Shown here: positions 1-64,000 of the stretch, one piece after another | How positions within the stretch are numbered: position 1 is the first letter of the stretch | Layout of the letters: every line of letters starts with the position of its first letter | Source: Bacteroidales bacterium | GTDB lineage: Bacteria; Bacteroidota; Bacteroidia; Bacteroidales; VadinHA17 | DNA: 64,000 nt | Assembly (NCBI GenBank): GCA_034004025.1 | Contig: JAVEXM010000001.1 | Location: 4,203-68,202 of the forward strand | Direction: 5' to 3' | The notes under the pieces: generated by a model | Databases searched by the model: none | Told to the model about the DNA's origin: nothing | What the model saw: the letters and a program-made list of their open reading frames with translations, nothing else | Position numbers and translations under genes: made by a program

Positions 1-1494
1 ACCAAATATACCGGCGACCTGAAGCTGCCGGGCATGCTTCATGCACGTATACTCAGGCCTCCGTCGCACGGGGCGACACTGGTCTCTGCCGACCTCTCCG
101 GTGCCGAGGCAATCGAAGGGGTAAGGGTCGTTCGCGACGGCGACTTCATTGCAGTGCTGAGTGAAGAGCGTGACCTCGTTGACCTGGCTGTGGTACGGAT
201 AGACGCAGAGTACGCCTTTGATGAGATGAAGGTCAGCGATGAGACGGTCTTTGATCACATCAACAAAGGTGAGTACAGGGTCAATGTTGTGCGCAGTGCA
301 GGAGATATTGAGGCGGCACCGGAAATATGCAACAGGCTGTTCGAACAGGAATACCACGACCCTTATCTTGCACATGCTCCCATCGAAACGCACACAGCCC
401 TTGCCCGTTTCGAGGGAGACAAGCTGACGGTCTGGGCCTCCACACAGTCGCCCTTCGGGTTGCAGGACAGCCTGGTGAGGGAGTTTGGCCTGCCGCTGGA
501 GAAGGTGAGGGTTATTACTCCCTTCGTCGGCGGCGGCTTCGGAGGTAAGAGTCCTCACCGCCAGGGTGTCGAGGCTGCAAAGCTGGCGCGTATGACCGGA
601 AGACCGGTGATGGTGGCCTGGACCCGCGATGAGGAGTTCTTCTATGACACCTTCCATCCGGCATCGGTGGTGAAGGTGAAATCGGGTATTGACAGCGAGG
701 GAAAGCTCCTTCTGTGGGATTACCATGTTTATCTTGCAGGGACAAGAGGTGCGGATGTGATATATGATGTGCCACATAACCGGATCACCAGCTACAGTGA
801 AGATAGAGACAGATATCCTGTCCATCCATTTGGCACCGGAGCGTGGCGGGCACCCAACAACAACACCAACACCTTCGCACGCGAGACTCAGGTTGACATC
901 ATGGCCGCAACGGCAGGTATCGACCCGCTGGAGTTCCGGCTGAAGAACCTCAGGGATGAGAAGATGATCGGTGTCCTGAAAGCGGTGGCAGAGAAATTCG
1001 GATATGTACCCGGCAAGACTCCTTCAGGAAGAGGCATAGGCATTGCCTGCGGTACGGACGCAGGCACCTGGGTGGCCCACATGGCTGAAGTGGAGGTTGA
1101 CCGGAATACGGGGAAGGTGAAGGTGTTACGGCTGGCATGTGCCCAGGATATGGGACTCTGTGTCAATCCGCAGGGTGCATTGTTGCAGATGGAGAGCTGC
1201 CTTACCATGGGACTCGGATACACGCTCACCGAGGAGGTGAAGTACGAGGGAGGCAACATTCGCGACAGGAACTTCGACAGCTACGAGATACCGCGTTTCT
1301 CATGGTTGCCGAAGCTTGACTGCGTCATCATGGACCGGAAGGACCAGGCGCCGCAGGGTGGAGGTGAACCTGCAATTATAGGCGTAGGTGCGGCAGTGGG
1401 CAACGCCATCTTTGACGCCACCGGCGCCAGGCTCTTCAGGGTTCCGTTTACGCCGGAGAGAGTGCTGGAGGCGATAAACAGTCTGAAAGTCTAA
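1..1494 (+). CDS. xanthine dehydrogenase/aldehyde oxidase family molybdopterin-binding subunit, C-terminal part (5' end lies outside the window)
   Basis: Frame 1 is open from nt 1 (TKYTGDLKLPGMLHARILRPP...). The ORF track gives 34..1494. The GGGFGGK motif and the QGGGEPA segment near the C-terminus are typical of this family. Confidence 0.8.
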   Translation, partial: TKYTGDLKLPGMLHARILRPPSHGATLVSADLSGAEAIEGVRVVRDGDFIAVLSEERDLVDLAVVRIDAEYAFDEMKVSDETVFDHINKGEYRVNVVRSAGDIEAAPEICNRLFEQEYHDPYLAHAPIETHTALARFEGDKLTVWASTQSPFGLQDSLVREFGLPLEKVRVITPFVGGGFGGKSPHRQGVEAAKLARMTGRPVMVAWTRDEEFFYDTFHPASVVKVKSGIDSEGKLLLWDYHVYLAGTRGADVIYDVPHNRITSYSEDRDRYPVHPFGTGAWRAPNNNTNTFARETQVDIMAATAGIDPLEFRLKNLRDEKMIGVLKAVAEKFGYVPGKTPSGRGIGIACGTDAGTWVAHMAEVEVDRNTGKVKVLRLACAQDMGLCVNPQGALLQMESCLTMGLGYTLTEEVKYEGGNIRDRNFDSYEIPRFSWLPKLDCVIMDRKDQAPQGGGEPAIIGVGAAVGNAIFDATGARLFRVPFTPERVLEAINSLKV

Positions 1495-1506
1495 AGGTCC
1501 TGATTT

Positions 1507-1661
1507 TCAGTCTTCAGCCTACAGTCACCAGTCTTCAGTCCTGACTGCCGACTGCCGACTGCGATTGCCGACTGCCGACTGCAACTGCCGACTGCCGACT
1601 GTCGACTGCAACTGCCGACTGCGATTGCCAACTGCCGCATGCGACTGCCGACTGCCGACTG
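1507..1661. repeat. CAGT/ACTG-core 6-7 nt microsatellite array, locus 1 (5 units in CAGT orientation, then 18 units in ACTG orientation)
   Basis: Hand-parsed units: tcagtct tcagcct acagtca ccagtct tcagtcc | tgactg ccgactg ccgactg cgattg ccgactg ccgactg caactg ... ccgactg ccgactg. The array starts 13 nt after the TAA stop at 1492-1494. Confidence 0.9.
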
Positions 1662-1682
1662 AACCATGAGCATCATGAGAAG

Positions 1683-1717
1683 AAAAAAGGAGGGAAGCCA
1701 AAGCCACCCTCCTTTTT
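1683..1717. terminator. bidirectional rho-independent terminator hairpin between the convergent xdh-like and susD-like genes
   Basis: aaaaaaggaggg (1683-1694) pairs with ccctccttttt (1707-1717) across a 12-nt loop. A-run and T-run flanks give a U-tract on both strands. Confidence 0.75.
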
Positions 1718-1736
1718 ATATAGACAGACTAAAACT

Positions 1737-3179
1737 CTATTTACCTGCTGAATACCACGAGTTCTGCTCAAGGAGATTATTGACCTCCATCTCGCGGAAG
1801 GGTATGGGAAGTATAAGGTTACCGGCATCGTATGCAAAGCCACCGATATTCATCTCCCACCTCTTGAGGTCATGCAGACGGTGCCCTTCCCAGCAAAGTT
1901 CGAGGTATCTCTCCTCCCTTATCTGTTCCCGGGTCACTTCCGTAGTGTAAAGTGGCGCCTCGGCCCTGTCGCGGATAATGTTGATATCCTCTGTCGGGGT
2001 GTTCGGACCTACGTCTGCTGCAGGATTTTCGAAGTTGGCCTCTGCCCTTATGAGGTACATCTCAGCGAGCCTGATGAGGGGAATATTCCTATAGTAGTCG
2101 CCCCACTTGGAAGTGTTGATCCCACCATTGTTGAGGATTGTTCCAACACCCTTGTAATACATCATCGTGATATTATCGATAGTATATCCTGTCTCGGTAT
2201 CAGACTGATACATACCTCGAAGGTCAGACGGAGCGAACCTGTTGAGAAACACCTGCTGGATCTCATAGTCTCCCCTGCCTGCGCCGGCCAGGGATGCATA
2301 CATCACAGGCAGCCATCCAATGCTTGAGTTTATGTTCTTCTGAATGGCGAAGATGTCCTCAACCGAATTCTCTGCATTGTTGAAGGCTCCCAGTGGAGTA
2401 GCCGTCAGTCCGAACAGATCACTCTCTATGACCCTGTTGGCTTCATTGGCTGCCGAGGCCATGTTTCCCGTCTGGAGGTACAGCCTGGCAAGCACGGCGC
2501 TTGCTGTCATTGATGAGGCATAGACGCCGTTTTCGTCAGGCAGCAGGTCGCGTGCAGCGATGAGGTCCTGTTCCGCTCTCAGATAGCACTCCTCCACACT
2601 GTTCCTTGGCACCGGTACAGCATCTGCCACATCACTGGTGGGGGTCAGCACAATGGGAATACCCGGCTGGTTGTTTGACTGATTTGGCTCATAGGGAAGT
2701 CCGAAGATCCTGGTCAGTTCGAATATAGTCCAGCCCCTGAGGAACAGAGCCTCACCCTTAACCAGGTCGGCATCGTCGCTGTCCAGCAGCGCAATGACAT
2801 CATCCTGCAACAGTGTATTGCATGTGTTAATGAGACTGTAGGCCTCTGTCCAGGTATATTCAACGAAGCTGTTTGTTGTAGTGGCTTCTTTGTTGATAAA
2901 CTCACGTGGCTGCTGATATGTGCCCATGAATTTCAGGTCTGTAGTTGCGGCATACAGTTCACTGTACTCATTTAAGTACGATCCGAAGATTCCGTCGCTG
3001 CTTGCCTGGAGGTATGCACCCACCAGGGCAGCCTTTATGTTGTCAGGAGTGGTGAGGGCCACCTCTGCGTCGATTGACTGTTTTGGCTTAATCTCAAGCT
3101 TCTCTGTGCATGAGAACAGCATTGCCAATACCGGAACAATCAATATCCAGAATTTGTATTTGCTTATTATATTTTTCAT
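1737..3179 (-). CDS. SusD/RagB family nutrient-binding outer membrane lipoprotein
   Basis: 480 aa with a lipoprotein signal (..LAMLFSC TEK). It lies immediately downstream of a SusC-like gene, and its length and composition are typical of SusD-like proteins. Confidence 0.85.
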   Translation of the reverse strand: MKNIISKYKFWILIVPVLAMLFSCTEKLEIKPKQSIDAEVALTTPDNIKAALVGAYLQASSDGIFGSYLNEYSELYAATTDLKFMGTYQQPREFINKEATTTNSFVEYTWTEAYSLINTCNTLLQDDVIALLDSDDADLVKGEALFLRGWTIFELTRIFGLPYEPNQSNNQPGIPIVLTPTSDVADAVPVPRNSVEECYLRAEQDLIAARDLLPDENGVYASSMTASAVLARLYLQTGNMASAANEANRVIESDLFGLTATPLGAFNNAENSVEDIFAIQKNINSSIGWLPVMYASLAGAGRGDYEIQQVFLNRFAPSDLRGMYQSDTETGYTIDNITMMYYKGVGTILNNGGINTSKWGDYYRNIPLIRLAEMYLIRAEANFENPAADVGPNTPTEDINIIRDRAEAPLYTTEVTREQIREERYLELCWEGHRLHDLKRWEMNIGGFAYDAGNLILPIPFREMEVNNLLEQNSWYSAGK

Positions 3180-3197
3180 GACTATTGGTATTTAGCG

Positions 3198-6100
3198 TTA
3201 GAATGAGAGGTTTATACCAAGAGTATAGGTCCTTGCCTGCGGTGCAGTGTAGAAATCATAACCCTGGATAATGTTGTTGTTCTGCGTTGACCTGCCGGCT
3301 CCCAGATAGTTTACTTCAGGGTCCCATCCCTTGTACTTTGTCAGCGTATAGAGGTTCTGAACGCCAACATAGACTCTTACTGAGGACATGTTAATCCGTG
3401 ACGTCAGACTCTTGGGCAGTGTATAACCCAGGTTCACGTTTCTGAACCTGACATATGAACCGTCTGAGAGATATCTGCTTGACTCCTTCGTGCCGTTTCC
3501 GTCGCCAAGGCGTGCCTGGGGCACATCTGTGATGTCGCCCGGCTGTTGCCATCTGTTCATCTGGTCCACCGTCTGGTTGTCAAACCAGTCGCCGTTGGCC
3601 GACTGGTAAACACCGGCACCGTTGTAGATTTCATTGCCGTATACAAAGCTGATAAGCACGTTGAGATCTATGCCTGCATATTCAAAGTAGTTGTTGAAAC
3701 CGCCTGTAAAGTCAGGGTTGGGCGATCCAACTATCTGCTTCTCGGCAATGTTGTAGTTGTTTGTTGTCTCATCGCTGTCGGCGCTGATATAGTAAAGGGC
3801 ATCACCGTTTTCCGGATCCACACCTGCATATTTAACGATATTAAATACACCTATAGGCTGACCTTCCATAACATAGTTGATCGAGTTGGGTGTGATCTCA
3901 GGTCCGTTTATGTCGATGATGGTGTTCTTGTTAAACGCCATGTTGAAGTCTGTTGTCCAGATAAATTCACCGGTAAGGTTGTTTGAATGGATTGAGAATT
4001 CCACACCCTTGTTCTCCAGTTCACCCACGTTGCTCCAGACCCCTTCAAAGCCCGATGTTGCGGGAAGGGTTCTGTAAAGGAGCAGGTCAGTGGTTTTCTT
4101 CTGGTACCAGTCGAATTCACCTGTGATCCTGTTGTTAAAAAAGCCAAAGTCAAGGCCGAGGTTAAGCTGAGCGGTATTTTCCCATCCCAGTTCCCTGCTC
4201 TGCAGCTGCGTTACCTCCAGTCCTGTCCGACCGGCATAATTGACACCTGAATAGAGTGCAAGGTGGGCATAATCGGGAATTCCCGAGTTACCTGTGATAC
4301 CATAGCTGGCTCTTGCCTTCAGGTAGCTCAGGACATCCCTTATTCCTGACATGAAGTCCTCCTGGGTGATTATCCACCCGGCCGAGCCGGCAGGGAAGAA
4401 TCCGAACCTGTTGTCAATGCCGAATCTCGACGAACCGTCAACACGGCCGCTGAGGGTAAAGAAGTACTTTTCATTGATCTTGTAGTTTGCGCGTGCAAAG
4501 TAAGAGAGATATGAGGTAGCTTCCTCCCATCCACCGTAGGTAGTTACCTCGGCAGCGTTGCTTATGTTGGTAAAATCATCAGTAGGAAATCCTTTGCCGA
4601 CGATATCTGAACCAATGCTGTTTGACTGCTGGTATGACATACCTCCCACGAGGTTGATATGGTGAACGCCAAGCGTCTTTATATAGGTCAGGTAGTTTTC
4701 CCAGTTATAGTTGATAACCCTGACAGAACGGTTCTGTGCTTCACCTGCCGGTCCGCCGGTGATTGTCTCCCTGCCCCAGAAATTCTTCTCCCTAAGGTCA
4801 TATATGTCAGTACCAAACTCGCTCTTGAAGGAAAGGTCCTTATAAATCTTGTAGGCAGCATAGATGTTTGCCAGCGACCTGAACGATGTCTGGTTGTTGG
4901 TTTCGTCCCTGAGGGATATAAGGCTGTTATAATAAATGGTCTCAGTATTCAGCTCGCCTGTCTCCGGATCATAGACAGGGGTGAGGGGCGACTGTGCCAC
5001 GAGCTGCAGCGGGGTAGCGAATGCGTTGTCGTTCTGCACGCGTTCCATCTCAGTGCGGATGACGTTCATCTGCATGCCGAAGCTGAACTTTTCGGTAGCC
5101 TGCTGGTCAAGGTTGAGCCTTGCGCTCATCTTGTTCATGTTGTTGCCAAGAAGGATGCCTTTGGTATCGTCATATGAGAGGCCCGCATAATACCGGGTTT
5201 TTTCAGTACCACCAGATCCGGATACGTTGATCCTGTTGAGCGATCCTTTCTGAAAAGCCTCCTTCTGCCAGTCGGTATCGTAACCGTCATCCCATGTTGG
5301 GCCAACATACATTTCCCATATATCCTCCTTCGGAAGCCAATCCCATACCAGTCCGCCAACGGAGACGTTCTCCATGGACTCATTGAAGAGCTCAAGGTAC
5401 TGGTCGGCATTCAGCCACTCAACCATCCGGCTGGGCTCACTGATACCGGTAGTATACTGTACATCAAATTTTGTGGCACCCGCCTTGCCTCTCTTGGTCT
5501 GGATGATTACCACACCGTTTGAGGCCCTTGAGCCGTAGATGGCTGCTGCTGATGCATCCTTCAGGATCTGTATTGACTCCACATCAGTCATTGCAAGGTC
5601 AGCCAGCGGGCTGGTAGGCTGGTTCCCTGAATTGGAGAGGTTTTCTGCTGTGATAGGCACACCATCAACTACATACAGGGGCTGGTTGTTTGCTGAGACA
5701 GATGATGACCCACGGATCCTCATCTTCACCGTCTCGCCCAATTTTCCGCTGGCCTGCTCTATGAATACACCCGAGGTCTTACCCTGGATAGCCGACTCAA
5801 AGCTGGCAGAAGGGATCTCGGCTATACCCTTTGTCTCAACCTTGGTGATAGCTCCGGTGAGTTCCCTCTTAATGGCCGAACCATAACCAACGACAATGAC
5901 CTCATCAAGGCCCACATCATCAAGTTCCATAGTTACATTGATAACATTTCCGGTGCCGACCACAATTTCCTGTGACTTCATCCCTACATACCTGAAAACA
6001 AGGGTATTGCCAGGTTCTGCTGTGATGGAGTACTTTCCGTCCATGTCTGTGGCTGTTCCAACAGAGGTACCCTGGACAAGGACTGTGGCACCGATGACGG

Positions 6101-6209
6101 GCAATCCGTCACCTTTGTCTGTAATTACCCCGGTAATGGTATTCTGCTGTCCGACAGCAGAAAATCCCAAAACACAGGAGATCAGACTCATTAAAAATAG
6201 TTTTCTCAT
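3198..6209 (-). CDS. SusC/RagA family TonB-linked outer membrane transporter
   Basis: 1003 aa. It has a signal peptide, an N-terminal carboxypeptidase-regulatory-like segment (ITGVITDKGDGLPVIGATVLVQGTSVGTATDMDGKYSI), a plug/barrel, and a C-terminal ...YTLGINLSF. Confidence 0.9.
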   Translation of the reverse strand: MRKLFLMSLISCVLGFSAVGQQNTITGVITDKGDGLPVIGATVLVQGTSVGTATDMDGKYSITAEPGNTLVFRYVGMKSQEIVVGTGNVINVTMELDDVGLDEVIVVGYGSAIKRELTGAITKVETKGIAEIPSASFESAIQGKTSGVFIEQASGKLGETVKMRIRGSSSVSANNQPLYVVDGVPITAENLSNSGNQPTSPLADLAMTDVESIQILKDASAAAIYGSRASNGVVIIQTKRGKAGATKFDVQYTTGISEPSRMVEWLNADQYLELFNESMENVSVGGLVWDWLPKEDIWEMYVGPTWDDGYDTDWQKEAFQKGSLNRINVSGSGGTEKTRYYAGLSYDDTKGILLGNNMNKMSARLNLDQQATEKFSFGMQMNVIRTEMERVQNDNAFATPLQLVAQSPLTPVYDPETGELNTETIYYNSLISLRDETNNQTSFRSLANIYAAYKIYKDLSFKSEFGTDIYDLREKNFWGRETITGGPAGEAQNRSVRVINYNWENYLTYIKTLGVHHINLVGGMSYQQSNSIGSDIVGKGFPTDDFTNISNAAEVTTYGGWEEATSYLSYFARANYKINEKYFFTLSGRVDGSSRFGIDNRFGFFPAGSAGWIITQEDFMSGIRDVLSYLKARASYGITGNSGIPDYAHLALYSGVNYAGRTGLEVTQLQSRELGWENTAQLNLGLDFGFFNNRITGEFDWYQKKTTDLLLYRTLPATSGFEGVWSNVGELENKGVEFSIHSNNLTGEFIWTTDFNMAFNKNTIIDINGPEITPNSINYVMEGQPIGVFNIVKYAGVDPENGDALYYISADSDETTNNYNIAEKQIVGSPNPDFTGGFNNYFEYAGIDLNVLISFVYGNEIYNGAGVYQSANGDWFDNQTVDQMNRWQQPGDITDVPQARLGDGNGTKESSRYLSDGSYVRFRNVNLGYTLPKSLTSRINMSSVRVYVGVQNLYTLTKYKGWDPEVNYLGAGRSTQNNNIIQGYDFYTAPQARTYTLGINLSF

Positions 6210-6336
6210 GTTCTGAAAAGTTAGAGTTTGTAATAAAAAGAATAAACAAGATGAAGACCGCTAAAATATCAATTTATCACATTTAGTTTTGGAGGAAAAT
6301 GCAAAAAAAAGTTAAAGATATCAAAGCACCATAAAA

Positions 6337-6888
6337 TCAGGCTGAGGCAGGCTTGCTTCTGCTGAAGAATGAGAAGTTTACGTTTCCGTATTTTCGGTGT
6401 TCGGTCAGTGATGGGTGTGAGGAGAAATCGAGTGATTTCGGGTGCTCAAGGATGAAGAGGGTGGCAGGGGTTACGGCACGGGAACGCAGCACCATGTCGG
6501 GTATCATTGTCAGCCACTTAAGGTCATAGGGTGGGTCGGCAAATATTATGTCATAGCTCTTATGGCATATCTTAAGCCAGTCGCGCACATCCAGCCGGTG
6601 TACCTTGGCTGATGTAAGTTCCAGGCTCTGCAGGGTGCGACGGATGAATTCACAGTTGCGCCTGTCGGTCTCAATGATGTCAATGTCGGTGGTGCCCCTT
6701 GATGCAAATTCATAGCTGATGGCTCCGGTGCCCCCGAAGAGGTCGAGCAGAGATATCTCGGAGAATTCGTACCTGTTGTCGAGGATGTTCAGCAGGCCTT
6801 CGCGTGCGAAATCGGTTGTGGGCCGGGCCTTGAATCCTGCCGGTGGCTCGATGAACCGTCCCTTGAGTCTTCCTCCGATTATTCGCAC
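6337..6888 (-). CDS. rsmD: 16S rRNA (guanine966-N2)-methyltransferase RsmD
   Basis: 183 aa. N-terminal MRIIGGRLKGR, SAM-binding LDLFGGTGAISYE, and the catalytic ADPPY motif. Confidence 0.85.
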   Translation of the reverse strand: MRIIGGRLKGRFIEPPAGFKARPTTDFAREGLLNILDNRYEFSEISLLDLFGGTGAISYEFASRGTTDIDIIETDRRNCEFIRRTLQSLELTSAKVHRLDVRDWLKICHKSYDIIFADPPYDLKWLTMIPDMVLRSRAVTPATLFILEHPKSLDFSSHPSLTEHRKYGNVNFSFFSRSKPASA

Positions 6889-7739
6889 GATGCTGCAGTG
6901 AAGAGATTGAGCCAGCGGTGGAGATGCACTTCATTCATTACATAACTGAAACTGTGCTTTATAAGCGGTACGGCGAATTTAATATTCTCCGCAAAGTTCA
7001 GGAGTGAGATATGGCTCTCACTGTAAGGCTCGATGGTTCCGCTGATATGAATCGTCTCCTCTCTTGCGATGCCTCTCCTGTCAAGCACGTTAAAAAGAAA
7101 ATAGCCAGTGTCAGTGACCGCGGAGCAGGCAAAGCTGTTGCAAAAGACAAGGTTCCTGTTCTCGGTTATGATGACCGTGATAAAGCTCTTTTCAAAGTGA
7201 AGGTGAATATATCTTTCATCAGAGGACCGGCATGCAGCCGAGACATGGTGCAGCAACGGCCTGGTGTGATGCCATGGTGTGACGTCGCGCCATCGTGAGG
7301 CAAGTGTCTCAACAACATCTGTCTCCGCAGAGAAGAGCACAACCCCGTCGGGAAAATCCAGCCTGTTTGAGTATATCTCCGTCTCTTCGGCGGAGTGATG
7401 GTTAAAGCGGAAATAATCTTCCTGGAGGGCAGGCTCGTATACGGGTGCGGGCACCATGGTGTAGCGAAGTGAAGGGACGGTGATGAATACCTTCCGGTAT
7501 TTTCTCTTCAGGAAGTCGTCAGCCTCTATGATTTCCCCGATGGGCCTGAGGGCTGTGTCATCAGGAATAGCTCGAGGGTAGTGTCTCAGCATGACATACC
7601 TGCCCCGAAGGAGGTCAAGAACCGCCAGGGAGACGCCCTCTTCAGAAAGTTCGAGTGTAAGGTCGTAATTGTCTGTCGCGTTTATGTCGAGGGTCTCGTC
7701 AAGGAGCTCCAGGGGATATAGCTGCGACCTGCTCATCAA
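6879..7739 (-). CDS. DUF3822-like protein (conserved Bacteroidota partner of rsmD)
   Basis: 286 aa, overlapping rsmD by 10 nt. The call rests mainly on remembered synteny and general resemblance, not on a search. Confidence 0.5.
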   Translation of the reverse strand: MMSRSQLYPLELLDETLDINATDNYDLTLELSEEGVSLAVLDLLRGRYVMLRHYPRAIPDDTALRPIGEIIEADDFLKRKYRKVFITVPSLRYTMVPAPVYEPALQEDYFRFNHHSAEETEIYSNRLDFPDGVVLFSAETDVVETLASRWRDVTPWHHTRPLLHHVSAACRSSDERYIHLHFEKSFITVIITENRNLVFCNSFACSAVTDTGYFLFNVLDRRGIAREETIHISGTIEPYSESHISLLNFAENIKFAVPLIKHSFSYVMNEVHLHRWLNLFTAASCE

Positions 7740-8371
7740 TCCTCCCAGTTCCCGGCATTGTTATTGGGTATCTTCACATCACCCACCTTCATGCCCGGGA
7801 AACCGGTGATCTTTGTCCTCTGATCATTGTAGTTTACCACCAGCTGGCGGTCGAGGTCTCCCAGGAATACATCGTTCAGGACGTAAGCCTCGAAGACGTT
7901 GACCATCACCATTGACGTGGTCATCACCCTGCCCGCCGACATCTGGAACTCCGTATCCTCCATTCCGGGTACGAAACGCAGGTTCTCAATGGGGTAACCC
8001 TGGTAGAATATTGAATCACGTACCGGAATGTAGCTGGTATCCCTGCTGATGAGACCTCTTTTTACGGCTTCTCTTTCGCTTGTGATACCCTCCGCGATCA
8101 TCTCGTCAGTGAGTGCGCCACGTTTGAAGACGAGAGGCAGGGAGTCGGTCTTGAGGAATGTGATCAGCGTGTCAAAGCTTCCTGTGTAGTATCCCTTGAC
8201 TGACTTGAACGCCTCCTGTGCTGTACGGATGTCGATAAGCCGTTCTTTGACAGCCGCTTCCCTCGCATCTTTTTCCTTGTTGAACCGGATCGGTTCCATG
8301 ATGCTCTGGATGAGGAAATAAGCGAGCACAAGAATAATCACTGAAAATACGATGTTGAGAGCCGTTTTCAT
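7736..8371 (-). CDS. hypothetical N-terminally membrane-anchored protein
   Basis: 211 aa with a single N-terminal TM helix (ALNIVFSVIILVLAYFLI). It overlaps the downstream gene by 4 nt, suggesting translational coupling. No recognised motif. Confidence 0.6.
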   Translation of the reverse strand: MKTALNIVFSVIILVLAYFLIQSIMEPIRFNKEKDAREAAVKERLIDIRTAQEAFKSVKGYYTGSFDTLITFLKTDSLPLVFKRGALTDEMIAEGITSEREAVKRGLISRDTSYIPVRDSIFYQGYPIENLRFVPGMEDTEFQMSAGRVMTTSMVMVNVFEAYVLNDVFLGDLDRQLVVNYNDQRTKITGFPGMKVGDVKIPNNNAGNWED

Positions 8372-8449
8372 ATTTTTCCGATAGATTGTTGAGTAACTTT
8401 GTGCAAATTTATAAAAAAAGCAGACCGGTATACGGATTGTTGGAAGAAA

Positions 8450-9868
8450 ATGAGGAAGGAGAATATCTGCAATCTTCTGGAAAAGAATCTGGGATACATA
8501 CCTACCGCGGATCAGTCCGACTGCATGCGTCTGCTCGCGGAATTCATCGTTGCCAATACCAATGATGTGATCTTCCTGTTGACCGGTTATGCCGGCACGG
8601 GCAAGACCAGCGTCATTGCCTCGCTGGTGAGCACTCTCACCACTCTTCGCCAGAAATCCGTTCTTCTCGCACCAACGGGCAGGGCCGCCAAGGTTCTGAA
8701 ATCCTATTCAGGCCAGGAGGCTCACACCATCCACCGGAAGATATACAGGCAGAAGTCGGCCACTGACGGGGTGGGCAAGTTCGTTCTTGACCGCAACCTT
8801 CATAAGGACACATATTTCATTGTGGATGAGTCGTCTATGATACCCGATGAATCATCTGACGGCTCAATGTTCGGCAGCGGGAAGCTGCTTGAGGATCTGC
8901 TGGAATATGTATATACCGGCCGCGACTGCAAGCTGGTGCTTGTGGGTGACGTGGCGCAGCTGCCGCCGGTGGGGTCGATTGTCAGTCCGGCCCTGGATGA
9001 GAATGTGCTTCGCGCCACCGGTTTTGCCCTTGAGACCTTCGAGCTGCGCCAGGTGATAAGGCAGAGCGAGGGTTCAGGCATACTGATGAATGCCACCGCC
9101 GTGAGGCAACAGGTGAACGACGGAGACCTGTCGGTGCCGGAACTGGTGCTGCAGCCATATAACGATATTGAGAGGCTGAGCGGCAATGACCTGATTGAAA
9201 GGCTCAGTGAGTCATATGACAGGTGCGGTACTGACGGTGCCATTGTAGTGGTCAACTCCAATAACCTGGCCAACAGGTATAACCAGGGAATCCGCAACCG
9301 TGTCTTTTACCGTGAGGAGGAGATAAGCACAGGTGACATCGTCATGGTTGTCAAGAATAATTATTACTGGCTCCGCGACGAGGAGAACAGTTCATTCATT
9401 GCCAACGGCGATATAGCCGAGGTGCGAAGGATCAGGAAATTCGAGGAGATGTACGGCCTGCACTATGCCGACATGACGCTCTGGTTTCGTGATGCGGAGT
9501 TGGAACTCGATGCCAAGGTGATGCTGGACACCCTCACTCTGCCCACCCCGTCACTCACTGCTGAGAAGTCGCGTGAGCTCTATTTCACCGTTCTGGCTGA
9601 TTATCCTGAAATACGGTCGAAGCGTAAACAGTTCGAGACGGTAAGGAACGACCCCTACTATAATGCCCTGCAGATCAAGTTCGCCTATGCCGTCACCTGC
9701 CACAAGTCGCAGGGCGGACAGTGGGAGAGGGTCTTTATTGACCAGGGTATGTTCAACCGGCAGGAGCCTACCATCGATTACCTGCGATGGTTTTACACGG
9801 CGCTGACAAGGGCGACGGAGAAGGTGTACCTGGTAAACTTCCCGGATAGCTGGTTCAGTCGGCAGTAG
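8450..9868 (+). CDS. RecD-like ATP-dependent DNA helicase (SF1)
   Basis: Walker A GYAGTGKTS, Walker B FIVDESSM, and C-terminal AYAVTCHKSQGGQW. I prefer the ATG at 8450 over the TTG at 8399 given by the ORF track. Confidence 0.8.
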   Translation: MRKENICNLLEKNLGYIPTADQSDCMRLLAEFIVANTNDVIFLLTGYAGTGKTSVIASLVSTLTTLRQKSVLLAPTGRAAKVLKSYSGQEAHTIHRKIYRQKSATDGVGKFVLDRNLHKDTYFIVDESSMIPDESSDGSMFGSGKLLEDLLEYVYTGRDCKLVLVGDVAQLPPVGSIVSPALDENVLRATGFALETFELRQVIRQSEGSGILMNATAVRQQVNDGDLSVPELVLQPYNDIERLSGNDLIERLSESYDRCGTDGAIVVVNSNNLANRYNQGIRNRVFYREEEISTGDIVMVVKNNYYWLRDEENSSFIANGDIAEVRRIRKFEEMYGLHYADMTLWFRDAELELDAKVMLDTLTLPTPSLTAEKSRELYFTVLADYPEIRSKRKQFETVRNDPYYNALQIKFAYAVTCHKSQGGQWERVFIDQGMFNRQEPTIDYLRWFYTALTRATEKVYLVNFPDSWFSRQ

Positions 9869-10034
9869 CAGTCGGCAGTCAGCAGTAGCAGTCGGCAGTC
9901 TGCAGTACCAGTCGGCAGTCAGCAGTACCAGTCGGCAGTCGGCAGTAGCAGTCGGCAGTAGCAGTCGGCAGTCAGCAGTACCAGTCGGCAGTCGGCAGTA
10001 GCAGTCGGCAGTCAGCAGTACCAGTCGGCAGTAG
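9856..10034. repeat. CAGT-core 6-7 nt microsatellite array, locus 2 (27 units)
   Basis: The units are cagtcgg (x12), cagtcag (x4), cagtctg (x1), cagtag (x6) and cagtac (x4). A 40-bp higher-order block (cagtcgg cagtcag cagtac cagtcgg cagtcgg cagtag) occurs at 9909-9948 and 9962-10001. The helicase TAG stop (9866-9868) lies inside unit 2. Confidence 0.9.
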
Positions 10035-10047
10035 TCGTTTCAGCGAC

Positions 10048-10113
10048 GAAATCGCAAATCGCACATCACAAATTCGTAAGTCAGACATCGCAAATCCCAA
10101 ATCGCAAATCCCT
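10048..10113. repeat. second heptamer array with an AAATC core (about 9 units)
   Basis: gaaatcg caaatcg cacatca caaattc gtaagtc agacatc gcaaatc ccaaatc gcaaatc. The 7-nt period holds throughout, and the array ends about 20 nt before the next ORF start. Confidence 0.8.
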
Positions 10114-10134
10114 TATGCTGCGGTTTGATTATAT

Positions 10135-11499
10135 TTGTGCTTTCTCCGACGGGTGGAAATCAATGAAAAACTAACATACCGCAGGATCTTCCTGTTCTGG
10201 AGCCCCCTGGCTCTTACATGGCTGATGATGGCTGTGGAGCAGCCGTTCCTGATTGCTTTTGTGGCCAGGCTGGCTGAAGCGAAGATCAATCTTGCGGCTT
10301 TCGGAATCGCAGGCTCCTTTGCCATGATCATCGAGGCCCCGATAATCATGCTGATGAGCGCCTCCACTGCTCTTGTCACGGGACGGCACTCATATCTGAA
10401 ACTAAAAAGGTTCACCGATATCCTGAATGCCGGTATCACCGGCGTGCAGCTTGTCATACTTATCCCGCCGGTATTCAGGTTCATTGTTACTGATCTCATG
10501 GGAGTGCCCGAGGATGTTGCCAGGCTGGCACACATCGCACTGATAATTTTCCTGCCGTGGGCCGCATCCATCGGTTACAGGAGGTTTTACCAGGGTATCC
10601 TGATCAGGTATAACCTTACAAGGCGGGTGACATATGGCACCATGGTCCGGCTTTCAGTCATTGTTATAATGGGACTGATCCTCTATTCTGCAGGAATAAA
10701 CGGGGCATACGTCGGCGCCGGGGCTATGTCGCTGGCGGTCCTGTGTGAAGCAATAGCAACCCGAATGATGGCTGCGGGAACGCTGAAGAGCCTGCTGCAG
10801 AAAGAGGATAGCGAGAACGGTCATATAGGACTCAGATCCATCACCAGGTTCTATTATCCGCTGGCTATCACCTCAATACTGTCTCTCGGGGTTCATCCCT
10901 TTGTCACCTTCTTCCTCGGAAGGAGCTATATGGCGGTGGAGTCGCTGGCCGTACTTCCGGTTGTCAGTTCGCTGGTATTCATCTTCAGGAGCATAGGACT
11001 GTCATACCAGGAGGTGAACATCGCCCTGATCGGGCGGCAAAAACAGAACTACGGCCTTTTGAGGAATTTTGCAGTCTATCTGGGGATTATAGTAACGGTG
11101 CTGGTCACCTTACTGGCCTTTACTCCTCTCGCTGACCTGTGGTTCATAAACATCTCGGGTCTTACCCAGGAGCTTGCCGATCTCTCATATCTTCCTCTTC
11201 AGATAATGATCCTACTGCCTGCTCTGACAATACTTCTTAATTTCCAGAGATCCCTTCTTATTATCAACGGGACCACGGGCCCGATATCTAAGGCTACGGC
11301 AGTGGAGCTCATCTCCATAATCGTTGTCCTGCTTGTGTGTGTGGTATTCCTGAACATGGCAGGGGTGGTCGCCGCCGCCATTGCATTTACGATCGGCAAG
11401 TGCATGTCAACACTTTACCTGGTACCCAGGCAGGCGGCTGCCGTTAAGGGATGGAAGGTATTATATCCCAGGGTATTTGCAGCAAGTAGTAATGCTTGA
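10135..11499 (+). CDS. polytopic membrane protein, MATE/MOP-flippase-superfamily-like
   Basis: 454 aa with about 12 hydrophobic segments. The N-terminal pattern (IFLFWSPLALTWLMMAVEQPFLIAFVARLAEAKINLAAFGIA) resembles MATE-type transporters. The start codon is uncertain (TTG at 10135). Confidence 0.5.
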   Translation: MCFLRRVEINEKLTYRRIFLFWSPLALTWLMMAVEQPFLIAFVARLAEAKINLAAFGIAGSFAMIIEAPIIMLMSASTALVTGRHSYLKLKRFTDILNAGITGVQLVILIPPVFRFIVTDLMGVPEDVARLAHIALIIFLPWAASIGYRRFYQGILIRYNLTRRVTYGTMVRLSVIVIMGLILYSAGINGAYVGAGAMSLAVLCEAIATRMMAAGTLKSLLQKEDSENGHIGLRSITRFYYPLAITSILSLGVHPFVTFFLGRSYMAVESLAVLPVVSSLVFIFRSIGLSYQEVNIALIGRQKQNYGLLRNFAVYLGIIVTVLVTLLAFTPLADLWFINISGLTQELADLSYLPLQIMILLPALTILLNFQRSLLIINGTTGPISKATAVELISIIVVLLVCVVFLNMAGVVAAAIAFTIGKCMSTLYLVPRQAAAVKGWKVLYPRVFAASSNA

Positions 11500-11582
11500 T
11501 TGTCTTCAGCACGACTGCGGATACTGAAATCCTGTTCCGTAGTATTACCGTTCCTGTGCGACGCGGGCCCTGAACCGTTCTG

Positions 11583-11999
11583 TTACTCTCCGATAATTTT
11601 TACCAGTATCCGTTTACGGCGCTTGCCGTCATATTCGCCGTAGAAGATCTGCTCCCAGGGGCCGAAGTCGAGCCTGCCTTCTGTTATGGCCACAACCACC
11701 TCACGCCCCATCAGCTGACGCTTCATGTGTGCATCGGCGTTGTCCTCAAAGCCGTTGTGCCGGTACTGTGAGTGAGGCTTCTCCGGTGCCAGCTTCTCAA
11801 GCCACACCTCGAAGTCGTGATGCAGTCCGCTCTCATCATCATTGATGAAGACGGAACTGGTTATATGCATCGCGTTGACCAGCACAAGGCCTTCCCTCAC
11901 GCCGCTTGCGGCCAGGCACTGTTCCACCTGGGGCGTGATGTTTATATAGTCTCTCCTGTTTGGGGTCTCAACCCACAGCTCTTTGCGGTATGACTTCAT
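11583..11999 (-). CDS. YjbQ/UPF0047 family protein (secondary thiamine-phosphate synthase-type)
   Basis: 138 aa. The sequence from INITPQV to [28 protein letters not shown] and on to [13 protein letters not shown] matches the family pattern. It overlaps the upstream gene by 4 nt. Confidence 0.8.
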
Positions 12000-13729
12000 A
12001 GTTTCATGTCAGCTATTACATTGTCTATCCTCTTCTCCAGTCCCTGCCACAGCTCTTCAAACCGGGTTACATCACTCATCTCCGTGTTGGCACTGAAATA
12101 GAACTTTATCTTCGGCTCGGTGCCGGAAGGGCGGACAGATATTTTCGTTCCGTCGGCCAGGAAGAACTGCAGGACGTTTGACTTCTCCATATCGAGGGCT
12201 GTCTTTTTTCCGGTGACAAGGTCCGTTGACAGCAGTGCCAGGTAATCGTTGTACATGATCACTTTGCTGCCGGCTATCTCCTTCGGCGGGCTGTTGCGGA
12301 ATCCTTCCATCATGCCCTTTATCTCTGCTGCACCCTCGGCGCCCTTTCTCACAACATTAACCAGCTTCTCGCGGTAGAGTCCGTATTCTGCATAGATGTC
12401 GAGCAACAGCTCCCACAGCGACTTCCCGTTGTCATGTGCCCATGCAGCTGCCTCGGCAATAAGGGTGATGGCTGATACACCATCCTTGTCGCGCACATAG
12501 TCGCCGGCCAGGTAGCCGAAGCTCTCCTCTCCGCCGCCGATATACTTCTCCCTGCCCTCGAGATCGCGCATCAGCTCGGCAAAGAACTTGAAGCCTGTCA
12601 GCACCCTGTACGACTTCACCCCGTTCCTGCCTGCTATGCCTCCCAGGAGGTCAGAGGTGACGATGGTATAAATAATGTACTCATTGCCCCTGAGCTCCCC
12701 GTTCTGTTTCTTCTGCGAGATAATGTACCAGGTGAGCAGTGCGCCGGTCTGGTTTCCGTTGAGAAGGATAAACTCACCCGAGGGTTTTCTGACGGCCACA
12801 CCCAGACGGTCGCCGTCGGGGTCAGTGGCCATGACCAGGTCGGCTCCCTTTTCCTTTGCCAGCGCCACAGCCATGGATAGTGCGTCGGGATCTTCAGGGT
12901 TGGGGGAACGGACCGTCGGGAAATTTCCGTCGGGCACCGACTGTTCCTTCACTGTGTGTACGTTGGTGAAGCCGTACATGGCAAGTGCCTCGGGGACAAT
13001 TTTATATCCGGTCCCGTGCAGGGGCGTATAGACAATCCCGATGTCATGATGGCGTCTGATCACATCGGGGTTGATGCTGAGAGCCTTAACGGCATCAAGA
13101 TATTTTTTGTCTGTCTCCTCACCAAGCATAATGATCCGTGATTCATCGCCTCCGGTTTTTATATCGCTCACGGATCTGATAGTGCGGACCTCTTCTATAA
13201 TACCCTTGTCATGCGGCGAGACCACCTGTCCGCCGTCGTTCCACGACACCTTGTAGCCGTTGTACTCTTTCGGGTTGTGTGAGGCGGTGATGTTGACCCC
13301 GCCGTCGCATCCGTAGAGTCTTATGGCGTATGAGAGTTCTGGCGTCGGCCTGAGCGACTCGAAGAGGTATGCGGTAAAGCCATTGGCAGTGAAGATATCG
13401 GCTGCCACCCTGGCGAAGTAGCTGCTGTTGTTGCGGCAGTCGTGGGCGATAGCCACCTTGATTGCCGAAGGGTTGGCAGCATGTTTCTTAAGGTAGTTTG
13501 CAAAACCCTGGGTAGCCATGCCGAGCGTATAGCGGTTCATCCTGTTGGTGCCGGCGCCCATGATGCCGCGCAGTCCGCCGGTGCCGAACTCAAGATCCTG
13601 GTAGAAGGCATCGATGAGTCCCTTCTCATCATTTTCAAGCAGGTTCTGCACCTCCCTGCGTGTAGTTTCGTCAAACTCTTCTCCGAGCCAGGCAGTGGCT
13701 CTTTTCCTGATTTCGTCGATGTTGATCAT
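11996..13729 (-). CDS. phosphoglucomutase/phosphomannomutase family phospho-sugar mutase
   Basis: 577 aa with the active-site [13 protein letters not shown] and the metal loop [10 protein letters not shown]. Confidence 0.9.
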
Positions 13730-14598
13730 ATTCGGTTGATTTTTGTGATGCAGTTGTTAAGGCTGGTGCGCCAGTGGGGTATGGTAAGGTTATAGTGTTC
13801 CCTGATCTTGCTCTTGTCGAGCACGCTGTAGGCAGGTCGTATAACCTTTGACGGAAACTGTGAGCTCCTTACCGGTATTACTTCACATGCTGATCCGGCG
13901 GCTGCCACGATCTCCGCTGCCAGGTCATACCAGCTGCAGACCCCCTCATTGGAGTAGTTGAAGATGCCGGGCACGAAGAGGTGCCTGTTCTGAATGACCC
14001 CGCTGATGATGTCAAGGATTGCTGCTGCGAGGTCTGCCGCATATGTCGGTGACCCCACCTGGTCGAATACCACGCTGATGCTCTCTTCCGACCCTGCCTT
14101 TCGCAGTATGGTTCTGACAAAATTGCTGCCATAGGAGGAGTAGAGCCAGGAGGTGCGGATGATAAGGGTATGGGGCCATCCCATGGCTGCCCTCTCGCCG
14201 GCAAGCTTGCTGCGGCCGTAGGCTGAGACAGGGGAGGGTATGTCATCCTCGGACCAGGGCACCGGGCTGCTGCCGTCAAAGACATAATCGGTCGATATCT
14301 GTATCAGCCTGCAGTCGGTTCCCGTGAGGGCGCTGACGATATTCTCAACACCCTTGCCGTTGATGAGTGTTGCAGCCTCCTCTTCATCCTCGGCCCTGTC
14401 AACGGCGGTCCATGCCGCACAGTTGACTATCCAGGAGGGGTCCTGCTCAGCGATGAATGAAGATGTCGCATCACGATTGGTGATATCGAGTTCGGCCATG
14501 TCGGTAAAGACGAAATTGTAGCCGCTGTAGCGGGCAGATCTCTCTCTTATCTCGCTGCCGAGCTGTCCGGATGCGCCGGTCACCAGAATGGTTGTCAT
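13726..14598 (-). CDS. rfbD: dTDP-4-dehydrorhamnose reductase
   Basis: 290 aa with the Rossmann motif VTGASGQLGSE and STDYVFDG. It sits in rfb context and overlaps both neighbours by 4 nt. Confidence 0.85.
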   Translation of the reverse strand: MTTILVTGASGQLGSEIRERSARYSGYNFVFTDMAELDITNRDATSSFIAEQDPSWIVNCAAWTAVDRAEDEEEAATLINGKGVENIVSALTGTDCRLIQISTDYVFDGSSPVPWSEDDIPSPVSAYGRSKLAGERAAMGWPHTLIIRTSWLYSSYGSNFVRTILRKAGSEESISVVFDQVGSPTYAADLAAAILDIISGVIQNRHLFVPGIFNYSNEGVCSWYDLAAEIVAAAGSACEVIPVRSSQFPSKVIRPAYSVLDKSKIREHYNLTIPHWRTSLNNCITKINRI

Positions 14599-15155
14599 TC
14601 ACTAAAGATAAAGTTTGTTTTGATATCCCTGAAGAGCGGTTGCTTTAAATCTTTAGGGCTTATTATCTCGCTGCCTTTTTCTATCATCCAGTTGATGCCG
14701 AGGGCGGGGTCCATGGCGTTTATGCCTCCCTCATGTGCCATAGAATAGTTATTGTCGCACTTGTACAGCACGATGGCCTTTTCGCTCAGTACTGAGAAGC
14801 CGTGTGCAAAACCCTTGGGTATCAGGAACTGCAGCTTCTTTTCCGAGTCTATGATCAGTCCGTACCACTTGCCGAAGGTGGGGGAGCCCCTGCGGAGGTC
14901 AAGGGCCACGTCATAGATGCGTCCTTCGATGACCCTGATCAGTTTTGCCTGCGCGAACGGCTCTTCCTGGTAGTGCAGTCCGCGTATGACGCCGGCCGAA
15001 GAGCTTGATTCGTTATCCTGTACCGGCTCATAGACCACTCCGTTATCGCTGAATTTGCGTTTGTTGTAACTCTCGAAGAAGTAGCCTCGCGGATCATTGA
15101 AGACATCAGGCTCAATTATCAGGAGTCCGGGGAATTCAGTTTTGTGTACTCTCAT
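14595..15155 (-). CDS. rfbC: dTDP-4-dehydrorhamnose 3,5-epimerase
   Basis: 186 aa cupin protein with RGLHYQ and GFAHGF motifs. Confidence 0.9.
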   Translation of the reverse strand: MRVHKTEFPGLLIIEPDVFNDPRGYFFESYNKRKFSDNGVVYEPVQDNESSSSAGVIRGLHYQEEPFAQAKLIRVIEGRIYDVALDLRRGSPTFGKWYGLIIDSEKKLQFLIPKGFAHGFSVLSEKAIVLYKCDNNYSMAHEGGINAMDPALGINWMIEKGSEIISPKDLKQPLFRDIKTNFIFSE

Positions 15156-15156
15156 C

Positions 15157-16029
15157 TCAGTTCTGGTCGTTTGCCATCTTGAGCAGGTACTGGCCGTACT
15201 GGCTCTTTGCCAGGGGTTTGGCCAGCTCCAGCAGCTGTTCTTTGCTGATGAAGCCGCTCTTGTAGGCTATCTCCTCGATGCAGGAGGCACTCAGTCCCTG
15301 CCTCTGTTCGAGGGTTGCTATGAAGTTGGATGCCTGCAGCAGGCTGTCGAAGGTTCCCGTGTCGAGCCATGCTATCCCGCGTCCAAGGAGTTTCACCTCC
15401 AGCAGACCCTCTTCAAGATAGAGCCTGTTGAGGTCTGTGATCTCCAGCTCGCCGCGTGGGGAGGGCTTCAGTCCGCGGGCCCGTGATGCCACGGTGTTGT
15501 CATAAAAGTAAAGTCCGGTTACGGCATAGTTCGATTTCGGCTTCTGCGGTTTCTCCTCAATGCTCACAGCCCTGTAACTGTCGTCGAATTCGACGACGCC
15601 GTAACGCTCCGGGTCGTTCACGGCATAACCGAATACCGCGGCACCCTTTTTAAGGGTGGCTGCCTCCCTGAGTATGGTGCCGAAACCATGGCCGTAGAAG
15701 ATATTGTCACCAAGGATCATGCATACATTGTCGTTGCCAATGAAATCCTCCCCGATGATAAATGCCTGCGCCAGCCCGTCGGGTGAGGGCTGCTCGCGGT
15801 ACGAGAAATGCATGCCCAGCCTGGAGCCGTCGCCCAGCAGGGAGCGGAAGCTCGGAAGGTCGCGAGGTGTTGAAATAAGCAGTATATCCCTTATCCCCGC
15901 CAGCATCAGCGCCGAGAGCGGGTAATATATCATCGGCTTGTCATAGACGGGCAGCAACTGCTTGGAAACGGCCTCGGTAATGGGGTGAAGCCGTGTGCCG
16001 GCGCCGCCGGCAAGAATAATCCCCTTCAT
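15157..16029 (-). CDS. rfbA: glucose-1-phosphate thymidylyltransferase
   Basis: 290 aa. N-terminal [18 protein letters not shown]...[17 protein letters not shown]. Confidence 0.9.
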
Positions 16030-16167
16030 CAGTAAAATATTTAGTTATACAAAAGACAAAAATAGAAAAAAGGAGCAATCTGAACGTTTAACGTCCGTCA
16101 TCGGATCCTGTTAATTCTTAACGTCTGAAAATCTGCTTATTGTTCATTTGCTAAATAAAAAATTTGC

Positions 16168-16175
16168 TATCTTTG
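16168..16175 (+). promoter_or_regulatory. Bacteroidota -7 promoter motif (TAnnTTTG) upstream of rpsA
   Basis: TATCTTTG at 16168-16175, with a TTTG at 16147-16150 as a possible -33 element. It lies 59 nt upstream of the ATG at 16234. Confidence 0.5.
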
Positions 16176-16233
16176 CAAGCAATTTTCAAACAACATAATG
16201 TCTAACTTATTAATTGTCAACTAATTTATTGAA

Positions 16234-18366
16234 ATGAGTGAAAACAAGGAAAAGGTCGAAAACAAAGAAAATGAAGACCTTAATTTAACAGAGAGCGGAG
16301 CTGAGAATAAGGGCACAGAAGAGGTTGCCGCGGAATCAACAACTGAAGAGGTGTCCGAAGAATCAACAACCGAAGAGGTTGCCGCAGAATCAGCACCCGA
16401 AGAGGTTGCTGCAGAATCAACAACCGAAGAGGTTGCCGCAGAATCAGCACCCGAAGAGGTGGTTACTGAGTCGGCAGGCGAGATGGTTGAAGAAGAGAAA
16501 CCCATCCTGAAGGAAAAGAAAGAAAAAAAGGTGAAGGCTGGAGATGCTGATGCTGCGGTAGCAGCGGCAGCAGCGGCGGCATCACCTGAAGAATTTGACT
16601 GGGACGCCTATGAAAAAGGAGGCTTCACGGCGCAGTCGAGCCGTGCTGACCAGGAGAAGCTCTACGAAGAGACTCTCTCAACAGTGGCTGTTGACGAGGT
16701 TGTCGAGGGCAAAGTGATCTCGATGAACAACCGCGAGGTAGTTATCAACATCGGGCAGAAGTCCGAGGGTGTTGTCAGTCTGAACGAATTCCGCTACAAT
16801 CCCGACCTCAAGGTTGGAGATATGGTGGAGGTTTATGTCGACAGCCAGGAAGACAAGAGGGGGCAGCTCGTTCTCTCGCACAAGAAGGCCAGGGCTTACA
16901 ATTCCTGGGACAGGGTCAACTCGGCCCTTGAGAACAATGAGATCATCACCGGTTACATCAAGTGCCGCACAAAGGGCGGTATGATTGTAGATGTCTTCGG
17001 CATAGAGTCGTTCCTGCCGGGTTCGCAGATAGATGTCAAGCCCATACGCGACTATGACGTCTATGTTGGCAAGACCATGGAGTTCAAGGTTGTAAAGATC
17101 AACCAGGAGTTCAAGAACGTTGTTGTTTCGCACAAGGCTCTCATTGAGGCCGAGCTTGAGCAGCAGAAGAAGGAGATCATCTCCAAGCTTGAAAAGGGAC
17201 AGGTCCTCGAGGGTACTGTCAAGAACATCACCTCCTACGGTGTATTCATTGATCTGGGCGGCGTTGACGGGCTCATTCACATCACCGATCTTTCATGGGG
17301 CAGGGTCAACCATCCCGAGGAGATTGTACAGCTTGACCAGAAGCTGAATGTGGTTATACTTGACTTTGATGACGACAAGAAGCGGATAGCTCTCGGGCTG
17401 AAGCAGCTTACGCCTCATCCGTGGGATTCGCTCAGTGAGACACTCAAGGTTGGTGACACCGTCAAGGGCAAGGTTGTTGTGATGGCCGATTACGGTGCCT
17501 TTGTAGAGATCACCACCGGTGTTGAGGGGCTCATTCATGTCTCTGAGATGTCATGGTCACAGCATCTTCGCAGTGCCCAGGAGTTCATGAAGGTAGGCGA
17601 CGAGGTTGATGCGGTGATACTCACCCTCGACCGTGAAGAGCGCAAGATGTCTCTGGGCATCAAGCAGCTTAAGCCCGACCCGTGGCAGAATATCGAACAG
17701 AAGTACAGCCTCAATTCGCGTCATAAGGCACGTGTCCGTAACTTCACCAACTTCGGCGTCTTTGTTGAGATTGAAGAGGGTGTCGACGGTCTGATACATA
17801 TTTCAGACCTCTCCTGGACAAAGAAGATCAAGCATCCTGCTGAGTTTACCTCCATTGATGCGGAGATCGATGTGGTTGTTCTTGAGATCGACAAGGATAA
17901 CAGGAGGCTCAGCCTGGGCCACAAGCAGCTCGAGGAGAACCCCTGGGACGTGTTCGAGGATCTCTTTACCGTTGATTCGGTGCATGAGGGAACAATAATT
18001 GAACTGTTTGACAAGGGTGCCATTATAGCTCTTCCTTACGGTGTTGAGGGGTTTGCAACTCCCAAGCACCTGGTCAAGGAAGACGGCACGGCAGCTGCCG
18101 CTGACGAGAAGCTCGATTTCAAGGTAATAGAGTTCAACAAGGGTGCCAAGAAGATCATCGTGTCACACAGCCGTATATATGAGGACGTGAAGAAGGGTAC
18201 CGAGACCGCATCAAAGAGGTCGGAGGCAGAAAATACAAGGAAGGCAACCCGCAAGATCAAGTCCAGTCTTGAGAAGACAACGCTCGGAGACATCAGTGAA
18301 CTGGCGGCCCTGAAGGAAGAGATGGAAGAAAAAGAGGCCAGAAGTATAGGTAAAAAGAAAAAATAA
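16234..18366 (+). CDS. rpsA: 30S ribosomal protein S1 with an acidic repeat-containing N-terminal extension
   Basis: 710 aa. From about aa 125 (EEFDWDAYEKGG...) it reads as a canonical six-S1-domain protein. The N-terminal 120 aa or so are extra. Confidence 0.9.
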   Translation: MSENKEKVENKENEDLNLTESGAENKGTEEVAAESTTEEVSEESTTEEVAAESAPEEVAAESTTEEVAAESAPEEVVTESAGEMVEEEKPILKEKKEKKVKAGDADAAVAAAAAAASPEEFDWDAYEKGGFTAQSSRADQEKLYEETLSTVAVDEVVEGKVISMNNREVVINIGQKSEGVVSLNEFRYNPDLKVGDMVEVYVDSQEDKRGQLVLSHKKARAYNSWDRVNSALENNEIITGYIKCRTKGGMIVDVFGIESFLPGSQIDVKPIRDYDVYVGKTMEFKVVKINQEFKNVVVSHKALIEAELEQQKKEIISKLEKGQVLEGTVKNITSYGVFIDLGGVDGLIHITDLSWGRVNHPEEIVQLDQKLNVVILDFDDDKKRIALGLKQLTPHPWDSLSETLKVGDTVKGKVVVMADYGAFVEITTGVEGLIHVSEMSWSQHLRSAQEFMKVGDEVDAVILTLDREERKMSLGIKQLKPDPWQNIEQKYSLNSRHKARVRNFTNFGVFVEIEEGVDGLIHISDLSWTKKIKHPAEFTSIDAEIDVVVLEIDKDNRRLSLGHKQLEENPWDVFEDLFTVDSVHEGTIIELFDKGAIIALPYGVEGFATPKHLVKEDGTAAAADEKLDFKVIEFNKGAKKIIVSHSRIYEDVKKGTETASKRSEAENTRKATRKIKSSLEKTTLGDISELAALKEEMEEKEARSIGKKKK
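16318..16479 (+). repeat. in-frame 27-bp x6 tandem repeat (EEVAAESTT / EEVAAESAP units) inside the rpsA 5' region
   Basis: Six consecutive 9-aa units, EEVAAESTT EEVSEESTT EEVAAESAP EEVAAESTT EEVAAESAP EEVVTESAG, parsed by hand from 16318. Confidence 0.9.
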
Positions 18367-18396
18367 CCTTACATTTAGTTGCCAAAATAATCAGCC

Positions 18397-18735
18397 ATGG
18401 ACTTTAACATTGAGAACAAGAAACAGTGCACGGTTATCAGTATCGAGACAGAGAAGCTTGATACTCATATCGCCCCCTCGCTCAAATCAGAACTGGTGCT
18501 CATCTCCGGCAAGGGAGAGAGAAACATCATTCTTGATCTGCAGAAATGTCAGTATTGTGATTCATCAGGTCTGAGTGCCATCCTGGTGGCAAACAGGCTC
18601 TGCAAGAATGCAGGCGGCACCTTTGTGCTGTGCGGCCTCAACGAGGCTGTAGAGCGGCTGATAACCATTTCACAGCTTGACACTGTGCTTTCAATTACAG
18701 CAGATATCGAGGAAGCAGAGAAGATCATCTCCTGA
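18397..18735 (+). CDS. STAS domain protein (anti-sigma-factor-antagonist-like)
   Basis: 112 aa. The segment LDLQKCQYCDSSGLSAIL contains the conserved phosphorylatable-Ser context. Confidence 0.8.
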   Translation: MDFNIENKKQCTVISIETEKLDTHIAPSLKSELVLISGKGERNIILDLQKCQYCDSSGLSAILVANRLCKNAGGTFVLCGLNEAVERLITISQLDTVLSITADIEEAEKIIS

Positions 18736-18749
18736 TGCCGGGCGGCAGA

Positions 18750-19664
18750 ATGTCGTTCAGGCTTACCATACTGGGTACAAGTTCTGCTCTGCCAACCTCA
18801 GACCGATATCCTACCGCTCATGTACTTAACGTGCATGAGCGGTTGTTTTTAATAGACTGCGGCGAAGGTACCCAGATGCAGATGCGCAGATACCGCATCC
18901 GTTTTGGAAAGATCAACCACATTTTTATAAGCCATCTTCACGGAGATCACTATTTCGGCTTATACCCGCTTCTCTCGTCATTCAATCTCATGGGCAGGAA
19001 GACACCTCTTCACCTCTATGCCCCGGAGCCCGTGGAAGAGCTGACCCGGAGGCACCTGTCCGATTTTGACATCAACCTCGGCTTCGAGCTGGTGATCCAT
19101 AGCCTGAAAAGCCGTGAATGCTCTCTAATTCTTAACGACAAGAGGGTTGAGGTCTTCTCCTTTCCTCTCAGGCACCGCATACCCTCGTACGGATTTCTCT
19201 TCAGGGAGAAGAGGGCGGAGAGGAACATCATTCCGGAGATGATCGGGAAGCACGGCCTGACGATAGCTGAGATAGCTCTCCTCAAGCAGGGGAGTGATAT
19301 TGTGCGCGAAGGGGGCGAGCCGGTCATTTGTAAAGAGGTCACCCTTCCTCCGCCTGAGCCGGTCTCCTATGCATTCTGCAGTGACACTGCCTGGTTCCCT
19401 GAGCTGTCGGAGTATGTCAGGGGTGTTGATCTTCTCTATCATGAGGCGACATTCGGTGACGATAATGAAGATCTGGCCCACAAAACGGGTCACTCCACGG
19501 CCCGGCATGCAGCTACCGTTGCGCGCGATGCGGGGGTGAAGAGGCTGGTAATAGGCCATTTCTCGGCTCGCTACAGAACGGTTGAAGGGCTGGAGGAGGA
19601 AGCCCGCCAGGTGTTTGCCGCAACTGAGGCAGCACGTGAAGGTGCCTCTTATATTATAGGCTGA
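18750..19664 (+). CDS. rnz: ribonuclease Z
   Basis: It has the metallo-beta-lactamase motif SHLHGDH. MSFRLTILGTSSALP is a typical N-terminus, so I prefer the ATG at 18750 over 18735. Confidence 0.85.
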   Translation: MSFRLTILGTSSALPTSDRYPTAHVLNVHERLFLIDCGEGTQMQMRRYRIRFGKINHIFISHLHGDHYFGLYPLLSSFNLMGRKTPLHLYAPEPVEELTRRHLSDFDINLGFELVIHSLKSRECSLILNDKRVEVFSFPLRHRIPSYGFLFREKRAERNIIPEMIGKHGLTIAEIALLKQGSDIVREGGEPVICKEVTLPPPEPVSYAFCSDTAWFPELSEYVRGVDLLYHEATFGDDNEDLAHKTGHSTARHAATVARDAGVKRLVIGHFSARYRTVEGLEEEARQVFAATEAAREGASYIIG

Positions 19665-19726
19665 TGGATTGTGAAGCTCAGATTGATTATCTTTGAGCCC
19701 GACAAAATAATTCTAATTATCCCCGC

Positions 19727-21256
19727 GTGCAGGAAAAGATACTGATCCTCGATTTCGGATCTCAGTATACGCAGCTCATCGCACGGCGTGTGCGTGAGCT
19801 CCATGTGTACTGTGAGATATATCCCTTCAACCATTTCCCCGCTCCTGACGAGAGTGTCAGGGGAGTGATACTCTCCGGGAGTCCCTTCTCCGTCCGTGAT
19901 GCCGGCGCCCCGGTGCCCGACCTCACCGGCATCAAGGGACATCTGCCCCTGCTGGGGGTCTGTTACGGGGCACAGTACCTCACACAGGCATACGGCGGGG
20001 AGGTGCTGCCGTCAGACACCCGCGAATATGGACGCGCCAGACTGGTGTCGGTCGACATGAATGATCCGCTCTTCACAGGCATTATAGCCGGGACCCAGGT
20101 ATGGATGTCCCACGGTGACACTATAGCACGCATACCCGACAGTTACATGATCACAGGATCAACGGAGGATGTGAAGGTTGCAGCATTCAGAATAGAGGGG
20201 GAGCAGAGCTGGGGTATCCAGTTTCATCCGGAGGTCTATCATACAACCGAAGGTCTTACAATGCTTGGTAATTTTGTCAGAGGTATCTGCGGCTGCAATG
20301 CCGGCTGGACACCTGAGTCGTTTGTTGAGATGACGGTAAGGTCGCTCAGGGAACAGATCGGCAATGACGGGGTGGTGCTGGGCCTCTCCGGCGGTGTCGA
20401 CTCATCTGTCGCCGCCCTGCTGCTTGACAGGGCCATAGGCGACAGGCTGACCTCCATTTTCGTCGACAACGGGCTGCTACGCAAGAATGAGTATGAGTCG
20501 GTGCTGGAGGCCTACAGGAGGATGGGTCTGAACGTCAGGGGTGTGGATGCCTCTGACTCCTTTATGCTGGGCCTCAGGGGGGTGGATGACCCGGAGACCA
20601 AAAGAAAGATCATCGGTCGTATATTCATTGAAGTGTTTGACCGTGAGGCCAGTAAGGTGAAGTATGTGAAGTGGCTGGCACAGGGTACCATCTATCCTGA
20701 TGTGATCGAATCCGTTTCGGTCAACGGCCCTTCGGCAACGATAAAATCGCATCACAATGTGGGAGGCCTGCCTGACAGGATGCATCTGAAGGTGGTGGAG
20801 CCCCTGCGCCTTCTCTTCAAGGATGAGGTGAGAAGGGTGGGGCAGGCGCTGAATATGCCCCGGGAGATACTCGGCAGACATCCTTTTCCCGGACCGGGGC
20901 TGGCCATACGTATCATCGGGGATGTCACACCTGAGAAGCTGACCACCCTCCGGGAAGCTGATGCCATTTTTGTGAACGGACTGAAGGAGAGCGGTTATTA
21001 CGACACTGTATGGCAGGCCGCCGTCATCCTCCTTCCCGTGCAGTCGGTAGGCGTCATGGGTGACGAAAGAACGTATGAAAATGCCGTTGTGCTGCGTGCC
21101 GTTACCTCTACCGACGGTATGACGGCCGACTGGAGCCACCTGCCCCATGAGTTTCTTGCCGATGTCTCAAACCAGATCATTAACAGGGTCAGAGGCGTCA
21201 ACAGGGTAGTATTTGACATAAGCTCGAAGCCCCCTTCAACAATTGAGTGGGAGTAA
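19727..21256 (+). CDS. guaA: glutamine-hydrolysing GMP synthase
   Basis: 509 aa. It has the GATase LGVCYGAQ motif, the ATP-PPase P-loop SGGVDSS, and the C-terminal [12 protein letters not shown] start is likely. Confidence 0.95.
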
Positions 21257-21287
21257 CAGCTGCACTTTTAATTATGAAAAAACTGAA

Positions 21288-22895
21288 ATGGTAAAGAGAT
21301 CTGTATTTTTTCTGACGGTATTGATATTTGCTCATTTTTCGGGGCTCAGGGCCCAGGGACTTACACAGGAGACCTTTAAAATTGGTAAGACGCTGGCGCT
21401 GCTTGAGGCCATATATGTTGACAGTGTTGATATATCTGACATCGCCGAGCAGATGATAATCACTACCCTGAGGAATCTTGACCCTCACTCGGTTTACATT
21501 CCTGCCGAGGATGTGCAGGAGCAGAATGAGCCTTTGCAGGGTAATTTTGAAGGCATTGGCATTCAGTTCAATGTGCTCAATGATACAATAATAATAATAT
21601 CACCCATACCCGGAGGCCCCTCGGAGAGGGTCGGCATTCAGGCCGGCGACAGGATTGTGGCCATTGCCGGCGAGAAGGTGACAGGGGTTGCAATAACAAC
21701 CACAGGTGTGCAGAAGAGGCTGAGGGGTGCCAAAGGGACCAAAGTGGATGTGACAATCTTCAGGAAGGGCGAGAAGGAGTTACTCGACTTCACCATCACG
21801 CGCGACAAGATACCTGTCAACAGTCTTGATGCTGCCTACATGCTGTCGGACAACACGGGATACATAAAGCTCAGCCGGTTCTCCGACCAGACGGCCGCGG
21901 AGTTTGAACTGGCGGCGGAAAAGCTGCTCCTGAACAGGATGGAAAATCTGATCATCGACCTGCGTGGCAACTCCGGTGGCTATATGGTGCCTGCTGTGCA
22001 GATCGCCGATGAGATGCTTCCGCAGGAGGAGCTCATCGTATATCTTGAGGGTCTTCATACGTCAAGGCAGGAGTACCGGTCAGCCCCTTCCGGCAGCCTC
22101 ACCGGTGCACGGATAGCAGTGCTGATTGACGAAGGCTCTGCCTCTGCCAGTGAGATACTCGCAGGAGCGGTACAGGACTGGGACCGGGGTATAGTAATCG
22201 GGCGCAGGAGTTTCGGCAAAGGACTGGTCCAGAACGGTTTCTCATTGCCTGACGGGTCGGAGATAAGGCTCACCATTGCCCGGTATTACACGCCGTCGGG
22301 GCGTTCAATACAGACCCCTTACAACGAAGGTTTCGACAAGTATTTCCAGACATTTTACAGCAGGTACTTCAATGGGGAACTGATTCATGCCGACAGCCTT
22401 GGGCTGCCTGACTCGCTGAAAGCATATACGATCACCAACAAGAGAATCGTTTACGGCGGCGGTGGTATCACGCCGGATGTCTTTATACCCATAGATACAA
22501 CATACTATTCGGATTATTACCGTGACATGATCAGGACCTCCACCATCCTCAGTTTCATGGTGGGCTACACTGACAGCAACCGCAAATCGCTTTTGCGCAG
22601 GTACAGGACCTTCGACCGCTTCAACGACGAGTTCGCCTTTGATGCTGAGACAATAGCAGCGCTGAAGGCGGCCGGGGAAAAGAACGGTGTGAAGTTTGAC
22701 GGTGCGCAGTATGACATCTCCGCACCTGAGATGCTGAGGGTGATGAAGGGGCTTGTCGCCCGCGACCTCTGGGATATGAATGAATATTACATGGTTGTCA
22801 ACCGGGAGGATCATGCTATTGACAAAGCGTTGTCAATATTGAATGACCCGGCACTTTATGACCGGTTTCTGGGTTACCGCAGGGAGGTGCAATGA
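21288..22895 (+). CDS. S41 family C-terminal processing peptidase
   Basis: It has a signal peptide (MVKRSVFFLTVLIFAHF), a PDZ-like GIQAGDRIVAIAGEKV, the catalytic-Ser region GSASASEILAGA, and the Lys region RRSFGKGLVQ. I prefer the ATG at 21288. Confidence 0.85.
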   Translation: MVKRSVFFLTVLIFAHFSGLRAQGLTQETFKIGKTLALLEAIYVDSVDISDIAEQMIITTLRNLDPHSVYIPAEDVQEQNEPLQGNFEGIGIQFNVLNDTIIIISPIPGGPSERVGIQAGDRIVAIAGEKVTGVAITTTGVQKRLRGAKGTKVDVTIFRKGEKELLDFTITRDKIPVNSLDAAYMLSDNTGYIKLSRFSDQTAAEFELAAEKLLLNRMENLIIDLRGNSGGYMVPAVQIADEMLPQEELIVYLEGLHTSRQEYRSAPSGSLTGARIAVLIDEGSASASEILAGAVQDWDRGIVIGRRSFGKGLVQNGFSLPDGSEIRLTIARYYTPSGRSIQTPYNEGFDKYFQTFYSRYFNGELIHADSLGLPDSLKAYTITNKRIVYGGGGITPDVFIPIDTTYYSDYYRDMIRTSTILSFMVGYTDSNRKSLLRRYRTFDRFNDEFAFDAETIAALKAAGEKNGVKFDGAQYDISAPEMLRVMKGLVARDLWDMNEYYMVVNREDHAIDKALSILNDPALYDRFLGYRREVQ

Positions 22896-24043
22896 GGCTT
22901 CTTGCCAAGACCCTGCTGGGGCTTGAAGAGCCACTTGCATCAGAGCTCCGGGCTATGGGGGCCGCAGATGTCACACTCCTCAACAGGGCGGTGGCCTTTG
23001 AAGGCCCCAAATCAATGCTTTACGGAGTCAATTACAACAGCCGCCTGGCGGTCTCGGTGCTCATGCCCGTTGCCTCCTTCACTGTTGCAGGCAAGAGGGA
23101 TCTGTACAATGAGGCGGTGGCCATTGAGTGGGACCGCTGGCTTGACACACGGAAGACCTTTGCCGTAACGGCAGTGGTCAACTCACCTCACTTTGACCAT
23201 TCGGGATATGTGGCGCTTGTGGTTAAGGATGCCGTGGCCGATTTCTTCCGCAGGCTCACGCAGGAGCGTCCTTCAGTCGACCAGAAGTCGCCGGACCTGC
23301 TCATCAATGTCCATATCAGCAACGAAAAGGTGACAGTCTCCCTAGACTCGACCGTTACCCCTCTCTACAGGAGAGGATACCGTCGGGGCCATTCCGAAGC
23401 TCCCTTGAACGAAGTACTGGCTGCCGGGATGATTGCACTGTCCGGATGGAAGGCTGAGAGACCTCTTGCTGACGGCATGTGTGGGTCGGGAACCATACCC
23501 GCGGAGGCAGGTCTGATGGCATGCAACATCGCCCCCGGCAAGTTCAGGAGGAATTTCGGATTTATGCGATGGAAAGATTATGATGCCGCCCTATTCAGGT
23601 CGGTGAAGTTCGAGGCTGAGAAGAGAGAGAGACGCTCTCCTGTAAAAATATACGGGTCAGACATATCTGAGGAGGCCTGCAGGACAGCCACCCTGAACAT
23701 AAGTGAGGCAGGCCTTGCTGATACGGTGGAGATAACACAGCGCGATTTCATGACAAGCCCGGCACCGGCAGAGGAGGGGACGCTGATAATCAATCCTCCT
23801 TACGGACGCCGGATTGCTACTGACAGCATCACTGAGTTCTACGGTGCTGCAGGCTCAGCCCTTAAACACAGTTACTCAGGATATACCGCCTGGATACTGT
23901 CAGGAGAACCTGATGGGTTTAAGTCGTTGGGCCTGAAACCATTCAAAAAATATGACCTTCTGAACGGCGACATAAAGTGCCGGTTTGCCGGCTACGAACT
24001 CTACAGCGGTTCGAGGAAGCGAACGGCTCCTGCCGCAGAGTGA
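22892..24043 (+). CDS. THUMP domain-containing class I SAM-dependent RNA methyltransferase
   Basis: 383 aa with DGMCGSGTI (SAM site) and INPPYGRR (N6/N2-MTase motif IV). An ATGA start/stop overlap joins it to the upstream gene. Confidence 0.75.
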   Translation: MRLLAKTLLGLEEPLASELRAMGAADVTLLNRAVAFEGPKSMLYGVNYNSRLAVSVLMPVASFTVAGKRDLYNEAVAIEWDRWLDTRKTFAVTAVVNSPHFDHSGYVALVVKDAVADFFRRLTQERPSVDQKSPDLLINVHISNEKVTVSLDSTVTPLYRRGYRRGHSEAPLNEVLAAGMIALSGWKAERPLADGMCGSGTIPAEAGLMACNIAPGKFRRNFGFMRWKDYDAALFRSVKFEAEKRERRSPVKIYGSDISEEACRTATLNISEAGLADTVEITQRDFMTSPAPAEEGTLIINPPYGRRIATDSITEFYGAAGSALKHSYSGYTAWILSGEPDGFKSLGLKPFKKYDLLNGDIKCRFAGYELYSGSRKRTAPAAE

Positions 24044-24144
24044 CAATCACGTTTTCAGCACATACTGCAACCTTGTTCAAAAAAAGCTTGTCATCTAATA
24101 AAATAAAATGCTATTTGGGTAAGTTCTCTATTAGCGACAAACCT

Positions 24145-24152
24145 TATATTTG
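24145..24152 (+). promoter_or_regulatory. Bacteroidota -7 promoter motif (TAnnTTTG) upstream of the siaB-like gene
   Basis: TATATTTG at 24145-24152, 13 nt upstream of the ATG at 24165. Confidence 0.5.
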
Positions 24153-24164
24153 CACACGGGCCCG

Positions 24165-24719
24165 ATGAGCTTTGATCTTGAAAATCTTGTGAGTGACCTT
24201 GACATCAGAGGGGCTGTTCTCTACTTCAAGGGAAATGTTGACTCGGAGATTATCAACAGAGCTCTTGACCTTGTGGAGGGCAAGCTTCTGGCTACGCGTG
24301 AGACCCCAAGAATAAGAAAGAAGGTCTACAACGTGCTGGTCGAGAGTTTGCAGAATCTTTATCACCATGCCGACCTGGTGCCTCGTGGATATCATGCCTC
24401 AAGGCCCGACAGGTACGGACTGGTGGTGATGGAAAAGCTGGGGAAAGGGTACAGGGTGACGACATGCAACTTTGTGTCAGCGGTGCATGTGAGAGAGCTT
24501 GAAGAAAAGCTGACCAGGATAAACCGTTCATCGGCTGAGGAGATCAAGGAGATGTACAAGGATATACTCAATCATCAGGAGATAACGGCAAAAGGACTGG
24601 GAGGACTGGGTTTACTTGACATAGCAAGAAAGACAGGTCACAGGATTGACTTCAGGTTCAAGAAATATGACAATCAAAATACAGCCTTTCGCCTCACGGC
24701 ACTGGTAGCAACGGAATAG
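24165..24719 (+). CDS. SiaB-like protein kinase (RsbW/GHKL-like partner-switch kinase)
   Basis: About 184 aa. The C-terminal GLGGLGLLDIARKTG matches the SiaB GAGLGLIDIARKS region. It lies directly upstream of a DUF1987 gene, as in siaB-siaC. Confidence 0.7.
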   Translation: MSFDLENLVSDLDIRGAVLYFKGNVDSEIINRALDLVEGKLLATRETPRIRKKVYNVLVESLQNLYHHADLVPRGYHASRPDRYGLVVMEKLGKGYRVTTCNFVSAVHVRELEEKLTRINRSSAEEIKEMYKDILNHQEITAKGLGGLGLLDIARKTGHRIDFRFKKYDNQNTAFRLTALVATE

Positions 24720-24743
24720 GACAATTAACAAAAAAGGATAACT

Positions 24744-25124
24744 ATGGAACCGATCATTATTGAAGGAACACCCAAAACACCGTCAGTTAAATTTGACGCC
24801 ACCGAGGGCACTTTTGAGATCAAGGGGAGATCGATCCCTGAAAATTCGGTTGAGTTTTACAAGCCTCTCAACGAATGGCTTGACAATTACATGCAGGTGC
24901 CACTTGACAAGACGGTGGTAAACATCAGGCTTGAATATTTCAACACCAGCTCGTCCAAATGCATTCTTGATGTGTTCAAGCGTCTTGAAGCCATTCACAA
25001 GTCGAAACATGATGTGGAGATCAACTGGTTCTATGAAGAGGACGATGAGGACATGCTCGAGGCAGGTGAGGACTACGATTCAATAATCAAGGTCCCGTTC
25101 AAGATGATAGAGATAGTTGAGTAA
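24744..25124 (+). CDS. SiaC-like DUF1987 regulatory phosphoprotein
   Basis: 126 aa. GRSIPENSVEFYKPL and LEYFNTSSSKCILDVF parallel the Pseudomonas SiaC segments GDSYPENSYELF and LLYLNTSSIKAMMDIL, which contain the phospho-Thr region. Confidence 0.75.
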   Translation: MEPIIIEGTPKTPSVKFDATEGTFEIKGRSIPENSVEFYKPLNEWLDNYMQVPLDKTVVNIRLEYFNTSSSKCILDVFKRLEAIHKSKHDVEINWFYEEDDEDMLEAGEDYDSIIKVPFKMIEIVE

Positions 25125-25161
25125 CCCCTGAACAGATAAGTAAAAGATCGGTTGTTTAAAT

Positions 25162-25201
25162 ATGCAGAGGGTGTCAGCCTTGCGGCCGGCACCCTCTGCA
25201 T
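25162..25201. terminator. bidirectional terminator hairpin between the convergent siaC-like and ABC genes
   Basis: A perfect 12-bp stem, atgcagagggtg (25162-25173) with caccctctgcat (25190-25201), and a 16-nt GC-rich loop. It is followed by tttg. Confidence 0.75.
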
Positions 25202-25221
25202 TTGTAATTACCTCCAATTTG

Positions 25222-28200
25222 TCAGTTGCCCTGGTGCCTGTACCTCCATGCCTTCTTCAACTTCACCGAGGAGTCGAGAATCCTGTACAGCACCCTGAAA
25301 TAGAGCAGCAGGTATAAGATGGCCGTCATAACCCAGATGACCCCTGTATTTACCGCCAGGGTGCCGGCATAGATCCCGAGGATCCGCTTGCGGGGGGCAT
25401 AGAAGTGTGCCTTTACGAACATATTTTCCGGGTCCTGGAATATCTGGTCGTAGTTCTGGTAGAGCCTGTCCTTGTAGCGTTTGATCTTGGTCTTTTCATT
25501 GTCGTTCCTGACGAACTCCCCGAGTGACTCATTTGTATACTCTTTCTTCATCCTGATGAACCCCTCACGGTCGGCCCGCTCAAAAGCCATGATGCTCTGG
25601 TCGCGGGCTTCCACGGCCTCTTTTGACACCTCTATATAATACCTGCGCACCTTCTCAATGTACTCACGTGCAGCCTCTGTTGCCGCAAGGCTGATGTTGT
25701 CAGGGTCTATGATCCCCGGATCAAAGGCTATTGCGGGGGTGAAGGCAAGCTCTTCCTCCGTCTCATTACGGATCAGTATCATATCGTGCCTGTCGGAATC
25801 ATCCAGCCTCTCTCTTTCAATGTTGCTCTCAACCCTGGAGAGGATGCTCCTCATCTCGTTATACCAGATATCCTTCTTGAACTTTGCAATACTGATGATC
25901 TTGTCATACTGGTAAAACTGTCTTTCGAACCTGTTGTTGATAAACTGGTCGACAGCCAGTGCCTCGTAACCCCAGCGGGCGGCAATGACCTCACCGTAGA
26001 CAGGTATTGATACCGGCGACGAGATGTTGGGGTTCAGCCTGTCATACTTAACGATAATACCGCTTAGGATTATCTGAGGAATAACGAGGAAAGGGATCAG
26101 TATGTAGATTGTCACCACTGTCTTGAAACTGTCGGATATAAGCAGGCCCATCATGTTCGCTGTTGCCCAGCAGGAGAAGAGCACAATCCAATACTCAAAC
26201 CACATTCCCTTTATGCCGAAGATGGTGTTACCCACCGCAACGAACATGGCGGCCTGAATGGCTGAGATCAGGAACTGTACCCCTATCTTTGAGAGAAGGT
26301 AGCTGTTCCGGCTGAGGTCGAGGAACGACTCCCGCCTCAGTATCTTTCTGTCCTTGATGATCTCCTCAGCACTGACGGTGAGCCCCATGAAGATGGCCAC
26401 GATGACCGACATGAAGATATAGACGGGGAGGTTACTGTTCTGAATGAGCATGTATGCCGGTTCGCGCACACTCTCGTCGAAATACCTGATTATATAGGCG
26501 AGGAAGAGAGCCAGCACCGGGGCCTCAAGCAGTGTAACCACAAGGTACTGTGTGTCTGACAGCTTGGTCAGTATGTCCCGCCTGGCATAGACAAGAAACT
26601 GTTTTAACCTGCCGGGGGTCTGGAGGGTTATCTCCGGGATCCCGTTGCCCGGAACCGGTGCTGCAGGCATTTCCTCCCTGTGTTCGTTGTAATGCGCATT
26701 CCATTCGGAAGGCGATACCTTCCTGGTCTGCGTCGGACGCCCGAATTCATCGAGCACCCTCGACTCCACTATGCTGAAGATCTGTTCGGGGTTGACATTG
26801 CCGCAGGCGGGACACTCGCTGTCATTGTACCTGGGAAGCTGCATCCTGTCCTTGAAGTAACCAATGGAGCTGACAGGGACACCGTAGTATATCATATAAC
26901 CGCCGCTGTCAAGGAAGATGAGCCTGTCAAACATCTTGAAGATATCCGATGAGGGCTGGTGTATTACTACAAAGATCAGTTTGCCTTTTAGCTTGAGGTC
27001 GTTGAGCAGGTCAAGGATGTTCTCCGAATCGAGCGACGAGAGTCCGGATGTAGGCTCATCGAGGAAGAGGATGGCAGGCTCCCTGATAAGTTCGAGCGAG
27101 ATGTTAAGTCTTTTGCGCTGCCCCCCGGAGATCTTCTTGTTGAGGGGTGTTCCCACCTTCATGTCCCTGATCTCATAGAGGCCCAGGCTGTGAAGCACAT
27201 CCTCGACCTTTGACGAGATCTCAGGGTCGGTGAGATTCCCGAAGCAGAGTTTGGCGTTGTAGAAGAGGTTCTCAAAGACTGACAGTTCTTCAATAAGAAG
27301 GTCATCCTGCGATACATAGCCTATCAGTCCCTTAACCTTGTCACCTTCGTCGTGGATATTGACGCCGTTTATCAGTACCTCACCGGCGTGGGGTCTGTTG
27401 ATTCCGTTGAGGACACTCAGCAGCGTTGATTTTCCGGCTCCGGAAGCACCCATTATGCCAATGAGTCTGCCAGACTCTTCCGTGAAGCTCATGGAGTGTA
27501 GACCCAGGTCTCCCTCCTTGAACTTGTACTCAATGTTCCGCACATCATAGACCACACGTGACGCCAGTGCCTTCTCATCGAGGAACTGTCTTATCACCTC
27601 GCTGTAGTAGATCGGTTTGCTGCTCATGAACTTGAGTGAGGCGCCGCGCTCAAAGAGATATACCCTGTCGTCATGCCGCAGCTGGCCGCTGAGCAGCAGT
27701 TCGCCGGTGCCGAATGACCTTACGAAGAGCATGTCTGCCTGGGGCAGATTGAGGAACCGTACCTGGCCCCGCAGCGTCTCGTTCCTGATGTGATGGGTCT
27801 TTTCAAAATTTTCTCCGGGTTCACTGTCGATGACAAGCACCCTGGATGAATCCGGCACCTCTGACCGTGATGAGAGTACAAACTCGCGAATGAGATGATA
27901 GTCATCGGGATCAACATTGAAGCCCTCGGCAGCCGTGATAATGAACTCCAGCTCGGTGCCGCTCACCTCGGCACCGTCGGAGCGGCAGTATTCAAGGAGC
28001 TGCACCAGGACAATGATCTTCTGGTTCAGGGTCAGCTGGGTCCCGATGTCGAAACAGATCTTTATTATCCTTACGGAGATGGCCGCGTTCCTGCGGGCTT
28101 CATTCCCCTTTTTCAGCCGCTGCTGTGCCTCGGTATAATAGTTGTCGAAGATCTTCAGATAGGCATCCACTCCTTCCTGGTTGAGCTGGGGCCTGAGAAA

Positions 28201-28296
28201 CGCCTCCACAACCCTGCGCCTGTCAGTGCCGTTGCCCTGCGCGGGGGCAATGATGGCAAAGAGATGCATCAGGGTCCTTAATATCTTCTCATTCAT
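25222..28296 (-). CDS. fused ABC transporter ATPase + ABC-2-type permease with N- and C-terminal extensions of unknown function
   Basis: 1024 aa. Walker A is GASGAGKST (about aa 283-291), the signature is ISGGQRKRL, and Walker B is ILFLDEPTSGLS. A multi-TM region spans about aa 570-800, with one further TM helix near the C-terminus. Confidence 0.85.
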   Translation of the reverse strand: MNEKILRTLMHLFAIIAPAQGNGTDRRRVVEAFLRPQLNQEGVDAYLKIFDNYYTEAQQRLKKGNEARRNAAISVRIIKICFDIGTQLTLNQKIIVLVQLLEYCRSDGAEVSGTELEFIITAAEGFNVDPDDYHLIREFVLSSRSEVPDSSRVLVIDSEPGENFEKTHHIRNETLRGQVRFLNLPQADMLFVRSFGTGELLLSGQLRHDDRVYLFERGASLKFMSSKPIYYSEVIRQFLDEKALASRVVYDVRNIEYKFKEGDLGLHSMSFTEESGRLIGIMGASGAGKSTLLSVLNGINRPHAGEVLINGVNIHDEGDKVKGLIGYVSQDDLLIEELSVFENLFYNAKLCFGNLTDPEISSKVEDVLHSLGLYEIRDMKVGTPLNKKISGGQRKRLNISLELIREPAILFLDEPTSGLSSLDSENILDLLNDLKLKGKLIFVVIHQPSSDIFKMFDRLIFLDSGGYMIYYGVPVSSIGYFKDRMQLPRYNDSECPACGNVNPEQIFSIVESRVLDEFGRPTQTRKVSPSEWNAHYNEHREEMPAAPVPGNGIPEITLQTPGRLKQFLVYARRDILTKLSDTQYLVVTLLEAPVLALFLAYIIRYFDESVREPAYMLIQNSNLPVYIFMSVIVAIFMGLTVSAEEIIKDRKILRRESFLDLSRNSYLLSKIGVQFLISAIQAAMFVAVGNTIFGIKGMWFEYWIVLFSCWATANMMGLLISDSFKTVVTIYILIPFLVIPQIILSGIIVKYDRLNPNISSPVSIPVYGEVIAARWGYEALAVDQFINNRFERQFYQYDKIISIAKFKKDIWYNEMRSILSRVESNIERERLDDSDRHDMILIRNETEEELAFTPAIAFDPGIIDPDNISLAATEAAREYIEKVRRYYIEVSKEAVEARDQSIMAFERADREGFIRMKKEYTNESLGEFVRNDNEKTKIKRYKDRLYQNYDQIFQDPENMFVKAHFYAPRKRILGIYAGTLAVNTGVIWVMTAILYLLLYFRVLYRILDSSVKLKKAWRYRHQGN

Positions 28297-28454
28297 CCCG
28301 GAGTGATTTTGCTCGCCTGTAATAGAGTTCTGAATTATTAATAACGAAGTACAGCGGCCTATAGTATCCGTAATCTGTCATATTGGCATGATTTTACCGC
28401 CGTGGGCGGTGTGGCAAAAAAATTGAACAGCAGGAGGTAAAAGAGAGAGATATC

Positions 28455-31046
28455 ATGAATTTTGAAAATTTTACAATTAAAGCTCAGGAATCGGTTCAGA
28501 AGGCGGCTGAGGTAGCTGCCGGAAAGGGGCATCAGGCCATCGAGTGCGGGCATCTGCTCAAGGGGATGGTCACCGAGGCCGAAAGCATAGTGTCATACAT
28601 ACTCTCAAAGAACGGTGTCAACAGCCCCGTTTTTAACAAGGCCGTTGATGATCTTATTGAGAGCTATCCCCGTGTAAGCGGCGGCGAACCCTATTTCTCG
28701 CAGGCCTGTTCTTCGGTCTTCAGCCGTGCGGCAGATCACGCCGCGAAGATGCAGGACCGGTTTGTGTCTGTTGAGCACATCCTCCTTGCAATACCGGAGG
28801 GATCAGATGCTGCCGCCAGGCTGATGAAGGAGCAGGGTATCACCCCTGACACCCTCAATGCAGCCATACGTGACCTGCGCAAGGGTGCGAAGGTCACCGG
28901 CCAGTCGCAGGAGGAGACCTACGACTCCCTGAACCGTTATGCCATCGACCTGAATGAGCGTGCACGCGTTGGCAAGCTCGATCCTGTCATCGGAAGGGAT
29001 GAAGAGATAAGGCGTGTGCTGCAGATTCTATCACGCCGCTCAAAGAACAACCCCATCCTCATCGGGGAGCCCGGCGTCGGCAAGACCGCCATAGCCGAGG
29101 GACTGGCCCACCGTATTGTCCGCGGAGACGTACCCGAGGGCCTTCTTGACAGGAAGATCTATTCGCTTGATATGGGAGCCCTGATAGCAGGGGCAAAATA
29201 CAAGGGGGAGTTTGAGGAGAGGCTCAAATCAGTTGTTAATGAGGTGATAGCCTCTGACGGCGAAGTGATCCTCTTCATTGACGAGATACACACTCTCGTC
29301 GGTGCCGGCAAGGGAGAGGGGGCCATGGATGCCGCCAACATACTCAAGCCGGCGCTGGCCAAGGGTGAGCTGCGGGCCATCGGGGCCACCACACTGAGTG
29401 AGTACCAGAAGTACTTTGAGACAGACAAGGCCCTGCAGCGCCGCTTCCAGGTGGTCATGATAAATGAGCCCGACAGGGCTGACGCCATCTCAATACTGCG
29501 CGGCCTGAGGGAGAAGTACGAGGCACATCACAAGGTGATAATAAGGGATGAAGCTATCATTGCGGCCGTTGACCTGTCATACAGGTACATCACTGACAGG
29601 TTTCTTCCTGACAAGGCTATAGATCTTATCGATGAGGCCGCTGCCCGTCTCAGGCTGGAGATGAACTCCGTGCCGGAGGAGATAGACAGTGCCGACAGGC
29701 TCATCAGGCAGCTGGAGATAGAGCGTGAGGCCGTTCGCCGTGACGGTGATTCTGTCAAGGAGAAGGAGCTCTCGAAGGAGATAGCCGACCTCGCTGCAAA
29801 CCGCGATGAGCTGAAGGCCCGCTGGCGCTCGGAGAAGGATCTTGTCGAGAGCCTGCAGAAGAAGAAGCAGGAGGCTGAGGAACTGCGGTTCCAGGCTGAG
29901 AGCGCTGAGAGAGCGGGCGACTACGGCAGGGTGGCCGAGATACGTTACGGACGTCTGGTGGAGAATGAGAGCGAGTCAGCCGCACTGCAGAAAGAGATAG
30001 AGGAGAAGAGGGGTACGGGTTCAATGGTTCGCGATGATGTGCGTGCCGACGACATCGCCGAGATCGTCTCACGCTGGACAGGCATACAGGTATCACGTAT
30101 GCTCGAGAGCGAGAGGGACAAGCTCCTGAGGCTCGAGGAGGAGCTGCACAAAAGGGTCGTAGGACAGGATGAGGCCATAGCCGCCGTCTCTGATGCCGTG
30201 CGCAGATCAAGGGCAGGTCTTCAGGATGACAAGAAGCCTGTGGGCTCATTCATCTTCCTGGGTACCACGGGCGTGGGAAAGACAGAGCTGGCAAGGGCAC
30301 TGGCGGAATACCTCTTCAACAATGAGAACCTGATGACACGCATAGACATGACCGAATACCAGGAGAGACACAGTGTCTCCAGGCTTGTGGGAGCACCTCC
30401 CGGGTATGTGGGTTATGACGAGGGAGGGCAGCTGACAGAGGCAATAAGGCACAAGCCCTATTCCGTGGTTCTCCTCGATGAGATTGAGAAGGCGCATCCC
30501 GATGTATTCAATATCCTGCTCCAGGTACTGGACGACGGGAGGCTTACGGACAACAAGGGGCGTACTGTCAATTTCCGTAACACAATTGTCATAATGACCT
30601 CCAACCTCGGCTCTTCGCTTATACGCGAGAGCATCGGCGAGAGCAACGGCGAGCTCAGTGAGGATAAGGCTGATAAACTGAAGAATGAGATGGTACAGCT
30701 TCTCAGGAACACCCTGAGACCCGAGTTTGTCAACCGTGTGGACGAGATCGTCATGTTCAGGCCTCTGACTGTGGAACAGATACGCGAGATAGTAAGGCTG
30801 CAGTTCGGAAGAGTGGCCCGGATGCTTGAGGAGAAGGGCATCAGGAGTGAGCTGACGGAGAGGGCGGTAGAGTGGCTTGCCGACAAAGGGTTTGATCCCC
30901 TCTTCGGGGCACGGCCGGTGAAGAGACTGATACAGAAGGAGATAGTTAATGAGCTCTCAAAGGCAATAATTGCCGGCGAGGTTGACAGGGAGAAGACGGT
31001 AAGGATAGATATTCAGGGGGGTAACCTGGTTATCACCAACGGTTAG
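28455..31046 (+). CDS. clpB: ATP-dependent chaperone ClpB
   Basis: 863 aa with a Clp N-domain, two AAA+ P-loops ([16 protein letters not shown]) and a long coiled-coil middle domain. Confidence 0.95.
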
Positions 31047-31393
31047 TACGAGGGTCCGTTACGGTAACTCTCAAGGCAGCTCTCGCGGTCAGTGTGTATG
31101 TCAAGGGCTTTGTGAAGCTGAAGGAGCTCAAAGAGCTCCCTGGCTGACTCTGACAGGCCGCAGAGCCTGATGGAGCAGTAGTTGGAGTGTGAGACCCTCA
31201 GCAGGTGAAGTATCATGGCAAAAGCGGTACTGTCGAGGTAGTTGACACCGTCAAGGTCCAGGACAACCTTTGTGTAGGGTGTCTCAAAAAGCTTTAATAT
31301 TCCAGGCCTGATGGCGTCAATATTCAGGGCATTGATCCTGTCAGTTGTGAAGCTGATCACCTCAATGCCGTCAATTTTTTCTGAGGTCACCAT
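31043..31393 (-). CDS. STAS domain protein (anti-sigma-factor-antagonist-like)
   Basis: 116 aa with DLDGVNYLDSTAFAMIL, the conserved Ser context. Its stop codon overlaps the clpB stop; the convergent genes overlap by 4 nt. Confidence 0.75.
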   Translation of the reverse strand: MVTSEKIDGIEVISFTTDRINALNIDAIRPGILKLFETPYTKVVLDLDGVNYLDSTAFAMILHLLRVSHSNYCSIRLCGLSESARELFELLQLHKALDIHTDRESCLESYRNGPSY

Positions 31394-31399
31394 TGGAAA

Positions 31400-31753
31400 C
31401 TACTTTGACCTGGAAAGATAGTCGTTGATCTCTGCCGTCACCGTTGAGGCATCATCCCGGAACTTCTGTATGAACTCCCCGTAGCGTTCCTTCTGTTCAC
31501 CGGCCTTGGCCAGCAGCTCAAACTCCTTGAGCATTTTGGAGGTATCCTCCATGCCCATCACTGATACTGAGCCTTTAGCCTTGTGTGCAAGCAGCCCCAG
31601 CTCATAGTATTTTTCATTTTCGAGCAGCTCATTCATCTCCGCCACAAACTCCGGGATCTGGCTCATGAAGATGCCGGCTATCTCCTCCATCGTGGCAGGG
31701 TCTCCTCCGGTGACGTTGATCAGGTATTCGGGATTGAATATGGTATATTCCAT
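31400..31753 (-). CDS. stand-alone Hpt (histidine phosphotransfer) domain protein
   Basis: LAHKAKGSVSVMG fits the Hpt HxxKG motif. I prefer the start at 31753 (MEYTIFNPEY...) because a TATATTTG -7 motif lies inside the longer ORF-track extension. Confidence 0.75.
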   Translation of the reverse strand: MEYTIFNPEYLINVTGGDPATMEEIAGIFMSQIPEFVAEMNELLENEKYYELGLLAHKAKGSVSVMGMEDTSKMLKEFELLAKAGEQKERYGEFIQKFRDDASTVTAEINDYLSRSK

Positions 31754-31777
31754 TTTCAGCAACTTTGGTTCCGGATA

Positions 31778-31785
31778 CAAATATA
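31778..31785 (-). promoter_or_regulatory. Bacteroidota -7 promoter motif (TAnnTTTG, minus strand) upstream of the Hpt gene
   Basis: The plus strand reads caaatata, which is TATATTTG on the minus strand. It lies 25 nt upstream of the ATG at 31753. Confidence 0.5.
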
Positions 31786-31905
31786 GAAATAATGTAACCT
31801 TCAGCCTCTCAGGAGTCTCTAAAAGAGCCCTGTCAAACATGATTTATCGCATCTATTATTCTGGTTAAAAATGATACTTTTGCTTAAGATACTAAAAGTT
31901 TTGTC

Positions 31906-33018
31906 ATGAAAAATACTCCGTTTCTTAAGTACCATGAGGCCCTGGGTGCCAGAATCATTCCTTTTGCCGGTTACAATATGCCCGTGGAGTATGCGGGGAT
32001 CACTGAGGAGCATGTTACCGTGAGGGAGAAAGTGGGTGTCTTTGATGTCTCGCACATGGGTGAGTTCTGGGTAAACGGACCGCGGGCGCTTGATTTCCTG
32101 CAATACATCACCACAAATGATGTGTCGGCCCTGACTGACGGCAAGGTGCAGTATACATGTTTCCCCAACGGCAGGGGAGGTATCGTTGACGATCTTCTCA
32201 TCTATCGCTTCAGTGCGGAGAAGTATCTGCTCGTGGTCAATGCGGCAAACATTGAGAAGGACTGGGAATGGTGTGTCAGCCATGCCGGGCGTTTCGGCAT
32301 TGAAGCCGGTCCGGGCAAGGATCTGCACAATGCTTCCGAATGGACTGCCCAGCTGGCAATACAGGGTCCGCTGGCCCTGCAGGCTATGCAGAAGCTGACG
32401 GAGGAGTCAGTGACGGACATGGATTACTATACCTTTAAGGTGCTTACATTTGCCGGGATTGAGAAGGTTATCTTCTCCACCACAGGATATACAGGTGCGG
32501 GCGGATGTGAGATATACATCAGGAATGAGGATGCCCCCCGTCTCTGGGAGGCGGTCTTCAAGGCGGGAGAAGAGTTTGGCATCAGGCCGGTGGGCCTGGG
32601 TGCCAGGGACACACTGCGCCTTGAGATGGGCTTCTGTCTCTACGGCAATGATATAAATGATACCACTTCACCCATTGAGGCAGGCCTGGGCTGGATCACG
32701 AAATTCGTGCCCGGCAAGGACTTTATTGACAGGGAGTTGCTGCTCAGACACAAGGAGGAGGGCACGGGACGGCGCCTGAAGGGTTTTGTGATGGTCGACA
32801 AGGGTATCCCCAGACAGCATTATGAGGTTGTTGATGCTGAAGGTAACAACATAGGAGAGGTCACCTCAGGGACAATGTCACCGATGCTGAAACAGGGTAT
32901 AGGGATGGCATACCTGAACCGTAACTTCTGGAAAACTGACACAGAGATATTTATACGCGTCAGGGGAAAGGACCTTAAGGCAAAGGTTGTAACCCTGCCA
33001 TTCTATAAGAAACAGTAA
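31906..33018 (+). CDS. gcvT: glycine cleavage system aminomethyltransferase GcvT
   Basis: 370 aa. The N-terminal [26 protein letters not shown] is typical, as are the length and the C-terminal barrel. Confidence 0.9.
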
Positions 33019-33040
33019 CATCCGTTGCTCTCATCCGGAA

Positions 33041-33757
33041 ATGACACAGAAGTGGCTTGAAATATGCTTTACTCCTGCGATCTTCAGCGCGCACGCTGAT
33101 CGCGAGGCCATAATAGTGATTGTTGATGTGCTGCGTGCCACCAGCTCAATATGCAATGCCTTTGCCAACGGCGTGAAGGAGATCATTCCCGTATCGACGG
33201 TTGAGGAAGCGCGGGAGATGAAGGGAAAGGGGCATCTTCTTGCCGCTGAGCGTGACGGTTTTGTGCTCAGCTTCGCCGACTTCGGCAACTCGCCCTTCAA
33301 CTTCACAGCTGAGAAGGTGCAGGGGAGGAGTGTCGTTTACAGCACAACCAACGGCACCGGAATCATGAACAGGGCCTCTGAGTGTCATGAGGTGGTGATA
33401 GGGTCATACCTCAACTTCTCGTCGCTGTGCAACTGGCTGGAAGCACAGGAGCGAAAGGTGATCATCGTCTGCGCCGGGTGGAAGAACCGCTTCAACATTG
33501 AGGATACACTATGCGCGGGAGCCATTGCTGACAGGCTGCTTCGGGGAGGCGGGTTCAGGACAATCTGTGATTCGGTGCATGCTGCCACTGACCTGTGGAA
33601 AGTGGCAAAAGATGATCTGTTGGGATACATGGAGAAGGCAGCACAGAGATCAAGGCTCAGGGACAAGGGGCTGGATGACTGTCTTGAATTTTGTCATACA
33701 TTTGATGTAACGGAAAAGATACCGGTCCTGCGCGACGGAAAGCTTGTGGCAATGTGA
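33041..33757 (+). CDS. 2-phosphosulfolactate phosphatase (ComB) family protein
   Basis: 238 aa. The IVIVDVLRATSSI and AERDG segments resemble the ComB family. Confidence 0.7.
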   Translation: MTQKWLEICFTPAIFSAHADREAIIVIVDVLRATSSICNAFANGVKEIIPVSTVEEAREMKGKGHLLAAERDGFVLSFADFGNSPFNFTAEKVQGRSVVYSTTNGTGIMNRASECHEVVIGSYLNFSSLCNWLEAQERKVIIVCAGWKNRFNIEDTLCAGAIADRLLRGGGFRTICDSVHAATDLWKVAKDDLLGYMEKAAQRSRLRDKGLDDCLEFCHTFDVTEKIPVLRDGKLVAM

Positions 33758-33843
33758 CACGAAATGAGTGTCTCGCTGACGGCACCTCGTAACGGTCACC
33801 GGCAGAACAGAATTAACAGAGTAACAATATAAAATTATCGAAG

Positions 33844-34914
33844 ATGAAAAAACACAACTTTTATGCAGGCCCTTCTATCATGCCTCAGTATACCAATGAG
33901 AAGGTGATAGAAGCGATCAGGGATTTTGCAGGAACCGGCCTCTCAATAATGGAGATCTCACATCGCAGCAAGGAATTTGTGGCAGTGATGGACAGTGCGG
34001 TGAATCATGTCAGGGAACTGCTGGATGTTCCTGAGGGTTATTCCGTGATATTCCTCGGCGGAGGGGCAAGCCTTCAGTTTGCAATGTTGCCTATGAACCT
34101 CATGGAGAAGAAATCCGCCTACCTGAACACAGGCGAATGGGCCGGCAAGGCACTTAAAGAGGCTAAGCTGTTCGGGGAGGTTGTTGAGGTGGCTTCATCG
34201 AAAGACAAAAACTTCAACTATATCCCCAAAGGATACACGGTACCCTCTGATGCCGATTATTTTCATATCACAACCAACAATACCATTTACGGTACTGAGA
34301 TGAAGGAAGACCCTGATGTCTCAATACCCCTTGTGGCTGACATGTCGTCGGATATCTTCAGCCGTCCGGTTGATGTCTCAAAATATTCGGTCATCTATGG
34401 CGGTGCCCAGAAGAATCTTGCTCCGGCAGGGGTCACCTTTGTCATCATTAAGGACTCTGTCCTGGGCAGGGTCACCCGCCCGATTCCAACCATGCTCAAT
34501 TACAAGACCCACATTGATAAGGAGTCTATGTTCAACACTCCCCCTGTAATGGTTGTCTTTGCTGCCCTGAAGACCCTGGAATGGCTGAAGCAGAAAGGTG
34601 GTCTCAGTGCCATGCATAAGATCAACAGGGAGAAGGCAGCACTGCTGTATGATGAGATAGAGCGCAATAAGCTCTTTAAGGCTACCGTTCCCGACCACAA
34701 TGACAGATCGCTGATGAACGCATGCTTTGTCATGTCAGAAAGCTATACCGGGCTGGAGAAGGATTTTGCCGAGTTTGCCAAATCAAAAGGCATGATCGGG
34801 ATTGCCGGTCACCGGTCCGTGGGCGGGTTCCGCGCTTCACTCTACAACGCGTTGCCTGTTGAGAGTGTAAAAGCCCTGGTTGACTGCATGAAAGAGTTTG
34901 AAAACAAATACTAA
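33844..34914 (+). CDS. serC: phosphoserine aminotransferase
   Basis: 356 aa. The N-terminal [10 protein letters not shown], the GGGASLQF segment and the overall length are typical of SerC. Confidence 0.9.
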
Positions 34915-34925
34915 ACCGCAGCATC

Positions 34926-35852
34926 ATGAAAATACTGGTAGCCACAGAAAAACCGTTTGCTCCCCAGGCCGTCTCGCAGATACGCGATGTGGCTGAGAAG
35001 GGCGGGCACACTCTCGCTCTCCTGGAGAAATATACCGCTCCGGAGGAGCTCCGCGCAGCTGTTGCCGATGCAGATGCAATGATAGTGCGTTCCGATATTG
35101 TCGATGCCGCCCTTCTGGCTTCCGCCCCTAAACTCAGGATAGTTGTCAGGGCCGGAGCCGGTTATGATAATCTTGATCTGAACGGATGCACTGCCTCCGG
35201 TGTCGTGGCCATGAACACCCCCGGCCAGAACTCCAACGCTGTCGCCGAGCTGGCTTTTGGCATGATGCTCTATTCTGCCCGCGGAGGCTTTAACGGCAAG
35301 ACGGGGTCAGAGCTCATGGGCAAGAGTCTCGGGCTTCATGCCTTTGGTTATGTGGGCAGATGCATGGCCAGGATAGCTGCCGGCTTCGGAATGGAGATCT
35401 ACGCATACGATCCGTTTGTAGATCACAAGGCAATACGTGATGCAGGTGTGACACCCGTTGACACGATCGAGGAACTCTACTCCACATGTCAGTACGTCTC
35501 ACTTCATATACCGGCCAACGAGAAGACCAGGGGCTCCATCGGCGAAAAACTGATCTCACTGATGCCGGCCGGCGGGGTGCTGGTGAATACTGCCCGCAAG
35601 GAGGTCATCAATGAGGCTGAGCTCGCAGCAATGATGGAGAAGAGGAGTGACATTAAGTATCTTTCCGATGTCGCGCCTGACAACGCCTCTCTCTTTGCCG
35701 AGAAGTTTGCCGGACGCTATTTCTTTACACCGAAGAAGATGGGTGCACAGACGGAAGAGGCAAATATCAACGCCGGCGTCGCCGCCGCAAGACAGATAGT
35801 AGCTTTCTTTGCTACCGGAGACGAAACCTGCAGAGTAAACAAACCCAAATAG
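34926..35852 (+). CDS. serA: D-3-phosphoglycerate dehydrogenase (short D-2-hydroxyacid dehydrogenase type)
   Basis: 308 aa with RAGAGYDNLD and the NAD-binding LGLHAFGYVGR. It is adjacent to serC. Confidence 0.8.
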   Translation: MKILVATEKPFAPQAVSQIRDVAEKGGHTLALLEKYTAPEELRAAVADADAMIVRSDIVDAALLASAPKLRIVVRAGAGYDNLDLNGCTASGVVAMNTPGQNSNAVAELAFGMMLYSARGGFNGKTGSELMGKSLGLHAFGYVGRCMARIAAGFGMEIYAYDPFVDHKAIRDAGVTPVDTIEELYSTCQYVSLHIPANEKTRGSIGEKLISLMPAGGVLVNTARKEVINEAELAAMMEKRSDIKYLSDVAPDNASLFAEKFAGRYFFTPKKMGAQTEEANINAGVAAARQIVAFFATGDETCRVNKPK

Positions 35853-35872
35853 AAAACTGTTAATTATCAGAT

Positions 35873-37123
35873 ATGGCTTTTGTTAAACCGTTCCGGGGAC
35901 TCCGTCCGCCGGCCAGCCTGGCAGCGGAGATCGCCTGCCTGCCCTATGATGTCATGAACCCGGCAGAGGCTGCCGTCATGGCCCGGGGAAAGGAGAAATC
36001 TCTTCTGCACATCACCAAGTCAGAGATAGATCTGCCCGAGGGCACTGATGTCCATTCGGAGGAGGTCTACCGGAAGGCTTTTGAGAACTTCACCGCATGG
36101 CAGGAGAGAGGATGGCTCGTGCAGGATAAGTCGCCCCATTTTTATATCTATGCCCAGACAATGAAGGGACGCACGCAGTACGGCATTGTGGGTGCTGCAT
36201 CGGTGGATGACTATCTCTCTGGTGTAATCAAAAAGCATGAGCTGACCAGGCCTGACAAGGAGGAAGACCGTATGGTTCATGTGCGGTCCAACAATGCCAA
36301 CATTGAGCCTGTATTCTTTGCATACCCTGCTGTCAGGGAGCTCGATGCCATTGTGGAACGGATCGTCAGCAAGGAAAAGCCGGAATACGATTTTGTGGCT
36401 GAAGACAGAATAGGTCATCACTTCTGGGTTGTGCGGGATAAGAAGACCAATGCCTCAATTGAAAGGATCTTTGCCGAAAAGGTGCCTTTCATGTATGTGG
36501 CCGACGGGCATCACAGGACAGCTGCTGCCGCACTGGTCGGCAAGGAGAAGAGGGAACGAAACCCGGCACACCGGGGGGACGAGGAGTACAACTTCTTTCT
36601 TGCGGTGCACTTCCCGGATAATCAGCTTAAGATCCTCGACTACAACAGGGTGGTGAAGGATCTGAACGGCATGACTCCGGAACAGCTCCTTGAGAAACTG
36701 AAGGAGTCCTTCACAGTTACACCGAAGGGTACCAAAACATACCGTCCCGGCAGGCTGCACAACTTCGGGATGTACCTTGACGGACAGTGGTACAGCCTTA
36801 CTGCCATGAAGGGCACCTACGACGATTCCGACCCCATAGGCGTTCTTGACGTAACGATTCTTACAGAGCAGGTGCTTGTTCCGCTGCTTGACATCCAGGA
36901 TCTCAGAAGATCGAAACGTATAGATTTTATCGGCGGGATAAGAGGCATGGGTGAACTGAAGCGCAGGGTTGACAGTGGTGAGATGAAGGTGGCATTTGCC
37001 CTCTATCCGGTATCAATGAAGCAGCTGATAACCATCGCCGACACCGGTAATATAATGCCACCCAAGACAACCTGGTTCGAGCCCAAGCTGAGAAGCGGGC
37101 TGGTCATTCATAAACTTGACTGA
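35873..37123 (+). CDS. DUF1015 family protein
   Basis: 416 aa with N-terminal MAFVKPFRGLRP and YVADGHHR. It sits in the conserved position after serC-serA, as I remember it in Bacteroides. Confidence 0.7.
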   Translation: MAFVKPFRGLRPPASLAAEIACLPYDVMNPAEAAVMARGKEKSLLHITKSEIDLPEGTDVHSEEVYRKAFENFTAWQERGWLVQDKSPHFYIYAQTMKGRTQYGIVGAASVDDYLSGVIKKHELTRPDKEEDRMVHVRSNNANIEPVFFAYPAVRELDAIVERIVSKEKPEYDFVAEDRIGHHFWVVRDKKTNASIERIFAEKVPFMYVADGHHRTAAAALVGKEKRERNPAHRGDEEYNFFLAVHFPDNQLKILDYNRVVKDLNGMTPEQLLEKLKESFTVTPKGTKTYRPGRLHNFGMYLDGQWYSLTAMKGTYDDSDPIGVLDVTILTEQVLVPLLDIQDLRRSKRIDFIGGIRGMGELKRRVDSGEMKVAFALYPVSMKQLITIADTGNIMPPKTTWFEPKLRSGLVIHKLD

Positions 37124-37141
37124 CGGGGTTCGTCAGGCATT

Positions 37142-37816
37142 ATGGATACAATTGCAACGAATATTGAAAATCTGCTGAGGGAGCTTCCCCCGGAGGTGAA
37201 GGTCGTTGCAGTAACCAAAACCCGCACTGCCGGGGAGGCCATGGAAGCCTACATGGCAGGACTGAGGATCTTCGGCGAGAACCGTGTACAGGAGCTTGGA
37301 GCCAAAAAAGATCTGCTTCCTGATGATGTTATATGGCATCTCATTGGGCACCTGCAGTCAAACAAGGTGAAGCAGGCGGTAGCCATGGCCTCAATGATTG
37401 AGTCCGTGGATTCGCTGAAGCTGCTGGCAAAGATTGATGACGAAGCGGTCAGACAGGATAAGCAGATCGATTGCCTGCTGCAGTTCCACATTGCCTCCGA
37501 GGAGACAAAACAGGGTTTCGGCATTGAGGAGGCCGACAGCACCGACTGGAAGGAGGTTGCAGCATCGCTGCGTGCCATACGGATATGCGGTGTCATGGGA
37601 ATGGCAACCTTCACTGATGATATTGAACAGGTGAGGAGAGAATTCCGGATGCTGTCGCTGATCTTCAGAAACATACGCGACAGGCACTTCAGCGACAGGG
37701 ATTTCTTCAGGGAGATATCAATGGGAATGACAGGCGACTGGCCCCTCGCCGTTGAGGAGGGGAGCACCATGATCAGGGTAGGAACACTTATATTTGGAGA
37801 ACGAATTATCAAATAA
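37142..37816 (+). CDS. YggS family pyridoxal-phosphate homeostasis protein
   Basis: 224 aa. VAVTKTRT contains the PLP Lys, and the FGENRVQE, HLIGHLQSNK and MGMTGD motifs are present. Confidence 0.85.
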   Translation: MDTIATNIENLLRELPPEVKVVAVTKTRTAGEAMEAYMAGLRIFGENRVQELGAKKDLLPDDVIWHLIGHLQSNKVKQAVAMASMIESVDSLKLLAKIDDEAVRQDKQIDCLLQFHIASEETKQGFGIEEADSTDWKEVAASLRAIRICGVMGMATFTDDIEQVRREFRMLSLIFRNIRDRHFSDRDFFREISMGMTGDWPLAVEEGSTMIRVGTLIFGERIIK

Positions 37817-37817
37817 A

Positions 37818-38795
37818 ATGAGCACAATCAGTACACGTTACATGGGACTCAATCTTAAGAGTCCTGTCATAGCCGGGAGTTCGAATTTCACATCCAAGGT
37901 TGATTCAATAAAGGAAGCTGAGGCAGCGGGTGCCGGGGCTGTCGTCCTCAAATCACTGTTTGAGGAGCAGATAGTCTCCCTGGCTCATTCGATGTCCTCA
38001 GAAGGGTCATATCCCGAGGCTGACGATTACCTGCAGTACTATACCCGGACCAACAGCGTTGAAACCTATCTTGATCTGATCAGAAACGCCCGCAACAGCG
38101 TTCAGATACCGGTGATAGCCAGCATCAACTGCTTTTCCTCAAAAGGGTGGACAGATTTTGCCGTTGAGATAGAAAAAGCCGGTGCCAGCGCACTGGAGGT
38201 GAACATTTTCTTCATTCCTGTGGACCGAAACCAGAAGGCTTCTGATTCTGAAGCTCTATACTTCAGGATCATAGACAGCCTCACGAAAAAGCTGAAGATT
38301 CCAGTGACTGTAAAGATAGGCCTGCGCTTCTCCAACCTGCTCAATTTCGCATGGCAGATACATAACCACGGAGCCTCGGGCATTGTAATGTTCAACAGGT
38401 TCTATGAACCTGATTTTGATATAAACACCATGGAGGTGGTTCCTGCCTCCGTGCTCTCCAATCCTGTTGAACAACGTTATGTTCTGCGGTGGGTAGGAAT
38501 GGTCAGTGCACAGGATGTCAAGATTGACATTTCAGCCACAACCGGAGTCTATACAGGGGAAGATGCCATCAAATACCTCCTGGCCGGGGCCACCACGGTA
38601 CAGGTCTGTTCTGCACTTTACAGGAGGGGTTTCAGGGTGATAACAGAGATTAACGATGCAATCCATAAGTGGATGGATGACAAGGAGTTCAAGACCATCG
38701 ACGACTTCAGGGGGAGGCTTAACTACCGGAATATTGGCAATCCGGCTCTCTTTGAGAGATCCCAGTTCATGAAGCATTACAGCTCCTACATTTAG
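37818..38795 (+). CDS. dihydroorotate dehydrogenase-like (class 1 DHOD/DHPD-like TIM barrel) protein
   Basis: About 325 aa. The N-terminal YMGLNLKSPVIAGSS...GAGAVVLKSLFEEQ is typical of the DHOD-like family. I prefer the ATG at 37818. Confidence 0.7.
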   Translation: MSTISTRYMGLNLKSPVIAGSSNFTSKVDSIKEAEAAGAGAVVLKSLFEEQIVSLAHSMSSEGSYPEADDYLQYYTRTNSVETYLDLIRNARNSVQIPVIASINCFSSKGWTDFAVEIEKAGASALEVNIFFIPVDRNQKASDSEALYFRIIDSLTKKLKIPVTVKIGLRFSNLLNFAWQIHNHGASGIVMFNRFYEPDFDINTMEVVPASVLSNPVEQRYVLRWVGMVSAQDVKIDISATTGVYTGEDAIKYLLAGATTVQVCSALYRRGFRVITEINDAIHKWMDDKEFKTIDDFRGRLNYRNIGNPALFERSQFMKHYSSYI

Positions 38796-38802
38796 CAGGA
38801 AG

Positions 38803-39318
38803 CTACTGTTTTAGTATTGCCATCAGTTCTGCCGCCAGTTTCTGCAATGGAGTATCATATTGTGTCATTGTACTGTCAAGACGGGCTATGATCCCCGCTT
38901 TGTGGTCAGCACTGATTGTCTCTGAACAGTTTTCCAAAACGGTAAAGCACTCGAGGGAGGTCATATAATCTCCCCACATGAAAGCTTCGCCCAATTCCAC
39001 GGCATATTCCGAGTAGTCGAGTCCCGACTGCCAGCATGAAGATGCCAGCATAGCCTTTGTTTCCGGCTTCTTTACACTGTCAAGAGATCCGATGACCTCA
39101 GGGCGTCCCGATCTTTCCTTCATGTCATTGAAAAATGCCGCAATTGCAGATTTTATCTCCTCCCTGTCGGTCTCATCGTAGAATCGGGCCAGAAGCATGA
39201 TCGCCCCCTCAAAAGGTTCTTCTGCCCTCAGCATACTAATCCGGTCATTTATCTCGTTATACTTTCCGTTACTGAGTATTCTGCGGAGCTCGGCAAGTTT
39301 CTTTTCAGACTTAATCAT
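38803..39318 (-). CDS. hypothetical protein (helical, no recognised motif)
   Basis: A 171-aa ORF with coding-like composition, convergent with the DHOD-like gene across only 7 nt. Confidence 0.55.
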   Translation of the reverse strand: MIKSEKKLAELRRILSNGKYNEINDRISMLRAEEPFEGAIMLLARFYDETDREEIKSAIAAFFNDMKERSGRPEVIGSLDSVKKPETKAMLASSCWQSGLDYSEYAVELGEAFMWGDYMTSLECFTVLENCSETISADHKAGIIARLDSTMTQYDTPLQKLAAELMAILKQ

Positions 39319-39436
39319 TATGGTTAATTTTGAACAAATTTATGTGTAATAATAACTTAAGGGCACATTTGATTATAAAAAAAATAAGTGTAATTTGGTC
39401 GGGTGTAAGCCTGTGAACTCTAAAAACAAGATCATT

Positions 39437-40357
39437 ATGAACAGTAATCTTAAAATTCTGCCACTTATCCTGGGAGTGACAGCTCTCTCGATCTGTCTGG
39501 TCGGCACATCATGCAAGGGAAAGACAAAAGGAGACACTTCGAAGGTGACCACGGAGGCTGTCAGTGCTGATGAGCAGACCATGGAGCAGATAAAGACCGC
39601 AGAGAAGGTTTTCAATGCTCTTCCCACTCCTCTGGAGGTAGCACAGCTGATCAAGGAGGCAGGTGCCAGTTTTGATGCCACACTGCTTAATCCCGTAGAG
39701 AACAGGAGCAATTATACCACCAGCAAGAGTATGGCTCTGAACCTTGGGATTTTTGTCTGTGATCTCAGTTTTGCGAGTATGTACGACGAGACCTCACTCC
39801 TTGTCAACTATATGGAGGCAGCCGAGAATATGGCAACGGGGCTGGGGATACTGGATGCAATAGATGAAACAACAATTGAGCGGCTGGAGCAGAATATCAA
39901 CAACCGGGATGTAATTATGGAGATAGTGTCAGAAACCTTCCTCAACTCACAGGCCTACCTGGAGGATGACGAACAGCACGCTGTTGCTGCCACAATCATC
40001 GCGGGAGGCTTCATTGAAGGGCTATATATCTCTACCAACATGGTTGATATGAAGAACTACAGGGGCAATAAGCTGGTAGGCACTATCGCTGACCAGAAGA
40101 TGTCAGTTGATGACATGATCCGTCTCCTCGAGACCTACAATGACAACAGTGCAATTCAGGAACTGATCGGCCCCATAAGGGAACTTAAGCTCATTTTTGA
40201 CAGGGTCGAACGTTCGTCGGCACCCTCATCAGCACAGTTGGATAAGGCTACCGGAGTGACTGAGATTTCCGGGTCGGCAATTTCAGAGATGAAACCGGAA
40301 GTGTTCACGGCTATCAAGGAGAAGGTTGGAGAGATCAGAAACGCATACGTAAAATAG
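39437..40357 (+). CDS. hypothetical lipoprotein
   Basis: A signal peptide plus lipobox-like LVGTSC KGK starts from the ATG at 39437, so I prefer this start over 39395. The protein is about 306 aa, mostly helical, with no recognised motif. Confidence 0.6.
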   Translation: MNSNLKILPLILGVTALSICLVGTSCKGKTKGDTSKVTTEAVSADEQTMEQIKTAEKVFNALPTPLEVAQLIKEAGASFDATLLNPVENRSNYTTSKSMALNLGIFVCDLSFASMYDETSLLVNYMEAAENMATGLGILDAIDETTIERLEQNINNRDVIMEIVSETFLNSQAYLEDDEQHAVAATIIAGGFIEGLYISTNMVDMKNYRGNKLVGTIADQKMSVDDMIRLLETYNDNSAIQELIGPIRELKLIFDRVERSSAPSSAQLDKATGVTEISGSAISEMKPEVFTAIKEKVGEIRNAYVK

Positions 40358-40363
40358 GGTCCG

Positions 40364-40807
40364 ATGAAACAGATTATACAAACAATTGTTCTGACAGTAC
40401 TCCTCTCACTTATCGGGGGAGGAGAAACAGCCGCACAGTGCAAGGGATTTGCCAAGTCGCTGTGTAAGAAGGAGCTGGGCGCATATCTTCATGACGGCAA
40501 CTATCATGCAGCAGTGCTGGTGGAAGGGGAGGAGGCTGAGCTCTACAAGACTTTCTACTCTGATCTCGATTACCGGCTTGTGATCTGCGGTGCCGACGGA
40601 CTTCCGCCCATCGAGTTCACGGTTCTTGATGCCACCGGCAAGGTGCTCTACTCAAACACGGAGGGGGGGCTGACCAATGTCTGGGATTTCAAGCTGGAGG
40701 CCAGCCAGCAGCTGAAGATAATGATCAAGGTGACTACATTCGGTATCAAGGATGAACTTCCCGCCAGCGGCTGCGTGGCAATAATGTTCGGTTTCAGAGC
40801 CAAATAA
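40364..40807 (+). CDS. hypothetical secreted protein
   Basis: 147 aa with a signal peptide (..GGGETAAQ C) and four Cys. It starts 6 nt after the lipoprotein gene, so the two are probably co-transcribed. Confidence 0.55.
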   Translation: MKQIIQTIVLTVLLSLIGGGETAAQCKGFAKSLCKKELGAYLHDGNYHAAVLVEGEEAELYKTFYSDLDYRLVICGADGLPPIEFTVLDATGKVLYSNTEGGLTNVWDFKLEASQQLKIMIKVTTFGIKDELPASGCVAIMFGFRAK

Positions 40808-40831
40808 AACTCACATAAGGTAATAAGCCGG

Positions 40832-40859
40832 GGGTGTCTTGTAATTCAGAAAGACACCC
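40832..40859. terminator. bidirectional terminator hairpin between convergent genes
   Basis: A perfect 9-bp stem, gggtgtctt (40832-40840) with aagacaccc (40851-40859), and a 10-nt loop. The 3' flank tctttc is T-rich. Confidence 0.65.
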
Positions 40860-40863
40860 TCTT

Positions 40864-41403
40864 TCATTTCTGCCCCTCCTCAAACAATGTCCGGCACCTG
40901 TTGCAAAGACTGCTGCTCTTCTGGTCAATGTCTTCGACGTAAGTGCTTGAACGCATGACGCATTCAGGTGCATGACAGTGCAGAAGTCCGAATGTGTGGC
41001 CCAGCTCATGTATCACCTCCTTGATGGCCCGGGCAAGAAGAATATCTTCATTCTTATTCATACCGTAAAGCTCGTTCCTCAGGCGATATATTGAAGCAAT
41101 TGCGGTCTTTTGACCCAGGACGGCCTGGCCGAATATGTAAGTGAGAATGGGAATGTAGAGGTCAATCCTGAAGAGACATATCAGCCTGTCATATATGTTA
41201 TGGGTGCACCCGTTAAGATGATGAAGGAGCTTATTACCGTCATATTGCCGCCTTGCCGGATTGTAGTAGGGGTTGAGATCCAGGTGACACTCCTCGGTAC
41301 TGACCTGGTACCTGAACTCAGATTCAACTGCCAGTGCGATACTTCTCAGAAACTCCTTTTCAAAAGGGCCGTTAGAAAGCAATATTATTTTTTTCTCTTT
41401 CAA
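40864..41403 (-). CDS. archaemetzincin-type zinc metallopeptidase (M54-like)
   Basis: 179 aa. HELGHTFGLLHCHAPECVM-(16 aa)-CNRC fits the archaemetzincin signature HExxHxxGxxxCxxxxCxM...CxxC, with a spacer of 16 rather than 17. Confidence 0.85.
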   Translation of the reverse strand: MKEKKIILLSNGPFEKEFLRSIALAVESEFRYQVSTEECHLDLNPYYNPARRQYDGNKLLHHLNGCTHNIYDRLICLFRIDLYIPILTYIFGQAVLGQKTAIASIYRLRNELYGMNKNEDILLARAIKEVIHELGHTFGLLHCHAPECVMRSSTYVEDIDQKSSSLCNRCRTLFEEGQK

Positions 41404-41423
41404 TGAGCAAGAATCGTTGATGG

Positions 41424-42764
41424 CTAATCTTTCTGCTTCAGACCATACTTCCTGATTTTGTTGTAAAGAGTTACTCTGTCAACATTCAGTGCCCTGGCAG
41501 AGCGGGACACATTCCAGCCGTACTTTATCAGTATCTCCTCAATGTGTCTCTTCTCAAGCTCTTCGAGGCTTTCAACAGAGCTGCTGATAGCTTCCTTTCC
41601 CATCGGAAGGTCTTTCAGCTTTATCTCCTTTCCGTTACCGATAACTATCGCGCGTTCGATCATATTCTCCAGTTCCCGTACATTCCCGGGGAACTCGAAC
41701 TGTTCCAGGTGTTTAATGGCTGCCGGATCAATTGTTATCAGGTCACGGCTCATGGAGGTGCAGTATTTCTTAATGAAGTGACTGACAAGCAGCGGTATAT
41801 CTTCAGTTCTTTCACGCAATGGAGGGATGGTGATATTGACGACATTAAGCCTGTAGAAGAGATCCTCGCGGAAGTTGCCGTTTTCTACCATCCCTTTCAG
41901 GTCCCTGTTAGTAGCGCATATGACTCTGAAATCAGATGTGATCTCCCTGTTGCCTCCCACTCGTACGAAGCTTTTGGTTTCAAGGACTCTCAGCAGCTCG
42001 ATCTGCATCTTGGGTGAGATGGTGGCTATCTCATCAAGGAAGATAGTGCCGCCGTCTGCCATTTCGAATCTGCCTTTGCGGTTGAATGTGGCTCCGGTGA
42101 AGGCGCCTTTCTCATGGCCGAAGAGCTCACTTTCGAGGAGGCTCTCGGTCAGGGCGCCGCAATGAACCGTGATGAGGGGGAAGTACCTGCGCGCAGAGTT
42201 CGAATGAATCGCTCTTGCAACCAGCTCCTTGCCAGTACCGCTCTCACCTGTGATAATTACCGAGGAATTTGACTGGGCCACACTCTCAATCTGATCAAGC
42301 ACTTTTCGGATTGCATCACTCTGACCGATAAAATCATCTATGGCTTCAAGGTTGGTGACTCTGTTTTTCAGGGCCTCATTTTCCCCTCGGAGAGCTATCT
42401 GTGCCGCAGCATTTCGGATAAGGTGCGACAGGTCATCAGGATCAAAAGGCTTGGTGACATAATCAAAAGCACCGTCTTTAAGCGCCTGCACAGCAGTGTC
42501 AACCGATGCAAATGCAGTCATGATGATGACGATGGAATCCCTGTTCAGGGCTTTGATACGCCGATGCATCTCCATCCCGTCCATGCCCGGCATCTTTATG
42601 TCCGCAAGGATGATATCAAAATCCCTGACCTCAAGCAGCTGAAGCGCTTTCTTTGCGTTCTCGGCACACTCTACGCTGTACCCGTCCTCAATGAACCAGT
42701 TCAGCAATGAATCCCTGACGGATTCTTCATCGTCAACAATCAGAATGGAAATCTTTTCTGCCAT
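41424..42764 (-). CDS. sigma-54-dependent response regulator (NtrC family enhancer-binding protein)
   Basis: 446 aa. It has a REC domain (ILADIKMPGMDG), AAA+ GESGTGKE, the GAFTGA loop, and a C-terminal Fis-type HTH. Confidence 0.9.
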   Translation of the reverse strand: MAEKISILIVDDEESVRDSLLNWFIEDGYSVECAENAKKALQLLEVRDFDIILADIKMPGMDGMEMHRRIKALNRDSIVIIMTAFASVDTAVQALKDGAFDYVTKPFDPDDLSHLIRNAAAQIALRGENEALKNRVTNLEAIDDFIGQSDAIRKVLDQIESVAQSNSSVIITGESGTGKELVARAIHSNSARRYFPLITVHCGALTESLLESELFGHEKGAFTGATFNRKGRFEMADGGTIFLDEIATISPKMQIELLRVLETKSFVRVGGNREITSDFRVICATNRDLKGMVENGNFREDLFYRLNVVNITIPPLRERTEDIPLLVSHFIKKYCTSMSRDLITIDPAAIKHLEQFEFPGNVRELENMIERAIVIGNGKEIKLKDLPMGKEAISSSVESLEELEKRHIEEILIKYGWNVSRSARALNVDRVTLYNKIRKYGLKQKD

Positions 42765-42774
42765 ATCATCCGTC

Positions 42775-44445
42775 TTACACGTTTTTTATAGGAAAAACCA
42801 GTGATATTGTGGTTCCTCTGCCTACCACGGAATCCACTTCTATCTTACCGCCATGATTCTGCACTATCCCGTGAACGATTGGAAGTCCCAGCCCGATACC
42901 CCTGGCATCCCGCTTTGTCGAAAAGAAAGGTTCGAAAATGTGGGAGATATCTTCCGGAGCTATGCCCGAACCGTTATCCGATATCTCAAGTCTTACAGTA
43001 TCACTATCACTGTTTAGTGTCCGGAGAACAATTTCACCGTTATCGGTCACCGCTTCGGAGGCGTTTACCAGCAGGGCGATGCATGCCTGTTTTACCTGGT
43101 TGGGACTGCAGTAGATGAGGTCAGAACGGGCTGACAGATCTGTCAGGAAGGTGATGTTGGCGATCTTTATGTGATGCATCATCAGATCATGTGTGTCCTG
43201 GACTATCTCATTCAGGTGCCTCTCCTCGAAGTCATCCTGGTCTTTCTGCGAGAAATCGAGAAGCCCCTTGACTATATCACCGCAGCGTTTGGTCTCGGTC
43301 TCAATGAGCTTGAGCTTCCGGAGCATGTTATCCTTCTTTTCGGGGTCAATATCCTGACCGTCAAGCTGCTTGTAAACCAGTTTTGTATAAATAAGTATCC
43401 CCGACAATGGGTTGTTGATTTCGTGTGCCACTGATGCCGAGAGCTTACCGAGGGAGGCTATCCTTTCTACATTAATCAGTTCATTTTGCGCTTCCGAAAG
43501 CTCTTCGGACTTTTTCTGAACCTTGTACTCAAGTTGTTTTGACCAGTTCTCCAGCTCCTCAGTTGCGTTGTCAATGTTGTCGAGCATGTTATTGAATGCC
43601 AGTGAGACCATCTTCATGTCGTCAAGCAGGTCAGGCCTTATATCCAGCCTGGTCTTCAGTTTCCCGGCTGAAACTGCTTCACTCGCCGTAATGAGTCTGT
43701 TCAGCGGATCTTTGATCTTCTTTCTGGTAAAGAGAATTAACATCAGGACAATGATGGCTGTAATTATCAGTGCCATGAGGAGAAACTCAACAGAGGATTT
43801 CTGCAGGGCATTGTCGAGATCCTTGAGAGGCATCCTGATAATCAGTGAGCCGAGCACCTCATCGGTTTCACTGTGTGCGTGGCATGATGCAGTGTAGCAT
43901 GACATCTCATTCAGGATCGGCCTCCTTATAAGCAGGTGCCTCTGCCCCGGCCGGTTGGGATTCATGCTGCAATCGCTCTTCTCATCAATTATCATGTAGC
44001 TCCTCTCTCTCTTGGCAAACATCTCGTTAAGATCGGAGTGACATGCAATACAGTCGGGATTACTGTGATATTCTGTTTCAGAGGTGAAGGAAGAATATGC
44101 CAGGTTGTCATTCTGGTCATAGAGATTGACATCGTCAATGCCCGGCATGGTGTTGATGATATCGAGTGTTCCGTGGAGCGTGCTCTTGTCGTTCTCAAGC
44201 ATTGATGTGTACAGCGCCCCCTCCACTATTGCACCTATGTTATTTCCGTTCTGTTTGAGCACAGTGTTGAAATAATTAACATAGACCGTCCTGAAGATTA
44301 TATTGAACGAAAGAAAAAGGACAATGGCAGCGAATGCAATTATTCCTACAACCCTGCTGTAGATCGTTGATTTGAGTCTGAAGTAACTGATTATGCGGGT
44401 CAGCAATGATCTGCGAATGGGGCTGTTGTCACCTGTGGTTGCCAT
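42775..44445 (-). CDS. sensor histidine kinase with a Cys/His-motif periplasmic domain and HAMP
   Basis: 556 aa. Two TM helices (about aa 31-53 and 221-239) flank a loop containing CIACH (aa 132-136) and CYTASCH (aa 183-189). It has the H-box SVAHEINNPLSG and the N/G boxes LVNASEAV, DNGSGI and GIGLGLPIV. Confidence 0.85.
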   Translation of the reverse strand: MATTGDNSPIRRSLLTRIISYFRLKSTIYSRVVGIIAFAAIVLFLSFNIIFRTVYVNYFNTVLKQNGNNIGAIVEGALYTSMLENDKSTLHGTLDIINTMPGIDDVNLYDQNDNLAYSSFTSETEYHSNPDCIACHSDLNEMFAKRERSYMIIDEKSDCSMNPNRPGQRHLLIRRPILNEMSCYTASCHAHSETDEVLGSLIIRMPLKDLDNALQKSSVEFLLMALIITAIIVLMLILFTRKKIKDPLNRLITASEAVSAGKLKTRLDIRPDLLDDMKMVSLAFNNMLDNIDNATEELENWSKQLEYKVQKKSEELSEAQNELINVERIASLGKLSASVAHEINNPLSGILIYTKLVYKQLDGQDIDPEKKDNMLRKLKLIETETKRCGDIVKGLLDFSQKDQDDFEERHLNEIVQDTHDLMMHHIKIANITFLTDLSARSDLIYCSPNQVKQACIALLVNASEAVTDNGEIVLRTLNSDSDTVRLEISDNGSGIAPEDISHIFEPFFSTKRDARGIGLGLPIVHGIVQNHGGKIEVDSVVGRGTTISLVFPIKNV

Positions 44446-44581
44446 TGCGGTTGTTTTTAGCGGTGTTACATCTCTTTGCAGTTATGCACCTCACTTCCAG
44501 GGGGAATTGCAAAGAGTGTATAAATCCTCTACAATGTACAAAAAAATCTTCAGGTGACCATTACTGACCTCACGACAGGTA

Positions 44582-46243
44582 TTATCTGAGGAACTTCACC
44601 TGGAACTCTTCCCAGACCTCAGGTCCGAATTCCTCAAGAAGTCCATCCTTAAACTCACCTCCATCCTGTAAAACCACATGAGCATATCTTAAATCGCCGG
44701 TGCCTGGCATTACTGAGAGAAAATCCCTTATTCGAGCAAATTCCTCTTTCAGGTAATCGATATATTTTCCGGCTATGACCATCAGGCGTGATTCCTTCTC
44801 CCAGTTGTCAGCTTCGATGGCATAGATCCAGCCCTCATCATACGGTGAGCTGTTCATTATCCCGGCATCTGCTGCCAGCCTCTCATTCCTCATGACTATT
44901 CTGCCACTTACCGGAGATTTCAGATCAAGCTGTTTGCCGTTCTGAATCACAGACACCACATGCTCTCCCTTGCGTACCTTTTCTCCGGGGTCCTTCATCC
45001 TCAGGCGGGTTACAGACCCGGTGAGATGTTGCAGGAAGTCGTCAATGCCGATCCTCACCAGGCCATCTTTTTCCATGAAGGCCCATGTATGACCTTTATC
45101 AAACAATATTCCGGCAGGTGTGATCAAAGACTTCAGGCTGAATGCCACTGATGGCTTTTGCATGGGTGAGACGATCTCTTCTGCACCTGACCTGGTTAAC
45201 CGGTATATTGCGTATGCTGCTGATGTAACTGTCACAATCACAGCAAGGATCCAGAGCCAGGCCCTGAATATCGGACGACTGTCTCTGCCAGCCATTACCA
45301 TTGCCTGGTCAGTAACCAGTGCATCCCTTCTGTTCATGCCTTCCCCACGGGCAAGGGCGGTAAAGCCTGTTCCTGCCAGTATGGGCTGTCCGTCGACCAG
45401 TACATATTTTATCAGATCGGAGGGTGCTCCCGGGGCCGGATTTGCGGCTGAGGCAGCATAGATATTATTGCACAGGGCTTTCGGATACTTGCCAATATAG
45501 ACCCCTCTGCTGAAACTGTTGTAATCGGCATAGAACTGTTCAAAATAGTCCGACCTTGCATTATTGTTCACATCCACGGGTATTATTTGTATGCCATCAA
45601 CGAATCCCTGGCCTGTCGGATCGGTTATATCTGCCAGGCGGCAGAATGCTATTGACTGCGGGTTACTGTTGAGGGCAGCCGGAATATCTGCAGAGGAGAG
45701 CGAGGTTGTGGCTCCGACAAGAGCCGGATCTGTTTGAGTGAACCTTGAGAGAGCACTGACCACTGCTATGTCATCAGGTATTAAAATGTTGACGGGGGAG
45801 GGGTTCTCATTATTGAGCAGCTCACCCCAGGTGGGAGTACCCTCAGCAGTCAGAATGCCGACAAACCTACCGGGAGAGATTCCGCTTGCCGTGATGCCGG
45901 AAAGGAAAGGATTCGTTGCACTCATAACCGGAACAATCACATCGCGCCCGACAACTATTTTCCACGCAGCTGTCTTTTCGGCGTTCCCCGATGAATTGCC
46001 GGTGATGAACATAATGTCCGCGCCTGCAAACTCCTCTGACGGGAGAACGGTCACCTCTGCATCGGGGTACTTTGCCCGAAATCCTTCGACCCACATCTTT
46101 GTCAGGGTCTCAGTTTCCGGGGAAGTTGCAACGCTGACCAGGTTTACAGGATTCTGAGCAGGTTCACTTTTGCTCTTCTGGCCGGCCATGATGCCGAAGT
46201 GAAGCATAATCAGGCATATCGTCAAAGGAATAATTCTTTTCAT
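44582..46243 (-). CDS. signal peptide + periplasmic PBP-like (PstS/phosphate-binding-type) domain + single TM helix + cytoplasmic GcvH-like domain fusion protein
   Basis: 553 aa with an N-terminal signal and a TM helix at about aa 325-347 (IFRAWLWILAVIVTVTSAAYAIY). The C-terminal part (GHTWAFMEKDGLVRIGIDDFLQHLTGSV...KSPVSGRIV...SSPYDEGWIYAIE) tracks the glycine-cleavage H-protein pattern. The PBP assignment is weaker and rests on resemblance only. Confidence 0.6.
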   Translation of the reverse strand: MKRIIPLTICLIMLHFGIMAGQKSKSEPAQNPVNLVSVATSPETETLTKMWVEGFRAKYPDAEVTVLPSEEFAGADIMFITGNSSGNAEKTAAWKIVVGRDVIVPVMSATNPFLSGITASGISPGRFVGILTAEGTPTWGELLNNENPSPVNILIPDDIAVVSALSRFTQTDPALVGATTSLSSADIPAALNSNPQSIAFCRLADITDPTGQGFVDGIQIIPVDVNNNARSDYFEQFYADYNSFSRGVYIGKYPKALCNNIYAASAANPAPGAPSDLIKYVLVDGQPILAGTGFTALARGEGMNRRDALVTDQAMVMAGRDSRPIFRAWLWILAVIVTVTSAAYAIYRLTRSGAEEIVSPMQKPSVAFSLKSLITPAGILFDKGHTWAFMEKDGLVRIGIDDFLQHLTGSVTRLRMKDPGEKVRKGEHVVSVIQNGKQLDLKSPVSGRIVMRNERLAADAGIMNSSPYDEGWIYAIEADNWEKESRLMVIAGKYIDYLKEEFARIRDFLSVMPGTGDLRYAHVVLQDGGEFKDGLLEEFGPEVWEEFQVKFLR

Positions 46244-46587
46244 ATCATTGATTGTTGATGTATTACACTATTCTATAACGCCTGTCCAATATGCATGCCA
46301 AACATTATAATGAAATGATAATGAGGGATATAGAATGTAATATGATATCTTCAGGCCGACGGTAAGTGTTGAAATAATATACAATTAGTATTAATGATTA
46401 ATATAAATAACAGAGAATAAACAAGTTAGAACTATGTGTAAAATATATACATGTGTTTAATATTACAACACTCTTAAAAATCCCAGAACGTAAGTAAATT
46501 ATATTCAATCATATAGAATGTCAACAAAGATCAGCAGCAATTTCTGATCATTTTTGATTCGGGAGTAGGTTGCGTTCCTGCTTTTTT

Positions 46588-46595
46588 TATATTTG
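46588..46595 (+). promoter_or_regulatory. Bacteroidota -7 promoter motif (TAnnTTTG) upstream of zwf
   Basis: TATATTTG at 46588-46595, 113 nt upstream of the zwf ATG. Confidence 0.4.
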
Positions 46596-46707
46596 TTACT
46601 GTTACCAGGCTGTGCTAAGCGGTTGAAAATCCTGTAATTTCAGGTATTCGGGCGAACAGGGGTCAGCTACCGGAGAGGATGTGAATTGGCAAATAAAACA
46701 CAAATGA

Positions 46708-48228
46708 ATGGAGAGGCCTGACAATCTGATAATTGTGATTTTCGGAGGCAGGGGTGACCTGGCTATGAGGAAGATCGTGCCGGCGTTGTATGCTCTTCAT
46801 GTTGAGAATCTGATGCCTGAAAAGTATGCGGTGGTGGCGACGGGCAGGACCGGGGTTACTGATGAGGCATATCGCGGGGAGGTGAAAAAGAGCCTGGCCG
46901 CAGTAACGGAAGAAAAGTCCGGAACGAACACAGATGAGTTTGTTGCTTTATTTCATTACATCGATTTTGATACATCCGTTGCCGGTGACTACAACAAGCT
47001 TCCTGATTTTCTTGATATGATAAGGCAAAAGTTCACCCTTGGCGGAAACATACTTTTTTACCTCTCTGTTCCTCCTGATCTGTACGGTGTGATACCCCGC
47101 AATCTGGCCCTGCAGGGTCTGAACAATGAGGGTGACGGCTGGAAGAGGATGATCATTGAGAAGCCGTTCGGTTACGACTACAGGAGTGCGGAAAAACTTA
47201 ACAGCACTCTTCTTGAGACTTGGAACGAAAGTCAGATATTCCGCATTGATCATTACCTGGGCAAGGAGACGGTACAGAATATCCTTGTGACAAGATTCTC
47301 AAACGGCATCTTCGAACCCCTGTGGAACCGTAATTATGTACATCATGTAGAGATCACCTCCTCAGAGACACTGGGTGTTGAGATGAGGGGATCCTACTAT
47401 GAAGATTCCGGTGCTTTGCGTGACATGGTCCAGAACCATCTGCTGCATCTGGCGGGTTTCGTTGCCATGGAGCCGCCCTCGTCAATAGATTCAACCTCAA
47501 TCAGGAATGAACTTGTGAAGGTTTTTGAGTCGCTCAGGCCGATCAGCAGTGAGGAGGTTCACAGGAACGCCATACGCGGACAGTATACCGGGGCTCATGT
47601 CAGGGGGGAATGGCTGAAGGGATACCGTGAAGAGGTGAATGTGGACCCGGGCTCGATGACTGAGACATTTGCCGCACTTAAATTTTACATTGATAACTGG
47701 AGGTGGGGCGGGGTGCCCTTTTATATAAGAACAGGCAAGAGACTGCCGACACGTGTCACCGAGGCAGTGATACACTTCAAGCCGACACCTCACTACCTCT
47801 TCTCGGGTCAGAGCTTTTGCGATGGGTGTAACCAGCTCATCATAAGGATACAGCCTGATGAGGGTATCCTGTTAAAGTTCGGCATGAAAATCCCCGGTGC
47901 CGGGTTCAAGGTAAAGAACGTAAATATGGACTTTCACTACTCTGACCTTGCCGCCGAAAGGATACCCGAAGCGTATGAGAGACTTCTGTACGACTGCATG
48001 AAGGGTGATTCCACCCTCTATACCAGGTCAGACGCCGTGCTGGCTGCATGGAAGTTCCTTGACCCTGTGCTTGAAGCCTGGAAAAACGACGACTCAATTC
48101 CTGTTTACGGGTATCCTGCGGGGACCTGGGGTCCGGAGAAGGCTGATGACCTTATAGAGGAGCCCGAACTTACATGGAGATACCCATGTAAAAATCTTGC
48201 CGAAGATGGTGTTTATTGTGAATTATAA
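46708..48228 (+). CDS. zwf: glucose-6-phosphate dehydrogenase
   Basis: 506 aa with IFGGRGDLAMRK (NADP site) and the active-site RIDHYLGKE. Confidence 0.9.
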   Translation: MERPDNLIIVIFGGRGDLAMRKIVPALYALHVENLMPEKYAVVATGRTGVTDEAYRGEVKKSLAAVTEEKSGTNTDEFVALFHYIDFDTSVAGDYNKLPDFLDMIRQKFTLGGNILFYLSVPPDLYGVIPRNLALQGLNNEGDGWKRMIIEKPFGYDYRSAEKLNSTLLETWNESQIFRIDHYLGKETVQNILVTRFSNGIFEPLWNRNYVHHVEITSSETLGVEMRGSYYEDSGALRDMVQNHLLHLAGFVAMEPPSSIDSTSIRNELVKVFESLRPISSEEVHRNAIRGQYTGAHVRGEWLKGYREEVNVDPGSMTETFAALKFYIDNWRWGGVPFYIRTGKRLPTRVTEAVIHFKPTPHYLFSGQSFCDGCNQLIIRIQPDEGILLKFGMKIPGAGFKVKNVNMDFHYSDLAAERIPEAYERLLYDCMKGDSTLYTRSDAVLAAWKFLDPVLEAWKNDDSIPVYGYPAGTWGPEKADDLIEEPELTWRYPCKNLAEDGVYCEL

Positions 48229-48257
48229 TTAGTTTTATGTCCTGATTGTTGCAGAAC

Positions 48258-48989
48258 ATGTCATACTCAGTCAGAGTGTTCCCCGACCGCGAAGCCCTGG
48301 CGCAAAGTTTCGCTGCAATGCTGATCAAGGATCTTGACAGGATTGAACCCGACCATTACTACACCGTTGCGCTCTCAGGCGGTTCAACGCCGGAGTTTAT
48401 CTTCAAATATATCTCGGACAATTATGCTGACAGGATAAGCTGGGGTAAGATGCTGGTTTTCTGGGGCGATGAGCGATGCGTCGGCCCGGACGACAGTGAG
48501 AGCAACTTCCGTATGGCTTATGACAGCCTGTTGCAGAACGTGCCTATCCCCGATGCCAATATTCTCAGGATCAGGGGAGAGGATGATCCGGATGCAGAAG
48601 CCAAACAGTATTCTGAACTTGTCAGCTCGATGATCCCCTTCTTCAACGGGACTCCGCAGTTTGACCTGATGCTGCTGGGTGTCGGAGATGACGGTCACAC
48701 TGCATCGGTCTTCCCTGACAGGCCTGATCTCTTTGCTACAGCACGTCTCTTCGATGTGGCGGTTCATCCCGGCACCGGCCTCAGGAGGATCACGGCCACC
48801 GGACGGCTTATCAACAACTCATCCAAAGTATACTATATAGTTACAGGCAAGGGCAAGGCCTCCATCGTTTCGGAGATAGTGGAAAAGAAGCCCGGGTCCG
48901 AGAGGTATCCGGCATCATGGGTCAAGCCGGGTTCGGGTCAGCTGTTGTGGATGCTGGACGTTGAGGCTGCTTCGTTGCTGAAGAAATAG
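48258..48989 (+). CDS. pgl: 6-phosphogluconolactonase
   Basis: LSGGSTP and LLGVGDDGHTASVFP motifs. I prefer the ATG at 48258 over the TTG at 48246. Confidence 0.8.
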   Translation: MSYSVRVFPDREALAQSFAAMLIKDLDRIEPDHYYTVALSGGSTPEFIFKYISDNYADRISWGKMLVFWGDERCVGPDDSESNFRMAYDSLLQNVPIPDANILRIRGEDDPDAEAKQYSELVSSMIPFFNGTPQFDLMLLGVGDDGHTASVFPDRPDLFATARLFDVAVHPGTGLRRITATGRLINNSSKVYYIVTGKGKASIVSEIVEKKPGSERYPASWVKPGSGQLLWMLDVEAASLLKK

Positions 48990-49019
48990 TCACACTACAA
49001 TCAAACTAACCAACTCTAT

Positions 49020-50159
49020 ATGATCGCAGGTATTCTTAAAGAGACAGGGAAGGAAAACAGGGTCGCACTCCTTCCCGGTGAAGCGGCAGCATTGAAAAAG
49101 CTCGGACTTGAAATTATGGTTGAGCATGGAGCCGGTGAGAGAGCATTTGCCCCGGACAGTGAATACCAGGCTGCCGGCGTCTCACCCACATCGAGGAATG
49201 AGATTCTCTCCAAAGCAGATCTCCTCCTGTGCATCAATCCTCCGGTGGCTGAGAATGTCGGCAACTTCAGGGCAGGACAGATTCTCTGTACTATCCTTGA
49301 CCCGGTTGAAAACAGGGAGTGGCTGGAAAAGATCAGGCAGAGGGAAGTTACCCTTCTTGCCCTTGACCTTGTGCCCAGGATCACCAGGGCACAGTCGATG
49401 GACATCCTCTCTTCAATGGCTACGGTATCAGGTTACAAGGCGGTGCTGGAGGCTGCCTCCCTGCTGCCCCGGTTTTTCCCGATGTTCATGACGGCCGCCG
49501 GAACCATCAAGCCTGCGCGAATGCTGATACTGGGTGCCGGCGTTGCCGGACTCCAGGCTATAGCCATAGCCCGTAAGCTGGGGGCTGTGGTTGAGGTTTT
49601 TGATGTAAGGTCGGCTGTGAAGGAGGAGGTGAAGAGCCTGGGTGGCAAATTTGTCGAGGTAGAGGGAGCGGTTGAGGATGCTTCCGCCGGCGGCTATGCC
49701 GTGGAACAGACGGAGGAATTCAAACGGCGCCAGCAGGAGCTCATCCAGCAACGCGCTGCCGCCGCTGACGTGATCATCGCCACAGCACAGATACCCGGCA
49801 GAAGGGCCCCGGTACTGATCCTGAAGGAGACAGTGGCCAGAATGAAGCCGGGGTCAGTGATCATTGACCTCGCAGCCTCGTCAGGTGGCAACTGTGAGCT
49901 TACAGAAAACGGCGTTGCCGTTAATGCCAACGGGGTCACAATAATAGGAAAATCAAACTATCCCTCGGAGATGCCGTCCGATGCCAGCCGGATGTTCGGC
50001 AACAACATAATCAATCTCCTCAAAATCATGGTTGACAGGGAGGGGAATATCGTGCCGGATATGGCAGACGAGGTCATCTTCGGTACCACGGCGGTGCACG
50101 GCGGAGAGTATGTCAGTCCAAGGGTAAAACAGATGCTTGATATAAAACAAACTGCATAA
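49020..50159 (+). CDS. pntAA: NAD(P) transhydrogenase subunit alpha, part 1 (dI)
   Basis: 379 aa, alanine-dehydrogenase/PNT-like, with the Rossmann motif ILGAGVAGLQAIA. Confidence 0.85.
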   Translation: MIAGILKETGKENRVALLPGEAAALKKLGLEIMVEHGAGERAFAPDSEYQAAGVSPTSRNEILSKADLLLCINPPVAENVGNFRAGQILCTILDPVENREWLEKIRQREVTLLALDLVPRITRAQSMDILSSMATVSGYKAVLEAASLLPRFFPMFMTAAGTIKPARMLILGAGVAGLQAIAIARKLGAVVEVFDVRSAVKEEVKSLGGKFVEVEGAVEDASAGGYAVEQTEEFKRRQQELIQQRAAAADVIIATAQIPGRRAPVLILKETVARMKPGSVIIDLAASSGGNCELTENGVAVNANGVTIIGKSNYPSEMPSDASRMFGNNIINLLKIMVDREGNIVPDMADEVIFGTTAVHGGEYVSPRVKQMLDIKQTA

Positions 50160-50461
50160 TGGAAGGATTTCTTGAATTTTTTATGGCGAACAGGGGCATC
50201 ATCTACATGGTGATTCTCTCAATATTCCTGGGCATAGAGGTTATAAGCCATGTGCCTGCAATACTCCACACCCCGCTGATGTCAGGTGCAAACGCCATCC
50301 ACGGGGTCGTAATTATCGGAGCTATTATTGTCATGGGCCATGCAGAGACCACCGGGGCAATGATCCTCGGTTTTCTCGCCGTTGTGCTCGGCACGCTGAA
50401 CGTTGTTGGCGGTTTTGTCGTCACCGACAGGATGCTTGAGATGTTTAAAAAGAAAAAATAA
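50159..50461 (+). CDS. pntAB: NAD(P) transhydrogenase subunit alpha, part 2 (membrane)
   Basis: 100 aa with three hydrophobic helices. Its ATG overlaps the pntAA stop by 1 nt. Confidence 0.8.
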   Translation: MEGFLEFFMANRGIIYMVILSIFLGIEVISHVPAILHTPLMSGANAIHGVVIIGAIIVMGHAETTGAMILGFLAVVLGTLNVVGGFVVTDRMLEMFKKKK

Positions 50462-50497
50462 CCCTGATTTATCCCGGTCGCTGCAAATAGTCGCACT

Positions 50498-51934
50498 ATG
50501 AATGATGTTTCCCAGTTTTCAGCAGGTGTCTCGGTGCTTGAGATAACCTATATAATTGCCTCTGTCTTTTTCATCCTCGGATTGAAGATGCTCAGTCATC
50601 CCCTCACGGCAAGGAGGGGCAATATTATTGCTGCCATCGGCATGATCCTGGCCATTGCTGCCACCATACTGTTCCACCAGAAAGATGGGGCACCGATTGG
50701 CAATATAGGATGGATCCTGGCCGCCATGATTATCGGTACCGCCATCGGATGGATCATAGCCGTAAAGGTGAAGATGACAGCGATGCCTCAGCTGGTCTCT
50801 TTCTTTAACGGTATGGGAGGCGCTGCCGCTGCCCTCATATCAATGATGGAGTTCCCGCACATCAGCAGCGAACTTATTGCACGAACAGGCATGGCTAACG
50901 GTCATGTCCTGGCTATACTTCTGGGCCTGGTGATTGGGTCGGTCTCATGGTCCGGCAGCATGATCGCCTTTGGTAAGCTTGACGGCTGGATAGGTGATCT
51001 GAGGGTCAAGGCAATGAAATATGTCAATGTTACGATCCTGGTTTTTATAATCGCCTTTATTGCTTACATAATGACCCGTGACGTACAGGCCTCCTCGGAG
51101 CTGACTCCCCTGATACTGATTCTCTTTGCCGTTGCTGTTGCCTACGGGGTGCTCTTCGTGATGCCCATCGGCGGTGCTGACATGCCGGTGGTGATATCGC
51201 TGCTCAACAGCTTCACCGGCGTAGCGGCAGCTATGGGCGGATTCCTCTACAGTAACCAGGCGATGCTTACCGGCGGGATACTTGTCGGATCAGCAGGAAC
51301 CATACTCACAATACTGATGTGCCGCGCCATGAACCGCTCACTGCTCAATGTCATCGTCGGTGTCTTCGGTGGCGGCGGAGCGGCCGCAGCAGCAGAGGGT
51401 GGCACCGTAAAGGAGATAACCGTGTCAGACGCCGCCGTGCTGCTAAGCTATTCAAAGAAGGTGGTGATAGTGCCGGGCTACGGACTGGCAGTGGCACAGG
51501 CACAGCATATATGCCATGAGCTGGACAAGCTTCTGGATGAGAAAGGGGTGGAGGTGAAGTATGCAATTCACCCTGTGGCAGGACGTATGCCCGGCCATAT
51601 GAACGTACTGATGGCTGAGGCCGATGTTCCCTATGAACAGCTGGTTGAGAGCGACGAGGTCAATCCCGACCTTCCCAACACCGACGTGATCGTGGTCATC
51701 GGTGCCAATGACGTTGTTAACCCGGCCGCCGAGGATGATCCTTCGAGCCCGATCTTCGGTATGCCCATCGTAAGGGCACGTGACGCCAGAAACATCATCG
51801 TCATGAAGCGGGGAATGGGTAAGGGCTACGCTGCCATAGAGAACATGCTCTTTTTCAACGACAAGACCCGAATGCTCTTCGGTGATGCCAAGAGCACACT
51901 GCAGGCACTGGTTACGGAGGTAAAGGCGTTGTAG
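50498..51934 (+). CDS. pntB: NAD(P) transhydrogenase subunit beta
   Basis: 478 aa with a polytopic N-terminal part and a C-terminal dIII domain (VPGYGLAVAQAQH...GANDVVNPAA). Confidence 0.9.
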   Translation: MNDVSQFSAGVSVLEITYIIASVFFILGLKMLSHPLTARRGNIIAAIGMILAIAATILFHQKDGAPIGNIGWILAAMIIGTAIGWIIAVKVKMTAMPQLVSFFNGMGGAAAALISMMEFPHISSELIARTGMANGHVLAILLGLVIGSVSWSGSMIAFGKLDGWIGDLRVKAMKYVNVTILVFIIAFIAYIMTRDVQASSELTPLILILFAVAVAYGVLFVMPIGGADMPVVISLLNSFTGVAAAMGGFLYSNQAMLTGGILVGSAGTILTILMCRAMNRSLLNVIVGVFGGGGAAAAAEGGTVKEITVSDAAVLLSYSKKVVIVPGYGLAVAQAQHICHELDKLLDEKGVEVKYAIHPVAGRMPGHMNVLMAEADVPYEQLVESDEVNPDLPNTDVIVVIGANDVVNPAAEDDPSSPIFGMPIVRARDARNIIVMKRGMGKGYAAIENMLFFNDKTRMLFGDAKSTLQALVTEVKAL

Positions 51935-51936
51935 GG

Positions 51937-52031
51937 CAGTCGGCAGTCAGCAGTCGGCAGTCGGCAGTCGGCAGTCGGCAGTCAGTAACTAATTGATTGA
52001 CTGCCGACTGAAGGCTGAAGACTGAAGACTG
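51937..52031. repeat. CAGT/ACTG-core heptamer array, locus 3 (7 CAGT-oriented units, 12-nt spacer, 5 ACTG-oriented units) forming a 13-bp perfect hairpin
   Basis: cagtcgg cagtcag cagtcgg x4 cagtcag | taactaattgat | tgactg ccgactg aaggctg aagactg aagactg. The stem pairs 51972-51984 with 51998-52010. The array begins 3 nt after the pntB stop and ends 1 nt before the stop of the convergent gene. Confidence 0.9.
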
Positions 52032-52032
52032 A

Positions 52033-53139
52033 CTATCTCGCCAGATCCTTAATGACGTCAGAAATGTGCCCCCAATACCTTTTGTGGAACTTCAGGCTCT
52101 TTTTGCCCAGCATTGAATGATATGTCTGCGGCTCGTCTTCCGGGGCGAATTTAACTTTTGCACGGTCTTCATACAGTGATGACACCTCGGGGTGAAACTG
52201 CACCGCAAAGACATTCGGATACCTGACATGGGCTATCCCCTCTACCACCTTGCCATCCATCGAGAGGGCGGTAATATCAAAACAGAGAGCCACATTTTTT
52301 ACAGACTGGTGATGATGGCTGTAAACAAGTGGCTGAATGCTTCGCGATACCTTTACGGTTTTCCCGAAGAATCCGTGCTCAGTGAACCTGACCGGATGAA
52401 TGCTGCTGCTCATGTAGTCAGGACCTTCCTTCACTTTCTGCCAGTTGTTCCGATGCTGGTTGTCACGGTCGATCAGTACATGTGTCTCCGGCCTGTAGCT
52501 ACCGTATATCTGTGCAGGGATATCCTGGTACAGGGTGCCACCGGCAGCCACGTTCATTGTCTGCATCCCCAGGCAGAAGCCTGTTACCAGGTAGTCAGGC
52601 TTTTCAGTGAGCAACGGTGTGTAGGTTGTGTTCCGTGTGCTTCCCAGAAGATGAAACAGAAAGGTTACCTCAAAAAAATGTCTCCCCGGGTCACCGGTCT
52701 CGGAATACCAGTTTTCCTCACCGTAGACTGACGGAGGAATGTCCTCTCCTCCAAAGAAGAGGACTCCTACGGAATTTTTGAAAATCAGACGGAGGTCGTC
52801 ACTGCATGGGTTCTCCCTGTAAAGAAGATCCTCTGTAAGCGGTCCCTTGACTTCGTGAAGGTGATAATCCTTCATGCCGACGGAATCGATATACTTTGCC
52901 GATTTGGAGAAATCGTATTTCTGACTGGAGTGCCAGACACCCACAAAATCTATAATGTCGGTATTAATATCAAGCAGTCCGTTTTTCACAAGGTAATCAA
53001 CAACTCCGATGTTACCGACGGTTGGGTTTACCAGGATGACATAATCTTTCTCCCTGCTGAACTCTGCACGGAAGAAGTTCTGTGCGGAGAGAGGGATAAA
53101 CAGCGAGAAAATCGCCAGGCAGAGGAACAGTTTTTTCAT
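52033..53139 (-). CDS. exported class-I glutamine amidotransferase-like / peptidase C26 (gamma-glutamyl hydrolase-type) protein
   Basis: 368 aa with a signal peptide (MKKLFLCLAIFSLFIPLSAQ). It has the nucleophile region GFCLGMQTMNVAAGG, then HHQSV and QFHPE. Confidence 0.7.
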   Translation of the reverse strand: MKKLFLCLAIFSLFIPLSAQNFFRAEFSREKDYVILVNPTVGNIGVVDYLVKNGLLDINTDIIDFVGVWHSSQKYDFSKSAKYIDSVGMKDYHLHEVKGPLTEDLLYRENPCSDDLRLIFKNSVGVLFFGGEDIPPSVYGEENWYSETGDPGRHFFEVTFLFHLLGSTRNTTYTPLLTEKPDYLVTGFCLGMQTMNVAAGGTLYQDIPAQIYGSYRPETHVLIDRDNQHRNNWQKVKEGPDYMSSSIHPVRFTEHGFFGKTVKVSRSIQPLVYSHHHQSVKNVALCFDITALSMDGKVVEGIAHVRYPNVFAVQFHPEVSSLYEDRAKVKFAPEDEPQTYHSMLGKKSLKFHKRYWGHISDVIKDLAR

Positions 53140-53170
53140 GCTGCAAATATTTATGCGGTAAAAGTAAATT

Positions 53171-54646
53171 TTATTCCGTTACAATACGCTCGTTATCACC
53201 CAGGTATTCAGTTCTGGGATTTTGATTGTTGAATGATGACATCATTTTATAAACTGCCGGTATCTGCCACGACAGTCGGCTCAGGATATCGGCCGGTATT
53301 GAACTGCGGCTGAAGGGTACCGCTTTGACATATTCCTGCAAATCGCCTGCCTTGCGGCCATATTTGTATTCATAGGTGAATGAACCGTCATCACGCAGTA
53401 CCGCATTCCTGTTCAGGATATTCGGTACGCTGACGTAGAATTCGCTCTCTGCTTTTTCGGAGTTGCTGAGGAGGCCTTTGACTGACAGGTGGTCATAGAG
53501 CTGGTCGGCGACAACCGAAGCCGGGTTGACCAGGATCAGGTCCTCTGCTATCAGTGATCGATAAACATATTCGCCGTTTTCACGGTGGTTCCTCAGCCGT
53601 TCAAACTCCTCCCTGAATGTCTCAAGGAAAAAGGGATAATGGGTGCATGCCAGCACTACCGAGTTAAGAGGCAGGGCGTCAGGGCTGTTCCTGATCTTTT
53701 CCATCAGGCTCACAACATGGAAGGCTATATAGTTCTCCACCGAGTTGATCTGAATGTTTTCCGGAGCTGCAGCGTCACCTTCAAAGAGCATCGCACCGTT
53801 TTCAAGGTCGAAATCGTAACGGTCCCACAACCGGAGATCTATCTTCATCTCACCGGAGCAGGTGTCTGAGGGTCCCCTGTAACCCGGACGGGGTGCGGTG
53901 GCTCTCCTGTCAATAGCCTCTGCGCTCTCATCTATGGCCTCAGCAATGCCTATGCCCGCCTGCTGGAATACCATGATATTCTCTTCCTGTCCGTCGGCTT
54001 TGTTAACCCTGGTGATGCTCGCGGGATAAGCTCCTGACTTCACCGTTCCGTCGGTGGCCATTACAGCGATTGTGCCATTCTCTCCCGGGGAAAAATTTCC
54101 GAAAGCACCCAATGCCCCCGCATCAACCACACCAATGACGCCGATGTCTGATCCGGCCTGAGACAGAAATTGCCTGACGGTGTCGAGACCATATGCGGTT
54201 GCAGTGTTGCATGCAATAACTATTGCCTTGACAGGACTCTTGTCAGTCTCATACCTTCGCGCATCACCTGAGCGGTAGTATTTATTGCCCAGGAGAAACT
54301 GAACATCTTTCATGATATGTTCAATCAGAAGCGGCGTGTTGTTCTCGAGGGCATAGCTTCCGTAGGGCATATTGGCAAGATCGCCGTAGTATATATAAGA
54401 TTCCCTCGCAAGCTCCTCATGGTCAATTATATCAGCCAGAACCGACAGTCCTCCGGTCCCTGAGTCGAAAACCCCGATCGGCAGCGCACTGTTGCCTGAA
54501 GGATAATTCTTAAAGTCGATATGCCAGAAACTGTCAGGGTGGTTCATTATGGCATCCCTGATTCCGCCGGGTTTGTCACACGAGATGAAGATCAGCAGCA
54601 GCAGGGCAATTGGGATGATGCGCTTAAGGAACAGGAATTGTTTCAT
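53171..54646 (-). CDS. Asp/Glu racemase family (glutamate-racemase-like) protein with a lipoprotein-type signal and large insertions
   Basis: 491 aa with N-terminal ..LLLLIFISC DKPG. All four MurI-type motifs are present: GVFDSGTGGLSVL, YYGDLANMPYG, VIACNTAT and LACTHYPF. Confidence 0.7.
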   Translation of the reverse strand: MKQFLFLKRIIPIALLLLIFISCDKPGGIRDAIMNHPDSFWHIDFKNYPSGNSALPIGVFDSGTGGLSVLADIIDHEELARESYIYYGDLANMPYGSYALENNTPLLIEHIMKDVQFLLGNKYYRSGDARRYETDKSPVKAIVIACNTATAYGLDTVRQFLSQAGSDIGVIGVVDAGALGAFGNFSPGENGTIAVMATDGTVKSGAYPASITRVNKADGQEENIMVFQQAGIGIAEAIDESAEAIDRRATAPRPGYRGPSDTCSGEMKIDLRLWDRYDFDLENGAMLFEGDAAAPENIQINSVENYIAFHVVSLMEKIRNSPDALPLNSVVLACTHYPFFLETFREEFERLRNHRENGEYVYRSLIAEDLILVNPASVVADQLYDHLSVKGLLSNSEKAESEFYVSVPNILNRNAVLRDDGSFTYEYKYGRKAGDLQEYVKAVPFSRSSIPADILSRLSWQIPAVYKMMSSFNNQNPRTEYLGDNERIVTE

Positions 54647-54802
54647 GCAGGTCAGGATTTAGGTTAATTCCATTGCATAAATGTAACATCACGGACGGAA
54701 TTTGCAATGCAGAATGCTGTGCAACATTTGCCGGATTATGACGCTTCAAGCATCCCGGATAATAAATTTGTGCCCTGATAAATCTTTGCATTAAAAAATC
54801 AC

Positions 54803-54810
54803 TATTTTTG
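54803..54810 (+). promoter_or_regulatory. Bacteroidota -7 promoter motif (TAnnTTTG) abutting box 1 upstream of arsR
   Basis: TATTTTTG at 54803-54810. Its last base is the first base of the inverted repeat. Confidence 0.5.
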
Positions 54811-54829
54811 TTTCGTCGTTTCCCGAAAT
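54810..54829. promoter_or_regulatory. inverted-repeat box 1 (GTTTCG-N8-CGAAAT), candidate ArsR operator
   Basis: gtttcg tcgtttcc cgaaat, ending 3 nt before the arsR ATG. This is one of three near-identical boxes. Confidence 0.6.
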
Positions 54830-54832
54830 GAA

Positions 54833-55150
54833 ATGGAAGCTAAACAGGCCAGAAAAAAATATTATTCGGATGATCAGGAGAAGCTGGCGGGGTATGCCAA
54901 AGCACTGTCTCACCCGGTGCGGGTATTCGTAATGGATTTTCTGGCAAACAATCTCGACAAATGCTGTTACAGCGGTGATATGGCGGAGGAACTGCCCATT
55001 GCCCGTTCGACCCTGTCGGAACATCTGAAGGAGTTGAAGAAGGCGGGACTGATACAGGGCGAGATCAACCCACCCTATATTAAATACTGCATCAACAGGG
55101 AGAATTGGGACGAGGCAAAATTGTTACTGAATAAATTTTTCAAGCGATAA
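54833..55150 (+). CDS. arsR: ArsR/SmtB family metalloregulatory transcriptional repressor
   Basis: 105 aa with a winged HTH (LSHPVRVFVMDFL...IARSTLSEHLKELKKAGLI). A vicinal Cys pair (DKCCYSGD) sits at the position of the ELCVCDL metal(loid) site. Confidence 0.85.
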   Translation: MEAKQARKKYYSDDQEKLAGYAKALSHPVRVFVMDFLANNLDKCCYSGDMAEELPIARSTLSEHLKELKKAGLIQGEINPPYIKYCINRENWDEAKLLLNKFFKR

Positions 55151-55165
55151 AAAATTTAATATAGT

Positions 55166-55185
55166 ATTTCGGCGTTTTACGAAAT
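55166..55185. promoter_or_regulatory. inverted-repeat box 2 (ATTTCG-N8-CGAAAT), candidate ArsR operator
   Basis: atttcg gcgtttta cgaaat, ending 18 nt before the ATG at 55204. Confidence 0.6.
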
Positions 55186-55203
55186 GAAAGGAGAATAATC
55201 AAT

Positions 55204-55437
55204 ATGGAAATTAAAATCCTGGGGCCCGGGTGCCCCAAATGCAAAACCCTGGAGAAACTGACATACGAAGTGGTTGAACAGAATGGAATAGAGGCGACGG
55301 TCTCCAAGGTAGAGGACATTGTAGCCATAATGAACTACGGTGTCATGACAACCCCGGCCCTTGTGGTCAATGAGAAGGTTGTTCTGAAGGGACGGTTACC
55401 GTCAGCAGAAGAACTTAAGAAGCTACTAACCAACTAA
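55204..55437 (+). CDS. small thioredoxin-fold redox-active disulfide protein (CPKC)
   Basis: 77 aa. MEIKILGPGCPKCKTLE is typical of the 'redox-active disulfide protein 2' type of mini-thioredoxin. Confidence 0.85.
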   Translation: MEIKILGPGCPKCKTLEKLTYEVVEQNGIEATVSKVEDIVAIMNYGVMTTPALVVNEKVVLKGRLPSAEELKKLLTN

Positions 55438-55451
55438 ATAATTGCAGGTTT

Positions 55452-55892
55452 ATGAAAAAGGTAATCTGGATTTCAATAGTTGTTCTGGCTCTCGTTGCCT
55501 TCCTGGCTTTCAGGCCGGGTGGTAAAGCAGATGTCAGTTCTGATGCGGCCGTAACAGCAGCAGACAAGGTGGAAGTAATTTATTTTCACTTCTCACGCAG
55601 ATGCGTAACCTGTATGGCAGTTGAGAACAAGACCCGTGAGGCCATAATGGCGCTTTATCCTGATGAATACAATAAGGGCACGATCACCTTCGCCTCGTTA
55701 AATCTTGAGGATGAAAAGAACAAGCCCGTTGCCGAAAAGGCAAAGGTCACAGGGCAGGCATTGCTCATCATGAGCGGGGAGTTCAGGAAAGACCTTACAG
55801 CCGACGGATTTATGTATGCCAACAACAACTTTGACAGGTGGAAGGCTGAGATCAAAAAGGCAATCGATCCTCTCCTGAAAGAGATTAAATAG
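55452..55892 (+). CDS. membrane-anchored thioredoxin-fold CXXC protein (resembles the family annotated as ArsF-like)
   Basis: 146 aa with an N-terminal TM anchor and a CVTC motif in YFHFSRRCVTCMAVE. The ArsF-family label is from memory of annotation practice and has not been verified. Confidence 0.6.
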   Translation: MKKVIWISIVVLALVAFLAFRPGGKADVSSDAAVTAADKVEVIYFHFSRRCVTCMAVENKTREAIMALYPDEYNKGTITFASLNLEDEKNKPVAEKAKVTGQALLIMSGEFRKDLTADGFMYANNNFDRWKAEIKKAIDPLLKEIK

Positions 55893-55895
55893 TGC

Positions 55896-56597
55896 ATGGA
55901 ACTTCTTCAAAGGCTTCTTGAGAATTCACAGTACTCGTTTATCACGGCGGCAATCCTTGGGCTGATGACTGCCATCAGCCCATGCCCGCTGGCTACCAAT
56001 ATTTCGGCAATAGGTTTTATCAGCCGTGATCTTACTGACCGGAGAAGGGTTTTTCTCAACGGACTCGTTTATACCCTTGGAAGAGCCATAACATATGTCG
56101 GTATTGCGTTGATCATATTCTTTGGCGCCAGCCAGATGGATATCTCCGGCTGGTTCCAGAGATGGGGAGAGAAACTGCTGGGCCCGGTTCTGATTCTGAT
56201 AGGTCTGTTTATGCTCGACATCATAAAACTAAAGCTTCCGGGCGGCATGGGATCATTTACGGAGAAGATAGGGGAGAGGGGCAGAAAGAGTTATCTGAAC
56301 ACCCTGCTTCTTGGAATTCTGTTTGCAATGGCCTTTTGCCCCTACAGCGGAGTTTTGTACTTCGTAATGCTGATACCTATGACAGTAGCCAGTGCTGACG
56401 GACTCTATCTGCCCCTGATCTTTGCAATCGCAACCGGTATTCCTGTGATCATCTTTGCATGGCTTCTGGCCTATGCGGTTGGCAACGTAGGCAAGATGTA
56501 CAGCAGGATCAGGACATTTGAACTCTGGTTCAGAAGAGTTGTGGCGGTACTGTTCATTGGCGTAGGAATCTATTACATTATAATAACCTACCTGTAA
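55896..56597 (+). CDS. CcdA/DsbD-family thiol-disulfide transfer membrane protein (family also annotated as ArsG-like)
   Basis: 233 aa with about 6 TM helices and two membrane-embedded Cys in SPCPL and FCPYS contexts. Confidence 0.75.
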   Translation: MELLQRLLENSQYSFITAAILGLMTAISPCPLATNISAIGFISRDLTDRRRVFLNGLVYTLGRAITYVGIALIIFFGASQMDISGWFQRWGEKLLGPVLILIGLFMLDIIKLKLPGGMGSFTEKIGERGRKSYLNTLLLGILFAMAFCPYSGVLYFVMLIPMTVASADGLYLPLIFAIATGIPVIIFAWLLAYAVGNVGKMYSRIRTFELWFRRVVAVLFIGVGIYYIIITYL

Positions 56598-56613
56598 AAA
56601 AAATTAAAAATGC

Positions 56614-56633
56614 ATTTCGGGTTTTTACGAAAT
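56614..56633. promoter_or_regulatory. inverted-repeat box 3 (ATTTCG-N8-CGAAAT), candidate ArsR operator
   Basis: atttcg ggttttta cgaaat, ending 19 nt before the ATG at 56653. Confidence 0.6.
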
Positions 56634-56652
56634 AAAAATCTTTAAAATAATA

Positions 56653-57996
56653 ATGGAACTCAGGAAAGAACTGAAGATCCTTCTGTGGATCATTGTGGTA
56701 TTTGTATTCGCGTTCTTCATGCCGATTGAAAGCGCCCGTTTCAACACGGCGATTGCTGCGACTTTCGATCTGGTCAGGTGGTATGCCCGGGAACATGTGA
56801 TATTATGCCTCCTGCCGGCATTCTTTATTGCAGGTGTCATCTCGGTATTTGTCAGCCAGGGATCGGTTATCAAATATTTTGGTGCGAATGCGAAGAAGTG
56901 GCTGGCCTATTCTGTGGCTGCCGTTTCCGGTACGATCCTGGCAGTCTGCTCATGTACTATCCTCCCGCTGTTTTCAAGCATCCACAAGCGCGGTGCCGGC
57001 CTCGGCCCGGCAATTGCCTTCCTCTATTCCGGCCCTGCAATCAATATCCTGGCAATCATTCTGACGGCCCGTATCCTGGGGTTTGAGATGGGTGTTGCGC
57101 GAGTCATAGGAGCCGTGGTTTTCAGCGTGGTGATAGGAGTGATAATGTCACTGATCTATCGTAAGGAAGAGCAGCAGAAAAGAGAGGATCAGATGAACAT
57201 AGTTGCTGAGCCGGAGAAAAGGCCTATGTGGCAGACAATGACGCACTTCTTTACCCTTGTCATCATCCTGGTCTTTGCAAACTGGGGCAGCCCGGCTGCT
57301 GACGATACTTCAAGTGCATGGTACTATATCTGGTCCTATAAGTGGTACATCACCGGTTTCTTCAGCCTGGTGCTCGGGTGGTCACTGATCAGGATCCTTA
57401 AGATCAAATGGCACTGGGTTCTGGCCGCAGCGGCAGTAACCGTAATTTCGGTGCTCCTTTCGAACGCCTTCATTGAAAGTGCGAAGCTGAGACCACTGGT
57501 GCCCATGGTTGTGGGGATAGCAGCATTAAGCATTATTACGCTCTTCGATAAGCAGGATGATGAGAACCGTGAGTGGACACTCTCAACATGGGGTTTCGCC
57601 AAACAGATAATGCCCCTCCTTGCAATCGGGGTTGTGATTGCCGGTTTTCTCCTTGGGTCGACCCATGACGGCCAGAGTATCCCCGGGATTATACCGAATG
57701 AATGGATCGCAAAACTCGTTGGCGGCAACTCGGTATTCTCAAACTTCTTTGCATCAATAGTAGGTGCCTTCATGTACTTTGCCACACTCACAGAAGTGCC
57801 GATACTTCAGGGACTGATAGCCTCCGGTATGGGTAAGGGCCCTGCCCTGGCCCTGCTCCTTGCCGGGCCTTCGCTTTCTTTGCCTAATATGTTGGTTATC
57901 AGAGGTATTATTGGAAATCAGAAAACGGCAGTATACGTTGCCCTGGTTGTTGTTATGGCGACAATATCAGGCCTTATGTATGGATCAATCTTTTAA
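56653..57996 (+). CDS. polytopic permease (UPF0718 / ArsP-like permease family)
   Basis: 447 aa, multi-TM, with AVCSCTILPLF (a CxC in a TM helix) as in this permease family. Confidence 0.7.
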   Translation: MELRKELKILLWIIVVFVFAFFMPIESARFNTAIAATFDLVRWYAREHVILCLLPAFFIAGVISVFVSQGSVIKYFGANAKKWLAYSVAAVSGTILAVCSCTILPLFSSIHKRGAGLGPAIAFLYSGPAINILAIILTARILGFEMGVARVIGAVVFSVVIGVIMSLIYRKEEQQKREDQMNIVAEPEKRPMWQTMTHFFTLVIILVFANWGSPAADDTSSAWYYIWSYKWYITGFFSLVLGWSLIRILKIKWHWVLAAAAVTVISVLLSNAFIESAKLRPLVPMVVGIAALSIITLFDKQDDENREWTLSTWGFAKQIMPLLAIGVVIAGFLLGSTHDGQSIPGIIPNEWIAKLVGGNSVFSNFFASIVGAFMYFATLTEVPILQGLIASGMGKGPALALLLAGPSLSLPNMLVIRGIIGNQKTAVYVALVVVMATISGLMYGSIF

Positions 57997-58103
57997 TTTA
58001 ATTACCATCCCGGACAAAAAAGTCCAGGGACCGGGATGCACTCACTGCGCCAGGCTTTAAAAAGTTTTAACTCTTTTGACAGGTCTGTTACATCAGAAGT
58101 AAT

Positions 58104-58111
58104 TACATTTG
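58104..58111 (+). promoter_or_regulatory. Bacteroidota -7 promoter motif (TAnnTTTG) upstream of the His-rich ORF / RND operon
   Basis: TACATTTG at 58104-58111, 17 nt upstream of the TTG at 58128. Confidence 0.45.
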
Positions 58112-58127
58112 CCGAATATATTGATAC

Positions 58128-58508
58128 TTGCGTAAAGGAAGAAAGATAAAGAGCTGGTTATTATTTCTCTGTTGGCTGGTAATATTTGCTCACGGCATTA
58201 TTCCACATAACCATGCGCAGCACAGTCATCTGTTGCTGCACACACATATGCATGCATCTGTGTGCAATCATGACGTGGAGGAGCCTTCCGATGAGTTTCA
58301 GAATAAGTGTGACGATACGCCTGTCTGCAGGATCTCCGGACTGCTGTTCCATCAGCTATCGCAGGATAACCTTCCTCCACCATCAGATGCCCCTGACCTG
58401 ATATCCCCCGCATGGACGAAGGGATCAGCGGTAGTCAATACTGATCAGTTCTTTTACAGGGAACTCCCTCCGGGGTCAGTATCGTTGCGCGCTCCACCGT
58501 CAGCATAA
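58128..58508 (+). CDS. hypothetical membrane-anchored His-rich small protein (TTG start)
   Basis: 126 aa. It has one N-terminal TM helix (WLLFLCWLVIFAHG), then HGIIPHNHAQHSHLLLHTHMHASVCNHD. There is no in-frame ATG near the 5' end. The promoter motif just upstream supports expression. Confidence 0.45.
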   Translation: MRKGRKIKSWLLFLCWLVIFAHGIIPHNHAQHSHLLLHTHMHASVCNHDVEEPSDEFQNKCDDTPVCRISGLLFHQLSQDNLPPPSDAPDLISPAWTKGSAVVNTDQFFYRELPPGSVSLRAPPSA

Positions 58509-58567
58509 TCCGCGACCTGCGGTCTCTTCAATCCATCTTTTTACTGAATTTTTAAATATGCTGACAA

Positions 58568-59830
58568 ATGAAATCCATATTATATATGTTTTTTGTCCTG
58601 CTCCTGGCAGGATTCACCGCATGTGCCCCGAAGTCTGATCCCGGTCATAAATCAGATGAGGAACATGACCATGAGACTGTAACCACCGGTGCCCATGAGG
58701 ATGAACATGACCATGCGACTCTCACCACCGGTGCAGACGGGGATGAACATGACCATGCGACTCTCACCACCGGTGCGGACGGGGATGAATATGACCATAC
58801 AACTCTCGCCACCGGTGCGGATGATCATGAAACTGCGCATTTTGAGATCCTGACTATCACGAGGCAACCATTTTCTTTTGTTTTGAAGACCGGAGGCCGG
58901 ATCATGGCCGATAACCGGGATCTGGTCACGATCACTTCCAAATCATCAGGACTGGTGAAGTTCAGTGAGGATTTTTTACTTCCGGGAGTGAAGGTTGCGC
59001 GAGGAGAGTCGCTCTTTACCGTTGCCGGCGAACAGCTGGCAGATGATAACACGGATCTTAGATTCCGGCAGATCAAGTCTGATCTGGACCGTGCCAGAAT
59101 GAATTTTGAAAGGGCCGAAAAGCTTATTGTCGAAAAGATAATAACAGAAGAACATTACCTTACGGTGAGGAATGAGTATGAAAAGATTCGTAGCGAGTAT
59201 GATAATATTGCGGCCACATACAGTACGGGTGGGAGCAGGATAATCGCGCCGGCTGATGGCTACATTCGCGACATTCATGTTGCCGAGGGTCAGAAGGTCA
59301 CTGCAGGTCAGCCTCTGGCAACGGTGATATCAGGGCGCAGGCTTGTTCTCAGGGCTGATGTCAGGCCCGATGACCTCTCCACCGTTACATCAGTGGTGAG
59401 TGCCAATTTCCGGGTTGGGTACAGTGACAAAATATTCAAAACCGTTGATATGAACGGCCGTAAGATATCCTACGGCAAGAGTACGGGTGAGAGTTCTTTC
59501 TTAATCCCTGTCTACTTCAGTATTGATTATGACCCGGAGCTTATCGAGGGGACATATGCTGAGGTTTATCTCATCGGCAGACAGACAACTGATGCCTTGA
59601 CGGTCCCTGACAGTGCGCTTATGGAGGAGTTCGGAAGACTCTACGTGTTTGTGGAGCATGAAGATGGCGATTTTGGCAAGAGGTACATCACCGCCGGCTA
59701 CAGTGACGGGGAAAAGACCCTGGTGCTTTCAGGGCTTACTGAGGGTGAACGTATAGTTGCTTCAGACACTTACCTGGTCAAGTTGTCTCAGATGTCTTCC
59801 TCTGCGCCGGCACACAGTCACACCCATTAA
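58568..59830 (+). CDS. efflux RND transporter periplasmic adaptor (membrane fusion) lipoprotein with a His/Asp-rich N-terminal repeat
   Basis: 420 aa with the lipobox LLAGFTAC. The coiled-coil/barrel-sandwich body is typical of CzcB/CusB-like adaptors, and it is followed by a CzcA/CusA-type gene. Confidence 0.85.
   Translation: MKSILYMFFVLLLAGFTACAPKSDPGHKSDEEHDHETVTTGAHEDEHDHATLTTGADGDEHDHATLTTGADGDEYDHTTLATGADDHETAHFEILTITRQPFSFVLKTGGRIMADNRDLVTITSKSSGLVKFSEDFLLPGVKVARGESLFTVAGEQLADDNTDLRFRQIKSDLDRARMNFERAEKLIVEKIITEEHYLTVRNEYEKIRSEYDNIAATYSTGGSRIIAPADGYIRDIHVAEGQKVTAGQPLATVISGRRLVLRADVRPDDLSTVTSVVSANFRVGYSDKIFKTVDMNGRKISYGKSTGESSFLIPVYFSIDYDPELIEGTYAEVYLIGRQTTDALTVPDSALMEEFGRLYVFVEHEDGDFGKRYITAGYSDGEKTLVLSGLTEGERIVASDTYLVKLSQMSSSAPAHSHTH
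58655..58822 (+). repeat. in-frame 42-bp x4 tandem repeat encoding (D/G)(D/E)EHDH(A/E)T(L/V)TTGA(D/H)
   Basis: Units are DEEHDHETVTTGAH, EDEHDHATLTTGAD, GDEHDHATLTTGAD and GDEYDHTTLATGAD (aa 30-85 of the adaptor). Confidence 0.9.
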
Positions 59831-59841
59831 TCTGATTGACA

Positions 59842-62800
59842 ATGCTTGATAAAATAATTGACTTTTCCTTAAGGAACAGGCTGAGCATCGTTATAGGAGC
59901 TCTTCTGCTGATCATAACCGGTACTGTAGTCACAACCCGGATGGAGATCGATATCTTCCCCGAGCTGACGGCCCCCACTGTTGTAGTAATGACCGAGGCC
60001 AGCGGTATGGCACCGGAAGAGGTTGAAACACTGGTCTCATTCCCTATAGAAACGGCAGTCAACGGAGCAACTTCTATAAGGCGTGTAAGATCTACGTCAA
60101 CAATGGGTTTTTCGATTGTATTCGTCGAATTCGACTGGGGGACGGATATCTACAAAGCACGGCAGACAGTGGCAGAACGCCTTATCCAGGCAAACGCCAA
60201 ACTGCCTGAAGGGATTGAAAAGCCGGTCATTGCCCCGCAGACATCACTTCTGGGTGAGATGATGATCATTGCACTTGAATCGGATACGCTGACTCCCATG
60301 GAGCTCAGAACGATGGCTGACTGGACCGTGGCACCCAGACTGCTTGCAGTCGGAGGAGTGGCACAGGTAAATGTGATTGGCGGGGATATAAAGGAATATC
60401 AGATCCTTGCAGATCCCCTAAAGATGGATTTCTTCGGAGTAACCATGAGTGAACTGGTTGAGGCTAGCAAAGGGCTGAATACCAACACTTCAGGGTCATT
60501 CATCAATCAATACGGCAACAAGTATATCGTCAGAGGCATGGCGAGAAGCGACCGGCTTTCCGATCTGGCTAATTCGGTCATTAAAGTGTCGGGAAGCACG
60601 CCTGTCAGAATAGGTGACATCGCTTCAGTTGAAATCGGCAGTGCTCCTGCTATAGGAACGGCATCTTACCGCGGAAGAAGTGCAGTGCTGTTGACGGTTA
60701 CAAGACAGCCTGATGCAAACACCGTGGCCCTGGCCGACAATATTGGTGCAGTTATCAATGACATACAGTCCAATGCAGGCTCATCGGTCACTTTTCACGA
60801 TGATATATACAACCAGGCAGAATTCATTAATACCTCCGTCAGGAATGTGCTGAAGGCGCTGCTTGAAGGCGGAATATTCGTGGTAATCATTCTGTTTCTT
60901 TTCCTCTTCAATGTCAGGACTACCGTCATCTCTCTTCTTGCAATGCCGCTGTCGCTTCTTGTGGCCGTTATCACCCTTAAAGCTCTTGGCTATACGGTTA
61001 ATACAATGAGTCTTGGCGGTATGGCCATAGCGATCGGGTCATTGGTTGATGACGCGATCATTGACGTTGAGAACATATACAGGCAACTGCGCAAAAACGT
61101 TCTTTTACCTCCGGAAAAAAGGGAGCCAACAACAAGGGTTGTTTTCAGGGCATCATCTGAAGTAAGATCGTCAATCTGGAATGCCACGCTTATTATCATC
61201 ATTACATTTGTTCCGCTGTTTTTCCTTGGTGATCTTGAGGGAAGAATGCTGAGACCGCTGGGGATTTCCTTCATTGTATCTTTGTTTGCCTCGCTTATTG
61301 TTGCTGTCACTCTGACGCCGGTATTGAGCAGTTATTTTCTCACTGATGAAAAACGACTTCTGCGGGCAGTGAACGGCTCGTGGACTGAAAGGAATCTGGG
61401 CAGAATCTACCGCAGGGCACTTCAATTCACCTTAAACAGAAGCAGATGGCTGATAGGACTGACGGCAGCCCTCTTCCTGATATCCGTTTTGATGCTTTCA
61501 AGAGCAGGAAGTTCCTTTCTCCCAAACTTCAATGAGGGGGCGCTGACTGTAAACATATCACTCACTCCCGGCGTATCGCTGGAGGAGTCGGCCAGGATAG
61601 GCGTCAGGGCACAGGAAATATTGCTCGGTATTCCCGAAGTCACCACCGTAGCCTGCAAGACGGGGAGGGCCGAACTGGCCGAGCATTTCTTCGGTGAGAA
61701 TATGTCCGAACTGGATGTTCCCTTTGTGCTTGCCGACAGAAGCAGGGAGGAGTTTTTTGCAGATGTCCGTGAGAGACTCCGGCAAATACCCGGTGCAAGC
61801 ATAGAAGTCGGACAGCCCATAACCCACAGGATGGACAGGATGCTGTCAGGTACCAAGGCTAACATTGCCATCAAGCTTTTCGGAGATGATCTTAACGATC
61901 TTTACTCAACGGCAAACCTCATTAAATCTGAAATTGAAGATATTCCCGGAATAGGCGACCTGAACGTGGAGCAACTGATTGAAACGCCGCAGCTGAAAAT
62001 AAAACCTCGCCGGGAGATGCTTGCAAACTACGGCATTGACATGAACAGCTTTAACTCTTATATAACCTATGCTATAGGGGGACAGGCTGTATCCGATGTT
62101 TATGAAGAGGAGAGGCGGTTCCCGATAGTTGTCAGGCTGGATGATGAATACAGGGGCACAATGGAAGGTATCCGCAGCTCACTCATCGATACTCATGACG
62201 GCAGGAAAGTGCCACTGTCATCTGTTGCCGATATAGAATCCTCATCGGGACCCTCTTCAATCAACCGTGAGAATGTAAAGCGGAGGATCGTCATCTCGGT
62301 CAATACTGACGGGCGCGACGTAGGCAGTGTGGTTCGGGATATCAGGGAGAGGATAAACGAAGAGGTAACGCTGCCCCGGAATTACCACATTGAGTACGGC
62401 GGACAGTTTGAAAGCGCAGAAAATGCCGCCAGACGACTGTTGGCAACATCGGTGATCGCACTTCTCGTCATATTTTTGATCCTTTACCAGGAGTTTAAGA
62501 ACAGTTCCCTGGCTCTGATTGTGCTCCTGAACCTTCCGCTGGCCCTTATTGGCGGGATAATTGCCATTAAGCTCTCGTCCAATGTTGTGAGTATACCCTC
62601 AATTATCGGATTCATCACACTTTTCGGCATCGCTACCAGGAACGGCATACTGTTGATCTCAAGATATATTCACCTCAAGCAGGAGGGGAGGACTCTTCGT
62701 GAACGGATTATTTCCGGGTCGACTGACAGGCTCAACGCGATACTGATGACAGCCCTGACAGCGGCGCTGGCCCTTATACCCCTTGCCATTGGAGGAGACA

Positions 62801-62931
62801 GGCCGGGTAATGAGATACAGAGCCCGATGGCCATCGTGATTCTCGGAGGACTGCTCAGCTCAACACTGCTGAATGTTTTCATAATTCCTTCAGCCTATTA
62901 TCTAATTGAAAAAAGAGACAGAAATGATTAA
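59842..62931 (+). CDS. CusA/CzcA family heavy-metal efflux RND transporter
   Basis: About 1029 aa. The N-terminal MLDKIIDFSLRNRLSIVIGALLL is typical, it has 12 TM helices and two large periplasmic loops, and it sits in adaptor-pump-OMF gene order. Confidence 0.9.
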   Translation: MLDKIIDFSLRNRLSIVIGALLLIITGTVVTTRMEIDIFPELTAPTVVVMTEASGMAPEEVETLVSFPIETAVNGATSIRRVRSTSTMGFSIVFVEFDWGTDIYKARQTVAERLIQANAKLPEGIEKPVIAPQTSLLGEMMIIALESDTLTPMELRTMADWTVAPRLLAVGGVAQVNVIGGDIKEYQILADPLKMDFFGVTMSELVEASKGLNTNTSGSFINQYGNKYIVRGMARSDRLSDLANSVIKVSGSTPVRIGDIASVEIGSAPAIGTASYRGRSAVLLTVTRQPDANTVALADNIGAVINDIQSNAGSSVTFHDDIYNQAEFINTSVRNVLKALLEGGIFVVIILFLFLFNVRTTVISLLAMPLSLLVAVITLKALGYTVNTMSLGGMAIAIGSLVDDAIIDVENIYRQLRKNVLLPPEKREPTTRVVFRASSEVRSSIWNATLIIIITFVPLFFLGDLEGRMLRPLGISFIVSLFASLIVAVTLTPVLSSYFLTDEKRLLRAVNGSWTERNLGRIYRRALQFTLNRSRWLIGLTAALFLISVLMLSRAGSSFLPNFNEGALTVNISLTPGVSLEESARIGVRAQEILLGIPEVTTVACKTGRAELAEHFFGENMSELDVPFVLADRSREEFFADVRERLRQIPGASIEVGQPITHRMDRMLSGTKANIAIKLFGDDLNDLYSTANLIKSEIEDIPGIGDLNVEQLIETPQLKIKPRREMLANYGIDMNSFNSYITYAIGGQAVSDVYEEERRFPIVVRLDDEYRGTMEGIRSSLIDTHDGRKVPLSSVADIESSSGPSSINRENVKRRIVISVNTDGRDVGSVVRDIRERINEEVTLPRNYHIEYGGQFESAENAARRLLATSVIALLVIFLILYQEFKNSSLALIVLLNLPLALIGGIIAIKLSSNVVSIPSIIGFITLFGIATRNGILLISRYIHLKQEGRTLRERIISGSTDRLNAILMTALTAALALIPLAIGGDRPGNEIQSPMAIVILGGLLSSTLLNVFIIPSAYYLIEKRDRND

Positions 62932-64000
62932 GAAACTATTCATACTGGCAGTGGTCATTTTTATCTCGGGACCGCTGTCAGCACAATCAATTACGGAATT
63001 CCTGGAGAGGGTTTCTGAAAACAATCCCGGCATTACCGCATACAGAAAACTCCTTGAAGCAAGACGAGCTGAAGCCCGTACCGGGAATACTCCATCGGAT
63101 CCGTTCGTGTCTGGCGGTTTTATGCCGGGGAACAGTGATGCGGCGGGTGATAAAAAGACCTGGTCGGTATCACAGTCTTTCGATTTCCCGACAAAATACC
63201 TGCTTCAGAAGAAAATTAACAACAGCACCATTCTTCTTGCAGAACAGGAGTTTAACCTGGGGAGGATGAATACGCTGCTCGAAGCTGAACTTACACTCTT
63301 CGACCTTATTTATAATACAAAGGCTCTTGATAAACTGTTGGAAAGAAAAAAGGGATATGAAATGCTCCGGTCGGCATGGGAAAAAATGCTGGAAAACGGC
63401 GAGGCAACCATAATGGATTACAACAACATATTACTCGAACTTTCTGTCGTGAGCCTCGAAATCAACAGGAGAGAATCGGAACGGGAGATGCTCATGGAAA
63501 AACTTAATTACATGAGCGGATCGGATGCGGGCGAAATCAGATATGCTGATTACCCTGTTCATACACTGCCTGATCTTGAGCTTCTGATCACCGCGAAATC
63601 AGAATATCACCCGGCCTTTCTCATTCCTGAGCTTGAGTACAGTATCAGTCTTCAGGAATTCAGTCTGAGCAGGAGCGCTGCTCTTCCTGCATTTCAGGTT
63701 GGTTACGGATCGGAAATCGTTGCCGGTACGGCGTACACAGGCCCGGTTGCCGGACTGAGTATTCCGCTCTGGGCCAATTCAAACAGGGTCAGATCGGCAT
63801 CGGCTGCTGCTGATTATTCAGCTGCATTGCGGGATGCAACGGTACAAAAACTTAAATCGGAAACAAAAAATGAATATTACAATGCAATGGCATTGCAAAA
63901 AAGTTTTTATGAGATCAGGGAGCTGATCTCATCAGGGGGTGGCACAAAGTACCCCGACAAAGCCCTTGAGGCAGGAGAAATATCTGTTATAAACTATTTC
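62924..64000 (+). CDS. TolC-family outer membrane efflux protein (3' end lies outside the window)
   Basis: The ATG at 62924 overlaps the pump stop by 8 nt. The signal peptide is MIKKLFILAVVIFISGPLSAQS. I translated the frame by hand and it stays open to nt 64000 (359 codons), with content like helical OMF repeats. Confidence 0.8.
   Translation, partial: MIKKLFILAVVIFISGPLSAQSITEFLERVSENNPGITAYRKLLEARRAEARTGNTPSDPFVSGGFMPGNSDAAGDKKTWSVSQSFDFPTKYLLQKKINNSTILLAEQEFNLGRMNTLLEAELTLFDLIYNTKALDKLLERKKGYEMLRSAWEKMLENGEATIMDYNNILLELSVVSLEINRRESEREMLMEKLNYMSGSDAGEIRYADYPVHTLPDLELLITAKSEYHPAFLIPELEYSISLQEFSLSRSAALPAFQVGYGSEIVAGTAYTGPVAGLSIPLWANSNRVRSASAAADYSAALRDATVQKLKSETKNEYYNAMALQKSFYEIRELISSGGGTKYPDKALEAGEISVINYF

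Follow-up and report, generated by a model that had tools for sequence, protein, structure and literature searches.

What is the array of six- and seven-nucleotide units that begins just past the stop codon of an xdh-like gene, and why does it lie there? The array (locus 1) occupies positions 1507-1661 of the window, by which we mean the whole 64-kb stretch of DNA that was analyzed. The original prediction parsed it by hand into five CAGT-oriented units followed by 18 ACTG-oriented units, and this parse is exact. The features of the locus are as follows.

1507..1541, plus strand: left block of locus 1, five CAGT-oriented heptamers of the TCAGTCT type (sequence and TRF).
1542..1661, minus strand: right block of locus 1, 18 units, GGCAGTC-type on the minus strand and GACTGCC on the plus strand.
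1683..1717, no strand assigned: canonical bidirectional terminator-like hairpin, A6-GGAGGG-12 nt-CCCTCC-T5, not part of the repeat.

The units of the left block are, in order, tcagtct, tcagcct, acagtca, ccagtct, and tcagtcc. The right block is dominated by ccgactg and contains six 6-mers (tgactg, cgattg twice, caactg twice, and cgactg). TRF reported period 7 with 5.0 copies at 1506-1540 and with 17.7 copies at 1543-1661 (score 147), and higher-order periods of 20 nt (score 173) and 27 nt were found in the right block. The upstream xdh-like ORF (34-1494) has molybdopterin-cofactor-binding (MoCo-binding) domains and a TAA stop codon at 1492-1494, and the array starts 12-13 nt past this codon. 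The hairpin lies 21 nt beyond the array, between it and the stop of a convergent SusD-like gene (1737-3179, stop at 1737), and folds with an 11-bp stem on both strands. The original prediction described this hairpin as separate and the array as not explained by a need for termination. The canonical hairpin was confirmed, and its presence beside the array means that termination does not account for the array at this locus.

The same unit family was expected to recur at about 9.9 and 52 kb, and it was found at 9856-10032 (locus 2) and 51935-52032 (locus 3). The features at these loci are as follows.

9856..10032, plus strand: locus 2, 27 CAGT-core units (TRF and sequence).
10049..10110, plus strand: second array at locus 2, (AAATCGC)x8.7, an unrelated heptamer upstream of a MatE-family gene (TRF).
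51935..51983, plus strand: left block of locus 3, (GGCAGTC)x7 (TRF, 95% matches).
51984..51998, no strand assigned: A/T-rich spacer of locus 3, the loop of the hairpin (sequence and fold).
51999..52032, minus strand: right block of locus 3, GACTGCC, GACTGAA, GGCTGAA, GACTGAA, and GACTGA(C).

Locus 2 is built from CAGTCGG, CAGTCAG, CAGTAG, and CAGTAC in a 7/6/7 rhythm with 20-nt and 53-nt super-units. The final four codons of an SF1 helicase gene (8450-9868), together with its TAG stop (9866-9868), are formed by the first units of the array, and the overlap with the coding sequence is confined to the first 13 nt. Locus 2 has no complementary partner block. At locus 3 the left block begins at the base right after the pntB stop codon (51932-51934), and the right block, made of GGCAGTC/TTCAGTC units when read on the minus strand, ends at the stop of a convergent C26/class-I amidotransferase (GATase) gene (52033-53139). 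The two blocks and their loop thus occupy the entire 98-nt spacer from stop codon to stop codon. The original prediction placed all three loci tight against stop codons; all of them touch stops, and locus 2 supplies the helicase stop itself.

The pattern CAGTN3CAGTN3CAGT has 17 matches in the window compared to 0.01 expected from shuffles, and all 17 fall within the three loci. These numbers exclude chance as the source of the three arrays. The 7-nt head-to-tail units exceed chance at three loci with a TRF period of 7, and the arrays are noncoding and recur at several dispersed loci with a common unit. These data agree with the predicted dispersed extragenic repeat family made from a microsatellite, with three spacers sharing a unit in 64 kb, and they place the arrays very probably in the class of heptanucleotide LSSR/STRR repeats. 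A CRISPR array was rejected: the units are contiguous and 6-7 nt long without spacers, CRISPRs have 24-48-nt repeats with unique spacers, and there was no Rfam match. Searches of the window with Rfam at gathering thresholds and for tRNA and tmRNA gave no match.

The flanking genes were traced by exact-protein look-up in independent metagenome assemblies from several samples and pipelines. Five or more independent assemblies of this strain (ENA, JGI, Logan, and NCBI MAG) contain the arrays with identical flanks. The copy numbers come from short-read assemblies, in which collapse is possible and may explain part of the length differences; read in this way, locus 1 differs from the window by +7 nt in L004 (one extra CCGACTG) and by -27 nt in L006 (four units), and at locus 2 three assemblies have 16 units and two have 25 where the window has 27, a difference of up to -60 nt between identical flanks. 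Locus 3 is identical in L001 and L002 and wherever it is fully covered. The slippage polymorphism that had been predicted is therefore present as differences of whole units or blocks in these short-read assemblies, and variable copy number is a property of LSSR/STRR-type repeats, as is the lack of conservation of the array at an orthologous site described below.

These comparisons also bear on whether short-read assemblers made or inflated the arrays. The contigs that end inside or at arrays (L003, L007, and L009) and the differing copy numbers are what such an artifact would produce. Independent recovery of the same arrays with the same flanks shows that they are not assembly artifacts, and other taxa have analogous arrays in complete genomes, long-read genomes, and isolate genomes among the matches listed. 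An artifact is hardly credible as the origin of the arrays. The helicase is an identical 472-aa protein in assemblies with 16, 25, or 27 locus 2 units; its stop falls within the second unit, upstream of the length variation. A phase-variable contingency locus was rejected because the helicase protein is the same in all locus 2 alleles and loci 1 and 3 are placed after stop codons.

The spacer that holds locus 3 was followed in relatives by a metagenome scan with PntB, which returned 80 loci at 79-94% identity. The spacer after pntB differs in every lineage that keeps the convergent amidotransferase gene. In L206 (PntB 94% identical) it contains the inverted pair (ATTTGCG)4-5 and (CGCAAAT)5 together with GACTGCC remnants; ATTTGCG, which flanks this spacer, is the complementary unit of the AAATCGC repeated at locus 2. 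In L131 (PntB 89% identical) the spacer contains (GGCAGCA)4 and (CTACTGC)2-3, a weak inverted layout. The spacer is filled with (GCAWGGR)n in L130 and L132 and with (AAGAATT)n accompanied by (CCTCAGA)n or TGCCTAN in L134 and L139. It is reduced to a 42-nt remnant in L135-137 and to 5 nt in L148, and more distant relatives have a different gene downstream of pntB without an array. Turnover among relatives is evident: at the pntB spacer the period recurs and the inverted layout sometimes recurs, the sequence does not, and the arrays are dispensable at the orthologous site. The relatives have a second hot spot for heptamer arrays immediately before the pntAA start codon, with units that vary by lineage. 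The original prediction had all three loci tight against stop codons, and these upstream arrays mark a constant place at gene 3' ends as a small-sample impression. In 395 kb around pntB, sampled without motif bias, period 7 was again the most frequent among tandem repeats (19 of 50 arrays).

On balance we favor a composite explanation as probable, in which the arrays are slippage-driven heptanucleotide microsatellites in spacers that tolerate them and the hairpin between facing blocks is a consequence. The arrays would arise and be resized by slipped-strand mispairing or unequal exchange between units, one unit (7 nt) or a block of several units (20, 27, or 60 nt) at a time. They would persist where extra noncoding DNA does little harm, mainly past stop codons and between convergent genes, and their growth would continue up to coding sequence. 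Expansion that runs until coding sequence is met would be the reason that arrays abut or supply stop codons. The unit sequence would be free of long-term constraint, with the same spacer in related species carrying other heptamers or none. The length variation was observed directly, and slippage is the mechanism that we infer from it.

Blocks of opposite polarity would allow either transcript, or single-stranded DNA, to fold into a long interrupted hairpin. The fold predicted at locus 3 has a 13-18-bp apical stem followed by 5-bp CAGUC/GACUG helices with 2x2 internal loops, extends to both stop codons, and is the only stem-loop between pntB and the amidotransferase gene. For RNA, the plus-strand fold is predicted at -66 kcal/mol (z -7.8) and the minus-strand fold at -50 kcal/mol (z -5.5); the DNA fold is predicted at -31 kcal/mol (z -5.8). 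An intrinsic terminator was rejected at this locus: past the stem the plus strand reads CTATCTC and the minus strand CCCTACA, with no U/T tract. The locus 1 array folds less regularly (z -3.4 and -6.6), and (GGCAGUC)n is partly self-complementary through G-U pairs. Other convergent spacers of the window carry standard GC hairpins with a T run behind them. Between the arms in the window the two variable bases do not pair, with TT opposite CC and GG opposite AA, so pairing is not optimized there. Facing blocks in other phyla often match perfectly and give stems of 30-40 bp, and a Rikenella-like MAG (L044) has the GGCAGTC...GACTGAR layout of locus 3.

This folding potential raises the idea that selection acts on the hairpin as a 3'-end module, a terminator, insulator, or mRNA stabilizer of the REP kind, and that the microsatellite merely builds and tunes the stem. 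The locus 3 hairpin, which covers its whole spacer as the sole structure there, and the perfect complements in other phyla speak for such a module, as do the enrichment of arrays in convergent spacers and a G-rich 5' arm with the same polarity as the canonical terminators of the window. The orthologous pntB spacers bear on both sides. The inverted layouts built from different units in the window, in L206, and weakly in L131 could reflect selection for a stem, and the L206 spacer folds better than its shuffles (z -3.8), but the L131 spacer does not (z -1.6), and relatives with a 5-nt or 42-nt spacer do without a stem. The module is further opposed by the absent U tract after the locus 3 stem, the mismatched window arms, the separate terminator at locus 1, the missing partner block at locus 2, and the single arrays upstream of start codons in relatives. 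We judge a selected module unlikely. Under the favored slippage explanation, the locus 3 hairpin is probably a by-product 3'-end structure that could pause polymerase or block an exonuclease without a U tract, and at locus 1 the canonical terminator would handle the 3' end, and the array would ride along as a passenger within the 3' untranslated region. That RNA 3' ends are affected at all is something we infer from predicted folds, and the hairpin probably matters only where other 3' structure is absent, as at locus 3.

The arrays have a position and a polarity. In the window they occupy two of seven convergent spacers, one of 40 tandem spacers, and none of seven divergent spacers, and the GTDB loci among the matches listed comprise 25 convergent, 50 tandem, and seven divergent spacers with arrays. 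Paired blocks follow the order (NNCAGTC)n...(GACTGNN)n in two of two cases in the window and in 13 of 13 elsewhere (gaps below 60 nt, among the matches listed). Across heptamer arrays, the strand richer in G is directed away from the closest gene at a ratio of 108:47, which divides into 67:35 at 3' ends and 41:12 at 5' ends. Several sources of this polarity were considered and rejected. G-richness holds on average (108:47) and is broken by the TTCAGTC/GACTGAA arms of the window, which keep the CAGT>ACTG order. The rule that the sense strand of the array follows the direction of the upstream gene fits five of five gene ends in the window, yet it fails at locus 1, where the terminator parts the long block from the SusD gene, and it has no bias over the at least 120 listed loci (24 sense versus 16 antisense in tandem spacers). 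Stop-codon content does not discriminate, and an argument from Rho rut sites is contradicted by the 5'-end cases. Slippage alone does not account for a period of 7 over 5, 6, or 8, and it does not account for the fixed block order or the G-rich-strand bias. The block polarity, the period-7 preference, and the strand bias hint at selection or a directional mechanism.

The original prediction regarded the family as lineage specific. An exact (GGCAGTC)3 scan of one genome per GTDB species overturned this claim, with at least 120 stretches that fall in a dozen phyla among the matches listed, plus 18 in viral contigs. The labels among the matches listed include Acidobacteriota, Planctomycetota, Actinomycetota (including Streptomyces), Alphaproteobacteria (including Rhizobiales), Cyanobacteria (Rivularia, Nostocales), Chloroflexota, Desulfobacterota, and Poribacteria, and several are Bacteroidota, including Rikenellaceae-type MAGs. 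No homology to the window was found among the at least 120 listed loci. In TRF output near the GGCAGTC arrays among the matches listed, period 7 accounts for 253 of 645 rows compared to six for period 6 and 13 for period 8, and about half of the period-7 rows are other heptamers, with ~100 different units. In the viral contigs, the 18 GGCAGTC stretches compare to 36 for the same-composition control GGCTGAC, 25 for GCAGGTC, which is without the CAGT core, and 2, 1, and 0 for the other controls. Since such controls are as common, the GGCAGTC sequence is not special, and it is one among many repeat-prone heptamers. The idea that the CAGT/ACTG core is specially prone to repetition, drawn from STRR1/3 and TAACTGA, was rejected by the same control heptamers.

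The occurrence of one unit in many phyla could suggest horizontal spread, as of a REP/BIME-like mobile or domesticated element moved by a RAYT-type (Y1) transposase encoded elsewhere in the genome. The arrays resemble such elements in being extragenic, dispersed, placed at 3' ends, and capable of forming hairpins. However, the unit is a 7-nt non-palindromic tandem repeat that is not self-complementary, not a 20-40-nt imperfect palindrome, and length varies by tandem units at fixed sites. Heptamers of the same composition are as common, and ~100 units occur in neighboring arrays elsewhere among the matches listed. The ~55 ORFs of the window are ordinary chromosomal and housekeeping genes (sugar-nucleotide synthesis, S1, ClpB, the glycine cleavage system, G6PD/PGL/transhydrogenase, and an RND efflux pump, with SusC/SusD genes that place the organism in Bacteroidota), and no Y1/RAYT transposase, integrase, or reverse transcriptase was found among them. 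A transposase-borne origin is highly improbable.

The strong preference for period 7 regardless of sequence, and the polarity relative to gene boundaries, would also be expected of a binding platform in a 7-nt register. The arrays would then be cooperative RNA or single-stranded DNA sites for an OB-fold or other protein that takes seven bases per monomer, with a post-transcriptional or nucleoid-organizing role. CspB binds heptamers, and S1, Csp, and CsrA have been proposed for TAACTGA (PMC4679880). A Nostoc preprint treats promoter-proximal heptamer repeats as regulatory and infers an unidentified binding partner for them (bioRxiv 10.1101/2022.06.06.494920). Against a sequence-specific binder stands the free variation of unit sequences among relatives and among loci, and the orthologous site can do without the arrays. 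We consider a binding platform improbable. A broader conjecture, which we offer as speculative and rather doubtful, is that the arrays are a self-renewing builder of intergenic structure. Paired blocks would be kept with fixed polarity and the G-rich arm beside the gene, by a directional process that measures 7 nt or by a binding protein common to phyla, and the unit would drift by concerted evolution with period, polarity, and pairing maintained. If true, the arrays would serve across phyla as functional counterparts of REP elements and would offer a way into the STRR question, which is 35 years old. The arrays have a practical side as well: they break and collapse short-read assemblies and are useful strain markers.

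The original prediction did not recognize this type of repeat as described. Intergenic heptanucleotide arrays are documented, among them inverted pairs in a convergent layout and arrays that lie close to stop codons or overlap them (PMC4692102, PMC4679880). A close layout is that of the Xanthomonas GGGAATC arrays (Rehm et al. 2015), with 70-75 pairs per genome in 'convergent orientation'. Those repeats favor the first 50 bp past the stop codon and can overlap it, are under-represented between divergent ORFs, and vary in length and sequence among close species (PMC4692102). The arrays reported here are likewise intergenic, dispersed 7-nt arrays of a few to some tens of units with stem-loop potential from convergent pairs. 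The Xanthomonas-type traits of depletion between divergent genes (in the window and GTDB arrays), start or stop proximity, and convergent paired blocks were all found, and GGGAATC and GGCAGTC are alike at five of seven positions. The host differs, being a Bacteroidota MAG here. The units differ as well: those of Xanthomonas and Nostoc have G3-4 tracts and form G-quadruplexes in vitro (PMC4692102). The G-quadruplex class has at least four tracts of G3 or longer, and GGCAGTC, TTCAGTC, CAGTAG, and AAATCGC have at most GG. With no G3 tract in the window units, the G4 rationale does not apply to them.

Cyanobacterial STRR heptamers, with Calothrix and Nostoc units, were reportedly described by Mazel et al. 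in 1990. They and the arrays here are dispersed intergenic tandem heptanucleotides with several unit families per genome. The Nostoc STRR unit is GGGGA(C/T)T (PMC4692102), and GGGGACT arrays read on the other strand as (CAGTCCC)n, which has the CAGTC pentamer in common with the window family. The variable dinucleotide differs (CC/AA in STRR versus GG/TT in the window family), as does the phylum. We found no evidence for common descent of the STRR and window arrays, and the control heptamers argue that the CAGT core is not specially favored.

TAACTGA direct repeats occur in Beggiatoaceae, Cyanobacteria, and five Bacteroidetes (MacGregor 2015, PMC4679880). The Bacteroidetes have up to 43 copies with other heptamer arrays alongside, and close relatives lack them (PMC4679880). 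The sets mostly have 2-6 copies immediately upstream of start codons, suggesting translational control (PMC4679880). The arrays described here are similar as intergenic heptamer direct repeats that are patchy across phyla and missing at the same site in close relatives. They differ in the greater length of the window arrays and in the placement of these at gene 3' ends, and the arrays upstream of pntAA in relatives do resemble the TAACTGA position. REP/BIME elements of Enterobacteria and Pseudomonas are also extragenic, are often at 3' ends or in convergent spacers, and can form RNA stem-loops. Those elements are imperfect palindromes of ~20-40 nt linked to RAYT, unlike the 7-nt direct repeat here, in which palindromy exists only between whole blocks. 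The original prediction likened the family in function to REP/BIME elements; the capacity to form hairpins speaks for this analogy, and the non-palindromic unit, the lack of a Y1/RAYT gene among the window ORFs, and relatives that do without the structure speak against it.

The most general comparison is with the LSSR class of Mrazek et al. (2007). As far as that work is represented in PMC4679880 and PMC4692102, LSSRs are arrays of 5-11-nt units that exceed the expected length, heptanucleotides are the most abundant in most prokaryotic genomes, the repeats are noncoding if the unit is not a multiple of three, and polymerase slippage tied to a 7-nt contact was proposed as the mechanism. The window arrays are no different in kind; the repeat class and layout are known, and this unit and lineage are new in that they are not specifically reported in the literature examined. 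The present comparisons add one spacer repeatedly refilled by different heptamers, a strict polarity of block pairs across phyla, and a dominance of period 7 without motif selection. These regularities bear on the old question of why bacteria favor seven-base repeats and what effect, if any, the repeats have.

A second heptamer family accompanies the CAGT-core repeats. The (AAATCGC)n array located beside locus 2 at 10049-10110 is complementary to the (ATTTGCG)n repeat that flanks the pntB spacer in L206, the metagenome locus of the closest relative. Both orientations of the (ATTTGCG)n unit are present in L206, where they enclose the 227-nt spacer at 3938-4164 and pair with each other.

Heptamer arrays also occupy the short spacer directly 5' of the pntAA start codon in relatives, and their units vary, including (AACTTTT)x16, (CTAAACT)x13, (AAATTCA)x7, and (AAACTCC)x4.6. 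The corresponding spacer upstream of pntAA in the window is only 30 nt long (48990-49019).

Arrays upstream of pntAA in metagenome loci of relatives.
L133, L140, L146, L154, L156, L161, L183, and L209: about 900-1020 in each locus

The repeats are found on viral contigs as well. The IMG/VR scan recovered 17 viral contigs with (GGCAGTC)3 arrays (L215-L232), and 35 viral contigs carry (GGCTGAC)n arrays that reach lengths of 12 or more units.

Ribosomal protein S1 is among the candidate binders of heptamer repeats put forward in the literature (PMC4679880). The S1 gene in the window (16234-18366) encodes a 710-residue product with five S1 domains. An in-frame 27-nt tandem repeat (5.3 copies; 16318-16460) lies within this gene and encodes (EEVAAESTT)n, which makes up an acidic N-terminal extension.

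An in-frame 42-nt repeat (3.8 copies; 58661-58821) is located in a gene of an RND efflux operon and encodes a His/Asp-rich (DEHDHATLTTGADG)n sequence that could be a metal-binding tract.

Genes of the RND efflux operon.
58568-59830: HlyD-family membrane-fusion lipoprotein, containing the 42-nt repeat
59836-62931: AcrB-type pump
62906-end of window: OEP

In the 553-residue protein encoded at 44582-46243, domain assignment is confined to C-terminal residues 381-500, which form a glycine-cleavage H domain; the long N-terminal part has no assigned domain. The divergent spacer adjoining this gene is unusually long (464 nt; 46244-46707) and gave no Rfam match.

Hairpins resembling ordinary bidirectional terminators, each with a G-rich 5' arm, lie in two convergent spacers of the window.

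Hairpin arms in the two convergent spacers (5' arm...3' arm).
25125-25221: GCAGAGGGTGTCAGCC...GGCCGGCACCCTCTGC
40808-40863: GGGGGTGTCTT...AAGACACCCTC

The G-rich 5' arm polarity of these terminator-like hairpins matches that of the GGCAGTC/GACTGCC array pairs.

Follow-up and report, generated by a model that had tools for sequence, protein, structure and literature searches.

A strain-variable CAGT-core heptamer array at the stop codon of a Bacteroidales helicase gene and its likely kinship with intervening-sequence-like elements

Directly 3′ of a helicase gene in an uncultured Bacteroidales bacterium, on the sense strand of the helicase mRNA, lies an array of 179 bases in which units of about 7 nt with a CAGT core follow one another head to tail, and the array begins before the gene has ended. 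What kind of element is this, and what, if anything, does it do for the genes beside it? To our knowledge, catalogues of heptanucleotide tandem repeats in bacteria go back to about 1990, yet neither a role nor an origin has been assigned to these repeats. The question was addressed by computational analysis of the whole 64-kb stretch of DNA that holds the array (the window), in which it is the second of three intergenic loci built from one unit family, and of related and metagenomic contigs (given L numbers). The evidence leans towards locus 2 being a hypermutable heptamer SSR, driven by slippage, that is a solo arm of a family of elements resembling rRNA intervening sequences (IVSs).

Splitting the array at each CAGT yields exactly the 27 units that an earlier note, made from the sequence, had counted. 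They comprise 12 CAGTCGG, 6 CAGTAG, 4 CAGTCAG, 4 CAGTAC and 1 CAGTCTG, which are the five unit types it had named, in 7- and 6-nt steps, and the unit counts amount to 35% G and 27% C on the sense strand. The higher-order repeat described there is confirmed too: the blocks at 9909–9948 and 9962–10001 are identical, and the identity extends beyond the 40 bp given for them, to 51 bp. TRF too gives a 53-bp period for the array, and the 51-bp duplicate reflects a recent duplication of a block of units that is peculiar to the window allele. That the array is real and far above chance is confirmed by matches to GGCAGTCGGCAGTC with up to two mismatches, of which the window contains 34 against 0.43 expected (100 shuffles, largest count 3). 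All but one of these fall within 1543–1663, 9867–10020 and 51935–52012. With Rfam 15, there were no matches at the gathering score in the whole window. Locus 2 lies between co-directional genes and, unlike loci 1 and 3, has a single orientation, as the earlier note had seen; two inverted arms with a long terminal stem were not found there.

Table 1. Features of locus 2, its neighbours and the two related loci, in window coordinates
Feature	Position	Strand	Description
Locus 1	1506–1661		(TTCAGTC)5 then (GACTGCC)~17, between convergent genes
RecD/PIF1-like SF1 helicase gene	8399–9868	+	Pfam; last four codons and TAG are array units
CAGT-core array (locus 2)	9856–10034	+	27 units of 7 or 6 nt; solo arm, GGCAGTC orientation
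Exact 51-bp duplicate	9909–10012	+	Copies 9909–9959 and 9962–10012, 53-bp period
Unique junction	10034–10047	+	Weak 4-bp hairpin GTCG TTTCAG CGAC, between two arrays
Second heptamer array, AAATCGC	10049–10110	+	About 8.7 units, A/C-rich, just upstream of the next gene's promoter
Putative −7 promoter box TATATTTG	10130–10137	+	Inferred; kept in orthologous spacers
MatE-like membrane protein gene	10153–11499	+	Pfam MatE; start probably GTG at 10153
Locus 3	51935–52032		(GGCAGTC)7, 15-nt loop, GACTGCC, (GACTGAA)4

The array enters the helicase gene only at its very end. Pfam assigns AAA_30, AAA_19 and UvrD_C_2 to the protein, the last of which ends at residue 479 of 489. The alignment of helicase orthologues stops at residue 486, beyond which the tails differ (FRQ*, FRE*, and longer ones in L004 and L009), and the array sets in at codon 487 of 489. 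The protein ends in FSRQ*, whose codons TTC AGT CGG CAG TAG read as array units, with the TAG at 9866–9868 in unit 2; the stop is thus embedded in the array, as the earlier note had recognised, and the G-rich strand of the array is the sense strand at this stop. It had been suggested further that the end of the helicase could be altered if units were gained or lost at the 5′ edge. The C-terminus does change in two same-species contigs, L083 and L087, but through a 1-nt indel inside a unit and not through unit number. Their unit 2 is CAGTCAG instead of CAGTAG, which removes the TAG and gives a called helicase of 479 aa instead of 472 aa, an addition of 7 residues.

Downstream of the array, the unique junction is the same in L002; a 26-mer from it had 0 matches in a metagenome scan, though the sequence occurs in JGI contigs. 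The AAATCGC array that follows is constant among same-species contigs and has 3 units in L002. The predicted fold of (AAAUCGC)12 has −4.8 kcal/mol compared to −38.9 for its complement, and the sense RNA of this array is predicted to be unstructured. Start-adjacent arrays of relatives are likewise A-rich, with C exceeding G in 10 versus 3. The putative promoter box TATATTTG, which we take to fit the Bacteroidetes −7 motif TAnnTTTG, is conserved in L001, L002, L004, L006, L010, L016 and L020, and is separated from the end of the locus 2 array by about 95 bp. The start of the MatE-like gene is placed at the GTG because the N-terminus is conserved among relatives, and this position aligns with an ATG in L020. 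An intrinsic terminator was rejected as an identity for locus 2, since none is present in the spacer: a GC-rich hairpin with a T tract was not found between 9868 and 10153.

The earlier note had called for a look at length variation in the population, and this proved extensive. In contigs that are 99.5–99.95% identical to the window there are at least 4 alleles, of 16, 16′, 25 and 27 units, as counted in part from short-read assemblies, which may miscount tandem units and in which many contigs break inside these arrays; the 16-, 25- and 27-unit forms occur at 99.5–99.9% flank identity. The 16-unit allele (L081, L084 and L086) does not have the 51-bp block duplication of the window, in the 16′ allele the stop is lost, and in L085 and L088 another block, of 60 bp and 9 units, is duplicated. 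The array therefore grows and shrinks by out-of-register realignment, in single units and in blocks of 27, 53 and 60 bp, and this replication slippage or unequal recombination is much faster than point substitution. Copy number is polymorphic between strains at locus 1 as well. Over longer distances the array itself comes and goes. L002, which is 86% identical in DNA, carries some 13 units behind a matching 3′ junction, while the sister lineage L082, at 93% identity, keeps the flanking genes and has no such array, and other relatives retain the flanking genes with different heptamers at this position or no CAGT array. The earlier note had regarded relatives without the array, with the same flanking genes and no difference in phenotype or expression, as telling against its reading, and as to array and genes such relatives exist. 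Since they keep the flanking genes without this array, the locus 2 array is dispensable.

Locus 2 belongs to a CAGT-core family (GGCAGTC, TTCAGTC and variants) that is dispersed and strand-polar. Loci 1 and 3 differ from it in having inverted arms with a stem. At locus 1, the mRNA of each of the two convergent genes meets xxCAGUC first, and the array-containing stretch between fixed anchors measures 140, 167 or 174 bp among same-species contigs; a canonical hairpin-plus-T-tract terminator at 1683–1717 is separate from this array. Locus 3 is the entire spacer, from TAG to TAG, between convergent pntB-like and peptidase_C26 genes. Its RNA is predicted to form a hairpin of −66 kcal/mol (z −7.8), and its length is constant in three same-species contigs. 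In 950 kb of the lineage, arrays with at least 4 copies have a period of 7 in 42 cases and of 8 in 17, compared to 1, 6 and 2 cases for periods of 6, 9 and 10, so that period 7 exceeds its neighbours, and heptamer and octamer arrays dominate the tandem repeats of this Bacteroidales lineage. These arrays are intergenic in 86 of 98 cases, though 87% of the DNA is called coding, and for most of them a stop codon is no more than about 10 nt away.

The strand preference of the family is evident in metagenomes, where more than 120 contigs of 34–73% GC contain (GGCAGTC)n arrays and the outermost units are the most degenerate. Next to stop codons the mRNA reads GGCAGUC in 26 of 30 arrays and the antisense in 4; limiting the count to flanking genes verified by Pfam leaves 20 sense versus 2. 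Next to starts the preference is inverted, with 13 antisense arrays versus 1 sense, and inverted pairs have the order GGCAGTC-then-GACTGCC in 18 cases and the reverse order in none. The gene calls behind these polarity counts are crude longest-ORF calls, and the helicase-centred loci are not mutually independent. Local composition does not account for the strand bias, as array-free 3′ flanks have neither a purine excess (184 vs 192) nor a G excess (157 vs 184), and sense-strand arrays contain 33% G and 18% C compared to 19% and 20% in such flanks. Two further identities were considered and rejected. A buffer of stops in all frames would need stop triplets to be enriched, but these occur in 15 of 42 sense-strand arrays, 11 of 42 antisense and about 30% of random heptamers, and this near-random rate speaks for no enrichment. 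A MITE with defined ends or target duplications does not fit outer edges that abut stops directly and have no conserved terminal motif.

The same strand is distinguished in predicted folding. The sense RNA of locus 2 has a predicted −56.5 kcal/mol (z −6.07) compared to −31.4 (z −0.25) for the antisense, and self-pairing is predicted for the sense RNA alone. Likewise, (GGCAGUC)12 is predicted at −47.5 versus −7.3 for its complement, and a comparison across other unit families predicts greater stability for the sense RNA, 25 versus 11 (p 0.006). TTCAGTC arms do not self-pair in the predicted folds. The earlier note had thought of slipped DNA structures arising from purine/pyrimidine asymmetry; this is not borne out, as both DNA strands, taken singly, fold no more stably than their shuffled versions (z +0.36 and +2.06), and the strand-specific structure of locus 2 is predicted for RNA alone and not for ssDNA. 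Several other structural or transcriptional roles were rejected. A G-quadruplex would take at least four tracts of three or more G, and GGG is absent throughout the locus 2 array. A Rho loading (rut) site would be expected to show the opposite of this sense strand, in which G outnumbers C and structure is predicted. For tandem RNA-polymerase pause sites, the motif (G-10 Y-1 G+1) suits GGCAGTC but not the other unit families.

A candidate partner for such arrays emerges from their association with S23p/IVP genes. S23p/IVP is the Avd-like 23S-rRNA-intervening-sequence protein (PF05635), and Avd is an accessory protein of diversity-generating retroelements (DGRs). Of 23 independent contexts of IVP genes, 22 have flanking arrays of 7–9 nt, which in Bacteroidales include CAGT-core ones, whereas about 2 of 38 spacers are array-flanked in a control region; in 50 kb of a Nostoc plasmid used as a control, the inverted pair brackets the IVP gene alone. 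All 7 IVP genes in the collected loci adjoin heptamer arrays, 6 of them on both sides, and 13 of 14 plasmid IVP genes are flanked by 7–9-nt arrays, 9–10 of these inverted. Close Bacteroidota homologues have CAGT-core arms in 5 of 5 contexts, including Williamwhitmania taraxaci, and arms of GGCAGTC and of GACTGCC or GACTGAA surround IVP genes in L106, L156, L212 and L239–L243. In these cassettes the arms are tandem 7–9-nt units of one family, which pair across the IVP ORF in predicted folds. One of the array-flanked cases is a true Azospirillum 23S IVS with heptamer-array arms, and intergenic IVP cassettes with GGCAGTC arms have a predicted fold like it. By association, then, arrays of this kind, with the same CAGT-core units in other Bacteroidota, are the two arms of an inverted repeat bracketing IVP genes in relatives and in other phyla, and an array-bracketed IVP gene is built like a genuine 23S rRNA intervening sequence. 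The Nostocales units GCAGGGGA and the xxCAGTC units of Bacteroidota suggest that IVP clades may track unit sequences; GGCAGTC also flanks IVP proteins that share only 31–35% identity with those of Bacteroidota, which makes strictly cognate protein–repeat pairs less plausible. The causation might also run the other way, with IVP cassettes inserting into, or surviving within, pre-existing arrays. A tblastn search of the window with two IVP proteins as queries detected no IVP gene, and no PF05635 ORF lies between arms there. Because locus 2 is one-armed, its link to IVP genes rests on the unit family and architecture that it shares with other genomes.

If locus 2 is indeed a slippage-driven solo arm, the three loci could be related as follows. 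Loci 1 and 3 would be ORF-less stems of the IVS-like element, and locus 2 would be a solo 5′ arm that was moved against the helicase CDS by deletion between two TTCAG microhomologies. The array would be transcribed as the helicase 3′ UTR, where the GGCAGUC strand may pair with itself through G-U wobble, as GUCGGC/GUCGGC helices with A-A mismatches between them. Where two arms meet, they would form long dsRNA, the type of stem that is cut by RNase III in rRNA intervening sequences. No locus-specific regulation would be expected of locus 2, which may be a structured, variable spacer that occasionally rewrites the last, non-conserved residues of the helicase.

The most credible competitor, although an improbable one, is an ordinary neutral microsatellite, which would arise by slippage in unconstrained DNA, mainly at the 3′ ends of genes, would have no link to IVP genes, and would be a place into or beside which IVP cassettes simply land. 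It would explain the slippage-type alleles at loci 1 and 2, the quick turnover of arrays between species and the degeneracy of the outermost units, and heptamers are described as the commonest long SSRs in many genomes, with a polymerase footprint proposed as the reason (Mrazek 2007, in PMC4679880). However, neutral births predict unrelated units and no strand rule, whereas one family is present at the three window loci and at several per genome in relatives, and the orientation rules are strict (26/4, 13/1 and 18/0). Nor would it predict a G and C content so unlike the local background, or the flanking of IVP genes far beyond that of control spacers. Doubtful in the other direction is an extension of the preferred reading, in which heptamer and octamer arrays and S23p/IVP genes are one widespread selfish element, the IVP recognises its own arms or assists their propagation, and the window loci are non-autonomous derivatives. 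The arms would then fold into an RNase III-cleavable stem, so that the cassette excises itself from host transcripts and leaves rRNA or operon mRNAs (cas6|IVP|cas4, murD|IVP|ftsW).

It is very unlikely that locus 2 is a contingency (phase-variation) locus, at which gain or loss of units switches or tunes the helicase or the MatE-like gene. Copy number does differ within the species, one allele alters the helicase C-terminus by 7 residues, and heptanucleotide SSRs are described as controlling expression of the Haemophilus hmw genes. Against this, the array does not occupy a site where unit changes would cause an early frameshift or change the spacing of a promoter: it is at the extreme 3′ end, past the last conserved helicase residue, where no allele switches the protein off, and it ends well upstream of the −7 box, while the promoter-adjacent AAATCGC array is constant in the population. 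Moreover, relatives do without the array, and the associated genes are housekeeping rather than surface genes. There is similarly little to commend a protein platform at the DNA level, such as a nucleoid or gyrase site (REP/BIME-like) or an uptake signal (Neisseria DUS-like), with tandem copies raising avidity. A genome-specific unit found repeatedly at 3′ ends and in inverted pairs is reminiscent of REP/BIME and DUS, and GCCGACTGAA in locus 3 is presumably one mismatch from the Neisseria DUS core, a likeness of a single 10-mer that was taken as coincidence. Yet orientation follows the ends of genes, the asymmetry is predicted solely in RNA folding, and units at one locus differ widely between close relatives. 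Finally, an assembly artefact of array length or structure can practically be dismissed, for although many contigs from Logan and other short-read assemblies break off within arrays and the 27-unit allele is found in the window alone, identical flanks and unit order recur in eight other assemblies from at least 2 projects, three of the alleles have two or more occurrences each, and the 106-bp allele is below the k-mer size of assemblers.

Known repeat families share parts of this description. The cyanobacterial STRR/LSSR, as presented in Mrazek et al. 2007 (in PMC4679880), consist like locus 2 of intergenic tandem 7-nt units at many loci per genome, with strain-variable copy number and with heptamers over-represented compared to other periods. 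Locus 2 differs in its uncultured Bacteroidales host, its mixed 7- and 6-nt steps and its higher-order repeat, and neither strand rules nor an IVP link is part of the STRR/LSSR description as relayed there. Also comparable are the GGGAATC and GGGGA(C/T)T repeats of Xanthomonas and Nostoc, with one heptamer family per genome and a function given as unknown (Rehm et al. 2015, PMC4692102). They are under-represented in coding DNA and between divergent genes, their G-rich strand is sense where they overlap a stop or lie no further than 50 bp from one, and antisense upstream of starts, and there are about 70 inverted pairs per Xanthomonas genome, with lengths that differ among close relatives (PMC4692102). 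The GGCAGTC family shares the one-family-per-genome habit, the scarcity in coding DNA and between divergent genes, the stop and start strand rules, the inverted pairs and the length variation. However, the units of Rehm et al. have G3-4 tracts, are read as G-quadruplex formers and prefer four units, whereas GGCAGTC has no G3 and locus 2 has 27 units; G-quadruplexes are thus not needed for the shared positional pattern.

In the 23S rRNA IVSs of Coxiella and Leptospira, a long stem formed by terminal inverted repeats carries, in its loop, an ORF for a four-helix-bundle protein (Warrier et al. 2016, PMC4990558). The Coxiella IVS, which is excised by RNase III, has tandem GACAGAT heptamers beside its S23p ORF in strain-variable number (PMC4990558). 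The window loci differ in lying outside rRNA and having no ORF, and locus 2 in being single-armed; RNase III processing is established for rRNA IVSs and is predicted by analogy for the window arrays. TAACTGA repeats occur in Beggiatoaceae, Cyanobacteria and five Bacteroidetes, a patchy distribution that suggests horizontal spread (MacGregor 2015, PMC4679880). Like locus 2 they are intergenic heptamers with an ACTG/CAGT core, and some Bacteroidetes have long arrays of them beside other heptamer arrays; they are mostly found just upstream of starts, in 2–6 copies and with a proposed translational role, whereas the locus 2 array abuts a stop. A general parallel is offered by REP/BIME and RAYT, in which a species-specific repeat sits at gene 3′ ends and in hairpin-forming inverted pairs, with a dedicated maintenance protein proposed. 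REPs are imperfect palindromes of 20–40 nt, whereas locus 2 consists of tandem heptamers with no associated transposase, and the candidate counterpart of RAYT for CAGT arrays is a small Avd-like four-helix-bundle protein.

Positional rules of the Xanthomonas/Nostoc type thus hold for a unit that is unable to form a G-quadruplex, and the strand rule coincides with an asymmetry that is confined to predicted RNA pairing. The repeat evolves fast enough to differ between strains and can rewrite a protein C-terminus. For genome work, such arrays account for frequent contig breaks and variable gene ends. The IVP gene has until now been known mainly from rRNA intervening sequences, with a homologue in diversity-generating retroelements; it now becomes a candidate partner of these repeats, as a small, highly conserved and apparently mobile, selfish gene that has them as its arms in many bacteria. 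This association opens an old descriptive puzzle to experiment, for which Williamwhitmania taraxaci is a cultured relative. If arrays and IVP genes were to prove a single selfish element, this would explain the STRR/LSSR heptamers of cyanobacteria, Xanthomonas, Bacteroidota and others.

The CAGT-core array that follows the helicase gene (locus 2, 9856-10034) is a real, hypervariable heptamer SSR. An earlier note on this DNA counted 27 units of five types, and cutting the array at each CAGT reproduces this number exactly, with 12 CAGTCGG, 6 CAGTAG, 4 CAGTCAG, 4 CAGTAC and 1 CAGTCTG units. The 40-bp block described there as duplicated is indeed identical at 9909-9948 and 9962-10001, and the true identity is longer, extending over 51 bp with a period of 53 bp. 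The helicase stop codon also lies inside the array as had been claimed: the ORF ends TTC AGT CGG CAG TAG, in which the final codons and the stop are themselves array units. A two-unit probe, allowing up to 2 mismatches, finds 34 matches in the window versus 0.43 expected, and all except one are confined to three loci (1543-1663, 9867-10020 and 51935-52012).

Features flanking the locus 2 array, in order along the window
Feature	Position	Remarks
SF1 RecD/PIF1-like helicase ORF	8399..9868	Pfam domains AAA_30, AAA_19, UvrD_C_2
Junction with weak hairpin		14 nt, directly 3' of the CAGT-core array
Second heptamer array, AAATCGC	10049-10110	3' of the junction, upstream of the MatE-like promoter
TATATTTG	10130-10137	Putative promoter element; kept in orthologous spacers
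MatE-like gene	from GTG 10153	Conserved N-terminus; last feature 3' of the spacer

The element TATATTTG matches the Bacteroidetes -7 promoter motif. No terminator-like site was found in the locus 2 spacer, and no Rfam family in the whole window. The AAATCGC array is A/C-rich, with a sense strand predicted to be unstructured; it has about 9 units compared to 3 in the relative L002, and is invariant within the species. The same two-array layout is seen in a co-directional spacer of a Nostoc edaphicum plasmid (L238), where an ATTAGTC array (4441-4486) overlaps the upstream stop and a different, C-rich TATTCCC array (4615-4655) ends 4 nt before the next start. The window also contains two in-frame coding tandem repeats, one of period 27 nt (5.3 copies, 16318-16460) near the start of the gene for a 710-aa S1-domain protein, and one of period 42 nt (3.8 copies, 58661-58821) within ORF 58568..59830.

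Length variation in the population was examined in contigs of the same species from several metagenome projects, which encode the window's identical YjbQ, SusD and peptidase proteins and are 99.5-99.95% identical to it. Three further locus 2 alleles occur among these contigs: one of 16 units (L081, L084, L086), one of 25 units in which a 60-bp, 9-unit block is duplicated (L085, L088), and a second 16-unit allele (L083, L087) in which unit 2 is CAGTCAG rather than CAGTAG. This last change removes the stop codon and lengthens the called helicase from 472 to 479 aa, so that the predicted effect of array changes on the helicase C-terminus is realised in nature. The array-bearing stretch of locus 1 (1506-1661) likewise measures 140, 167 or 174 bp, while the length of locus 3 (51935-52032) is constant in three contigs. 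Many short-read contigs terminate within the arrays.

Comparison with relatives, as the note had proposed, suggests how the embedded stop may have arisen. Helicase residues beyond 486 are not conserved among orthologues, and the downstream array varies or is absent. In a sister lineage (L082, 93% identity) the CAGTCGG array is missing and the helicase terminates in FRE*. In L002 (86% DNA and 92% helicase identity), about 13 units are followed by the same 3' junction as in the window, and about 90 bp separate the helicase stop (FRQ*) from the array. The window's state, TGGTTCAG abutting TCGGCAGTAG, is the expected product of a deletion between two TTCAG motifs present in L002, and the embedded stop codon would therefore be a recent, lineage-specific state. 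Several relatives carry, right after the helicase stop and within an AGGCAGT mini-array, a hairpin-bearing insert of about 65 bp (GGGGCGAGCG...AATGACCCGGTGGGTCATT...GCAGGGGAGG) that looks like a small mobile element; it is found in L002 (about 4100-4170), L082 (8105-8040, minus strand), L003 and L014, and is absent from the window.

Locus 2 is one member of a dispersed family of CAGT-core arrays with strict orientation rules. At least 120 metagenome contigs contain (GGCAGTC)3, and the GC content of the matches listed (34-73%) means that these contigs come from many lineages. Among the matches listed, arrays within 20 nt of a gene 3' end give GGCAGUC in the mRNA in 26 of 30 cases, or 20 versus 2 once the flanking ORFs are checked with Pfam; arrays just 5' of starts have the opposite orientation (13/14); and inverted pairs have GGCAGTC first and GACTGCC second (18 versus 0). 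These counts are one geometric rule, in which the strand is xxCAGTC read inward from either flank. All five arms in the window, an arm being one array of an inverted pair or its solo counterpart, conform to it.

The same orientation dependence appears in predicted folding. The sense RNA of locus 2 is predicted to fold at -56.5 kcal/mol (z -6.07 versus shuffles), compared to z -0.25 for the antisense, because GUCGGC self-pairs through G-U wobble. In other unit families, the predicted sense RNA is also the more stable (25 versus 11, p 0.006). The suggestion that the single strands form structures as DNA is not supported, as neither strand of locus 2 is predicted to be structured in that form.

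Array load in related Bacteroidales was measured by TRF on 80 helicase-centred loci and the window (950 kb in total). Arrays of at least 4 copies are mostly of period 7 (42) or 8 (17), with 1, 6 and 2 of periods 6, 9 and 10. Of the period-7/8 arrays, 86/98 are intergenic, although coding calls cover 87% of the sequence. Arrays are over-represented in convergent spacers (34) and under-represented in divergent ones (8), and for most of them the nearest stop codon is no more than about 10 nt away. Units recur inside one genome and differ from genome to genome. Stop-adjacent arrays have a purine-rich sense strand in 32/42 unambiguous cases (p 0.0009), with a mean of 33% G versus 18% C, and no such purine or G bias was found in array-free 3' flanks. 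Start-adjacent arrays are A-rich, with C exceeding G in 10 versus 3, a class that the window's AAATCGC array fits. TAG is the stop codon in 19/56 genes that an array abuts, versus 64/377 of those free of arrays (odds ratio 2.5, p 0.006, with helicase orthologues that are not mutually independent), and in 14/26 sense cases of the metagenome loci; a unit's CAG becomes TAG by a single C-to-T change.

Both Pfam-verified exceptions to the sense rule sit after a PF05635 gene (23S_rRNA_IVP, bAvd-like), which encodes the 23S-rRNA intervening-sequence protein (IVP). In the collected loci, all 7 IVP genes adjoin heptamer arrays, 6 of them on both sides, in four independent contexts. Their arms are GGCAGTC/GACTGCC or, in L044 and L027, GGTTGCT/AACCAGC, the latter located immediately 5' of the helicase orthologue. 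Plasmid IVP genes found by tblastn are nearly all from cyanobacteria, which are classic heptamer-repeat taxa. Of the 14 examined, 13 carry arrays of 7-9-nt units on at least one side, and 9-10 have an inverted pair whose upstream arm is the purine-rich one. Among them is a true 23S rRNA intervening sequence (IVS), from Azospirillum, whose stem is built of heptamer arrays. In a 50-kb control stretch of a Nostoc plasmid, such arrays occur in two spacers only, and an inverted pair brackets the IVP gene alone. Close Bacteroidota IVP homologues have CAGT-core arrays on their flanks in 5/5 contexts, including Williamwhitmania taraxaci and a murD-IVP-ftsW insertion. In other genomes, arrays of the CAGT-core family serve as the arms of IVP cassettes. 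When a GGCAGTC cassette and the rRNA IVS are folded in silico, the two arms of each are predicted to base-pair with one another, with the ORF between them.

Several cassettes with arms lie inside operons in the orientation of the host genes (L233 492-851, L234 483-851, L236 486-842, L247 601-975), at cas6/cas4 in Pseudanabaena and Anabaena plasmids, cas10/cmr3 in Picosynechococcus and murD/ftsW in a Chitinophagaceae MAG. Bacteroidota IVP proteins (P0001-P0120) share 69-95% identity, even between different orders and with a 'Deltaproteobacteria' MAG, and are mostly known solely from 1-2-kb contigs, which fits a horizontally moving gene with assembly-breaking repeat flanks. In Coxiella, 2-3 strain-variable GACAGAT heptamers lie beside the S23p ORF of an IVS that RNase III excises (PMC4990558). 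This is the single record of the array-IVP pattern in the searchable literature, where no generalising paper and none containing a GGCAGTC array sequence was found.

The window itself has no IVP gene. Loci 1 and 3 each consist of two opposed arrays between convergent genes, and the hairpin predicted for locus 3 has a folding energy of -66 kcal/mol (z -7.8). These two loci may represent ORF-less stems of an IVS/IVP-type element, with locus 2 as a solo arm. In the convergent MatE-like/YjbQ spacer (11500-11582), the motifs TCTTCAG...GACTGCG...ACTGAA are possibly a decayed remnant of another CAGT-core inverted pair.

Among known kinds, two come closest. One is the heptamer SSR/STRR class, all of whose tested features are present at locus 2; the other is the GGGAATC repeat family described in Xanthomonas and Nostoc, which follows the same positional rules as the window's family (Rehm et al. 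2015, PMC4692102). However, the GGGAATC repeats were interpreted as G-quadruplex formers, an explanation that cannot apply to the window's array. TAACTGA repeats and REP/BIME are more distant. Locus 2 lacks two defining features of the IVS/IVP cassette, the second arm and the ORF, and is therefore a relative of this class and not a member. The arrays probably act as transcribed RNA structure, and paired arms, by analogy with rRNA IVSs, would be RNase III substrates. Locus 2 alone is of modest interest; taken together, the polarity rules, the RNA-only asymmetry and the IVP association make an old question testable.

Follow-up and report, generated by a model that had tools for sequence, protein, structure and literature searches.

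A Bacteroidales Sensor Histidine Kinase With Two Predicted c-Type Heme Sites in Its Periplasmic Cache Domain

Introduction

A sensor histidine kinase gene in a 64-kb stretch of Bacteroidales DNA (64,000 nucleotides, analyzed at full length and referred to here as the window) raises the question of whether two Cys/His motifs in the periplasmic loop of its product, CIACH and CYTASCH, are attachment sites for c-type heme and, if so, what kind of sensor the protein represents. A first inspection of the DNA, in the following called the sequence-only reading, had noticed the two motifs and suggested either a c-type heme sensor or a metal sensor. To our knowledge, work on periplasmic c-heme sensors has been confined almost entirely to Geobacter, Desulfovibrio, one cyanobacterium and, recently, Pseudomonas. 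The present analysis supports the reading that the kinase is a diverged, predicted two-heme relative of the periplasmic c-type heme sensors of Geobacter, which would place a well-conserved two-heme branch of c-heme sensors in a widespread, uncultured environmental clade of the Bacteroidales.

Both Motifs Are Part of a Conserved Periplasmic Domain

The kinase gene (positions 42775–44445 of the window; all features of the operon described here are on the minus strand) encodes a protein of 556 amino acids, for which the open reading frame, its translation and Pfam matches yield the architecture TM1–periplasmic sensor–TM2–HAMP–HisKA–HATPase_c. HAMP covers aa 240–291, HisKA aa 332–403 and HATPase_c aa 448–554, whereby an AtoS/ZraS-like NCBIfam match is restricted to the kinase core. 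A hydropathy scan located TM1 at aa 31–55 (44281–44355), behind an Arg/Lys-rich N-terminus, and TM2 at aa 218–240 (43726–43794), where the helix runs into the HAMP domain. Since Arg/Lys-rich segments mark the cytoplasmic side and HAMP immediately follows TM2, the intervening sensor domain (aa 56–217; 43795–44280) is assigned to the periplasm. It thus is an extracytoplasmic domain between two transmembrane helices, joined to a cytoplasmic HAMP–HisKA–HATPase_c portion, and it contains five Cys and six His within about 160 residues.

The translation confirmed that the kinase carries CIACH, a canonical CXXCH, at aa 132–136 (44052–44038) and CYTASCH at aa 183–189 (43899–43879), and the hydropathy profile, the Arg/Lys-rich flanks and the HAMP position agree with the earlier placement of both motifs in the periplasmic loop between the two transmembrane helices. 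The second motif extends to CYTASCH-A-H (aa 183–191; 43873–43899), ending with an invariant His191. CIACH and CYTASCH are 46 residues apart within one domain. When the periplasmic domain was shuffled 200,000 times with its own five Cys and six His retained, both motifs occurred together in a fraction of 9.5e-5 of the shuffles, and in a six-frame search of the 64-kb window for open reading frames of at least 100 codons the kinase was the only one with a CXXCH.

Conservation in orthologues, on which the sequence-only reading had made the heme interpretation depend, was found throughout: none of the 119 aligned close homologues (73–95% identity) lacks either motif, and the kinases of 34/34 related genomes carry both. 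Residue by residue, C132, C135, H136, C183, and H189 are conserved in 119/119 and C188 in 118/119 of these homologues. The mean column identity amounts to 84% in the periplasmic domain and 81% in the kinase core, so that the periplasmic domain is conserved at least as well as the core. The same picture emerged from an alignment of 106 rows, consisting of 105 distant sensor domains (about 25–35% identity) and the query, in which C132 and C135 are retained in 98 rows, H136 in 101, C183, C188, and H189 in 105, and H191 in 103, which corresponds to a motif retention of about 93–99% among the 105 distant relatives. Further family-wide invariants at 25–35% identity are R169, P176, I177, N179, L198, G199, and D211. 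Because the motifs are conserved, a chance origin is excluded.

The Sensor Domain Is Related to c-Type Heme Sensors of Geobacter

The AlphaFold2 model of the sensor domain (pLDDT 85.4, pTM 0.80) shows the element order H-H-E-E-(H)-E-E-(H)-E-H, which is that of a single-Cache (PDC) fold, defined by a long N-terminal helix, a five-stranded antiparallel sheet and a C-terminal helix. Foldseek returned the Cache domain of WalK as top match (7dud, 4ywz; E=9e-6, TM 0.56–0.69), followed by 3B42 (E=6.5e-5), the sensor domain of the chemoreceptor GSU0935 from Geobacter sulfurreducens. In the model, CIACH is located in helix 75–81, and two beta-strands of the Cache sheet lie between it and CYTASCH.

For the sequence comparison a family profile was derived from a diverse alignment of the kinase sensor's own relatives (alignment A1). 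This profile matched the crystallized heme-c sensors of GSU0935 (3B42) with E=1.1e-6 and of GSU0582 (3B47) with E=3.2e-4, and both matches are collinear over both halves of the domain. PF21563 was matched by 29 of the 39 A1 members (best E=1.1e-6) and PF11845, weakly, by eight of them; many relatives bear a precomputed PF21563 label. The isolated sensor domain and the complete window kinase matched neither of the two Pfam models even at E<=1, and a search of the PDB with the single sensor sequence yielded only noise (xylanases with E=0.2, cytochromes with E>1). Since the window protein alone gives no match, its link to the heme-sensor family runs through the family profile. The heme-c interpretation of the motifs is nevertheless supported by homology that reaches beyond them, namely by the profile matches to 3B42 and 3B47, by PF21563, and by the Cache fold.

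In the profile alignment, C-YTAS-C-H is aligned with the CQSCH of GSU0935 (Cys140/Cys143/His144), whereby the site in front of the last beta-strand reads CX4CH in place of the canonical CXXCH. Database proteins with a PF21563 label have the same two-site layout and show CX2CH, CX3CH, or CX4CH at the second site, which is why we regard CX4CH as a spacing variant of the site and not as its absence. Among 321 family sequences, the Cys-Cys spacing at the CYTASCH site is four residues in 310, three in six, five in four, and two in one. CIACH falls within profile positions 76–109, a segment about double the length of the equivalent connection of GSU0935 (chain residues 60–77), and the alignment places it in an insertion between beta2 and beta3. 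The sequence-only reading had considered the CX4CH motif as the atypical one of the two. It is the CX4CH, though, that aligns with the heme-binding CXXCH of Geobacter. On this alignment, CX4CH is the predicted ancestral heme site and CXXCH an extra one, carried by an insertion. Between the two Cys of the ancestral site, the spacing has drifted between two and five residues without loss of the site, a finding of use for defining which substrates heme lyases tolerate and for improving the family models, as current Pfam models miss the window protein.

The domain resembles the sensors of GSU0935 and GSU0582 (3B42, 3B47; PF21563, Mcp40H-20_sensor) in several respects. In all of them about 130–160 aa lie between two transmembrane helices with HAMP next, the fold is Cache/PAS-like, a distal Met (predicted in the window protein) is located on the N-terminal helix, and the heme motif stands just before the last beta-strand, behind a conserved P-x-x-N-E segment. 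The window protein differs in that its output is a histidine kinase whereas theirs is an MCP, in the CX4CH at the common site where they have CXXCH, in the additional CXXCH within the insertion, and in the invariant H191 two residues past the proximal His.

Sensors with two such motifs were reportedly noted by Londer et al. in 2006, according to papers that cite this work. Two papers list GSU0591 and GSU0599 of G. sulfurreducens and Adeh_2011 and Adeh_3383 of A. dehalogenans as two-motif heme sensors, describe them as periplasmic and heme-PAS-like with an additional heme motif and the signature "CX2-4CH", and assign GSU0599 to a two-component system (PMC3831638, PMC8396549). As its single periplasmic heme-PAS-like domain contains two CX2-4CH motifs, the kinase matches the published description of the GSU0599 subgroup; no named Geobacter protein was among the matches returned by our homologue search for the sensor, and a literature search found no biochemical characterization of GSU0591, GSU0599, Adeh_2011, or Adeh_3383. 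Because two-motif "CX2-4CH" sensors have already been noted in Geobacter and Anaeromyxobacter, the predicted redox or gas sensor encoded in the window belongs to an already known kind.

Two further families invite comparison. In the sCache_heme family (DUF3365/Tll0287, PF11845), 99% of the members have a CXXCH for one heme, some members show Cys/His ligation, and domains fused to signaling modules act as NO sensors (PMC12889525, 2026 preprint). The window domain shares with this family the extracytoplasmic single-Cache fold and a covalent heme c, predicted in our case, on a short inserted helix, but its equivalent site is CX4CH with a predicted Met ligand, and it has a second predicted heme site. 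In tetraheme cytochromes c3/c7 (PF02085, PF14537, PF14522), CX4CH is a genuine heme-attachment motif that occurs alongside CXXCH, as in the window protein. The c3 of D. vulgaris, for example, has CGTAGCH, which is similar to CYTASCH. An assignment of the domain to the c3/c7-type cytochromes was rejected, since the matches of aa 125–196 are below threshold (Cytochrome_C7, E=0.16–0.25; Cytochrom_c3_2, E=0.21; 11.6–12.5 bits against cut-offs of 24.8–25) and the predicted fold is Cache, whereas theirs is a small all-heme core.

Predicted Heme Ligands and a Possible Signaling Mechanism

The heme of GSU0935 is ligated by Met60 and His144 (PMC8396549). In our alignment, Met82 of the kinase (44200–44202) falls on Met60 of GSU0935, which bears the number 26 in chain 3B42_A (numbering offset of 34, checked by His144 being chain residue 110). 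M82 is invariant, with 105/106 in the alignment of distant relatives and 119/119 among the close homologues, and we predict it to ligate the CX4CH heme axially on the distal side. The sensor would be a single-Cache domain of the c-type-heme class originally described from Geobacter chemoreceptors, with two covalent hemes. One of them would be attached to C183/C188, with H189 as proximal and M82 as distal ligand, mirroring the His144/Met60 heme of GSU0935; M82 would sit on the long N-terminal helix that is continuous with TM1. The second heme would be bound to C132/C135/H136 in the inserted helical segment. For its sixth ligand, either the invariant H191 or the clade-specific pair C159/M161 may be considered. 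A role of H191 at this heme seems doubtful because a few relatives without the CXXCH site keep H191. C159-S-M161 (43963–43971) includes the fifth periplasmic Cys, which is conserved in 119/119 close homologues; the C-x-M is found in 164 Bacteroidota-type sequences, and the extra Cys is absent from 151 other family members. The C-x-M might conceivably provide the distal ligand of the CXXCH heme. The residues proposed here, His189/Met82 for one predicted heme and Cys132/Cys135/His136 for the second, can serve as starting assignments.

The Geobacter sensors alternate with redox state between a low-spin form with His/Met ligation and a high-spin form, and they also bind NO and CO (PMC8396549). By analogy to GSU0582 and GSU0935, a periplasmic redox change or a diatomic ligand (NO/CO) may displace or restore the Met ligand in the window protein. 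Such a Met switch would move the N-terminal helix against TM2, a displacement that could be passed on via HAMP to the kinase core, which would phosphorylate the adjacent sigma-54 enhancer-binding regulator.

This response regulator (446 aa; 41424–42764) begins 10 nt downstream of the kinase gene and consists of REC, an AAA+ sigma-54 activator domain and a Fis-type HTH (Response_reg, 8.5e-32; Sigma54_activat, 7.2e-70; HTH_8). Kinase and regulator genes are adjacent in 34/34 loci, and the regulator is the predicted cognate partner of the kinase. The pair resembles AtoS/AtoC, ZraS/ZraR, and NtrB/NtrC, as a HisKA-HATPase kinase has a REC-AAA+-HTH_8 sigma-54 activator immediately downstream, but the window proteins score far under the equivalog cut-offs and the kinase has a sensor domain with no relationship to that of AtoS, ZraS, or NtrB.

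By aligning the intergenic regions of orthologous loci, we located a conserved sigma-54-like promoter motif, TGGCATGCATATTGG (46286–46300), with GG at -24 and TTGG at -12, the latter in place of the consensus TTGC. The motif has a single match in the window, 43–57 nt upstream of the first ATG of the operon. Exactly one match per locus was obtained for 26 of the 34 loci, and in 25 of these, including the Prolixibacteraceae locus L033, it directly precedes the first gene and has the orientation of the operon; the match in L023 is on the opposite strand, inside the kinase gene. The operon thus appears to be sigma-54-driven, and the motif may function as the promoter at which the regulator would activate its own operon. 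A scan of the window with the canonical TGGCAC-N5-TTGCW gave five one-mismatch matches against 2.5 expected, the nearest of which (40439–40454) was rejected because it lies inside a coding open reading frame. Taken as a whole, a two-heme single-Cache sensor with a Met switch and sigma-54-dependent autoregulation of the operon is the account that we consider probable. If the heme assignment is true, sigma-54-dependent transcription in these fermentative or anaerobic Bacteroidales would receive input from periplasmic redox state or NO.

The Operon and Alternative Explanations

The first gene of the operon (44582–46243) encodes a protein of 553 aa with a signal peptide, a PBP-like periplasmic domain, a transmembrane helix and a cytoplasmic GcvH-like domain (Pfam GCV_H, 2.9e-23, aa 381–500; PBP_like_2, weak) and is found upstream of the kinase in 33/33 loci that extend that far. 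The last gene (40864–41403) encodes an archaemetzincin-type M54 metallopeptidase (Pfam Peptidase_M54, 1.8e-25; NCBIfam archmetzin, 5.4e-47), which follows the regulator in 34/34 loci and also in the distant metagenome locus L042. Between the first gene and the kinase gene lies a spacer of 136 bp (44446–44581). At this site, the related locus L002, whose kinase is 95% identical, harbors three additional genes, coding for an HmcB-like, an HmcC-like and a TM-GcvH-like protein. The window aligns with L002 to position 6945 and picks up again at 9825, and the two alignments overlap by 32 nt within the similar 3' ends of two GcvH-like genes. From this comparison, the spacer is best read as the scar of a deletion of about 2.9 kb, by which the HmcB-like, HmcC-like and TM-GcvH-like genes were removed. 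In relatives, the HmcB/HmcC-like genes belong to the operon as a quinone-linked redox module.

The conserved tie to HmcBC-like and GcvH-like genes hints at a redox module. In one alternative, the domain is mainly a kinase-tethered electron-transfer cytochrome, with the HmcB/HmcC-like module or multiheme cytochromes as partners, and the kinase would signal how electrons flow or how the quinone pool is poised instead of the presence of a free ligand. Genes for HmcB-like, HmcC-like, and GcvH-like proteins and for multiheme cytochromes indeed adjoin sensors in several distant lineages, where the HmcB/HmcC-like genes and multiheme cytochromes accompany sensors of just 23–29% identity, and in the Bacteroidales operons seen the kinase sensor is the only heme-motif protein. 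The recurrence of this redox context in distant lineages also speaks for the two-heme sensor account. On the other hand, loss of the HmcBC-like genes has left the sensor intact in the window genome and in about 13 related ones, which argues for independence of the sensor from this module; we take a mainly electron-transferring role to be unlikely. We give the same low weight to a broader version, in which the kinase heads an undescribed, apparently sigma-54-controlled module composed of a periplasmic Fe-S protein of the HmcB type, a membrane protein that resembles HmcC/NrfD and interacts with quinone, one to three GcvH-like proteins anchored in the membrane, and the archaemetzincin, spread over Bacteroidota, Thermodesulfobacteriota-type and other metagenomic lineages. 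The hemes would be reduced and oxidized by the module or by neighboring multiheme cytochromes, the kinase would read the electron flux between quinone pool and periplasm instead of a diffusible ligand, and the window would be a recent deletion variant in which the sensory and GcvH-like parts are left. A literature search found nothing on an association of GcvH, HmcBC, and archaemetzincin.

It is rather improbable that one motif alone carries heme, most likely the ancestral CX4CH, and that the other one is structural or vestigial, so that the protein would be a sensor with a single heme, as GSU0582 and GSU0935 are. The solved homologues do have one heme, and about ten family members that truly lack the CXXCH site still have CX4CH-x-H. 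Against this stands the retention of C132, C135, and H136 in 98–101 of the 106 rows of distant relatives and in 119/119 close ones, as a full CXXCH retained at 25% identity would be hard to account for without heme, and for the two sites the invariant residues include exactly two possible distal ligands, M82 and H191.

The Cys/His metal site that the sequence-only reading had offered as an alternative remains to be considered, with Zn, Fe, or Cu as the metal, together with redox-active disulfides; the domain would then be a periplasmic metal or thiol-redox sensor. Such a site would fit the cluster of five Cys and six His and the lack of a significant direct match of the window protein to a heme family, but it is very improbable, since in both motifs the His right after the second Cys is the heme-c signature, the CX4CH aligns with the heme CXXCH of two crystal structures, the distal Met is invariant, and a spacing that varies from CX2CH to CX5CH among relatives is tolerable for a heme loop and less likely for a fixed metal-chelate geometry.

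Distribution and Cytochrome Context

The sequence-only reading had considered such a domain as not standard in Bacteroidota. This view does not hold, as 34 species-level genomes have the kinase, so that the domain is not exotic in this phylum; they comprise Bacteroidales/Rikenellaceae-labelled MAGs, one Prolixibacteraceae MAG and Bacteroidetes-labelled MAGs. For heme attachment, a Bacteroidota host would use the System II maturation pathway. Neither cytochrome c maturation genes, be they of System I (Ccm) or of the CcsA/ResB type, nor other c-type cytochromes were found in the 64-kb window. A DsbD_2 gene (55896–56597), annotated as "cytochrome c biogenesis transmembrane region" and considered as a CcdA candidate, turned out to encode an ArsG arsenical permease and is located beside an ArsP-type permease gene. 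A literature search on multiheme cytochromes in Rikenellaceae-type MAGs found nothing. In 635 kb of related loci, the remaining CXXCH-containing open reading frames are antisense artefacts, and other c-type cytochromes occur in one locus only, the Bacteroidetes MAG locus L034, which provides an indirect sign of host competence for c-type cytochromes; in it, a cytochrome with seven CXXCH motifs and a cytochrome b561 gene lie about 5 kb beyond the downstream end of the operon.

Two Conserved Cys/His Motifs in the Periplasmic Domain of the Kinase

The kinase ORF (42775-44445, minus strand) encodes 556 aa, and its translation contains both motifs where the sequence-only reading had placed them, CIACH at aa 132-136 (nt 44052-44038) and CYTASCH at aa 183-189 (nt 43899-43879). 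Hydropathy gives two transmembrane helices, TM1 (aa 31-55) and TM2 (aa 218-240), past which Pfam assigns HAMP (aa 240-291), HisKA (aa 332-403), and HATPase_c (aa 448-554) domains. Arg and Lys are abundant in the N-terminus and in the segment past TM2. The transmembrane layout, the Arg/Lys-rich flanks, and the cytoplasmic Pfam domains thus place both motifs in a periplasmic domain of ∼160 aa between the two helices, as had been proposed. Across all frames of the 64-kb window, the kinase alone among ORFs of ≥100 codons carries a CXXCH. When the sensor domain was shuffled 200,000 times with its five Cys and six His preserved, both motifs co-occurred in 9.5e-5 of the shuffled domains.

A scan with one genome per species detected the kinase in 34 genomes, mostly labelled Bacteroidales, Rikenellaceae, or Rikenella, but also including one Prolixibacteraceae MAG and several entries labelled merely “Bacteroidetes,” among them a Black Sea MAG. 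Both motifs are present in 34 of 34. In a close set comprising the best 120 full-length homologues (73-95% identity, all Bacteroidales or “bacterium” MAGs), C132, C135, H136, C183, H189, and H191 are found in 119 of 119 aligned homologues and C188 in 118 of 119, so that the motifs picked out by the sequence-only reading are indeed conserved in close homologues. Such strict retention of the six attachment residues over 34 species of the lineage argues, short of proof, that the sites are in use. With only the sensor domain as query, exhaustive searching by HMMER yielded 302 cluster representatives at E ≤ 1e-3, of which 105, mostly of 25-35% identity, entered a distant alignment (counts over 106 rows). 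Here, C132 and C135 of the CXXCH site are kept in 98/106 and H136 in 101/106, C183, C188, and H189 of the CX4CH site in 105/106, H191 in 103/106, and M82 in 105/106. Structural positions retained as well are G113, S118, R169, L171, P176, I177, N179, L198, G199, L207, and D211. The labelled sensor relatives belong to Thermodesulfobacteriota/“Deltaproteobacteria” (Syntrophales, Desulfobacterales, Desulfofustis), Marinimicrobia, Zixibacteria, Acidobacteria, and Bacteroidota, and their output modules include histidine kinases and one GGDEF protein. On five contigs with relatives (L039, L041, L042, L043, and L044), gene calling splits sensor, HisKA, HATPase, and regulator into short genes of their own; in such long metagenome contigs this looks like frameshift fragmentation of long-read assemblies, which would account for the many “sensor plus HAMP only” proteins among the homologue lists.

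The Sensor Domain Is a Single-Cache, Probable c-Heme Sensor of the Geobacter Type

In searches of the window kinase against Pfam, no sensor or heme family was reached above cut-off, Cytochrome_C7 (E = 0.16) and Cytochrom_c3_2 (E = 0.21) both lying far under theirs, and the sensor domain as a single query against PDB sequences matched nothing relevant. A profile of alignment A1, which comprises the window sensor domain and 38 distant relatives, matches the solved periplasmic sensor domains of two chemoreceptors from G. sulfurreducens, GSU0935 (3B42, E = 1.1e-6) and GSU0582 (3B47, E = 3.2e-4), whereby the matches are collinear across both halves of the domain. Pfam PF21563 (Mcp40H-20_sensor) is matched by 29 of the 39 A1 members and PF11845 (Tll0287-like) by 8 of the 39. 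In the AlphaFold2 model obtained with A1 as input (pLDDT 85.4, pTM 0.80), a long helix at the N-terminus and a further helix at the C-terminus flank a five-stranded sheet, and Foldseek aligned this model with the WalK extracellular Cache domain (E ∼1e-5, TM 0.56-0.69) and with 3B42 (E = 6.5e-5). The match to 3B42 has a high rmsd, which is probably accounted for by the domain swap in that structure, as the crystal form is a domain-swapped dimer (PMC8396549). Taken together, the profile matches, the modelled fold, and the Foldseek matches identify the domain as single-Cache, a fold formerly called “PAS-like,” and as a probable c-heme sensor of the kind found in Geobacter.

Geobacter c-heme periplasmic sensors were described in 2006-2008. 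Twelve G. sulfurreducens signal transducers carry one or two c-heme motifs with the signature CX2-4CH, and GSU0591 and GSU0599 are the ones with two (PMC8396549). An additional motif has also been reported for Adeh_2011 and Adeh_3383 (PMC3831638). In a 2026 preprint, the GSU0582/GSU0935/Tll0287 group was renamed “sCache_heme,” with CXXCH in 99% of its members, and those fused to signalling modules behave as NO sensors (PMC12889525). The window kinase would thus be a new, diverged member of the c-heme sensors and, going by the published description, of their little-studied two-heme subgroup.

CX4CH Is the Ancestral Heme Site and CXXCH the Addition

The sequence-only reading had regarded CX4CH as the atypical motif. 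The HMM alignment to 3B42 reverses this assignment: “PI.NE..C(x4)CHAH....LG” aligns onto “PFPNEQRCQ--SCH--DAGAAYLG,” so that CX4CH, as the ancestral site, stands where GSU0935 has its heme-binding CXXCH (Cys140/Cys143/His144; PMC8396549). In the same alignment, the invariant Met82, within “S-M-L-x-N,” pairs with 3B42 chain residue 26, which, with a chain-to-protein offset of 34 (verified by His144 = chain residue 110), is Met60 of GSU0935. Met60 is the distal axial ligand there, coordinating the heme in its reduced state and leaving it upon oxidation or NO/CO binding (PMC8396549). The canonical CXXCH (aa 132-136) lies within A1 profile positions 76-109, a segment about twice the length of the matching GSU0935 connection (chain residues 60-77), and is seen in the AlphaFold2 model as a helical segment inserted between strands beta2 and beta3. 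Among 321 family sequences, the two Cys of the ancestral site are separated by 4 residues in 310, 3 in 6, 5 in 4, and 2 in 1, and in relatives that have a precomputed PF21563 label the site occurs as CX2CH, CX3CH, or CX4CH. The inserted site is invariably CXXCH family-wide. CX5CH at the ancestral site occurs in four Bacteroidota-type proteins. The proteins noted for this range of spacings are P0122, P0124, P0345, and P0358; P0308-P0316; and P0319 and P0398-P0400.

Two further features mark the Bacteroidota branch, a 9-residue insertion past CXXCH (aa 139-147, 44011-44037, minus strand) and a C-x-M motif, C159-S-M161, which contributes the fifth Cys (aa 159-161, 43963-43971, minus strand). C-x-M is found in 164 Bacteroidota-type sequences; 151 other family members lack an extra Cys there. 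C159 and H127 are both invariant among close homologues. P0128, a relative without CXXCH, also has no C-x-M. The heme at CXXCH may have C159, M161, or H191 as its sixth ligand; the case for H191 is weakened because relatives without CXXCH retain it.

In the mechanism that we propose, heme A, attached at C183/C188, would be ligated by His189 and Met82, and heme B, attached at C132/C135, would be ligated by His136. Ligation by Met82, on the helix running into TM1, would be altered by redox changes or by the binding of NO/CO, and the signal would pass via HAMP to the kinase, the sigma-54 regulator, and the operon. It is very likely that the sensor binds at least one heme, and it probably binds two; the two-heme mechanism as a whole we hold to be quite probable. 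The signal sensed might be redox poise or a diatomic gas, or electrons might be exchanged directly with an Hmc-like module.

Cytochrome Maturation Genes and Cytochromes

No CcsA, ResB, or Ccm genes and, beside the motifs of the kinase, no further cytochrome c were found in the 64-kb window. A DsbD_2 gene (the Pfam name stands for “cytochrome c biogenesis transmembrane region”) was rejected as a maturation gene since its product belongs to the ArsG family of aromatic arsenical efflux permeases (NCBIfam 4.6e-91). The gene adjoins one for an ArsP_1 permease, and the two (55896-57996, plus strand) are an arsenic-resistance pair unrelated to cytochrome maturation. Within 10-kb flanks in the related genomes, nearby c-type cytochromes occur only in L034, the Black Sea Bacteroidetes MAG, which encodes a 7-CXXCH protein as well as a small CXXCH protein that is lipoprotein-like. 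These lie ∼5 kb past the operon together with a DUF5777 beta-barrel and cytochrome b561. L034 also has two tandem paralogues of the two-motif kinase; the paralogues and the downstream cytochrome genes are at 9983-13304 and 17651-20553.

The Operon Belongs to a Recurring Gene Set With Hmc-Like Components

The kinase gene is preceded by a gene for a 553-aa protein (44582-46243, minus strand) with signal peptide, PBP-like domain, transmembrane helix, and GcvH-like domain, an unusual fusion whose periplasmic PBP-like domain is PstS-type (weak match) and whose GcvH-like part is cytoplasmic. By-eye alignment with E. coli GcvH puts a Gly at the lipoyl-lysine position and a Lys one residue on, which makes lipoylation doubtful. 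Ten nt past the kinase follows a REC-AAA+(sigma-54)-HTH_8 response regulator (41424-42764), and an archaemetzincin (M54) metallopeptidase gene (40864-41403, minus strand) is the final one. This gene order is kept across related loci. The archaemetzincin is last in 34/34 of them and also in the distant L042.

In ∼19 of the 34 loci, including L002 (kinase 95% identical), three extra genes lie between the first gene and the kinase, encoding a Tat-exported four-cluster Fe-S protein (NCBIfam HmcB 8.8e-99, HybA 1.3e-74), an NrfD-family membrane protein (HmcC 3.7e-124), and a TM-anchored GcvH-like protein. The window lacks all three. Its alignment with L002 runs to 6945 and picks up at 9825, and the two alignments have 32 nt in common at the breakpoints, where the two GcvH-like genes resemble each other in their 3′ ends. 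This points to a recombinational deletion of ∼2.9 kb, whose scar is the 136-bp spacer between the first gene and the kinase (44446-44581; compare L002 6962-10000). L001 and L030 show another deletion with remnants left, so that loss of the three genes is recurrent.

The GcvH/HmcB/HmcC-like association also adjoins sensors of just 23-29% identity on unrelated metagenome contigs. L042 has the order GCV_H ×2, Fer4_11, NrfD, GCV_H, kinase, sigma-54 regulator, M54; L039 has Fer4_11, NrfD, a Cytochrom_CIII multiheme protein, sensor, REC, GCV_H, and a REC-GCV_H fusion; and L041 has sensor, sigma-54 regulator, GCV_H, a DVU_0533(HmcD)-like/GCV_H fusion, NrfD, Fer4_11, multiheme cytochrome, and cytochrome b. 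Other sensor-family members have different gene contexts. With L033 and L034 included, the recurring set comprises GcvH-like, HmcB-like, HmcC/NrfD-like, two-motif sensor kinase, sigma-54 regulator, and archaemetzincin genes. No description of a GcvH/HmcBC-like/sensor kinase/archaemetzincin module was found in the literature searched.

A Putative Sigma-54 Promoter Precedes the Operon

Alignment of 23 intergenic sequences upstream of the first gene yielded one strongly conserved element, TGGCA(C/T)-N5-TTGG, 43-57 nt ahead of the ATG. Its -24 GG and its spacing are those of a sigma-54 promoter, but at -12 it has TTGG versus the consensus TTGC. Its one match in the whole window is TGGCATGCATATTGG (46286-46300, minus strand), upstream of the operon. 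Exactly one match per locus occurs in 26 of 34 loci, and 25 of the 26, the Prolixibacteraceae locus included, have it immediately ahead of the first gene and on the same strand as the operon; the remaining one (L023) is on the opposite strand within the kinase gene. As a sigma-54 activator is encoded within the operon, autoregulation through this putative promoter would be the simplest reading. A second conserved block, about TATATATCTCATTATC, lies ∼25 nt further upstream of the element. Directly downstream of the operon (38803-40807) are three neighbouring ORFs without Pfam match, of 171 aa (minus strand), 320 aa (plus strand, lipoprotein-like N-terminus), and 147 aa (plus strand, signal peptide), which are also present in the near-identical contigs L035-L038.
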